Source of the DNA: a bacterium
Lineage (GTDB): Bacteria; Hinthialibacterota; Hinthialibacteria; Hinthialibacterales; Hinthialibacteraceae
Assembly (NCBI GenBank): GCA_963663405.2
Contig: CAXXSM010000161.1
Span: 1 to 41,845, forward strand
DNA: 41,845 nt
Direction: 5' to 3'
Both the position numbers and the translations under genes were made by a program. Position 1 is the stretch's first letter; each line of letters starts with the position of its first letter. Under the pieces are notes generated by a model. That model was given only the letters and a program-made list of their open reading frames with translations, was not told the DNA's origin and ran no database searches. This document shows, piece after piece, positions 1 to 41,845 of the stretch.

Positions 1-5
1 TAGGT

Positions 6-44
6 AAAAGGCCGGATGGAACTCAGGTTCTGTCCGGTCTTTTT
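6..44 (+). terminator. Intrinsic terminator-like hairpin upstream of the first ORF
   Basis: AAAAG-GCCGGATGGAAC-tcag-GTTCTGTCCGGT-CTTTTT: long stem (with G-U pairs) followed by a T tract. Confidence 0.7.
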
Positions 45-88
45 CAATTTCACCGTAAACCAAACGAATCAAAGAAAGGAAAAAGGAA

Positions 89-325
89 ATGTGTATCAAA
101 GAAATCCAATGTCCGCATTGTGGAAATGAAGATGTGAAACGTATCCAGCTCTGCGTCGTGCTTCCCTCCAGCATCTACCGGAATCTCTATCAGGACGATC
201 GCGGTTTGATCTGGGCGGAAGAGGATATCGATTCTGTCGATGACGGAATCAATCCAGTAATGGAATATCTCTACTGCCAAAACTGTGAGAGAGATTTTAC
301 CGATCCTGGAATCAAGATCCAATGA
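89..325 (+). CDS. Small zinc-ribbon protein (78 aa)
   Basis: CPHC and CQNC pairs; GAAAGGA SD upstream, as for the neighbouring genes. Confidence 0.75.
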   Translation: MCIKEIQCPHCGNEDVKRIQLCVVLPSSIYRNLYQDDRGLIWAEEDIDSVDDGINPVMEYLYCQNCERDFTDPGIKIQ

Positions 326-380
326 GCTGATCTTAATCCGTCAACAAATAATTTAGGGCCTATAGCCCACAAACTTAATA

Positions 381-406
381 GTCCCGGCGCTTGCCGGGAT
401 TTTTTT
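381..406 (+). terminator. Intrinsic terminator-like hairpin immediately before the AAA ATPase RBS
   Basis: TCCCGGC-gctt-GCCGGGA followed by T7. Confidence 0.7.
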
Positions 407-425
407 ATTAGAAAGGAAAAAAGAG

Positions 426-1520
426 ATGAATACTATCACTTGTCAACTTTGCGGAGAGTCAATCCATGGCTCGTTGTATGGTCACTTGGGTGAATGTCAC
501 CGCACAACAGCCCAAGAATATCTGAAGCAATATCCAGGAGCGCCTTTGGTGGCTCCGGCATTGCTCAATCAGATCCAATCCAGCAAAACCGTCAAACGAA
601 CACCTGTCCAAGCCACAGCGGAGTTCCGGATTCATGACGCGGCGCTCAAAAAGAGAAATGGGACAAACGCTATAGTGCCTAATTCTGATCCACATTATCA
701 ATTCCCGCCCGAAGCCGCTTACTTGATCCACGCCATTAACCATCAGGAAAACGTCATGATCGTCGGTCCAACAGGAACCGGGAAAAGTTCGCTGGTCATG
801 CAGCTCGCCGCCCAGACCAACACACCTTTGCGACGCTGCAACCTGAATGGCGAAACCACAGTCTCTGATTTCTTGGGCCGATGGACCGTTCGTGGCAAAG
901 AAATGGTTTACAGCGAGGGCATCCTGCCCACCGCGATGAAGAACGGAGATTGGCTGCTGCTCGATGAGATCGACGCGGCTCTGCCAAATATTTTATTTGT
1001 GCTCCAAAGCGTGCTCGAAGAATGCGGCAAGCTCACGCTTCTCGAAAAAGACGGCGAGATAATCGCTCCCCATCCCGATTTTCGCATCATCGCCACCGCC
1101 AACACGATCGGCAATGGAGATGAGTCCGGATTATATGCCGGTACCCAGATTTTGAACGAAGCGTTCAAAGACCGGTTCGACACGGTCATCTACCTGGATT
1201 ACCCGGATGAGAAAACAGAGACCGAAATCCTCTCCCAAAAAGTTTCCCGCCTGAAAAAGACCGACATCAGACGTCTTGTGAAATGCGCCCGCCAGGTCCG
1301 CGAAGCGGCGGAACGCGAAGAGTGTTATTGCAGTTTTTCTACACGGCGCTTACTCGCGTTCGCCAGGAAATACGATCAACTCGGTAACCTGACCAAAGCG
1401 TTGGAACTGACCGTTCTCAACAAGCTTTCCCGTGATGACCGTCGAGTCGTTGAAGAGATCGCGCAGCGGCGCCTCGGAGACCTGATGAATCCTCAACAGA
1501 AAGGAGCAAATGAATCATGA
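426..1520 (+). CDS. MoxR/CobS/CbbQ-NirQ-NorQ-type AAA+ ATPase with N-terminal C2H2-like zinc finger
   Basis: Walker A GPTGTGKS, Walker B LLLDEID, ATAN sensor, AFKDRF arginine finger, STRRL; N-terminal CQLC...H....H. Confidence 0.9.
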   Translation: MNTITCQLCGESIHGSLYGHLGECHRTTAQEYLKQYPGAPLVAPALLNQIQSSKTVKRTPVQATAEFRIHDAALKKRNGTNAIVPNSDPHYQFPPEAAYLIHAINHQENVMIVGPTGTGKSSLVMQLAAQTNTPLRRCNLNGETTVSDFLGRWTVRGKEMVYSEGILPTAMKNGDWLLLDEIDAALPNILFVLQSVLEECGKLTLLEKDGEIIAPHPDFRIIATANTIGNGDESGLYAGTQILNEAFKDRFDTVIYLDYPDEKTETEILSQKVSRLKKTDIRRLVKCARQVREAAEREECYCSFSTRRLLAFARKYDQLGNLTKALELTVLNKLSRDDRRVVEEIAQRRLGDLMNPQQKGANES

Positions 1521-3397
1521 AGAAACTCAATGGATTAGAAACCACCTTGGAACGTGTTGGACGAATCTTGTCACGTAAGTACAACATCTCAGTCCAATGC
1601 AAAGGCAACGAATGCAAGACTGACGGCCGGACCATCTGGCTGCCGGCGTTGCCAGACAATATCTCTGAGTCGTTATGGACTTTGGTACGTGGCGAACTCG
1701 ATCATGAGACCGCCCACATCCTTTACAGCAACTTTGATGGCCGCATGAAGAATTTCAAACAGAAATGGGGCGATTTCGGATTCGACACACTCAACGTCAT
1801 TGAAGACGTTCGAGTCAATTACGCCATGCAAAAGGAGTATCCGGGCTCACGTCATAACATCCTGCACAGTATCGCGGAGATCACTCACACCCATCCCATC
1901 GATCAAATGCCTCTCCCAGTCCGGTTCTTGTGTGGCCTGTTCCTTACCGGAATGGATCTGCCCTATGACCAGTATGGCGAAGACGCGATCGAAATGGTCG
2001 AACAATTCAAGGACGAAGCGGAGCGGTTCAAATCCCTTCGTAACACTGACGAAGCTTGTGAGATGGCGGAAAGTATCCTGGAACGCCTCAAGTATAAAGC
2101 TGAGCAAGAAAGTCAACCTTCAAATTCAAAACAACCAAATAGTACGGTAAAGAATCAAGAATCACAGTCACAATCCTCATCTGGTGAATCCAAACAAGAA
2201 TCAACAGAGAAAGATCAGCAATCGGAAAAATCCACTTTTCCTGACGGTCAAGAAGAAACTGACGATCAACAAAACGGTTCAAAGGAACAAAAGGATGTTT
2301 CTGTGGATCAACAAGATGGTTCGAAATCGGATAAACACTCGGACTCGAAAAGTAGTCCACAAAATGATTCTCAGAATGGAAATCGAGACACCATGGAACA
2401 GGCATTAGCCGGACAATACTCATCAACTGGCCATCCATTCGAGCTCCAGGGAACTATAAGAGAGCAAGTCCAAGAAGAATTCAGCGATGGAACAAACCAA
2501 GCCTACCGCGTATACGATCCATCGCTGGATAAAACCGTTACGCCTCTATCATTGGATAATGGTGAAACCTATCAGAATCTAAGCAATGCCGTTCGGCCTC
2601 ATGTCGGCGCTCTTCGTCAGCAGTTGATTCGAACTCTCCGTTCGCGCGATACCCGGTTCTGGATCAACGATCGGGAAGAAGGCCAAGTCAACAGCAAAAA
2701 GCTTTACGCGCTGCTCAATCAGGGCTCGAACAAAGTCTTTCGACAAATTCAGGAATGCGAATCCGATTCGGTGGCAGTGTCGCTTCTTATCGATCTATCC
2801 GGTTCGATGAACGGCCCTCGGATCTATTTGGCCCGCCAGGTCGTCATTCTGTTCGCTGAAACGCTCAACCAGCTGCGTATCCCCTCCGAGGTAATCGGCT
2901 TCACGACTGAGCCTTCAAAACGAGCCTTTGCCCGATTGACAAGGGAAACGGGAATGGATTTACAGGCACTCTCGCAACTCTATACCCGCTTCTTTCCCTG
3001 CGTATATTCCATCTTCAAAGCGTTCGATGAACCATTCCGGGCGCTGAAGCCCCGCGTTCCCGCCATGAACGCCCTGGAATACACGCCCATCGACGACGCC
3101 ATTATTTTCACTGCGAAACGCATCATCGTCCGAAAGGAAACCCGAAAGATCATCCTTGTCCTCACAGATGGGGAACCGTACAGCGGAAATCCAACGATGC
3201 AGCTGGCTGTCATTAAACACCTCGAAGAGAACCTGAGCAAATGCGAACAGGCCGGAATCGAGTGTGTGGCTGTTGGCATCCAGACGGACTATGTGAAGAA
3301 TTTCTTCAAAGAGAACGTAGTCGTTCAAAACCTGCCTGAACTCCCCAAAGAGTTCTACACGAAGTTCTCGGAATTACTCCGCAAAAACCGCAAATAA
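1517..3397 (+). CDS. CobT-like VWA-domain protein (N-terminal HExxH region, polar low-complexity linker, C-terminal VWA)
   Basis: LDHETAH; MIDAS DLSGS and LTDGEP; Q/S/E/K/D-rich linker; ATGA overlap with the AAA gene. Confidence 0.88.
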   Translation: MKKLNGLETTLERVGRILSRKYNISVQCKGNECKTDGRTIWLPALPDNISESLWTLVRGELDHETAHILYSNFDGRMKNFKQKWGDFGFDTLNVIEDVRVNYAMQKEYPGSRHNILHSIAEITHTHPIDQMPLPVRFLCGLFLTGMDLPYDQYGEDAIEMVEQFKDEAERFKSLRNTDEACEMAESILERLKYKAEQESQPSNSKQPNSTVKNQESQSQSSSGESKQESTEKDQQSEKSTFPDGQEETDDQQNGSKEQKDVSVDQQDGSKSDKHSDSKSSPQNDSQNGNRDTMEQALAGQYSSTGHPFELQGTIREQVQEEFSDGTNQAYRVYDPSLDKTVTPLSLDNGETYQNLSNAVRPHVGALRQQLIRTLRSRDTRFWINDREEGQVNSKKLYALLNQGSNKVFRQIQECESDSVAVSLLIDLSGSMNGPRIYLARQVVILFAETLNQLRIPSEVIGFTTEPSKRAFARLTRETGMDLQALSQLYTRFFPCVYSIFKAFDEPFRALKPRVPAMNALEYTPIDDAIIFTAKRIIVRKETRKIILVLTDGEPYSGNPTMQLAVIKHLEENLSKCEQAGIECVAVGIQTDYVKNFFKENVVVQNLPELPKEFYTKFSELLRKNRK

Positions 3398-3439
3398 CCT
3401 GCAACAAATAACCATTCAATATCGAAAGGAGATTTATCA

Positions 3440-3907
3440 ATGGGTACCTGTGTCCAAAATCCATCTTGTTTCGCCCTGTTTGATCCTATCGCTCCGGAAT
3501 GCGCGAGCTGTGGTATCCAAACCGATTGCATGCGTGAACAAGAAAAACGCCTCAGTGATTGTGATTCGAAACAACCACCACAGAGCGTCGAATCGGCGTC
3601 AACATCGAATCCAAAACCAAAAAGAAAGGAGAAAATGCCTGCAAAAAAACAAATAACAACTTCTGGAGATGAGCAATACATCCCCGAACACACACGCAAA
3701 CCGTTGGAAATCCCACCGGTTGGTTCAACGATTCAAACCACCTACCGGGGCCAAGTTTACGAAGCGATCATCGTGGACGATCCATCCAACAAACGTTCCG
3801 ACGGCCGATCCATTCTGTTCAATGGAACCGTCTATCGAACGCTGACCGCCGCCGCGCACGCCATTGCGCCCGGCATCAATTCTGGATCGGTCTGGCAAGA
3901 AATCTAA
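3440..3907 (+). CDS. Cys-cluster N-terminus fused to a RAMA/DUF2924/DUF4357-like (modified-DNA reader) domain
   Basis: Six Cys in the first 42 aa; C-terminal YRGQVYEA...ILFNGTVYRTLTAAAHAI...SGSVW resembles the RAMA consensus; GAAAGGAG SD. Confidence 0.65.
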   Translation: MGTCVQNPSCFALFDPIAPECASCGIQTDCMREQEKRLSDCDSKQPPQSVESASTSNPKPKRKEKMPAKKQITTSGDEQYIPEHTRKPLEIPPVGSTIQTTYRGQVYEAIIVDDPSNKRSDGRSILFNGTVYRTLTAAAHAIAPGINSGSVWQEI

Positions 3908-3927
3908 TAATGAAAGGAACATCAATC

Positions 3928-4293
3928 ATGAACGATAATGGAAACAAAACAACGAAAACAAATAACCGAACAAACAATTCTCGTAGAGCCTTGGGACGTG
4001 GATTGAAAGATATTCTGTCCGAGCAATCGATCTTCGATAGCAATTTCAATGACCTGCAAGAGCATGTCAAAGCTGCCCGAATCGGCGCCGCGATCCTCGA
4101 ACTGATCGATATCGTCGAAGCCAAGTATCAACCTGTGATCTTCCAAAGCGTCTCCGCCTATCGGGCTGTATCGCAGGAAGAAACCACCGAAGAAATTGGT
4201 CATAAGCTTTCAGAACTGGAACGTCAGCGTATCCATCGTGAAACGGAAAGCCAGAAGTCGAAACGGAGATGGTATTATCTGTTCTTGCGTTAG
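3928..4293 (+). CDS. Hypothetical protein with a ParB/Spo0J-like N-terminal LGRGL peptide
   Basis: RRALGRGLKDIL; ATG 3928 follows GAAAGGA (ORF track start 3910); basic/aromatic C-terminus KRRWYYLFLR. Confidence 0.7.
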   Translation: MNDNGNKTTKTNNRTNNSRRALGRGLKDILSEQSIFDSNFNDLQEHVKAARIGAAILELIDIVEAKYQPVIFQSVSAYRAVSQEETTEEIGHKLSELERQRIHRETESQKSKRRWYYLFLR

Positions 4294-4312
4294 GATTGAT
4301 TGTGTTGAATTG

Positions 4313-4338
4313 AAGGGGAGAAAGACTCCCCTTTTTTT
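4313..4338 (+). terminator. Intrinsic terminator closing the left operon
   Basis: AAGGGGAG-aaaga-CTCCCCTT plus T tract, 20 nt after the stop codon. Confidence 0.85.
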
Positions 4339-4726
4339 CGCGAATTGTTTTCTATATAGAAAACAATGCAGTTTAAATATTAATAGAAATTCCCTGGATA
4401 ATGAAAAATGGACGCGGATGATTTCCATAATCTTTGATGTGACTCATGAGATTTGTTAATCTACGTTTAGGATCCAAAATGATGTTTCTATCACCGAATA
4501 AAAACCGTAATTTTTGATAATTCGATTAATTTTAGAAAATAAAATTCTATGGTCTTTATTTATCTTTTTGCATTTATTCGTAATCGTTACTTAAATTCAT
4601 GAATAATTTTCACTTCCTCTCTGTTAAATTATTTAATGAAGGGCTTCAATATACTCATGTTATCCATGTTAATATATCCAAGGCTTGTTCATGCTGATCA
4701 ATAATTCTGGATTATTTATAGATTCT

Positions 4727-6265
4727 ATGAATCAGGTAGCGTATCGAGATCCACCGGTCCCCGGCCAAGTTGTGAACGTTCGGCAAAGCCGTTTTGTTGT
4801 TGTCGATGTGAAGGAATCCGCTCTTCCTTCGGGGCGTTTGCATGTCGATCAGGAGAAAACCCAGCATTTCGTGACTCTTTCATCTATCGAGGATGAAGCA
4901 TTGGGAGAAAAAATTGAGGTTGTGTGGGAGATTGAACCGGGGGCTCAAATACGTGAAAAGATCTCCCTTCCCGATCCCTCCCAGTTGGACGATCCCATTC
5001 GGCTGGACGCCTTTTTGGACGCAGTTCGATGGGGGGCCTCTTCTGTCGCCGATATACGGTCGATACAAGCGCCGTTTCGGAGCGGAATCGAGATCGAGAA
5101 ATACCAATTGGATCCCTTGGTGCGGGCTGTGCGAATGCCCCGCGTCAATTTGTTGATTGCCGATGATGTGGGATTGGGGAAAACGGTGGAAACCGGGTTG
5201 ATCATCCAGGAATTCATCCTTCGTCACCGCATCCGGAATGCGTTAATCGTTTGTCCTTCCTCCCTTCAAATCCATTGGCGGGACCAGATGCGTGACCGGT
5301 TTGGCTTGGAATTCAGGATTGTGAACCGGGAATTAATGAAGGCGCTTCGACGCCGCCGGGGGATTCATGTGAATCCATGGACTCATTTCCCCCGGCTGAT
5401 CACGTCAATCGATTTCTTGAAACGGGAACGAACGCTCCGGTTGTTCAAAGAAGTGTTGCCAGCCGAAGGAGAAGACGTATATCCCCGGAAATTCGATCTA
5501 CTGGTCATTGATGAAGCACATAATATCGCGCCGTCAGGCGGGGGGCTATATGCGATTGATTCAATGCGAACATCGACCATCCGGCAATTGACGCCTCATT
5601 TTGAGCATAAACTTTTCCTCACGGCGACTCCTCATAACGGTTATACACAGAGTTTTTCGGCGCTTCTCGAGTTATTGGATGACCAACGCTTTGCGCGGGG
5701 CATCACACCCGATCCTAAATCGCTCAACTCGATCATGGTTCGCCGGTTAAAATCGGATTTCGTGGATTGGGATGGATCGCTCAAGTTCCCGAAAAGAAAC
5801 TTGATTCCTTTGGATGTCGATTACACCGAGGACGAAATTGACGTTCATGAAAAACTAAAGCAATACACGGAATCCCGTCTTCATGATGTGAAAGATCAAA
5901 CCGAGAACTTCGCCATTCAATTTGTGTTGAAATTGCTCAAGAAGCGCCTGTTTTCCTCCCCCGCCGCGTTCAAATCGACGCTCGAACAACACATCAAATC
6001 TCTCGAAAACGCAGTTCGGAGAGAGAAGAAACAGCCACAACGAAAGAATATCAAAATCCTTCAACAACAGATCGACCGCATCGGCGATGATACCGATGAT
6101 GACGAGCAGTACGAAGAATTGACCCATGACGCGGTTGAAGTGACAACGCGGCTTTTCCGGGACCTTTTGGACGATGAACGCGATCTGATTGACCGGATGC
6201 AGGATTGGGCGCAGCGAGTGGTTGGGCGTCCGGATTCAAAAACCAAGACTCTGATCCAGTTGTGA
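4727..6265 (+). pseudogene. drmD: DISARM-type SNF2-like helicase DrmD, truncated by an IS (C-terminal helicase domain missing)
   Basis: N-terminus PGQVVNVRQ..VTLSSIEDEALGEKIEVVWEIEPGA, ADDVGLGKT, DEAHN, LTATPHNG, MVRRLK; stop codon TGA lies inside the IS end at 6261; likely start ATG 4727. Confidence 0.82.
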
Positions 6266-6298
6266 CTGTCCAGGCCTAATCGGTCCACTGCTAAGCGG

Positions 6299-6327
6299 TT
6301 GACAATATTGATGTTAATACATATGAT
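6299..6327 (+). promoter_or_regulatory. Sigma70-type promoter inside the left inverted repeat, facing the transposase
   Basis: TTGACA-N17-TATGAT. Confidence 0.75.
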
Positions 6328-6361
6328 CCCATTTCAATAAATACTCATAAACGGGACCATT

Positions 6362-7552
6362 ATGGACGTAATTCAAGCGGCAATTCCTTTGATTTTGAAG
6401 GCTCTCCTCTTGTCAGCTCGATGGACGGGAGTTACTCGTTTCAAGCAAATGAAAAATCTTGCTGAAAAGGAGAACAATCCCGAAGTCGAGAACCAATTTT
6501 TACGTGATCGCATTTTTCAATTGGAAACAGAACTGGAAATTTTGCGCAAACAAGGAAGAAATAAGAATCATAAACAACGCTATTCACTTCGAGAACGGTT
6601 GTGGATTCTTTGGTACAAGGAATATTTCCAAATTTCCACTCGGGAGATAACGAAACGACTCGGTGTGGCTCGATCAACGATTAATCGATGGCTGAAGAAT
6701 ATCGAAAATCAAAGTGGGAACAAAAACGAACCAGCAAACAAAACTCCTATCGAAGTAGCCCTACTCGTTTGGGAAATTGCCAAAGCCAATCCGCATTGGG
6801 GACGTATTCGGATTTCTCTTCAGTTGTCCCTTCTTAACATTTTCTTGGCGGCCTCGACGGTTCGCAATATCCTGCAACGACCTTATCCACCAGGAGAACC
6901 ATCTCTGGCGCCCAATCCGGCTGGAGAAAATAGTGATCAATCCTCCCAGCGGTCCATCCCGGCTTGGTATCCCAATCACGTGTGGAGTATCGATCGAACG
7001 ATTGTGTTTCGGTGGGGTCTCTGGCCAACATACGTTCTTGTTGCAATTGACCATTATTCCCGGAAGGTGGTTTGCTGCTCTCCCCTGGAAGGTCCCAATG
7101 CCGGTTGGACAATTGCAGCCTTGGAACAAGCAATTGAAATCCATGGCTCTCCGAAGCATATTATCTCTGATCAAGAACCGATTTTTACCAGCGACGCTTT
7201 CGCTGAATTTGTTGATAACTTTAACATGAAGCAGCGTTTGGGTGCGGTTGGAAAACATGGTTCGATCGCCGTGACCGAACGAGTGATCAAAACGCTGAAA
7301 TATGAATGGTTGAACCGGGTAGCGATTGTCAAAGGATTTGATCATCTGGAATCTCTTTGCAATTCATTTTCGGAATGGTACAACGAATGGCGACCACATT
7401 ATCGATTTGAGGGAAGAACTCCCAATGAAGTTCATGCAGAATGCCAAAAAGATCCATTAAACAGTGACGCGAAAACAGTTCCCTTCCCTATTGAACGACG
7501 CTGGTTCGAAGAAACAAATACTACTGCTTTTCGTCTTCCAAAAGCGGCATAG
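6362..7552 (+). CDS. DDE transposase (HTH plus rve integrase core)
   Basis: HTH (EITKRLGVARSTINRW); WSID, SDQ, TERVIKTLKYE, YNEWRPH...TP. Confidence 0.92.
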   Translation: MDVIQAAIPLILKALLLSARWTGVTRFKQMKNLAEKENNPEVENQFLRDRIFQLETELEILRKQGRNKNHKQRYSLRERLWILWYKEYFQISTREITKRLGVARSTINRWLKNIENQSGNKNEPANKTPIEVALLVWEIAKANPHWGRIRISLQLSLLNIFLAASTVRNILQRPYPPGEPSLAPNPAGENSDQSSQRSIPAWYPNHVWSIDRTIVFRWGLWPTYVLVAIDHYSRKVVCCSPLEGPNAGWTIAALEQAIEIHGSPKHIISDQEPIFTSDAFAEFVDNFNMKQRLGAVGKHGSIAVTERVIKTLKYEWLNRVAIVKGFDHLESLCNSFSEWYNEWRPHYRFEGRTPNEVHAECQKDPLNSDAKTVPFPIERRWFEETNTTAFRLPKAA

Positions 7553-7778
7553 AATCTGTTTAATCGCATATTGCCATATCGATGCATCAGGGGAAGGTGT
7601 ATCCCCAGACATCAAATCTAAAACGTTATTGTTAAAACAATTAAAGAACATCTGTTACTGGCTTCATTCACAACCTAAAAAACTGCTAAAATCTCTTTTT
7701 CCAATCGGTATTTCGTGGTCCGATTCAAGCATGACAGCTACACGAGGTCCCATATACGAGTCTGTATTGAAAGGGGAT

Positions 7779-7805
7779 CATATGATATAACATTAATAAC
7801 GTCAA
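7779..7805 (-). promoter_or_regulatory. Inward-facing sigma70-type promoter inside the right inverted repeat (antisense to the transposase)
   Basis: Minus strand reads TTGACG-N17-TATGAT; coordinates approximate. Confidence 0.6.
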
Positions 7806-7845
7806 GCGATTAGCAGTGGACCGATTCGCCCTTGACAGCTTCACA

Positions 7846-7983
7846 TGGGACGTTGAGCAAGAATCCAGACCATACTACAACCCCAAGAACGCCAGCAATG
7901 ATAGCTGGTATTACTGATCATCTTTGGTCTCTTGATGAATTAATTGGAGATCCATATACGTGCAATGTTTAGGGGACATTACC
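7846..7983 (+). pseudogene. 3' remnant of an IS1-family transposase plus its terminal repeat
   Basis: Translates GTLSKNPDHTTTPRTPAMIAGITDHLWSLDELIG...* (RTPAMxAGxTDHxW motif); ends GGGGACATTACC (reverse complement GGTAATGTCCCC, IS1-like). Confidence 0.75.
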
Positions 7984-8029
7984 TAATCCTCCAACTATTA
8001 GTTTATTTGTTCTTAAAAAGCGATTAATA

Positions 8030-10423
8030 CTACTCTATTTCGACAACGACTCTCTGGTATCTCGTTAATGGTGGGGCGCCGTTATCCGTTACTTCACAAA
8101 TGATATGGATGGTTTTTCCTTTTGAGGCATCGCTTGGTACAGAAAAGAAGGTATCCTGTTTATCGGCATTTGTTATCTCGATGTTGCCATCATCATAAGT
8201 GTCTGCTTCTTCATACCGCCACCAGCGGTAAGTCAATTTGTCTGCATCCGGATCCGTTGTTCCTTCTGCACTGCATTTCACTTTTACTCCCGGCTTGACT
8301 TGAAGGTTATTCGCATGAGTTAGTTTGACTACCGGAGGATGATTGGCATCTTCATAGGATTTCACACACCAGTCTGCCCGCGCCGCGAAATCATTCTGAA
8401 TTACATCAATCCAACGCCACTGGGGTTTGAGATACGCAGTGAGTTTCTCATCGTTTGGGATATCCTCCTTCACACGCTTGCGTCCCCACGCCGAATTTCC
8501 ATACCAACGGCCTTTTGGATACTCGTACCCAGGTTCCTGTACGGGATCGAGCCACGTGTTATCGCGTACATTAACAAAACGACCACCCCAACCGCCCCAG
8601 CCTGGCGATTCCGCGTTGTGCAAGCCAGTCGGTATGACGTGCAGAAACGAAGGCGAGTCACCCTCGGACCGGAAACGCCCATCATCGTGCGCTTTGTACA
8701 AGGCAAGCAGAGGACCGTGGTCCTGCAGGAGATTTTGGTTCATCCATTTCGTGGAATAGTAACGCTTCATTTCCTGAGATATCTCTCTCCTCTGATGGTC
8801 GTACGCCATAGCGATGAACTGGTCGGAAATGATTGTGGTAATGTTGTACTTTCCCCAATTTGGGCGGATATAATCTTGATAGGTTGAATCCTGTTCCCAA
8901 ATAAAATAGAATCGTATCTTGTTCGCCACATAAGCCATTTTTTCCGGGTGTTCTTCTTCTATGGTTTTGAGGGCTCTGGCGATTGTGTTAGGACCTCCCC
9001 AGGCTTGTAGCCAGATGGGGCGGTCATCCGATTCATCCAAGAGGACTTTGACTATATGCTGTGAACCAGGAGTGATTTCATCCATCTCTCCCTCTGATTT
9101 CACATTCCCTAAAAATGTGCGTTCTTGCAGATACTCCGGTGTGGGATACCGACTGTCATGCTTCACTAAATTTGGATAGACCTTTCTATAAGCGCTCAAG
9201 TAAGGTTGAATCCAATCATCCCCAGCCCAATTGTGTCTATGCGAATGATATTGAGAACTCGAAGTGACGATCCCTTCAATATCCCATTCATTGGCATAGA
9301 GTAGGAAGCGGACCATGGAACACTCGTCATCAATTTCACCGTCGGATGTGACAATGACTCGCGGTCTTTGAATTAAATTTACACTTGGTGTGTCAGAATT
9401 CTTCGAAAGGTATTTTGCCTGCCAAGCAGGATAATCTTTTTCTAGAAGTGAAGCCGCATATGAGCCATACCAACTATAACCGTTTCGCCGTTCGGCTTTG
9501 ATTTCATTGTAGTGATACTTTTTTATCCCATCTCGATCACAGAAAAACGGACGATTAGTTTCGATCTCATAGAATCTCGCCCATAGTGCCGGAGCATTGG
9601 GATCTTCAATGGCAACTCGGTCTCCTTCTTGCTTAATGAGACGAATACCGGTTATTTTTGCGGATTCATACCATTCTACGCCCTCTTGAATCGCTTGTTT
9701 GACTTCAGGGCAGGGATTATCCAAACTCATAAGCAGCCTGAGAATTGCAACACTTTCCCCGCCACTTAGGGATTCCAACTCATAGGAGCGCGCTGAACGT
9801 GGACGCAGATCCACTTCATCATGCTGAGCGCACCAGACAGTACGTTTGCCATTAACAACAATCTGAGAATTCAAAATACACTGGATGCCCTTGTCGAATG
9901 CAGACTTGGCAGCCTCTCGGTAATCGCTTGTCACAAATACATAATCGCTTGATTCGCTAACATCTCTAAGAAACATTAAAATCCGAACCATCGAATTATC
10001 GTTGAATGTGATATGTCGATGATAGCCATTACTGAGCGGGTAGAATTGAGGCCATCCGCCCGTTGGATACTGTGCGGCCAAAATGTGATCCAGCCCTTTG
10101 AGAAAAGCCTGCTTGTAGCGTGGCTCACCTGTTATGCAAAACGACCGGGCCAGAAACCGTAGTTCGCCAGTTGTAGCGCCATTGTCAAATGTTCCACTTA
10201 TTTTTTTCTTATCGCCTTTGTATGGCTGCTTGGCTGTGTCTTTATTCTTAGGCCAACTGCCGTAGGGAGATTGCCATGCGAGGATATTGTCAGCGATGCG
10301 TCGACCGTCTTCGCTTCGGAACCATTCATCGGACTTCTTTAGATAACTCGATGAAACTGTTGCTTCGGCGAAAGGTAATACTAGAAGAATCGAGACAACG
10401 ATAATTGAGAATTGCATTTTCAT
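8030..10423 (-). CDS. pelA: Secreted pectate lyase (PL10/PelA family) fused to DUF1593 (nucleoside-hydrolase-like) and a C-terminal beta domain
   Basis: Signal peptide from ATG 10423; WPKN, TFDNGAT, GGWPQFYP, ITFNDN, WCAQH, ARSYE, ERRNGY; then RVIVTSDGEIDD, WGGPNT, EGDSPSF, WGGWGGRF, DFAARADW. Confidence 0.88.
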   Translation of the reverse strand: MKMQFSIIVVSILLVLPFAEATVSSSYLKKSDEWFRSEDGRRIADNILAWQSPYGSWPKNKDTAKQPYKGDKKKISGTFDNGATTGELRFLARSFCITGEPRYKQAFLKGLDHILAAQYPTGGWPQFYPLSNGYHRHITFNDNSMVRILMFLRDVSESSDYVFVTSDYREAAKSAFDKGIQCILNSQIVVNGKRTVWCAQHDEVDLRPRSARSYELESLSGGESVAILRLLMSLDNPCPEVKQAIQEGVEWYESAKITGIRLIKQEGDRVAIEDPNAPALWARFYEIETNRPFFCDRDGIKKYHYNEIKAERRNGYSWYGSYAASLLEKDYPAWQAKYLSKNSDTPSVNLIQRPRVIVTSDGEIDDECSMVRFLLYANEWDIEGIVTSSSQYHSHRHNWAGDDWIQPYLSAYRKVYPNLVKHDSRYPTPEYLQERTFLGNVKSEGEMDEITPGSQHIVKVLLDESDDRPIWLQAWGGPNTIARALKTIEEEHPEKMAYVANKIRFYFIWEQDSTYQDYIRPNWGKYNITTIISDQFIAMAYDHQRREISQEMKRYYSTKWMNQNLLQDHGPLLALYKAHDDGRFRSEGDSPSFLHVIPTGLHNAESPGWGGWGGRFVNVRDNTWLDPVQEPGYEYPKGRWYGNSAWGRKRVKEDIPNDEKLTAYLKPQWRWIDVIQNDFAARADWCVKSYEDANHPPVVKLTHANNLQVKPGVKVKCSAEGTTDPDADKLTYRWWRYEEADTYDDGNIEITNADKQDTFFSVPSDASKGKTIHIICEVTDNGAPPLTRYQRVVVEIE

Positions 10424-10604
10424 GAAACTATCCTTTATATTTTCTATGATATTGTTTGACGATCCGCATTCAGGATAACCGCCGGCCTGTTCGACTGTGG
10501 TTCTACTTGGATAAGGAAATATTCTCACTCGATACGAATCTCCACACGGAATATTCTCAATTGAACTAATTCTTCATTAAAAACAACAAATTCTTGGAAC
10601 GCGT

Positions 10605-11588
10605 TCAATCTTCTTGAACGTTCATTTTATCAATCGCAACGGCAAGCAAGATTACCATTCCTTTAATGACGAGCTGCCAGTTGGGAGAGACATTCAGCAA
10701 TGTCAGACTGTTGTTCAACACGCCGATGATTAAACATCCGAAAACTGTACCTAGAATTGATCCCCGGCCGCCGGAAAGTGATGTGCCCCCGATCACAACC
10801 GCCGCAATTGAATCTAACTCATAGCCGATCCCGGCATTGGGCTGGGCGGAATCCAGTCTTGCAGTAACGAGAATGCCACCAACAGCGGATAGAACACCGG
10901 CCAATGAATACACCCATAATTTCACCTGGTTCACATTCACTCCGGATAAATGCGCAGCCTGTTCATTCCCACCGACAGCAAAAATATATCTTCCCAATTG
11001 TGTATGTAAGGTAAATACGATAAATAGAATTATTAAAATACCCGAAATCCATACGGGGAGAGGGAATCCAATCACGGGATCATATCCTGTCCCGATTTCC
11101 ACAAACGTATCCCCTAATCCAGTAATGGGAAAACCACCTGTCCATAACCGGGTTAAACCTCTCGCGACACTTAGCATTCCCAGCGTTGCTACAAAAGGCG
11201 GAATGCTTAACTGAGTAATCATGATACCATTAAAAAGTCCAAGTAAACCGCCAACCAGCAATCCTCCGATAATTGCGCCATGAACTGTGAACTCAATAAA
11301 TAGGTTAAGTGATGGAACGCCAACTCCATTTTTTAAAAATCCGGCTGTAATGGCCCCTGATAAAGCGAGAATAGAACCAACGGAAAGATCAATCCCCCCG
11401 GTTAGAATGACCAATGTCATACCAATAGATAGACACAAATTGATCGATATTTGACGCAAAATATTCCAACCATTATCGACCGTCAAAAAACTCGGATGCA
11501 AGAAACTCATGATGAGAACCATGAGCAACAGCGCAATTCCGGATTGGAAACGCGTAAGCGTATTTTTTATGGATAGTTTCTGATGCAT
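10605..11588 (-). CDS. Monosaccharide ABC transporter permease (RbsC-like), probably for apiose
   Basis: TGGIDLSVGS, PPFVATLG, GGNEQAAHLSG, YELDSIAAVVIGGTSLSGG. Confidence 0.93.
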   Translation of the reverse strand: MHQKLSIKNTLTRFQSGIALLLMVLIMSFLHPSFLTVDNGWNILRQISINLCLSIGMTLVILTGGIDLSVGSILALSGAITAGFLKNGVGVPSLNLFIEFTVHGAIIGGLLVGGLLGLFNGIMITQLSIPPFVATLGMLSVARGLTRLWTGGFPITGLGDTFVEIGTGYDPVIGFPLPVWISGILIILFIVFTLHTQLGRYIFAVGGNEQAAHLSGVNVNQVKLWVYSLAGVLSAVGGILVTARLDSAQPNAGIGYELDSIAAVVIGGTSLSGGRGSILGTVFGCLIIGVLNNSLTLLNVSPNWQLVIKGMVILLAVAIDKMNVQED

Positions 11589-12253
11589 TAAAGGCCTTTT
11601 TCAATCTTCAAAGTAATCGGAATTAGTTTTAATGGATGCAGGTCTGTGTCTTCATCAAGAATTTCACAACAGCCTACAAAATGTACGCGGTCTCCGAGAG
11701 AAACATTGTCCTTAAATGGCGGCAGCACTTCATTTTCGACAATTTTATTTAAATTCATGGATATTCGATTGAATTGCTGCGAGTTTGGAAAATCACTTAC
11801 ATTGAGTTGATTGCTCCCATTCCGAATGGCGTTTCCAAAAATTTTCCCCGTCATGATTCGAACATCCGGATTTAGATTCTCTTGCTGCAGAACAACAGCA
11901 ACAGCATCTTCATCAATCGATTTCACATAACCGGTCCCCTTCAGATAATAATAATATACACTGCCAATGCCAATTGTATTAGAGTATTGTTCCTTTGCTT
12001 GATCTGGATCATTCTTAATCAATGGCGCCAGTGTCTGAATAGAGACCGCCTGATCAATGGATTGCAGTAGTTGATTTTTCCAAAAATCCTTCGAAAATTC
12101 TTCTGGATCAAACTGTTCCATCTTTTGTTTCCGCTCAATCTCGTCCAATTTGTGAATGTGAAATAGCGGGAACATATAGCCAACAAAGGCAAGCAACAAA
12201 ACCGCCGATATCCATCGAATATAAACCATTAAATCTCTATTCCTTTTTCCCAT
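11588..12253 (-). CDS. DUF2291 family periplasmic/membrane-anchored protein
   Basis: N-terminal TM helix; [11 protein letters not shown]...[16 protein letters not shown] motif; lies between SBP and permease. Confidence 0.8.
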
Positions 12254-13175
12254 AGGCTTCGTATTTTTTTATATTCTCTTGAGTGACCAATTCAACGATA
12301 ACCGGCACTTTTTGTTGAAAATCACGTTTCCCACCCAAGTATTTATGCGCTCCTTCCGCTGCCATTTTCGCCATTAGTTTTGGGAACTGCATCACGGTTG
12401 CAACAATTTTCTTTTCCATAATTGAATTAATAACATCTCCCGCGCCATCAAATCCAAATACTTTCACATCTTTATCTTTGCCTGCCGAGGCCAACGCCTG
12501 ATAGGCTCCCATTGCCATCGCATCGTTTCCACAAAAAACGGCTTGAATGTCAGGATGGGCTTGTAATAAACTCTCCATGATTTCAAGCGCTTTGGTTCGA
12601 TCGAAATCGGCCGATTGTTGGGCTACCATTTTTAAATCAGGATATTGATCGACAACGCTGTGAAAACCATTGGAGCGGTTAAACGTATTGTTGTCTCCTA
12701 CCAAACCGAGCAATTCAATGTAATTCCCCTTTTTAACTGTTTTTACAAAATACTGGCCTAATGCGACACAACCGGAATAATTATCAGAAAGGTATTGCGC
12801 AACAGCGGCATTTGTGGAATTGATTTCCCGGTCCATACAAAATACGGGGATTCCGGCCTTTTTCGCTTTTTGCGCATTGCCAATCGAGCCATCCGCATCC
12901 GTTGGATTGAATAGAACCGCACGATAACCTGCGGCGATAACATTTTCAAAGTGTTCTGTTTCCTTGGCTGTATCGTTCATTGAGTCAAAGATGGTGACGT
13001 CGTAACCAAGCGCCTCCGATTCTTCTTTTGCCGTTTCCGCCAGGACAACAAACCAGGGATTGTTTAACGTGGAAACAATGACCGCAACCTGGTTGGTTTC
13101 GGGAGCCTGATTTCCACAACCAGCAAACGTGAGTAATCCAATTGCTAAAACGAGAAAAAGTGTATACCGATTCAT
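12237..13175 (-). CDS. Sugar ABC transporter substrate-binding lipoprotein (RbsB-like, probably D-apiose)
   Basis: Lipobox FAGC; [32 protein letters not shown]; ATG 13175 follows GGGGAG. Confidence 0.9.
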
Positions 13176-13205
13176 TGTTATGTCTCCCCTTTTTTTAAGC
13201 ATGAA

Positions 13206-14690
13206 TTAGCCGAGTACGCGTTGTACCGCTGTTTTCCATCCCTTATAGTACGTGTCTGCTTTTGATGAATCCATGGAGGCTTGATAGCGTGTTAATTCTC
13301 TTGGAAATGCAGCCATATCGTTTAACGACGAATATACGCCACTGCCTAACATTCCCATCATAAAGGCGCCCAAGGGTGATAAGGCGGGATCGTTGGATAC
13401 CTGCAAATCCAGTCCCGCAATATCCGATGTAAATTGCATTAAAAATTGATTTGTCGATGCCCCCCCATCCGCATGGATGGACTGTAAACTGACACCGGAA
13501 TCGTTTTTCATCATATCCAATACATCGCGAATCTGATAAGCAATTGATTCAAGAGCCGCCCTGACAATATGATTCTTTGTACTATGGGCAGAGAGTCCAA
13601 CAATGGCCGCTCGAGCTTCGGGATTCCAATAGGGAGCGCTCAATCCAGCAAATGCCGGGACCAAGTAAACACCGCCATTGTCGCTTACGGCTAGAGCAAG
13701 TGTTTCTGTCTCTTGCGGATCGTCAATCAACTTCATTTGATTCTTCAACCAGGAGATCGTAGCGGCGCTGTAATTGATAATCCCCTCAAATGAATAGGTT
13801 ACTTTGTCATCATAACACCAGGCAATGGTTGTCATCGCGCCGCTATCCGTCAATTTGAAATCCGATCCGATATTCAACAATACAGATGATCCAGTTCCAA
13901 ACGTCGATTTGATCATGCCCGGCTCAAAACAACGCTGAGCGAATAGGGATGCCTGAGAATCACCCATGACACCGTATATTGGGATTTTATAGCTTAGCAA
14001 TCCATCGATATCCGTTTCACCATACTTGGCAGTGCTTTCCAGAATGGCTGGAAGGGATTGTATTGGAACATTGAACAATTGGCATAATGTTTCATCCCAT
14101 TCCAAGTTGACAATATCGTAGAGCAGTGTCCGGCTTGCATTGGTGAAATCGGTTGCAAAAGTATGGCCCTGCGTTAGTTTATAGATCAAATACGTGTCAA
14201 TAGTCCCAACAATGGCTTCTCCGCGCGATAGTTTATTTTTAATTTCTTCTTGATTGGCTAGCAACCATTTCAATTTCGAAGCAGAAAAGTATGTATCGAT
14301 TTTTAAACCGGTTTTTTGACGAATCAGGTCATGATACCCATCGTCAATCAACTGGCGGCAAATGGGATCGCCCCGCCTGCATTGCCATACAATAGCGTTA
14401 TAGAGGGGGGCTCCCGTTTCTTTATCGAAGACAAGAATTGTTTCCCGTTGGTTGGTGATACTTAAAAACGCGATTTCGTTTACTCGGTTGGAATTTCTTT
14501 TTAGTAACAATTGGATGGCTTTTTTGGTATTCGACCAGATTTCGATTGGATCGTGCTCCACCCAACCGGGTTTTGGATAGATCTGCTGATGATCTAGCGA
14601 TTCAGAATCCAGGCAATTCCCATTATCACCATACAGGAGCGCTTTAGTCGCTGAGGTGCTTTGATCGATCGTTAAAAAAGTTTTCATCAT
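13206..14690 (-). CDS. aplK: FGGY/glycerol-kinase family sugar kinase, probably apulose kinase
   Basis: IDQSTSATK, PGWVEHDP, ITNQRET, WQCRR, GDSQASL, TFGTG, ADGG; function assigned from context. Confidence 0.75.
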   Translation of the reverse strand: MMKTFLTIDQSTSATKALLYGDNGNCLDSESLDHQQIYPKPGWVEHDPIEIWSNTKKAIQLLLKRNSNRVNEIAFLSITNQRETILVFDKETGAPLYNAIVWQCRRGDPICRQLIDDGYHDLIRQKTGLKIDTYFSASKLKWLLANQEEIKNKLSRGEAIVGTIDTYLIYKLTQGHTFATDFTNASRTLLYDIVNLEWDETLCQLFNVPIQSLPAILESTAKYGETDIDGLLSYKIPIYGVMGDSQASLFAQRCFEPGMIKSTFGTGSSVLLNIGSDFKLTDSGAMTTIAWCYDDKVTYSFEGIINYSAATISWLKNQMKLIDDPQETETLALAVSDNGGVYLVPAFAGLSAPYWNPEARAAIVGLSAHSTKNHIVRAALESIAYQIRDVLDMMKNDSGVSLQSIHADGGASTNQFLMQFTSDIAGLDLQVSNDPALSPLGAFMMGMLGSGVYSSLNDMAAFPRELTRYQASMDSSKADTYYKGWKTAVQRVLG

Positions 14691-14696
14691 CGATTC

Positions 14697-15659
14697 TCAC
14701 CATTTCGAAAGCAATGATTTGGCGATCCCCGCCAATCCTTTTCCGCTTATATCATAATGCGAAAAGATTTCTAGTTGCTTGCCGGTAATGGTATATTCAT
14801 CCGGTATGCCTACGATTTTAAAAGGCAATGATAATCCAGTTTGCAACAGAACCGATGCGCACGCTTCACCTAAACCGCCAAAAATACTATGTTCCTCGAC
14901 GGTCACGATGGCTTTGCATTCCCGCGCAGTTTTAAGTAAACATTCCCGATCCAAAGGTTTGATTGTATGCATGCTGATCACGCGTGCTTGTATTCCATTC
15001 GTTGATAATAATTCGGCCGCTTCGGCCGCCTGGTACACAGTTTCACCACAGGCGACAAAAGCAACATCACTTCCATCTCGAATTTGAATGGCTTTTCCAA
15101 TTTGAAAAGGTGTCTCCGGATCGACGAGGTGTTCCATAGGACGTTTCCCAAGCCGAACATATACGGGATGCTCTGTTTTCGCTGCGGCGAGTATAGCCTG
15201 CTGTGTCTCAAAGTTATCTGCGGGAGCGATAATATCGATGTTATGGATTGCCCTAAGCGCGGCAAAATCATGAATCGCATGGTGGGTTGATCCTAATGCG
15301 CCATAACTTACTCCCGCGCTGATCCCAATCACTTTTACTGGATTATCTGAATAGGCAGCGTCATTCTTTATCTGTTCCAACGCTCTAGCCGTTAAAAAAC
15401 AAGCCGGTGAGACGACAAACACAATTTTGCCTGTTGAAGCCAAACCGGCGGCGATTCCAACCAGGTTTTGTTCTGCAATTCCAACTTCAATAATTCGATC
15501 CGGAAACGCATCGCCAAAGGATACTAAGCGCCCAGAGCCTCTTGAATCACTCGTCACCACATAAACCGATTTATCCCGTTCCGCCAACTCCTGAACAGTG
15601 GCTGAAAATATTTTTAGATTTTCGGTTCCTAATTCAAACTGTTTCATCTTTATTGCCAA
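14697..15659 (-). CDS. aptB: Transketolase C-terminal subunit, probably apulose-4-phosphate transketolase B
   Basis: GIAEQN, GSTHH, TIKPLD, VEEHSIFGGLG. Confidence 0.78.
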   Translation of the reverse strand: MAIKMKQFELGTENLKIFSATVQELAERDKSVYVVTSDSRGSGRLVSFGDAFPDRIIEVGIAEQNLVGIAAGLASTGKIVFVVSPACFLTARALEQIKNDAAYSDNPVKVIGISAGVSYGALGSTHHAIHDFAALRAIHNIDIIAPADNFETQQAILAAAKTEHPVYVRLGKRPMEHLVDPETPFQIGKAIQIRDGSDVAFVACGETVYQAAEAAELLSTNGIQARVISMHTIKPLDRECLLKTARECKAIVTVEEHSIFGGLGEACASVLLQTGLSLPFKIVGIPDEYTITGKQLEIFSHYDISGKGLAGIAKSLLSKW

Positions 15660-15666
15660 TCATTTT

Positions 15667-16479
15667 CTATGTATCTTCTAATTCTTTCATCGCTAAATCA
15701 AATTGTTCGTCACTTGGAACTTTGTGATGCCAGTTGGCGATGTTCTCAATGAATGAAATCCCTTTTCCTTTTACTGTATTTGCGATAAGCAAACTAGGCC
15801 TAGATTTCTCGAACGGAACGGATTGCAATGTGCGTTCCATCGCATCGAAGTCATGTCCGTCAACACACTGAACCAACCAACCAAACGCTTCAAATTTTTG
15901 GACTAACGGTTCTGTGTTACAGACATCTTTTGTTTTCCCCGTTATTTGTAATGCATTCCGATCGACAATCGCTATTAGATTATCCAGATCGTAATGAGAA
16001 GCGGTTAACGCCGCTTCCCAATTGGATCCTTCCACCAATTCCCCATCGCCCAACAATGTAAAAACGCGGTAATTCAAGCGGTCTTTCTTCCCAGCGATGG
16101 CAAGCCCAACACTGATGGACAACCCATGTCCCAACGCGCCGGTATTTTGTTCGATCCCATGAACTTTTCGAGTGGGATGCCCTACATAATGGGATTGGTA
16201 TTGACAGAGAGTTTCGAGATCGGATTCGGGGAAAAATCCCCGGTCCGCTAACACAACGTATAGCGCTTCTACAGAATGACCTTTGCTTTGAATGTACCGG
16301 TCTCGATTAGGATCAGAAAACTTTTCCGGACTGACGTTTAATATTCTGTTATAAAGAACGTTCAAGATATCGATACACGAAAGCGAACCACCGGTGTGTC
16401 CGGCATTTGCTTTTTTGATATAGGTTAAGATTTTCTTCCGGTATTCAATCGATTTTTTTTGAATTTCGATTCTCTGCAT
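15667..16479 (-). CDS. aptA: Transketolase N-terminal subunit, probably apulose-4-phosphate transketolase A
   Basis: GHTGGSLS, SKGH, TGALGHG, TPP motif GDGE...N, KGKG. Confidence 0.78.
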   Translation of the reverse strand: MQRIEIQKKSIEYRKKILTYIKKANAGHTGGSLSCIDILNVLYNRILNVSPEKFSDPNRDRYIQSKGHSVEALYVVLADRGFFPESDLETLCQYQSHYVGHPTRKVHGIEQNTGALGHGLSISVGLAIAGKKDRLNYRVFTLLGDGELVEGSNWEAALTASHYDLDNLIAIVDRNALQITGKTKDVCNTEPLVQKFEAFGWLVQCVDGHDFDAMERTLQSVPFEKSRPSLLIANTVKGKGISFIENIANWHHKVPSDEQFDLAMKELEDT

Positions 16480-16495
16480 GGCTGGATTTCTCGGA

Positions 16496-17911
16496 CTATT
16501 CAGATTGCAAATGATAGTACGTTTCCCATTTCAGATACGTCTCAAAAACTTCTGATAATACTCGCGCCGAATGTGAAAGATTGATAGCGACATGATGTTC
16601 GAAACCTTCCTTACACACATATCGCATCAACGATTGTAACTGTGGGATATGGGCGACTGCGCGGCTGCCAAACGTATCCAAAGAGTCATCCGTTAATACG
16701 CCCTCTCCGAAATAGGTTCGAATGCATCCTTGAGTATCATCCGTCGATACACGGCAAAATGTTAGAGGGCCTGCCGGTGTACGTCCTACCAACGCCCCGT
16801 GGGTTGTATCTTTTCCAATAATCGTTTCCAGAATCGGAGCGGTCGCGATTTTTGGATTTGGAAGGTACGTTTTCGCCCAATTTCCACAGTGGAATAATAC
16901 GCATTTGTCAGCCTCCCCTCCATAATTGTTGTTCCAATCGGCTAAGGCGCTGGGAATACCGGAAGCCAATTGCATGGCATACATCCCAACCACACCGGAA
17001 ATATCCACTTCACAACCACTTGGCATGAATTTCTCACTCATCATACTCATCAATGTACAGGCATTCACACCAAAATTTTGTTGTAACGATGTCCAGCACT
17101 GAAACGCCGTCGCGTCTAAATCCAGTTCTTCCATCCAGTCAGTTGTTACAACCAGCAATTTGGCCATCGCCGATATGGACGCTTGCGGTACGTCTCCCGC
17201 ATTGGCGTATGCATTAATTTCGTCGAGTTTCGCACTCACTTTCGGATCGTCATTATCCAATTTCTGGATTTGCCCAAGAAGTTCAGACAAATCAATTGTA
17301 TTGACTGTAATCCCAGCTGCTTGGAACAGTTTCTCGCTATAGCGAACGGTGTTGAACGCATTCGGCCGTGCGCCAATTGCCCCAAGTCTTGCTTTCCTGA
17401 GTCCATTAACCGTTCGGCAAACGGAGATAAATCCGCGCAAATCATCCTTAAATGAATCGCTCAAGGGATGAACCGTATGCTCGCGCGTCAATGAGAACGG
17501 GAATCCATATTGCCGCAGGTTATTGCATACAGAAATTTTACCACAAAACGCATCCCGGCGCCGTTCTACATTCAAACCGTCTAATTCGTCGGGATACGCT
17601 TGTACGAATATAGGGACATCCAATTCAGAAAGTTTCAGTGTGTCGGCGATCCCTTTCTCATCACCGAAATTTGGCAAGCAAATCAACACTCCTTCGATTT
17701 CACTTTTCTGTTTTTTAAAGAGTTCGGCGCATTGATTCGCGTGATTCCATGTCTCAACAGAACCAAGTTTCGTTTGATCGTCACTCAACCAAATTGGCCG
17801 GATATCGAATTCTTCAAACAGTTTTATTAAATCTCTACGGGCTTCACTGATGAGTATATCAGGGAAGAAATCTCGATTTCCAATAATGACCGCCAACGTA
17901 AATCGGGACAT
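16496..17911 (-). CDS. L-fucose/L-arabinose isomerase family protein (putative apiose isomerase)
   Basis: PNFGDE, RRDAFCGKIS, CEVD, FHCGN, GFEHHVA. Confidence 0.82.
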   Translation of the reverse strand: MSRFTLAVIIGNRDFFPDILISEARRDLIKLFEEFDIRPIWLSDDQTKLGSVETWNHANQCAELFKKQKSEIEGVLICLPNFGDEKGIADTLKLSELDVPIFVQAYPDELDGLNVERRRDAFCGKISVCNNLRQYGFPFSLTREHTVHPLSDSFKDDLRGFISVCRTVNGLRKARLGAIGARPNAFNTVRYSEKLFQAAGITVNTIDLSELLGQIQKLDNDDPKVSAKLDEINAYANAGDVPQASISAMAKLLVVTTDWMEELDLDATAFQCWTSLQQNFGVNACTLMSMMSEKFMPSGCEVDISGVVGMYAMQLASGIPSALADWNNNYGGEADKCVLFHCGNWAKTYLPNPKIATAPILETIIGKDTTHGALVGRTPAGPLTFCRVSTDDTQGCIRTYFGEGVLTDDSLDTFGSRAVAHIPQLQSLMRYVCKEGFEHHVAINLSHSARVLSEVFETYLKWETYYHLQSE

Positions 17912-17966
17912 TGGATACTCCTATTATCAATTTAGAATTTCACCAGATAATGTGTTGAACATAGAA

Positions 17967-19517
17967 TTATCTTATTACTTTTAAACATACAGCTTCATAT
18001 TGATTCCGGGTCCGATAATGAAAGACACCAGGTTGAATTTTACCTTTAGTTTTGATTGTCATATTCCAAGTGTCAATCACTTGCCATTGGTAAGGAGTCT
18101 CCCCCGTTAGGTTCAGATTGATTTCTATATTGGCGTCTGCTGCATAAGCCAGATAAATATGTCCATCCTTTTTGAAGATATAGACATTGTTATTCTTGTT
18201 TTTAGGCTGGTCATTGGCCACGAATAACGGCTCCATTTCCTTCACTGGAACTGTCTCCATAAATGATTTGAAGAACGCGATCCGTTCCGGACTTTTCCCA
18301 ACCAGCAAACCTCCCTTGGCCCACCAGCGTACTTCCGTCTCATTGTCAGAAGAATTGATATAGGTATCGCCGTGAGTCCCATAGCCACCGCTGAGACCCG
18401 CCATCCAAAAATAACTGGCCATTTCTTCACTGGACATGTTCCCCCAGCTGCTTTCTACATCGCCTTCGTAACGCATCTCATCAAACAGCAGCGGTTGTTT
18501 ATACTGGTTCCGCCATTTGATTGCGTTGTAGAAATGAGATGTTTGAGTGCAGGTGTGGGTGATCCACGAGCGGGTGTGGTCATAGAAATGATCTTCCGTA
18601 TCATACCAGTTGTGAATGCCACGAAAATGCTGATGCGGATCCTCATTTTGCAGAATTATCCCAATTCCTTCCCAATCAATACTGTCTTTGATCCTTGGGA
18701 TATCCCACTCATTCGCCAGCGACCACCAGACATTGCGATAGGCGGATATCCGGGCGATCATATACTGCACATAGCGGAAATTGTTTTCGTCCCCCATTTC
18801 TGAATATCCCCATTTGTCATAGGGATGAAAGAGGATGACATCCGCCTGAATGCCCAGATTCAACAGTTGTGAGATTCGCTTGTCAAAATTTTGGAAAAAG
18901 GAGTAATTCGGACGATCAAAATCTTTAATGGATTGGTAGGGATAAGCCCAAGGTTCGGTGTCGTTTCCGTATTTGTATGATTTGGGGAAAACACACATAC
19001 GGATTTTATTAAATGGAGCGTCGGCTAGAGTTTTTAGTGTTTGTTCTTGAATGCTTTGCTTGACGCTGGTCCATTGATAAGCGGTTGTTCCGATAGAATA
19101 AAATGGAGTTCCATCAGCGTATTCCAGATAGTATGTATTGACGATTTTGAGTGGACCGTGATTGTTACCAGTTGGTTTAACACATTGAAACGAACCAGTT
19201 ATTTTATCCAATTGAGGATTATTGCTATCCGTGATAAATGTCCAGTTTCCAAGCGTATCAGGAGAAAATCGTACTTTGTATTCCCCTTGACCGTCATAAA
19301 AACCGGGCATGGAAACCTTCCTTGTTCCATTTTTGAAATCTGCTTTGAAATCGACTTCCAAATAAGGATTTCCAGAGGAAGGCCCGTTCAAACAGAGTTC
19401 GTATACATCCCACTGCTCTACTTGGACGGTTTCAGCGGTTAGATTGCTACCACAAGTACTAAACCAAGTCGTGAATAATGCGATTGTTATTGTAATAATG
19501 TTGTGGTACTTTGTCAT
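17967..19517 (-). CDS. Secreted DUF5060/DUF4038 glycoside hydrolase, GH140 apiosidase-like
   Basis: Signal peptide; GFYDG..YKVRFSP, GTTAY.W, PFNKIRMCVFP, LFHPYD, WWSLANE, GIHN, DEMRYEG, THG. Confidence 0.82.
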   Translation of the reverse strand: MTKYHNIITITIALFTTWFSTCGSNLTAETVQVEQWDVYELCLNGPSSGNPYLEVDFKADFKNGTRKVSMPGFYDGQGEYKVRFSPDTLGNWTFITDSNNPQLDKITGSFQCVKPTGNNHGPLKIVNTYYLEYADGTPFYSIGTTAYQWTSVKQSIQEQTLKTLADAPFNKIRMCVFPKSYKYGNDTEPWAYPYQSIKDFDRPNYSFFQNFDKRISQLLNLGIQADVILFHPYDKWGYSEMGDENNFRYVQYMIARISAYRNVWWSLANEWDIPRIKDSIDWEGIGIILQNEDPHQHFRGIHNWYDTEDHFYDHTRSWITHTCTQTSHFYNAIKWRNQYKQPLLFDEMRYEGDVESSWGNMSSEEMASYFWMAGLSGGYGTHGDTYINSSDNETEVRWWAKGGLLVGKSPERIAFFKSFMETVPVKEMEPLFVANDQPKNKNNNVYIFKKDGHIYLAYAADANIEINLNLTGETPYQWQVIDTWNMTIKTKGKIQPGVFHYRTRNQYEAVCLKVIR

Positions 19518-19589
19518 TTTTTACCTTGATAGAATGTTTTTTATAAAACATGTAATTAGAAATTCGAATCCATGAAATATTTCTCTGTT

Positions 19590-20439
19590 ATCGAGTAGGG
19601 TAAGGTAGGAAAATCAATCCTACCTTATCCCTCTCACAGAACCGTACGTACGGGCCTCGTATACGGCTCCTGTTGATTCTCCTTCATTTGACTGAAACAG
19701 AAGTCTCGCTCCTGCATCCTCTTCTTTCGAAATCATCACTTCCCCTCCGGCTCTTCGCTTGGACGATGTCGTCTTCTATCCCTCTCGGGCAATGTGCGGC
19801 CTCATTTCCAAACTACTCCGGCGAACAGCCCAGGAAGGCAGACCGCCTTTCACAGCGTACCGCTTTCCAAGTGCCCCATCCCGACGAATGGCTTATGTTC
19901 GGTTCCACGCTTCTTTCGATTTCCGAGAACCTTCGAATCAACTTCCTCCCTTCGCAACCAGCGGCGCTTTTGGCTTCTCCGTCGGCCCCTGCGAACTTGG
20001 CCGCAGGTCATCCCGGTTTTCTCCTCCAGACGGTTACCCGCTTTCTCCGGCCGGGATTTCAACACTACTACGGATTCATCTGCCACCTCACACCGCTTCG
20101 ATCCGTCTCGAGTCTCCTCTTGAGTTTCACTATCCGCTCCGGCTGTGCCGGGCGGAACGATATGAGGCTTCCCCAGTTACTGACGGGTTCCTGTGAACTG
20201 CCCCATCCTCAAACACGTCACGGGTCTGACCAAGTTTTGGGCGTTGCGCTATTTAGCACGCTTACCCACCCGCGCCGCCGAATCAGGTTCGCTTGCGCTA
20301 TGTGCCGTTCACTTCCTATCGCTTCCTTCAGACCCTGCCGTTGCCAGCAACGCCCTTGCGATTTGGATTGTCTTCCCCTTGGCCGGGGCGACGCCTGTTT
20401 CTTTCAACAAGCCGGAGTTGCCCGCTTCGCTGGGCAAAC
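19590..20439 (-). ncRNA. ORF-less group II intron (about 850 nt)
   Basis: Minus strand: 5' GTTTGCCCAG; domain V GAGCCGTATACGAGGCCCGTACGTACGGTTC (19669-19639); domain VI ending CCCTACTCGAT; no RT ORF. Confidence 0.9.
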
Positions 20440-20440
20440 T

Positions 20441-20470
20441 AAAAAAAAGAAGCCGATCAAACCTTCTTTT
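20441..20470 (-). terminator. Terminator-like stem-loop directly upstream of the intron 5' end
   Basis: Minus strand AAAAGAAG-gtttgatcgg-CTTCTTTT-TTTT-A then the intron start. Confidence 0.6.
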
Positions 20471-20628
20471 TGTTTTCATTTCATTCCTGATGAATTTGAA
20501 AATCCTAATTGACGAGCAATATTTCTTTAAAGAAAACCTTTTAACAGTTAAAAGATAAGGTTATTATATGCTGGTCAATCTTTGTATTCTATTCGTTTTT
20601 ATCGATATTACTGTCGGATTCTAGCTCA

Positions 20629-21507
20629 ATGACCACATTCGATCCAGCAAGAAAAGACTTTCAACCCTATGGTTTTTCATGTGTTAGATGGAAAGCGACA
20701 TTGATGTCCCGTACGGACCGTCATAATGAGATCGAAATCAATCTACTAGGAAAAGGATCGTTGACCTATTTATTTGGCGGTCAGAAAATAAAAGTTCCTC
20801 ATCATCGATTTGTTGCTTTTTGGGCGGTCATACCACATCAGGTAATAGACTTCACTGATTTGGATGATTATTTCGTGATGACGATTCCATTAACGACATT
20901 TCTCCAGTTTGAGTTTCCCTCTACTTTTGTACAACAAGTGTTACAAAATCAATTCATAATCGATCCGGATTCGAGAGAATATAACGCGGATGAATTACGA
21001 ATAACGAAATGGTTAGAAGACCTTAAATCCAAAGATGATGAACTCATTCGGATTTGTCTATTGGAAGTCGAAGCGAGATTAAGGCGCCTTATTTGTAAAT
21101 TAGAATCTTGTCACAGCGATAAAAAAAATACAACCGTTTATTTAGGGAAGGGGGATTTGAGTAATGTAGAGAAAATGGCCCGTTTCATTGCGCAGAACTA
21201 CACAAAAAGTTTGACAGTAAATGAAATCGCTGACTCGGTCAACTTGCATCCCAATTATGCAATGCGGACATTCCGGAAGACTTTCGGTATAACAATGACT
21301 GATTACATTGTTGAACATCGCTTATCTCACGCGCAAAAACTTCTCATTACCTCCAACGATTTAATTTTAGACATCGCTCTTAATTCAGGTTTTGGATCGC
21401 TTAGCCGGTTTAATGTAACTTTTAAGAAAATCTTCCAATGTACTCCTAGCGCATACAGAAACAATTACAAAATAAATCCAATTCATCTCGACTCAGAGAT
21501 GGTTTAA
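20629..21507 (+). CDS. AraC family transcriptional regulator (MelR-like), divergent from the sugar operon
   Basis: Cupin HNEIEIN, FWAVIPHQ; LHPNYAMRTF, IALNSGFGSLSRFN, TPSAYR. Confidence 0.93.
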   Translation: MTTFDPARKDFQPYGFSCVRWKATLMSRTDRHNEIEINLLGKGSLTYLFGGQKIKVPHHRFVAFWAVIPHQVIDFTDLDDYFVMTIPLTTFLQFEFPSTFVQQVLQNQFIIDPDSREYNADELRITKWLEDLKSKDDELIRICLLEVEARLRRLICKLESCHSDKKNTTVYLGKGDLSNVEKMARFIAQNYTKSLTVNEIADSVNLHPNYAMRTFRKTFGITMTDYIVEHRLSHAQKLLITSNDLILDIALNSGFGSLSRFNVTFKKIFQCTPSAYRNNYKINPIHLDSEMV

Positions 21508-21529
21508 GAATAAAATGCGTTGATGGCAA

Positions 21530-22045
21530 TCAAAAGGCCTTGATAATAATTCCAATCAAATAAAATAGAATTGGAAGACTTACGTTAAGCAGGTAAACCA
21601 CAGGAATACCAAGGACAATCCAAGTAAAAATAAAATCACTGGTATTGCCGGCGATATGATAAGTCAGACTTATAAGCGAAATGGCTATTCCAATACTTAA
21701 AAATAAAAAAGTAGAAACGCTTTCACTCCATGCGATCGAGTCTTTCTTAAATAGAAGAGTCCATCCGGTTAAAAATTGAGCCACCCACAAAGGAATCATG
21801 GATACGAAGGTGCGTGAGGAACGAGATAACTCATTCCAATTATTCGCCACTAAAAGGATAATCCCTAAACCAATGAAAATCGCGCCAAAACAACTAAATA
21901 CAATGAGTGCGATTTTCCGTTTATTGATCTCCTGGACTGGTCCATAATATTGACGAATGTTTTCCGCGATCTCATCCGACAGAATTCCTTGACAGACCAT
22001 CTCAGGTAATTCATTATAGAGCCACTTCACAAATCGCTTGTTCAC
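21530..22045 (-). pseudogene. DUF2157 family membrane protein, probably truncated
   Basis: N-terminal WLYNELP..GILS..IRQYY, GAIFIGLGIILLVANNW, ISLISLTYHI; ends right after the DUF2157 region, in a TM helix, convergent on araC. Confidence 0.6.
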
Positions 22046-22489
22046 ATTATTTCTCGCAATCGATTTTCAAATGATTTAGTTTGGAATTACACTTTTAAAA
22101 CGAAAAAAATGTTTACTTTCTTGTTATTCAATCAATTCTCTCATGGTTGATTATACCGCGTCAAGTTATTTTGTTATTTTCATGATAATAAACCATTTCT
22201 TAGATCGACAAGAATTCTCTAACAATAAAAAAGCAGTACAGATTTGTGGGGAAATAAGTACTGCGCTTTTGCATCCGTATACCTCTAGATTTCATATAAA
22301 ACGAACTTAAATATAAATAACATAAAGGTTTATGACATTCCATCTCTCACAAGATAGATTTCGTGCTCATCCTGAAGCCGACTATTCATTCATTGGTTGA
22401 GAATTTTGATCAGAGTATGATTGATTTGAATTTTCACACTGAGTCTGAGAGGGCGCATGTTCATGTTGATCACACTTTTCTCCTTCCGA

Positions 22490-22840
22490 CTAGTCCAATT
22501 GATTTGCCGTCATTCTCTTGAGTTTCTTTCCAGGCCGGAATTGCACCACTCTTCGTTCAGGCAGTTCGATCGGTTCACGAGTCCTTGGATGTAAGATTCG
22601 TCTTCTTTTACGATTTCTCGCGTGGAAGGTTCCGAAGCCGACCAACAGAACTCGATCACCTTTGACAATCGCTTCCGAAATTACATCAAAGATTTTACTC
22701 ACTATTCTGCCTGACCGTTTCAATGTGAGATCAAAGTTCTCTGATATCTTCCGTGACAGGATGTATTTGTTTATGATTTTTTGTCTTTCCATAAGAATTG
22801 AGAAATCGTTCACCTTATTAAAGTTTTCGTTTGTTTTCAT
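22490..22840 (-). CDS. HU/IHF family DNA-binding protein
   Basis: GDRVLLVGFGTF...RKRRRILHPRTREPIELPERRVVQFRPGKKLK. Confidence 0.92.
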   Translation of the reverse strand: MKTNENFNKVNDFSILMERQKIINKYILSRKISENFDLTLKRSGRIVSKIFDVISEAIVKGDRVLLVGFGTFHARNRKRRRILHPRTREPIELPERRVVQFRPGKKLKRMTANQLD

Positions 22841-23585
22841 CGGAATGTTGGGAGAGTAGATTATGATTTCGTTTCAATGAACGCGTCTGAACAGAGCGCC
22901 ATAGGTTGGGATCAAGAAACGTATCATGACGGCCATGAATAGCGCCATCAATGTAGAATGGATTCTTCAAGATGGATGCAACTGTAGAGCGTTTGACTCC
23001 TGTGCGTTGAGAAATAATCGAAAGCGACGATCCATTCGATGCGAGGGTGAACAATTCCTTTATAATTACGCTTGCTTTTTCATCGATCACTATGCGATTA
23101 TTTTCCATTCGATAACCAAGCGGAGGACGGTTCATGAATTTACCGTTTTCGCGCGCTCGTAGCAAACCACGCTCAATACGCGCTTGTCTTAATTCATGCT
23201 CAAACTCAGAAAATACCGCTCGGACTTTTGAAAACGCTCTTTCGGACGGTGTCGTTCCCACTCGATCATTGATAAGGATGAGTTCAACGCCTTGCTGCAT
23301 AAAATGTGTGTACAACCATCCGAAATGAAAAACATCGCGAGACAAACGATCCGCCTCGGTTACGATGACTGCTGTCAAGGATTTATCGACGGAATCGAGC
23401 AGTGACATAAGACCGGCGCGTTCCCGTAACTTGGTTCCACTGGTCTGGTCTTCAAATATCCGCAGTAACTCTAATTCTTTATTTTTACAATACAACTCAA
23501 TTTCAAGTTTTTGTCCGTCCAATGAATATTTTTTCCCTTGTTCGCCGGTTGAAACTCTTATATATCCAAATACGTTCTTCCTCAT
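22818..23585 (-). CDS. Serine recombinase (resolvase catalytic domain plus compact Recombinase DNA-binding domain, no zinc ribbon)
   Basis: YIRVST catalytic Ser, SG, DRLSR, PPLGY, ILKNPFY. Confidence 0.92.
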   Translation of the reverse strand: MRKNVFGYIRVSTGEQGKKYSLDGQKLEIELYCKNKELELLRIFEDQTSGTKLRERAGLMSLLDSVDKSLTAVIVTEADRLSRDVFHFGWLYTHFMQQGVELILINDRVGTTPSERAFSKVRAVFSEFEHELRQARIERGLLRARENGKFMNRPPLGYRMENNRIVIDEKASVIIKELFTLASNGSSLSIISQRTGVKRSTVASILKNPFYIDGAIHGRHDTFLDPNLWRSVQTRSLKRNHNLLSQHSDENKRKL

Positions 23586-23800
23586 TTGTCATTCACCACT
23601 CGAAACACAATATCACCACGATCGATAAACACTTGTAATTTGTCTCCTCCTTGAAGACGAAGGGCTTTTGCCACTCCAGAGGGGATAGTGATAGTGAATT
23701 GGCCGTTACTCCTTTGCTCTCGTAACACAACAAGATTTTGAGAAAGGCGCTTACCACGTGTATTTGGAAAAGTGAGGATAGGATCAATGGGTTGTTGCAT
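23582..23800 (-). CDS. AbrB/MazE/SpoVT-like swapped-hairpin DNA-binding protein
   Basis: GQFTITIPSGVAKALRLQGGDKLQV; ATGA overlap with the recombinase. Confidence 0.8.
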   Translation of the reverse strand: MQQPIDPILTFPNTRGKRLSQNLVVLREQRSNGQFTITIPSGVAKALRLQGGDKLQVFIDRGDIVFRVVNDK

Positions 23801-23860
23801 AGAGATAACTATGCATGAAATTATATATAAATCTATCGTTAAACCACGATTTTTCGTGGT
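23796..23860. promoter_or_regulatory. Two palindromes at and upstream of the AbrB-like start (operator or recombination-site candidates)
   Basis: TGCATAG-N6-CTATGCA (23796-23815) and ACCACGA-N4-TCGTGGT (23843-23860). Confidence 0.5.
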
Positions 23861-24051
23861 GGTCCAGAAAGTCTACCTTATTGGACGGAAATAATTTGAT
23901 ATATATAAAATAGTAAAGGGATCATTGCGTAGGTATAATAGATATCCGATAATGCGCCGGTTAGAATAACTCGATTAAAACAGGAAATGATTCCACAAAT
24001 TTTCCTTAGGATTGTTTACAGGCGAGGGAGGCTGGTCAATTATGTTTTTAC

Positions 24052-26598
24052 TCAATAAATATTCCAGTTTTCCACTGCTGTAGGCTCTGGTAAAATCCCA
24101 CTTAACAAATAGGCTCGACGTTTTTGAATGTAATCCTTGATTGATTGGAAGGATTCTATGATTTGGCGGCGTCGATCATTTAACTTTTGCCCAATCTCGT
24201 TCTCGAGAAAATCCAAATCCGCTAATAATAAATTCTGTTCCAATTCTATTTTGGGAAACAAAGAATCCTCTGAAAAATGATGATCCAATTCTTCACGCAA
24301 TTGATCAAGATACATTTGATGGAAATCAGGATCCTTGTGTAAAGAACCGTTTACTGTATCTGGATCATATATCCATCCACCGGTTTTTGGATACGTTGGA
24401 GGTACTTGGATCCCCGTTTGATCGCTGTCCATCCATACATTATCTAAATCCCAAGGGAGAATTTCCCATTTTCCATCCGGCTCTAAATTGTAATACAGCC
24501 AGTAATTATTATTAAAACCATCAAAATGTGAAATAAACGTGTTGACAATGTGGTGCGCGATCGCGTTTTCCACATTGAATAATCTCTGAATGTTGTTATG
24601 CAGCTCATCCTCGTTTTCCGTTTCTAACTGGTTAACGAGTTCATCATATGATTGATAGCCTGTATCTATATTAGTTTTCTTAAACGTATAAAAATATCCA
24701 GTGATAGAGACATCCCAATCTCTTTTATATAAATCCCCATCTGGATTTCTTCCATTGAGTTCTAAAAAACATTCATTGATCTGTTGAAATATCAGTTGTT
24801 GTTTAGGCGCGCCGGTTGTTTCGCTATCATATATTACTCGATACCATTCCGCCTGCGGCGCCAATACATTCATTTGTCGATATAACCAATACCCAATCGA
24901 TTCATGAAAAGGAGTGCGCAATCCAGGATTATTTCCCCAACGAGGCCGTTCCGGTGTCATATTCAGAGTTCGATTTCCCATATATTCTTCCTCTTTCAGG
25001 AACCGGATCTTAGCGCCTCCCCGGCTTTGCAGTACCAAGGCTCCATCGAAGACTCGTGGATACTCGTCTTCCGGTCTTTGAATGACCACACCACTTGCAT
25101 TCCAAGGATCCTGCGTGAGATGAGTCGTTCGTTGCATTTTGGGTCCATATACCCACAGAATAGGAAGCAAGGAATGGATTTCGCCATCATAAACAAAGTA
25201 GGAACCGTATGGTTTAGGTTCCCCTTGGAAAGGTAACCTTACTTCTGTGCCATCTATTAATATGACAACCGTATTGAAACGTACTAATGTTTGAGATGGA
25301 AAAGGAGGAATTTGGGCTTCAAAAGTGATTGAATCAAGGGATTGCGAAATTTGATTCATCTTTACCGAGTCAATCGTGGAACATCTCTTTTTCCCGTAGG
25401 ATAGATATAACTCTAAAGCGCTTCGATCGAAAAAGAAATGTCCGGCGTCAAATCCAACGCATGCAATACAGTTTTCACCAGGAACGAGATAATTATCTGC
25501 GCTCCCCAATGGATAGACTTGTTCGATAGAACTTAAATTCAATTCCGTCGCCAATGAGCGATAATTATAACGATCCCGGGCGCGTTCTTTCGCCACTTCC
25601 ACACCGTTAATATAACAAATAAAACCGGAATCGGCGTATATATTTAAATCGAGATCCCCCATCGCGCTTGGATCCTCGACGTAAAATATTTTGCGGATAA
25701 AGATTGTATTATTGCGAGGAAGGGGAGTACCATAATTGACCACATGAGATAGATTATTCCCATCCGCATATCCGAAGGCTCCTTTTCCAACTTCCCATTC
25801 TGAATCATCAAATGGCAGAGTGGTCCATTCCAATCCATCGGATGGCGCTGAATTCCCTGGCCAATACCGCCACTCATCATCAATAAAAACAGGACCTTCT
25901 AACCTGGAACCGGTTTGGCAATATTCCCATTGAAGGTTTACTGTTGAAATCAGCTCTGGGGAATCGAATGTACATCTTACATCGACTGAATCAGATGATG
26001 TTGGGTTTTGAGGCGTAAATTGAATGGATTGTAGAAATGGATGGGAAGGAACTCCCGAAACGGAATTTTCCTGCTTCGGTGTACCACCTTCGACCAGAGA
26101 CGCGCGCCAGGAATGATAATCACCTGAGGGAAGATCGGGAGAAATTCGCTCTAGTGAGGCCCCATATCCATCAGCTCCAAGAGGCCATGGATTTCTGTCA
26201 TCATACTGTACACTATCAACAATAAATCCATCCGGCCGAGAAAGGATCAACGTTTCGCCCCGATTAGATAATTTTCCTTCATAAGGGCCAACATCGGCTT
26301 TTTTTCTTTCTACTTTCCTCCAGTACATTACATATTCTGACATATTTTTGGCTAGAATAAGATAATTTTTCGATTCTAAAATCGTGCCTTCTGGAAAAGT
26401 GTATTGAATACCTTTTATGAATTTGTATCCTGTTAAATCAATCGGATCGGGATCAGGATTATAGAGTTCGATATATTCAGCATTTGTGTTTTCATCTGGA
26501 GGATTGTAAAATATTTCATTAATAATAACACTTGCTGACGCATGACAAGAGATGAAAAACAAGCAACAATATCTTATAGAAGACAATCGGCGTAACAT
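24052..26598 (-). CDS. Secreted lamin-tail domain / galactose-binding-like / CotH kinase family protein
   Basis: Signal peptide from ATG 26598; IINEIFYNP..EYIELYN, GASLER; GDLYK, NNYWLY, WEILPWDLD. Confidence 0.85.
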   Translation of the reverse strand: MLRRLSSIRYCCLFFISCHASASVIINEIFYNPPDENTNAEYIELYNPDPDPIDLTGYKFIKGIQYTFPEGTILESKNYLILAKNMSEYVMYWRKVERKKADVGPYEGKLSNRGETLILSRPDGFIVDSVQYDDRNPWPLGADGYGASLERISPDLPSGDYHSWRASLVEGGTPKQENSVSGVPSHPFLQSIQFTPQNPTSSDSVDVRCTFDSPELISTVNLQWEYCQTGSRLEGPVFIDDEWRYWPGNSAPSDGLEWTTLPFDDSEWEVGKGAFGYADGNNLSHVVNYGTPLPRNNTIFIRKIFYVEDPSAMGDLDLNIYADSGFICYINGVEVAKERARDRYNYRSLATELNLSSIEQVYPLGSADNYLVPGENCIACVGFDAGHFFFDRSALELYLSYGKKRCSTIDSVKMNQISQSLDSITFEAQIPPFPSQTLVRFNTVVILIDGTEVRLPFQGEPKPYGSYFVYDGEIHSLLPILWVYGPKMQRTTHLTQDPWNASGVVIQRPEDEYPRVFDGALVLQSRGGAKIRFLKEEEYMGNRTLNMTPERPRWGNNPGLRTPFHESIGYWLYRQMNVLAPQAEWYRVIYDSETTGAPKQQLIFQQINECFLELNGRNPDGDLYKRDWDVSITGYFYTFKKTNIDTGYQSYDELVNQLETENEDELHNNIQRLFNVENAIAHHIVNTFISHFDGFNNNYWLYYNLEPDGKWEILPWDLDNVWMDSDQTGIQVPPTYPKTGGWIYDPDTVNGSLHKDPDFHQMYLDQLREELDHHFSEDSLFPKIELEQNLLLADLDFLENEIGQKLNDRRRQIIESFQSIKDYIQKRRAYLLSGILPEPTAVENWNIY

Positions 26599-26819
26599 TT
26601 TCAAACTCCCTTCGTATGAGAAAATAAAATATGGATACTCTCGCAGGATCAGCAATAGAAGAGCAAAATATCATTTTACTACACATTCCAAAATCAAGTT
26701 TTCTGAAATACAAGTAATATTTGGGCAGTCACTTGTTACGATAAATGCATGGACACCTCTGTTGAGTGATATTTCAATAGAATCCGCTCTGTATGCAGGA
26801 ATAAATTTTATTTCTGAAT

Positions 26820-27962
26820 TTATTTGATTTCTATCAGCGCAAGTGTACAATCATCCTCCGGCTCGCCGAGTCGCAAAGAATCGATATTTTGAAACATTTC
26901 ATCCAGAAAATCAGTCGACCGTAGACGGATGTTGTTTTCGATGATTTGTTGAAATCCTTTTTTACCTATAATTTCGCCATTTTTCCCCTTCGTTTCCGGA
27001 AATCCGTCCGTATATAAAATGATTCGATCCCCTTTTTCCAGCGCAATTTTCGATTCGGTTACATCACTATCCATCTTCGTTGGAAATCCCACGGGAGGGA
27101 AGTGATTACGGATGGAATCCAATGTACCTTTACCGTTTTTCCATACGTATTGTTCTGGATGTCCCGCATTACATACGGTTAAAGTGTTTGTCGGCAGATT
27201 TACATCGCAAATGACGAGTGTCAAAAAGATCGATGTATCACCAATCGTTTTTTCGATAAAACGATGAAGGTGCTGGACCACATTGAAGGGGGGACGTTCT
27301 TCTTTTAGCCGGCTCATGAGTTCATTGTGCGTAATGTTAGCGACCAAGGCCGCCGATACACCATGCCCCATTACATCCAGCAGGGCGACAGCAATATGGT
27401 CTTCGTAGTATTGATAGACGGCCAGATTATCACCACCGATGTCAATAAGCGGTTCAAATCGATAACTCATGCTTATATATTGGTTATCTATCGGGGAAGG
27501 AAGAAGTGTTTTCTGAATACTCCCAGCAAACTGTAAGTCGGCTTCCATTTGTTGTTGTTGTTCTTTGACTTTGTGCTCCAACCGGGTTGTTCTCAACACA
27601 CGGTGAATGACGGCTAGCATGTAATCATAATCGATCGGTTTTGTGATAAAATCCGCCGCCCCTACCTTCATCGCTTTTACGGCATAATCGATCGTACCAA
27701 ACGCTGTCATAATCACGACAGGGATAGGATTTTCTCGTTTCGAAAGTTCTTCTAACAGTTCCATCCCTCCCATTTCCGGCATCATTAAGTCGGATACGAT
27801 CACGTCCGGTTGTTGTTCTCCCAGTATTTCCAGCGCTTTGGCGCCGTTTTCCATAGTAAATACCTCATAACCTTCCAATTCCAGATAATCAGATAGGTTT
27901 AAGCGGATATCTTCTTCATCATCAACGACGAGCACTCGGTCCTTCTTCTCTGGGTCTCGCAT
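26820..27962 (-). CDS. Response regulator fused to a PP2C/SpoIIE phosphatase (RsbU-like)
   Basis: VVDD, DLMMP, ITKP; GGD, DVMGHG, NAGH, YTDG, DDCT. Confidence 0.93.
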   Translation of the reverse strand: MRDPEKKDRVLVVDDEEDIRLNLSDYLELEGYEVFTMENGAKALEILGEQQPDVIVSDLMMPEMGGMELLEELSKRENPIPVVIMTAFGTIDYAVKAMKVGAADFITKPIDYDYMLAVIHRVLRTTRLEHKVKEQQQQMEADLQFAGSIQKTLLPSPIDNQYISMSYRFEPLIDIGGDNLAVYQYYEDHIAVALLDVMGHGVSAALVANITHNELMSRLKEERPPFNVVQHLHRFIEKTIGDTSIFLTLVICDVNLPTNTLTVCNAGHPEQYVWKNGKGTLDSIRNHFPPVGFPTKMDSDVTESKIALEKGDRIILYTDGFPETKGKNGEIIGKKGFQQIIENNIRLRSTDFLDEMFQNIDSLRLGEPEDDCTLALIEIK

Positions 27963-28336
27963 TACTCTCTACCCCGCGTTAACAGTTCTTCGATCAATTG
28001 CAACAACTCATCTTGATCGTAAGGTTTCATTATCATTCCATCCGCGCCATATTCCTTTATCTTCTCACCCATGCCTCGCTGCGACGAAGCGCTGACCATT
28101 ACAACGGGTAACGTTGGTTGTAACTCTTTTATCCGGCGGAGCACTTCGATCCCGTCAATTTCGGGGAGTTGAATATCCAGCAGAGCAATATCGGGTAAGG
28201 ATGTTTTTATCTCCTCAAGGGCCTCTTCTCCCGACAGGCAGATTTTGGGTGTGTAGCCTTCGAGTTCCAGCAAATCGGCCAGATTTTCCGCTAAATCTTC
28301 TTCGTCTTCAACGATCAGAATCTTCGCTTCCGGCAT
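27962..28336 (-). CDS. Single-domain response regulator
   Basis: IVEDE, LLDIQLP, KPY. Confidence 0.93.
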   Translation of the reverse strand: MPEAKILIVEDEEDLAENLADLLELEGYTPKICLSGEEALEEIKTSLPDIALLDIQLPEIDGIEVLRRIKELQPTLPVVMVSASSQRGMGEKIKEYGADGMIMKPYDQDELLQLIEELLTRGRE

Positions 28337-31300
28337 TGTTTTCTCCTTCTCTCGCTTGTATCGGTAATGTCATAGTAAAAGTGGATCCGGTTCTAACTGC
28401 GCTTTCTACATTCAGCGTTCCCTGATGCATCTCGACCAATTCTTTCGCAATCGAAAGCCCCAATCCCGAACCTTTGGCGAATTTCTGTGACGATTTTGTA
28501 CGATAAAAACGCTCCCAGATTTTTTCACATTCCTCTTCCCTCATACCGATGCCAGAATCCTTTACTTTAAATATGACATTATTATGCTCTCTTTTTAAAT
28601 TGACCTCAATATTCCCCCCCTCTGGTGTGTATTTGATGGCGTTGCTTATCAGTTCACCAACGACTCGTTCCATCTTTCCAACGTCCACAGAGACTGGATA
28701 GTGTTCATTCAGACCGTTTGTTTGGATCGCAATTCGTTTATGTTCAGCGGCGGGTTGATTTTCATGGATGGTATTGCTCACGAGAGACTCGAATAGAATT
28801 TCAGTATTTTCAAGAACGACCCGGCCCGATTCGATCCGATTGAGATCAAGAATGTCGTTAATGAGAACGGTTAGACGATTCACAGACCGCAATGCCCGTG
28901 TCACTACACTTTGCTGCCGTTCATTCAGCCCACCCCCTACACCACGCACTAAATTATCCATGCTGCTTTTGATGGCGGTCAACGGCGTGCGTAAATCGTG
29001 AGAGGCTTGGGAAACAAAGGCGGTTTTCATTTGATCGAGTTGCATCAGTTGGGCGTTCGTTTCCTGCAATTTTGCATTGAGGGAATTGAGACTATCGTTG
29101 GCGCCTCGAAGATCAGAAAGGCTTTGGCCGAGTTTTAAATGACGATTCAACGCATAACCGGTGAGTAGTAATATTATGACCATTCCAATGAAGATGATTA
29201 TCAAGAATTCAGGTTCTTTGTACCACGGGAGCAAGACTTCAAAATCCCAGGAAATCGGAGAGGAAATATTCCAATTGCGATCAATAGCGCGAACTTCGAA
29301 TCTGTGAGCGCCTGCGGCAAGACTTGTATACGATGCGACTCTCTCCTTTGTAAACGGCGTCCATTCACTGGTATCAACGCGATGGGAATAATGAAGCCGA
29401 TCAACCTTCGTATACTTCCATTTATCCACTCCTGTAAATGCGAATTGCGCCTTTCCTCCCGGGGCTATGACTTGAACATTATCGGGATTCATGATTGCTC
29501 TCGGGCAGTCTTTATCCGCCTCAGGATAATATTGACTCACAATTTGATTGAATGAAACTGTGAAAATTCGTCCTTGTGAATCTTCCACGATATGACGAAT
29601 TGATGTTTTGGGAAGTCCATCTTCGAACGTGTGTTCGATCCAGGAACCTTGGAAAAATCGAAGGATTCCATCCCCCGTAGCGATCCATATACTTCCATCT
29701 TTCGCTTTAATCATGGAACAAACCGAATTAAGACCTCTACGAATGACCTTCCATCGATTTTGATCGTATTCAAATATTCCATTCTCCTCTCCAAACCAGA
29801 TTTTCCCTGGTTCGACTTCCAAAGCGCAACGAGCGCCATGACCTTGATACTGATCATCAACGCTGATGAGTCTATATTCGCCATTCTTATAGCGACCGAT
29901 TCCATCGAGTCCCACTATCAAGTAGTCACCAGCTTGAATCTCTTTGACAAACGGCGTGATACCAACATCCCAGTTTTTCTCTTCCTTTAATAAAAGCTTG
30001 TAATTCATTCCATCAAATATCTCAATAGAAAAATTTTTTGTATCCATAGCTGTCTCAATAATTTTGTAAGTAAGAACTAACAGATTCCCGCTTTGTAGAG
30101 AGCAGGGAGTGCGAACATACCTCCCCCTCGGATGGCGGATAAATGAGAAATTTTCTTTCTCGGGATCGAAAAGGAGGAGTCCTTTTTGTCCGAAAAACAT
30201 TAACGCTACACGGCCATCTCCAAGTATATTCATCCACTTTGACATAATATCCCCTCTTATGAATCCAGTGGGAAATGGATAGGTTTTCCATCGCCCATTT
30301 TCAAGTAAACCTAAAAAATCACGAGCAAAGAACCACAATCTATTATTTGGCCCTTTGTGTATTTCATAAAATGTCTGATCCGTTAGAAAGGATGGGGTTC
30401 TCCAGAGTGGTGGAGCATATCGGGTGGCGCCTAACCATGTAGCAAGCCAAAATACGCCGTGAGACGCTACGAATTCATGATTAATCCGCGATGATAAAGA
30501 ATGCTCTTTTTCAATTGTGCTTTTGACTCCATTTTTTTCACAAAAGACCGTGCCTTCTACGCCCTCTTCAAGTCCCCAGATTTGATCGTATTCGTCCAGC
30601 CATCCCGCGCGGAAATTCACATCGGGACTTGGTTCAAGCAGAATGTTCCATTGATAGCCGTTGAAGTGGACTATAGATCGACTGGCGGATCCGATCGAGT
30701 AGGCGATGCCAGTAATTTGACCTTCTTTTCCTTCCCAGGGAGTGTGAAGGTTGTGAAACATGAATTGAGAATTAAAGGGGTATTCGGACCATAAAGGTGT
30801 GGAGTGAGATGACGAATGATCGTAATGCAGTTTAGCTAATCCTTTTTCACCAGTTATCCAAATACCCCCATCTCTGGCTTTCAATAAATGGTTGAATCGT
30901 TCCAGGCTTGATTCTGTCGCGGAACTAATACAATTAAATGCTCCGGTCTGCGCATTGAATTCGGACAAATGAGCTGGTTTAAGAATAAGCGCCCGATCAG
31001 CATCCAAAGGGAAAAAGCCTTCGGGTGAGATTTCACCGATATCATAATGTATCCATTCTCCCCTTTCAAATCGCTTCAGGCCTTTGGGACCGTTTGTCCA
31101 CAAATGGCCGGATTCTGTTTCATGAATAATATTTGCCGTGCTGAAATCCCAATCTTGTACATAATACATACCTGGATTTTTCATGACTCGCACGGTATAT
31201 CCATCTAGCACGCTGATTTCATTCACATCACCGTGGTTGATCCAGACATTTCCATTGGGACTCATAGAAATGCGGGAACACCATACTTCTCTTAAACCGT

Positions 31301-31406
31301 CAACCGGCGTCCAGTTCCGCCAGATCGGTGGAGATTGAGTGAAACCGGTTTCCGTGAAGAAAGATAATCCAATGGTGAAACAACAAAAAAAAGAGGCTCT
31401 TTTCAT
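28308..31406 (-). CDS. Sensor histidine kinase with periplasmic beta-propeller and Y_Y_Y domain
   Basis: Signal peptide, repeated GxIW motifs, HRFEVRAID, TM, SHDLRTPL, NAIKYT, DSGIG, GSGLGL. Confidence 0.92.
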   Translation of the reverse strand: MKRASFFCCFTIGLSFFTETGFTQSPPIWRNWTPVDGLREVWCSRISMSPNGNVWINHGDVNEISVLDGYTVRVMKNPGMYYVQDWDFSTANIIHETESGHLWTNGPKGLKRFERGEWIHYDIGEISPEGFFPLDADRALILKPAHLSEFNAQTGAFNCISSATESSLERFNHLLKARDGGIWITGEKGLAKLHYDHSSSHSTPLWSEYPFNSQFMFHNLHTPWEGKEGQITGIAYSIGSASRSIVHFNGYQWNILLEPSPDVNFRAGWLDEYDQIWGLEEGVEGTVFCEKNGVKSTIEKEHSLSSRINHEFVASHGVFWLATWLGATRYAPPLWRTPSFLTDQTFYEIHKGPNNRLWFFARDFLGLLENGRWKTYPFPTGFIRGDIMSKWMNILGDGRVALMFFGQKGLLLFDPEKENFSFIRHPRGRYVRTPCSLQSGNLLVLTYKIIETAMDTKNFSIEIFDGMNYKLLLKEEKNWDVGITPFVKEIQAGDYLIVGLDGIGRYKNGEYRLISVDDQYQGHGARCALEVEPGKIWFGEENGIFEYDQNRWKVIRRGLNSVCSMIKAKDGSIWIATGDGILRFFQGSWIEHTFEDGLPKTSIRHIVEDSQGRIFTVSFNQIVSQYYPEADKDCPRAIMNPDNVQVIAPGGKAQFAFTGVDKWKYTKVDRLHYSHRVDTSEWTPFTKERVASYTSLAAGAHRFEVRAIDRNWNISSPISWDFEVLLPWYKEPEFLIIIFIGMVIILLLTGYALNRHLKLGQSLSDLRGANDSLNSLNAKLQETNAQLMQLDQMKTAFVSQASHDLRTPLTAIKSSMDNLVRGVGGGLNERQQSVVTRALRSVNRLTVLINDILDLNRIESGRVVLENTEILFESLVSNTIHENQPAAEHKRIAIQTNGLNEHYPVSVDVGKMERVVGELISNAIKYTPEGGNIEVNLKREHNNVIFKVKDSGIGMREEECEKIWERFYRTKSSQKFAKGSGLGLSIAKELVEMHQGTLNVESAVRTGSTFTMTLPIQAREGENNAGSEDSDR

Positions 31407-32150
31407 TGATCGATACCTGTCTTTTAAATTTTTTTGGTTGTAAGGTTTGATAAAAGAAATATCAATGACATTGACATGGGATTTTTATTGTAAATGTTGT
31501 TCCTTTACCAACTTCACTCTGAACAATTATCGTTCCCTCATGCATTTCCATCAATTCTTTCGCAATAGAAAGCCCCAGTCCCGAACCTTTGGCGAATTTC
31601 TGTGACGATTTTGTACGATAAAAACGCTCCCAAATCTTCTCACGTTCCTCTTCTGCCATACCGATCCCAGTATCCTTCACTTCAAATATAACTTTATTAT
31701 CTTCTCTTTTCAAATAGACCTCAATATTCCCCCCATCTGGTGTGTATTTGATGGCATTGCTAATGAGTTCACCGACGACTCGTTCCATCTTTCCAACGTC
31801 CACAGAGACTGGATAGCGTTCATCCAGATTGTTTGTTTGGATCGCAATTCGTTTTTGATCTGCGGCGGGTTGATTTTCATGGATTGCATTTCTCACGAGC
31901 GATCCAAAAGAGATCTCGGTTTTGTCTAGAACGACACGGCCCGACTCGATCCGATTGATGTCGAGAATGTCGTTGATGAGAACCGTTAGGCGGTTTACAG
32001 ACCGTAACGCTCGAGTTACTACGTTTTGCTGTCGTTCATTAAGCCCTCCTCCGACACCACGCACTAAATTATCCATACTGCTTTTGATGGCCGTCAGCGG
32101 TGTGCGTAAATCGTGAGAGGCTTGGGAGACGAAAACCGATTTCATTTTAT
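28430..32150. repeat. Direct-repeat pair: kinase-domain coding segments of the two sensor kinases (about 28430-29030 and 31545-32150)
   Basis: Includes a 54-nt identical run TCCCGAACCTTTGGCGAATTTCTGTGACGATTTTGTACGATAAAAACGCTCCCA; the proteins are nearly identical over HisKA/HATPase. Confidence 0.85.
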
Positions 32151-35100
32151 CCAGCTCACGAAGTTGTTCGTTTGCCCGGCGTAAATCAGACAAACTATGA
32201 CCTAGTTTCATATGACGATTTAACGCGTAACAAGCAAAAAGGATAATCAAAACAACAGACAATGTCATGAGAAAAAGAAACATTGGTTTTCTATACCACG
32301 GCTTCAAGACGATTAAAGAATAAAGGGCCGGGGAGGAATCGATATTTCGATTTCGGTCCATGGCTCGAACTTGGAAAACATGAGATCCCTCCGTCATCCC
32401 TGTAACTGAAACAACGGTATGGGAAGTAAAGGAAGACCACTCATTGTCATCAATTCGATGCGAATATAAAAGACGATCGGTTTTCGTCATCTTCCACTTA
32501 TCCACTCCCGTAAACGCAATTCGTATAGATCCTCCAGAAACGATTTCTTCAGTTACGCTGTTTTTGTAGATCCGTGTTCCATTATCATCGATGTAGGTTT
32601 CCGGCGGATCACAATCGTTTTCCGGATGATATAGACTTACTCCCTTTCGTGTTGCAACCCAGATTCTGCCTTGATTGTCTTGAAAAATATCGTTGATGTT
32701 ATTATGGGGAAGATCATCTTGGATCGTATTTTCAATCCAAGATCCATTCCAGTAAATGTATAATCCATTTCGAGTTCCAACCCATATACTGCCATCCCTT
32801 ATTTGCCGCATCACATTAATCCTGTCCAATCCGCTTTTTAATTTTTCCCAATGATTACCGTTAAATTGATAAATATCATAATGCGAAGAAATCCAGATCT
32901 TTTTATCTTGTGTCTGCAACATTGTTTTTGCGCTGCTTCCCGGGTATTTCTTCTCGTCTTCGCTCAAAATTCGTTCTCCGTGGAGATAACGGAACAGTCC
33001 TGCGCCTGTGCCAATCCATAATTCTTCGTTCTCGAGTTTTTCAACAAAGTTAGGTTCTTGCCCATAATACATCAAAGAATTATATTTTTGGTTAGTTCCA
33101 GGGATGTTGGATCTACTGATAATGGATTGATACTGCGTTCCATCATAAAGACCGATTGATTCTCCACTCCATAACCACAATTGATTTCGATTCAATTGTC
33201 CTATCAGACGATTCTTCATTTTTGTGTTTTGCTGGTTGAACAAATAATGGACCTGTTTTGTCACAGGTTCGTATTCAACGACTCCACTCCAGAAATTCGT
33301 CACGATTTTTCCATTGGGCAAGACAGCAATCTTAGAACCCCATTCGGAATTATTCTCGAAACTCCATTCATTATTGTTGTGGAGACACGCTAGAGTACCA
33401 TCATAAGAAATCCAAATTCGATTGGAAGAATCTTGAATGATTGAATACGCAATGGAGTCTTTATTCTGTAATTCGTAAGGTGTCTCCCAAATGGCGGACG
33501 AGTAACGGGAGAGACCTTGTTCTGAAAGAAACCATATTGCGTTATGATCATAGCTTTTTATATTACTTATATCGATCTTCTCTCCGGTGTCAGAATCTAT
33601 ACCGCCAGAATACAGTTTCCCATTGTGTCGAATAACAATAGGATCATATTGGACTAAATCTATGTTCGGTAAATCAACATGATCCGGTTTAAAATCCAAA
33701 AGAAATCCGTTTCCTGTAAACAGGAAAGGGGTACGTTTTCCCATAAAGACAATTCCTTCGACAAAACCATCAAACGTATATCCAATTACAGCCCCATTCT
33801 GTGTTTCGGTTTCAACAATATATGGTCCTGAGGGAGCAGGTGAAGAAAATTCTTCCCATACACCCTTACATGTAAAGCAGGCAATCCCATCTTGAGCGCT
33901 TACCCAAATTGTTTTTCGGTCTTGACCAAGCGTCAAATTATAGAATTTACCCAAAGTCGTGTTTGTTACATCTTTAATAGGAGTTGAAACAGCGTTTTGT
34001 GACGTATACTCCATAATTCTCTGATCATTGGAGATGTATATCATACGATATTTATCGAGAGGAACGAAACTAGGGCCAAAAGCGGAAAACAATAATTGTG
34101 GTATTACCGTATGTTCGTTCCATTCGCCATCTAGTTTATGCTCAGCGAAATCGTATGTGCGCAATACGGATTTGTCATTCCAATCTGACGCCCAAAAAAA
34201 GTATTCAGGTTCTTCCAAAACAAATGATAAAGGTGTATCAGGGAGTGGATAAACAATGTAGCCATCAAAATAACAAGATCTAGCTCCGGTCAATAATGAA
34301 TTCGTAGGGCCGGAAGACATTTGGAAGAAAAAGAGGGGAATTCCTTCCTTTCTACTCCAGTGACGCCAAATCCCGGGCGCACTCGGTAATTCTTCTGCGA
34401 TTATATCTACCTTTTTAACAATGGGAGAGGTAGAAAGTTGAGGCAGTGATTCGTATCTAGTCTGGATATCTTTTTGACTCAGCGCGACATTGTGAACTTT
34501 TATCTCATAGATAACACCATCACAACCACGGCTCTCATCTGAATCTCTGTATGCGCCGATCACATACGGAGTTCCCTGTAGGTATTTAATATCGCCCGAT
34601 TGTATCGTACAGGAATTTTGTAAACGACCATTCACATAGATTTGCTGAGTGATACCATCGTACACACCGACAACATGATACCATTTATAGTTTTCAAATG
34701 AGGATAGCGCAGACAAATAGGTTACTTTGTTTTCTGAATTCTCGTTACCTACACTGGCTATAGCAAAAAAGAAACGATGTCCATGATATCCCAACAACCA
34801 TCCGAATCCGTCATTGTATTTTATGTTGTCTTCAAAACAGCCAGTGATACTATTGCAATATAACGTGTCATTTAAGCGCAAATACGCTTCCACGGTAATT
34901 TCTTTTTGAGGTAAAATTACTTGAGAACCATCATCCGAAATCAAAACTGCGTTCGCTTGACGGTTCAATTTTATCGGAGAGAGGCACAATCCTCTATCAT
35001 TTTCTTTATCAAAAAACTCAACGGGAAACTCAATCTTCGCATCATGATTACCAGCCAGATCTATAACTGTATTCGCTGAAATATGGGTGACGTCAAAAAT

Positions 35101-35223
35101 CCAATGCCCAACCAAACCTTCATCCTTATCATGCCCAAAAGTTAAGAGCGGTAAACAAAGAGAGATAATGAGAATAACAAATGTGGGAGAAAAAGGATTC
35201 CAACGAGGAATAGACATGACCAT
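31462..35223 (-). CDS. Sensor histidine kinase with LamG-like, beta-propeller and Y_Y_Y domains
   Basis: LVGHWIFD, WYHVVGVYDG..IYVNG (LamG); propeller repeats; SHDLRTPL, NAIKYT, GSGLGL. Confidence 0.92.
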   Translation of the reverse strand: MVMSIPRWNPFSPTFVILIISLCLPLLTFGHDKDEGLVGHWIFDVTHISANTVIDLAGNHDAKIEFPVEFFDKENDRGLCLSPIKLNRQANAVLISDDGSQVILPQKEITVEAYLRLNDTLYCNSITGCFEDNIKYNDGFGWLLGYHGHRFFFAIASVGNENSENKVTYLSALSSFENYKWYHVVGVYDGITQQIYVNGRLQNSCTIQSGDIKYLQGTPYVIGAYRDSDESRGCDGVIYEIKVHNVALSQKDIQTRYESLPQLSTSPIVKKVDIIAEELPSAPGIWRHWSRKEGIPLFFFQMSSGPTNSLLTGARSCYFDGYIVYPLPDTPLSFVLEEPEYFFWASDWNDKSVLRTYDFAEHKLDGEWNEHTVIPQLLFSAFGPSFVPLDKYRMIYISNDQRIMEYTSQNAVSTPIKDVTNTTLGKFYNLTLGQDRKTIWVSAQDGIACFTCKGVWEEFSSPAPSGPYIVETETQNGAVIGYTFDGFVEGIVFMGKRTPFLFTGNGFLLDFKPDHVDLPNIDLVQYDPIVIRHNGKLYSGGIDSDTGEKIDISNIKSYDHNAIWFLSEQGLSRYSSAIWETPYELQNKDSIAYSIIQDSSNRIWISYDGTLACLHNNNEWSFENNSEWGSKIAVLPNGKIVTNFWSGVVEYEPVTKQVHYLFNQQNTKMKNRLIGQLNRNQLWLWSGESIGLYDGTQYQSIISRSNIPGTNQKYNSLMYYGQEPNFVEKLENEELWIGTGAGLFRYLHGERILSEDEKKYPGSSAKTMLQTQDKKIWISSHYDIYQFNGNHWEKLKSGLDRINVMRQIRDGSIWVGTRNGLYIYWNGSWIENTIQDDLPHNNINDIFQDNQGRIWVATRKGVSLYHPENDCDPPETYIDDNGTRIYKNSVTEEIVSGGSIRIAFTGVDKWKMTKTDRLLYSHRIDDNEWSSFTSHTVVSVTGMTEGSHVFQVRAMDRNRNIDSSPALYSLIVLKPWYRKPMFLFLMTLSVVLIILFACYALNRHMKLGHSLSDLRRANEQLRELDKMKSVFVSQASHDLRTPLTAIKSSMDNLVRGVGGGLNERQQNVVTRALRSVNRLTVLINDILDINRIESGRVVLDKTEISFGSLVRNAIHENQPAADQKRIAIQTNNLDERYPVSVDVGKMERVVGELISNAIKYTPDGGNIEVYLKREDNKVIFEVKDTGIGMAEEEREKIWERFYRTKSSQKFAKGSGLGLSIAKELMEMHEGTIIVQSEVGKGTTFTIKIPCQCH

Positions 35224-35560
35224 CTCCTATGTGGGCAAATCTAACCATTTCTGATTAGTTATTCAACATATGGTTTGCCTACTAATTATTAAAAAATATG
35301 ACTTGCGTACACTCAACTATTTAAAAAACGATAAACACTATATCCACATTGCATTCAATCCGTTTGCAGGATAATAAATTAAGAAAAAATATATATCATT
35401 TATGATAAAATAATCGGTAAGATTTATTGTTTCATTTTATCAATGGCATCCGATTCATCTAAATAAGATGTAAATATTTTGTCTAATTCCACGATTTCAA
35501 ACAACTCGCGCAACTGGGGGCCCACGGAACAGAATACGAGAGCGCCTCCTTTAGAATTCA

Positions 35561-36949
35561 GGTTCCTCAGAGAAATCAGTGGGTACAAAAAGGGAATGCT
35601 GAAGAAGGAGAGATAGAAAAAGACATCCGGTAACGTATCCTAAGAAGATGGAGTCGACGAAGACAAACCATCAATCAGGAGGCCACCGGATGCAAGTAAA
35701 GACTATCCTCAATCGCGTTCATAAAATCAAGGGATTTGTGTATGATTCGGTCTATTTTAGCGAATGGAACAAGAAAATAGTGTTGGAGGTTGAAGTCCTC
35801 CCCCGGAAGGGAAATCGACCAATCTGTTCCGGCTGTGGAAAGAAAAGACCCGGATACGACACGCGTGACAAGCGTCGTTTTGAAATGGTCCCGCTGTGGG
35901 GAATCGCGTTTTTTTTAATCTACACGATGCGGCGTGTCGAGTGTCCAGACTGTGGGGTGAAAATTGAGCAAGTTCCCTGGGCCGAAGGAAAGCACGAATT
36001 AACGAGCGCGTATCAGTGGTTTCTGGCGGGTTGGGCGAAGCGGTTAAATTGGACGCAAGTGGCGGAGGCGTTTCAAACGAGTTGGCACAAAGTATTTTGC
36101 TCGGTGGAGAGGGCCGTCAATTGGGGGCGGGAGCATAGGGACCTGGAAGGAATCACCGCCATCGGAGTGGACGAAATGCAATGGGGAAGCGGGCACAATT
36201 ACGTGACTGCGGTGTATCAAATCAATGAGGGATGTAGGCGGTTACTTTGGATTGGGGAAAAGAGAACGACCAAGACGTTTTTGAGATTTTTCCGCTGGTT
36301 GGGTGAGGAGCGGAGCGCGAAGTTGGAATTCATTTGCAGCGATATGTGGAAAGCGTATCTCAAAGTCGTGGCGAAGAAAGCGAAAGGAGCCATCCATATT
36401 TTGGATCGATTTCACATCGTGGCCCATATGAATAAAGCCATCGATGAGGTGCGCGCCGGGGAAGCCCGTGAATTAAAAGCCAAGGGATTGGAGCCGGTCT
36501 TGAAAGGAAGCCGTTGGTGGTTTCTCAAACGTTCGGTGAATCTAACCGAGAAGCAGGTGGAAAAACTTGCCAATGTGGTTCGGTATAATCTTCGGACCGT
36601 GCGTAGTTATCTCTTAAAAGAAGAGTTCCAATTTTTCTGGGACTATAAGTCGGCATGGTGGGCGGGCCGTTTTTTGGATCAATGGTGTACCAAGACCATG
36701 CGATCCCGGATCGAGCCAATGAAAAAGGTTGCGAAGATGCTTCGGCGTCATCGGGAACTGATTTTGAACTGGTTTCGGGCGAAAAAAGAGTTTTCTTCCG
36801 GTGTTGTGGAAGGATTAAATAACAAAGCGAAAGTGACGACGAGAATGGCGTATGGTTTTCGCACCTTTCGGGCATTGGAAATCGCTTTATATCATACACT
36901 TGGCGATTTACCCGAGCCAAAATTTACCCACCGATTTTTTTAACGAGGC
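35561..36949 (+). mobile_element. ISL3-family insertion sequence with 8-bp target duplication AGAATTCA
   Basis: TSD at 35553-35560 and 36950-36957; ends GGTTCCTCAGAGAAATCAGTGGGTA and TACCCACCGATTTTTTTAACGAGGC. Confidence 0.93.
35690..36943 (+). CDS. ISL3 family transposase
   Basis: CSGC/CPDC zinc finger, IGVDE, CSDMW, DRFH, VEGLNNKAK, AYGFR; ATG 35690 follows GGAGG (ORF track start 35648). Confidence 0.95.
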   Translation: MQVKTILNRVHKIKGFVYDSVYFSEWNKKIVLEVEVLPRKGNRPICSGCGKKRPGYDTRDKRRFEMVPLWGIAFFLIYTMRRVECPDCGVKIEQVPWAEGKHELTSAYQWFLAGWAKRLNWTQVAEAFQTSWHKVFCSVERAVNWGREHRDLEGITAIGVDEMQWGSGHNYVTAVYQINEGCRRLLWIGEKRTTKTFLRFFRWLGEERSAKLEFICSDMWKAYLKVVAKKAKGAIHILDRFHIVAHMNKAIDEVRAGEARELKAKGLEPVLKGSRWWFLKRSVNLTEKQVEKLANVVRYNLRTVRSYLLKEEFQFFWDYKSAWWAGRFLDQWCTKTMRSRIEPMKKVAKMLRRHRELILNWFRAKKEFSSGVVEGLNNKAKVTTRMAYGFRTFRALEIALYHTLGDLPEPKFTHRFF

Positions 36950-37555
36950 AGAATTCATTAGTTTACCATTATTGATTAACATTCGAATTCCGGCGCTATT
37001 AAAATATTTGACATTAATAAAATTTAGAATTACCTTTGTATTTCCATCAAGTATGGTATGTCCAACTATGAATGAGAACTCATCTAATTGCTTATAATCC
37101 ATATCACCTTCCGGTTCAATGATCGTGATCTCGTTTTCTTTTCGGATATTAAATTTCATGATTTCCTCTTTTACCTGTTATTTGACGCATATACATTAAA
37201 TATTTATAAAGTGAATATGAATAATCTCTTTTTTTTCAATTTATTAAATCATAAAAGTAATTTCACAATAAAACATACCCCTTTCCTCACTTCACTCAAA
37301 ACCACAATCATTTTATTATTTATTTATCATTATTTTTTCACAATAGAAAGGCAAAGTCCAGAGTTCTCCCTTAAACGACGGCGTTTCATAGGAACCATAG
37401 TGATTTTGCCATTCCTAGAATCCAATCTCGCTAAAGGCTAAACATTAATCTGGTTTGTAGTAGAAGTCTCTTCCTCTTGGTTCTTGAATTTATCTAAATT
37501 GTTGATTTGATAATGTAAAATATCTCTATTCTAAAGGCAGATTGTTTGAATCATA

Positions 37556-40255
37556 ATGAATTACGATCTTATCCTAACCCCCACTGGTCGCCTCCGTTTG
37601 AGGGAAGATGGAGAATTTAGTGAAGCGGAATCTGACGCCTGGATGAAGAGAGTTGTGACCGCTTTTTCTTCCTCACAGGCTTCAGGCCTTTTCTCACTTG
37701 CCGCCTCAAAACCAGACGCTCCCCCGCCATCATCATTTGTATTCTGGCGGGATTTCGCCTGCCGGTACTTGACTCAGCTCTGCCGTACACCAGAATTTGC
37801 TGGGCAGCAGATCGATCCGGTTGAACCGCCTATTGAATCCGAACTGGAAGACCTCAGGCTTATCGCGCCGCCTATGCAAGGGGGGGAGTACCTTAACGCA
37901 GAAGTCTTTCGCGATCTTTGGATTGATTTGGACTCGTGGGTGCGGGAAGAGATCGCCGCGTCCAAAGACGGTTTGTCCGGGTGGCTGAAAAAGCGCGCGC
38001 CGCTCTGGCGCCAGGTCGGGCGTGTCTGTTTTCACCTTGCGGAGAACAAGCGCGATCCTGATTTTCCTTTCGCGTTTTTAGCCACGTATGCGCCAAGCCT
38101 TTCCAAGGGAGGGCGCGTGCAGTACCAGCCCTTGGGCAAGGCGCTGCAGAAATATGCGGGCGCCCGAAACAAGAAGGCGCTGATCAATTTGCTTTCACCC
38201 GTTCATCGGGCGTCGGAGAAGATCGAATTCGTAAAGGATTTGGTTGATACCGGTGACATATTCCACCCTCTCGCATGGACTCCAGGCGACGCCTATCACT
38301 TTCTCAAGAACGTCTCCCTGCTCGAAGAAAGCGGCCTCCTGGTTCGTCTCCCTGACTGGTGGCGCAAACGCGCCCGTCCGCGTGTGATTGTAACCATCGG
38401 TGAACAAAAACAGAGCCGTTTTGGCGCCGACGCGATGTTGGACTTCAAAGTCGGACTTGCTCTTGGAGACCACGAGATCACAGAAGAAGAATGGCGTCAG
38501 ATTATGGAATCGGAGGATGGTCTTGCGTATGTGAAAGGCCAATGGATCGAGGTGGACCGGGAGAAACTGAACAAGGCTCTCGAACATTGGAAGCAAGTAG
38601 AGGCGGACGCGGCGGAGGAAGGGATCTCATTCATTGAGGGGATGCGGCTGCTGGCGGGCGCGCCCGCTGATCTTGCCGCCGATGGGCCTGGTGACGAGGA
38701 TCGTGAGTGGACTTTTGTTGACGCGGGTGATTGGCTTTCCGATATTCTAGCGGGCTTGCGCGATCCTGGTGGTTTGACATCCGGCGGACACGATAAGGAT
38801 TTTAACGGTACACTCCGTCATTACCAGGAAACCGGGCGTAACTGGCTTTGGTTCCTATCCAATCTTGGACTCGGAGCCTGTCTCGCCGACGACATGGGAT
38901 TAGGTAAGACCATTCAAGTCCTATCGCTCTTGCTGGCTCTGAAGAAAGAGAAAAAGCCATCTGGAAAAGCGTCAATTCTAGTGCTTCCGGCGTCGCTTCT
39001 GGCGAACTGGAAGGCCGAAATACAGCGATTCGCGCCAACGCTCAAGGCCGTTTTCATCCATCCTTCGGAAACAGACAAAGCGACTCTTGCCGCTCTAGCG
39101 CGGAAGCCGGGCAAAGGGCTGGCGAACACCGATGTGGTTCTGACTACTTATGGAATGCTGCCAAGACAGAAATGGCTGCTCGAGATGGAATGGTGGCTGG
39201 TTATTCTCGACGAAGCCCAAGCCATTAAGAATCCCTCCACACGTCAAACGAAAACAGTTAAACAACTCAAAGCGAACGCGCGTATCGCTCTTACGGGCAC
39301 ACCGGTAGAGAACCGGCTTTCCGATCTCTGGTCGCTATTTGATTTTCTCTGTCCAGGGCTCCTCGGTTCAACGGCCAGATTCAAAAAATTCGTGAAGGGC
39401 TTGGACGCGCGGGAGCATGATCGGTACGCGCCTCTCCGTAATTTGGTCCGGCCCTACGTGCTGCGGCGGCTCAAAACCGATAAGAGTATCATCTCAGACC
39501 TTCCCGACAAGACCGAAATGAAAGCGTTCTGCGGCCTGACAAAAAAACAGGCTGCGATGTACGCTAAGTCAGCCGCTGAACTCGCGGTGGCGCTTGAAGG
39601 ACTTGACGGGATAAAACGGCGTGGGCTTGTGTTGGCCTACTTGATGCGGTTCAAACAGATCTGCAACCATCCGAGTCAGTTTCTTGGCGACGGCGCCTAT
39701 GAGCCGGCTGACAGCGGTAAATTCGACCGGCTTATGACAATCTGTGAGGAGATTAAATCCCGGCAGGAAAAAGTTCTCGTCTTCACCCAGTTTCGCGAAA
39801 TGACCGAGCCGATCGCTGCGTTTCTTAGTGACGTTTTCGGCCGGGAGGGCCTTGTTTTGCATGGAGGAACGGCGGTAAAGAAACGCAGGACATTAATTGA
39901 CCGATTTCAGAAAGAAGATGGGCCGCCGTTTTTCGTACTTTCCCTCAAAGCGGGCGGCACAGGTCTTAACCTTACCGCCGCGTCGCACGTGGTCCATTTC
40001 GACCGCTGGTGGAATCCGGCGGTTGAAAACCAAGCAACCGACCGGGCGTTTCGTATCGGCCAACATCGGAACGTAGTCGTCCACAAGTTCATATGTCAAG
40101 GAACCGTCGAAGAGAAAATCGACGCTCTGATCGAAGAGAAAACAAACCTAGCAGACGATATCTTAAAGGCTGGCGCCGAATCATTGCTGACTGAGATGAG
40201 CGATGAGGAATTGCTCAATATCGTGGCCTTGGATGTTGACCGGACGAAAGTATAG
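37556..40255 (+). CDS. SNF2-family (Swi2/Snf2) helicase-like ATPase
   Basis: LADDMGLGKT, DEAQAIKN, TGTPVEN, SLKAGGTGLNL, QATDRAFRIGQ. Confidence 0.95.
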   Translation: MNYDLILTPTGRLRLREDGEFSEAESDAWMKRVVTAFSSSQASGLFSLAASKPDAPPPSSFVFWRDFACRYLTQLCRTPEFAGQQIDPVEPPIESELEDLRLIAPPMQGGEYLNAEVFRDLWIDLDSWVREEIAASKDGLSGWLKKRAPLWRQVGRVCFHLAENKRDPDFPFAFLATYAPSLSKGGRVQYQPLGKALQKYAGARNKKALINLLSPVHRASEKIEFVKDLVDTGDIFHPLAWTPGDAYHFLKNVSLLEESGLLVRLPDWWRKRARPRVIVTIGEQKQSRFGADAMLDFKVGLALGDHEITEEEWRQIMESEDGLAYVKGQWIEVDREKLNKALEHWKQVEADAAEEGISFIEGMRLLAGAPADLAADGPGDEDREWTFVDAGDWLSDILAGLRDPGGLTSGGHDKDFNGTLRHYQETGRNWLWFLSNLGLGACLADDMGLGKTIQVLSLLLALKKEKKPSGKASILVLPASLLANWKAEIQRFAPTLKAVFIHPSETDKATLAALARKPGKGLANTDVVLTTYGMLPRQKWLLEMEWWLVILDEAQAIKNPSTRQTKTVKQLKANARIALTGTPVENRLSDLWSLFDFLCPGLLGSTARFKKFVKGLDAREHDRYAPLRNLVRPYVLRRLKTDKSIISDLPDKTEMKAFCGLTKKQAAMYAKSAAELAVALEGLDGIKRRGLVLAYLMRFKQICNHPSQFLGDGAYEPADSGKFDRLMTICEEIKSRQEKVLVFTQFREMTEPIAAFLSDVFGREGLVLHGGTAVKKRRTLIDRFQKEDGPPFFVLSLKAGGTGLNLTAASHVVHFDRWWNPAVENQATDRAFRIGQHRNVVVHKFICQGTVEEKIDALIEEKTNLADDILKAGAESLLTEMSDEELLNIVALDVDRTKV

Positions 40256-40265
40256 GAGATCAAAG

Positions 40266-41396
40266 ATGAGCTGGTATGGTTATAAACCGTATGTGCCTGT
40301 GGCTGTCCGCCGCGCGCGCGCTCTACAAAAGATGGAAAAACTCCGAAAGAAGGGATTGGATATCAAACCCGTAGAGATTGAGGGAAGAACGATCGCTCGA
40401 ACGTTTTGGGGAAAGGCTTGGTGCGATCACCTCGAATCGTTCAGCGATTATGAAAACCGATTGCCTCGCGGCCGCACCTATGTCCGCAACGGATCTGTAT
40501 GCCATCTTGATATCGCCAAGGGGGAGATCAACGCCATGGTCAGCGGTTCCGAGATCTATACGGTAAAAATCGCTATCAAGACGCTTCCCCAGAAAAAATG
40601 GAAAGGCGTAAAGTCGCGCTGCGCCGGACAAGTCGGTTCGCTTCTTGAACTGCTCCAGGGCAAGTTGTCCAAGAACGTGATGTCCGTTGTAACCGACCGT
40701 AAAAAGGGATTGTTTCCCCTGCCCGATGAGATCGGCCTGCGATGCAGCTGCCCCGATTGGGCCATTATGTGTAAGCATGTGGCGGCTGTGCTGTATGGGG
40801 TGGGAGCGCGGCTTGACGAAACGCCGGAGCTACTTTTCCTTCTTCGGGGAGTAGACCATGAAGAATTGATTGACACCGAGGCCGGTGTGGCCGCCACCAC
40901 GGCGGGAACGAAAGGCAGGCGCATCGCGGATGACGCTCTAGGAGATGTATTCGGCATCGAAATATCCGAAGACGAGGCGCCCGTCAAACCAAAACTTCCG
41001 CGATCCAGGAAGAAAACGGCGGCCAAGTCAAAGAAAACCTCCAAAGCGACAGCAAAAAAGATCGTAAAACGCAAGGCGGAAGCAAGCAAAAATCCATCGC
41101 CGGATAAGAAGAAAACTCCAATACGGAAAACGAAAACGAAAGCGAAAGCGAAAGAAACACCGCGCCCTTCTCGAACTATCCAGCCCGTTACCAGCAAAGA
41201 CGTCGCCCAGCTACGCAAAAAGTACGGTATGTCTCAAGGCGAGTTCGCAAGGCTTCTCGGTGTAAGCGCATCTACGATCAGTAAGTGGGAAAAGAAGCCC
41301 GGAACGCTTAATCTGCAGGCGCGCGTACTCACTACCTGGAACACAGTGAAAAGATTATCGAAGAAGAAAGCCTGGCAGAAATTGAATAGTACATGA
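40266..41396 (+). CDS. SWIM zinc-finger protein with Lys-rich linker and C-terminal XRE-type HTH
   Basis: RLPRGRTY, CSCPDW..CKH; Lys/Ala/Pro-rich tract; LRKKYGMSQGEFARLLGVSASTISKWE; ATG 40266 follows AGGAG. Confidence 0.9.
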   Translation: MSWYGYKPYVPVAVRRARALQKMEKLRKKGLDIKPVEIEGRTIARTFWGKAWCDHLESFSDYENRLPRGRTYVRNGSVCHLDIAKGEINAMVSGSEIYTVKIAIKTLPQKKWKGVKSRCAGQVGSLLELLQGKLSKNVMSVVTDRKKGLFPLPDEIGLRCSCPDWAIMCKHVAAVLYGVGARLDETPELLFLLRGVDHEELIDTEAGVAATTAGTKGRRIADDALGDVFGIEISEDEAPVKPKLPRSRKKTAAKSKKTSKATAKKIVKRKAEASKNPSPDKKKTPIRKTKTKAKAKETPRPSRTIQPVTSKDVAQLRKKYGMSQGEFARLLGVSASTISKWEKKPGTLNLQARVLTTWNTVKRLSKKKAWQKLNST

Positions 41397-41604
41397 TGTA
41401 GGTGGATTCCAATCGAGAGATTTAACATCTTGTTCGATTGGTTCAATGTATGGGTGCTGGTTTTGTTACATACTCGTACAATGTTGTGTGTCGATTAGTT
41501 TTACGTCGTTAAAGTAATCAATGAAGGAATTCATTTCATTGGGAAAAGAAATGATGAGAGAAATTTATTAGTACCGATAGTAATACTATTAAGGAGTACG
41601 CATA

Positions 41605-41647
41605 ATGAAAATACGATCTCTATGTTTGCTGTTTATCCTTATATCAT
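41605..41647 (+). pseudogene. 5' stub of a secreted-protein gene interrupted by an IS1380-like element
   Basis: AAGGAG SD, then MKIRSLCLLFILIS (signal-peptide-like) running into the IS end. Confidence 0.5.
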
Positions 41648-41845
41648 CCCTGAATCCGTAAAGAAAAGAGTCGTGAATCGAAGTTAATGCGTTGAAAAAT
41701 AAAGGTTTATATGCTATACTGTATCTCATACAATCAACACCCCACCGATGATCAAGAAACCATGATCTTTGAAATCAAGCAAGGGGATGAATCCCTGTCA
41801 AGTCACAGTGGATTAGCCTTAGTCGGCGCATTACTGCACAAAACA
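41648..41845 (+). mobile_element. Left end of an IS1380-family element; transposase starts at 41762 and runs off the window
   Basis: Starts CCCTGAATCC; TTGAAA-N17-TATACT at 41692-41720; MIFEIKQGDESLSSHSGLALVGALLHKT resembles IS1380 transposase N-termini. Confidence 0.7.

Follow-up and report, generated by a model that had tools for sequence, protein, structure and literature searches.

The window, i.e. the whole stretch of 41,845 nucleotides that was analysed, carries on its minus strand a run of sugar genes and, on the opposite strand, a divergent regulator of the AraC family; a group II intron without a reverse transcriptase (RT) gene lies between the two. The features of this arrangement are as follows.

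8030..19517, minus strand: host gene run with apiosidase-like/DUF5060, fucose-isomerase-family, split transketolase, FGGY kinase, sugar-binding protein, DUF2291, permease and pectate lyase fusion genes (Pfam)
19518..19589, minus strand: 72-nt leader in the 3' exon, with the IBS3 A at 19589 and a Shine-Dalgarno-like AAGG at 19527-19524 (sequence)
19590..20439, minus strand: group II intron without ORF, g6 lineage, 850 nt (Rfam matches; ends common to three copies and an RT-encoding relative)
20440..20471, minus strand: 5' exon target, a weak hairpin (20471-20444 as folded), a U8 tract and IBS1 UUUA at 20443-20440 (fold)
20558..20570, minus strand: conserved 13-nt block with TATAAT (20568-20563), a probable -10 element for the promoter of the operon; a TATTAT directed towards araC overlaps it on the other strand (identical 13-mer in genome G009, L095:2908-2920)
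20629..21507, plus strand: divergent AraC-family regulator, MelR-like (Pfam and comparison)

The gene run probably serves the catabolism of D-apiose, a role assigned because its first gene is apiosidase-like in Pfam and because a kinase is accompanied by two transketolase subunits. The fucose-isomerase-family protein, which matched no solved structure, presumably acts as the isomerase of this pathway. According to the account in PMC13001218, a kinase together with two transketolase subunits defines the apiose cluster and pathway. The run is closed at 8030-10528 (minus strand) by a pectate lyase domain fused to an Sde182 nucleoside-hydrolase-like domain and C-terminal domains, and at 426-3397 (plus strand) the window contains genes for a MoxR-type AAA ATPase and a CobT-like VWA protein, followed by a partial SNF2 gene and an IS481-like integrase gene. 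The araC gene starts 189 nt before the intron on the opposite strand, and the TATAAT block is found 124 nt upstream of the intron.

The intron extends over 850 nt from 20439 to 19590, beginning with GUUUG and ending with CUCGAU. Two further full copies, which differ by 3 and 4 nt and have unrelated flanks, are present on contig C81 of the same assembly (82% complete), and an RT-encoding relative of 2096 nt is present on contig C77; the ends are identical in the three copies and the relative, while the flanks differ, and are thereby fixed independently. A sequence-only reading of this DNA had described an intron of about 850 nt with both ends, domains V and VI and no RT, had placed the first ATG 72 nt beyond it and had suggested Rfam covariance models as a check. 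Rfam and the comparison of copies bear the intron out, and the ATG is indeed located at 19517. Both RF02001 (group-II-D1D4-3; 66.5 bits with a cut-off of 32, E 2.8e-11) and RF00029 (Intron_gpII; 43.6 bits with a cut-off of 40, E 1.9e-5) score above their thresholds, and these two are all the gathering-level Rfam matches of the whole window, both within the intron. Folding of the whole intron gives z = -5.9, with none of 20 shuffles equally stable, and domains VI and V reach z = -6.6 and -3.0, respectively. On the intron strand there is no ORF of 90 aa or more, and the longest antisense ORF (279 aa) has no match in Pfam. The intron comprises the following elements.

20435..20439, minus strand: 5' end GUUUG, a lineage trait (T3 and T4 kept in at least 90% of 22 aligned g6 introns)
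20172..20439, minus strand: domain I, intron nt 1-268 (22-intron consensus fold)
20252..20255, minus strand: EBS1 UAAA (a 4-nt loop, intron 185-188), which pairs 4/4 with IBS1 UUUA; GAAA in the RT-encoding relative (covariation)
20213, minus strand: EBS3 U (intron base 227), which pairs with the first 3'-exon base A; A in the relative (covariation)
20079..20081, minus strand: putative J2/3 junction A-G-A, in keeping with the AGC triad (aligned to three class C introns)
19684..19715, minus strand: scar of the RT deletion in domain IV, where the old ribosome-binding site GCAGGAG (19715-19709) is fused to the last RT codons and the stop (19702-19684) (alignment with the 2096-nt relative and other g6 introns)
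19639..19669, minus strand: domain V, 31 nt, with the AGC triad at 19668-19666 (Rfam, fold)
19592..19636, minus strand: domain VI, with a bulged branch-point A at 19596 (fold)

The hallmarks of group II introns are found here as a domain V triad and bulge, a bulged A in domain VI, a scaffold of domains I to III, and the EBS1-IBS1 and EBS3-IBS3 pairings. In the consensus fold of 22 aligned 5' regions, two-sided changes occur at 69 of the 117 predicted pairs, counted among related and hence not independent elements, and 114 of the 117 pairs are kept by the window copy; eight paired-site differences separate its 5' ribozyme from that of the C77 relative, with pairing kept at seven. All six domains apparently remain intact, the RT gene having been deleted. 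The insertion is not a quirk of the assembly, because contigs from public sequencing runs (X1, X3, X4 and X5, all of them contigs of unrecorded kind) bridge its 3' junction (X1) and its 5' junction (X5, from a different study). Runs X3, X4 and X5 also contain, at full depth, an identical variant of the domain II loop at window positions 20142-20147, which in X5 is joined to the window's own 90-nt upstream flank. [quoted passage not shown]

The sequence-only reading had noted the GUUUG end, a domain V of 31 nt and an AGC triad and had left the intron class uncertain; these features stand, and the uncertainty is resolved by the RT tree, which places the intron, as judged on the RT of the 88-93% identical C77 relative (the window copy has none), in the class-C-like clade g6. 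The C77 RT/maturase is an uninterrupted protein of 420 aa with YADD (TIGR04416, 417 bits with a cut-off of 300). Its best plasmid match, with 70.6% identity, is from Desulfotalea psychrophila (NC_006139), whose plasmid intron is labelled g6 in supplement Table 3 of Miura et al. 2022 (PMC8919778); we read the name D.p.I1 of the g6 papers as referring to this intron. In a tree of 28 proteins, which includes only this one labelled g6 reference and omits two relatives with frame problems or partial matches as well as other partial loci, the C77 and Desulfotalea RTs belong to one clade of 20 rows (support 99/99), and a separate clade (97/97) holds three RTs labelled class C in the same Table 3.

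The g6 introns have been defined as a clade outside class C with a similar RNA structure (Toro and Nisa-Martinez 2014, PMC4244168), and they often occur directly behind terminators (Miura et al. 2022, PMC8919778). Under a strict definition the element is not of class C, its triad being AGC instead of the CGC given as the class C rule in PMC1702495 and its relative's RT falling outside the class C clade of the tree. In an alignment with class C introns, J2/3 reads A-G-A here and A-G-C there, matching the AGC and CGC triads, respectively; no EBS2 was seen, a judgement confined to the collinear alignment. Relatives from several phyla share GUUUG, the short domain V and AGC, and since the GUUUG end and the short AGC domain V are both family-wide, their interpretation as defects was rejected. 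Elsewhere in the assembly, a separate domain V/VI with a CGC triad, class-C-like, occurs on contig C147 near 12681 (minus strand), and a distant RT (29% identity) on contig C100 at 33940-34548.

Target recognition of the lineage can be described at the level of single bases. With five of 30 aligned rows (truncated, tandem or without flanks) omitted, the two C81 copies dropped and the relatives not independent of each other, in 19 of 23 elements the first base of EBS1 complements exon base -1 (permutation 0/100,000), and EBS3 (intron base 227) forms a Watson-Crick pair with exon base +1 in 13 of 18 (permutation 0.0014), each being the best-scoring column of the alignment. The choice of target would be class-C-like, consisting of a DNA hairpin, a 4-bp EBS1-IBS1 and one EBS3-IBS3 pairing, where the pairings are indicated by covariation and recognition of the hairpin is presumed from class C. 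The proposal of the sequence-only reading that a hairpin and T tract are targeted gains support from the family, in which folding energies of -10 kcal/mol or lower are reached by 21 of the 23 fully flanked sites. For the window site itself, the stem-loop and T tract that it had seen 1 nt before the intron are present, but the strength implied by a terminator-like structure is not: the hairpin has a folding energy of -7.3 kcal/mol (z = -1.14, with 25 of 200 shuffles equally stable), is not called by the terminator scan and is the second weakest of the sites.

Most sites of the family (24/29) follow an ORF on the same strand, and only two of the 29 are leader-like, namely the window site and one with a doubtful ORF call. 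One of the other two RT-less copies follows a strong hairpin, 439 nt before the next gene on the same strand, and the other is found at the end of a contig, ahead of an IS. In the case of the RT-encoding relative, the hairpin in front of the insertion belongs to a dispersed repeat of ~130-190 nt (C77:9500-9665 and 11762-11810), of which many intron-free copies exist in the genome. The window copy would have landed recently on a weak hairpin and U tract, with the probable promoter of the sugar operon on one side and its first gene on the other, and the leader of a sugar operon is probably an uncommon location for a g6-type intron.

Whether the intron is part of the operon mRNA depends on the position of the transcription start, which, on sequence comparison, we consider fairly likely to lie upstream of the intron. 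The evidence is provided by genome G009, in which the operon from the isomerase onward is 84% identical over 7.4 kb and lacks both the intron and the first gene. Its upstream region and the araC-side flank of the window have in common the identical 13-mer, whose TATAAT is read on the operon strand, and, collinear with it, a second block, and their local alignment score of 56 exceeds those of all 1304 control upstream regions (maximum 50) and of all 2000 shuffles; this block was first noticed by eye and then tested, and stems from one ortholog only. The sequence-only reading had made its inference conditional on a promoter on the araC side, and this condition is supported by the TATAAT block conserved in G009. 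The poor -35 would be expected for an activator-dependent promoter. Upstream regions of more distant isomerase paralogs were also considered as carriers of the block, with unconvincing scores of up to 42 versus 56. Promoters of the organism show a peak at a 17-nt spacer, consensus promoter scans performed at chance level, and a promoter matrix trained on the genome was too weak to rank candidates (median 1.51 for divergent versus 1.37 for convergent regions).

Alternatively, transcription of the operon could begin within the 72 nt of the 3' flank, or the promoter in the conserved block could serve araC only, and the intron would then lie upstream of the mRNA and be irrelevant to it. The best promoter-like match in the 72-nt leader is the weak TTCGAA-17-TATAAA at 19568-19540 (8/12), from which the genome-trained matrix did not separate the other candidates, but this flank is not conserved: it cannot be aligned with the G009 leader (score 18, and 1522 of 2162 controls score as high). 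The conserved block likewise reads as a promoter on the araC-facing strand, yet G009 keeps it in the direction of the operon, and what lies upstream of the operon there is not araC but IS fragments. On balance this alternative appears unlikely. A syntenic araC was not found at E 1e-40 in 19 genomes of the family, nor in G009, although such an empty answer shows little, and the orthologs of the first gene in G009 and G018 are situated in other contexts. The intron-free leader of G009 has, at a comparable position (L095:3025-3046), a small hairpin and T tract, and the leader hairpin may be an older feature of the operon; where the window has the apiosidase-like gene, G009 retains a short stranded gene start with a ribosome-binding site, an ATG and an early stop (L095:3072-3131).

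Readthrough of the hairpin would yield transcripts with the ribozyme in the leader, and the sequence-only reading had suggested that splicing could gate expression of the operon. This is not borne out. The intron interrupts neither a reading frame nor the ribosome-binding site, both of which lie in the 3' exon, so that unspliced RNA would be translatable; the predicted accessibility of the Shine-Dalgarno and AUG region changes little (0.46 before and 0.65 after splicing, against 0.52 for the isolated 3' exon); and the position of the intron is not conserved, as it is absent from the orthologous operon of G009, the one informative ortholog. The insertion is also recent, as the copies are only 3-4 nt apart. 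The terminator scan called no terminator-like sites on the intron strand. To judge from these predictions, the intron probably does not gate the operon, and it would be a passenger that may slightly lower or reshape the mRNA and may itself gain transcription from the operon promoter, with translation independent of splicing.

If class C is taken as a guide, the intron is more likely to cause occasional cleavage of the leader than to gate the operon, and such cleavage could alter mRNA stability. Class C introns without RT are reported to cut mostly by hydrolysis (PMC4748821), and a class C intron behind a mispaired hairpin yielded linear intron and no ligated exons in the in vitro experiments of PMC1702495. 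In view of the latter result, absence of the ligated junction in RT-PCR would not show inactivity. An intron-skipping joint does not occur among the contigs of X1, X3, X4 and X5, which can show presence and not absence.

A stronger role, in which the operon mRNA needs cutting or splicing of the intron for its stability or translation and in which RT supply or ribozyme activity tunes sugar catabolism, would gain from the probable promoter upstream of the intron, the rarity of leader-like sites in the family and the predicted rise of accessibility upon splicing. By the class C analogy, hydrolysis and possibly failed ligation behind weak hairpins would moreover give the operon mRNA a new 5' end. 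The uninterrupted frame and ribosome-binding site, the smallness of a merely predicted accessibility shift, the recent insertion and the intron-free ortholog all count against such a role, as does the fact that the other two copies are not in comparable leaders, and we judge it improbable. Similarly doubtful is a scenario of early domestication, in which the intron, placed behind a sugar-inducible promoter and not at a gene end, would be produced as ribozyme upon sugar induction, making this copy a sugar-triggered donor for insertions elsewhere, and cutting dependent on an RT encoded at another locus would set the 5' end and level of the catabolic mRNA.

The sequence-only reading had further inferred a non-autonomous family mobilised in trans, and had proposed a search of the genome for more copies and an RT-encoding parent. 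The two copies on C81 and the RT-encoding relative on C77 answer this search and lend support to the family. Compared with the C77 relative, the RT-less intron has 88% identity in nt 1-731 and 93% in nt 738-850; there are no differences in domains II and III, whereas domain I (251/268) and the front of domain IV (235/303) diverge, which makes the C77 intron a cousin and not the direct parent. All three RT-less copies have one deletion junction in common at different flanks. As the alignment shows, an RT-encoding ancestor lost its ORF a single time, by a deletion reaching from immediately ahead of the start codon to ~6 codons short of the stop, and the ribozyme and the front of domain IV were retained. 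In runs X3 and X4, which represent one sample, a 366-nt contig spans the deletion junction with 0 differences at a word depth of 63-64, compared with 0-3 for the flanks of the locus; word depth is a sum over organisms and not a copy number, and the difference shows that the RT-less form clearly has a presence beyond this locus, at further sites or in different carriers. The 90-nt flank upstream is not repeated within the assembly, and a search of metagenome contigs for the empty allele with a 20-nt 3'-flank pattern gave three matches, all with unrelated flanks.

The insertion sites point to the element itself as the mobile unit. The three RT-less sites end in UUUA, UUUA and UUUU and have A at +1 throughout, so that EBS1 of the RT-less intron matches two of them fully and the third at 3 of 4 bases, and EBS3 matches all three. 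The C77 site ends in UUUC, and an A at -1 or +1 would be mispaired with the EBS1 (GAAA) and EBS3 (A) of C77, respectively. The sites therefore fit the RT-less ribozyme and not that of C77, as expected if the RT-less element reverse-spliced itself. One ORF deletion at several unrelated sites, matching EBS/IBS pairs and a related intact RT in the genome are what characterises a non-autonomous element, and the sequences make its mobilisation by a borrowed RT the most likely course. We are reasonably confident, on the same comparisons, that the three hairpin sites in this bacterium were reached by copying of the RT-less element, which would have been mobile recently and looks intact.

Splicing and retrotransposition would be assisted by an RT in trans, plausibly the 420-aa C77 protein, besides which no other close RT was found in the 82%-complete assembly, or a closer relative outside it. 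The 5' part of domain IV is thought to be the RT-binding region, a role that PMC2882425 states for IIA introns, and given only 235/303 identity in this part, the C77 RT may not be the helper. That the copies were never mobile as RT-less units, being full-length insertions later gene-converted from one deleted copy, or that the element is now inert, is very improbable: the copies are homogeneous, the element contig of X5 stops at the deletion junction with no piece past it listed (a hole that proves nothing) and relatives decayed by internal deletion exist, but the assembly yielded no full-length intron that has UAAA/U sites, and 114/117 consensus pairs, the triad, J2/3 and the branch A are all kept.

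The decayed relatives are two internally deleted g6 derivatives of 160 nt (genome G003, C133:4803-4962, L076, minus strand) and 456 nt (genome G008, C244:2504-2959, L075, minus strand), which retain both intron ends and are placed behind hairpins; the shorter consists of the 5' tip and altered domains V-VI only and is MITE-like. Both are probably products of in-place decay. In a Bacillota MAG, an 865-nt RT-less g6-type intron (L048:3361-4225) directly follows an RT-encoding intron and has as its target the domain VI hairpin and 3' end of the latter; it is an independent ORF loss within the same lineage. Contig C18 of the assembly contains, at 40575-40704 (L005), 130 nt identical to intron nt 523-652 in domain IV, lying within a long reading frame that is in register on both sides, although the insert has a stop; possible origins are capture, by RT or by recombination, and chimeric assembly. 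Taken together, the explanation that accounts best for the locus, and that we hold with good though not full confidence, is a non-autonomous g6 element that inserted recently into the leader and is carried there as a passenger.

It is known already that ORF-less bacterial introns borrow RTs and that g6 introns lie behind terminators. According to PMC4424553, ORF-less bacterial introns are nearly always accompanied by a related RT in the same genome, and Miura et al. 2022 (PMC8919778) count 888 introns without RT among 13,041. A tested model is offered by the ORF-less introns of Thermosynechococcus elongatus, described by Mohr et al. 2010 (PMC2882425) as derived by one deletion, diverged in EBS and mobilised by the RTs of sister introns; the window element resembles them in its single ORF deletion, its new sites with good EBS/IBS pairing, its EBS divergence and its presumed RT in trans. 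In that account, however, the introns are of IIB1 type, with 17 ORF-less copies and mobility established by assay, whereas the present element is a hairpin-targeting g6 intron with three assembled copies and known from its sequence.

With the g6 introns of the D.p.I1, Pe.th.I1 and Al.or.I2 group (PMC4244168, PMC8919778), the window intron has in common the RT clade, the class-C-like RNA and the place behind terminator-like hairpins; it differs in lacking an RT gene, in its three sites, in its own EBS1 and EBS3 and in having one copy in a probable 5' leader. The class C introns B.h.I1 and O.i.I1 (Toor et al. 2006, PMC1702495; Monachello et al. 2016, PMC4748821) are alike in the 4-bp EBS1-IBS1, the single EBS3-IBS3 pair, the apparent lack of EBS2, the hairpin of the 5' exon, the short domain V and a branch A seven bases from the end. 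They are set apart by CGC and a J2/3 of AGC, where the window intron has AGC and AGA, by the GUUUG end and long non-coding domain IV of the latter, and by its relative's RT, which branches apart from class C. The literature searched, to which subscription papers, theses, the Zimmerly database and most supplements did not belong, contained no description of an ORF-less g6 family or of EBS rules for g6.

To these systems the present locus adds targeting rules for g6 at base level (a 4-bp EBS1 and a single EBS3) from covariation, and a natural RT-less g6 element in which both EBS1 and EBS3 are retargeted. It also adds a copy that is probably transcribed with its host operon, although class C introns are described as hiding behind terminators and being rarely transcribed (PMC7306698), and this class normally hides from transcription. 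If cutting or splicing in the leader altered the output of the operon, it would show a selfish ribozyme at the start of becoming a regulator; the evidence so far speaks for a passenger. In this respect C.te.I1 of Clostridium tetani (PMC4024640) is comparable as an ORF-less bacterial intron proposed to shape host gene expression, but it fuses reading frames by alternative splicing in a genome without RT, whereas the window intron touches no frame and has an RT-encoding relative.
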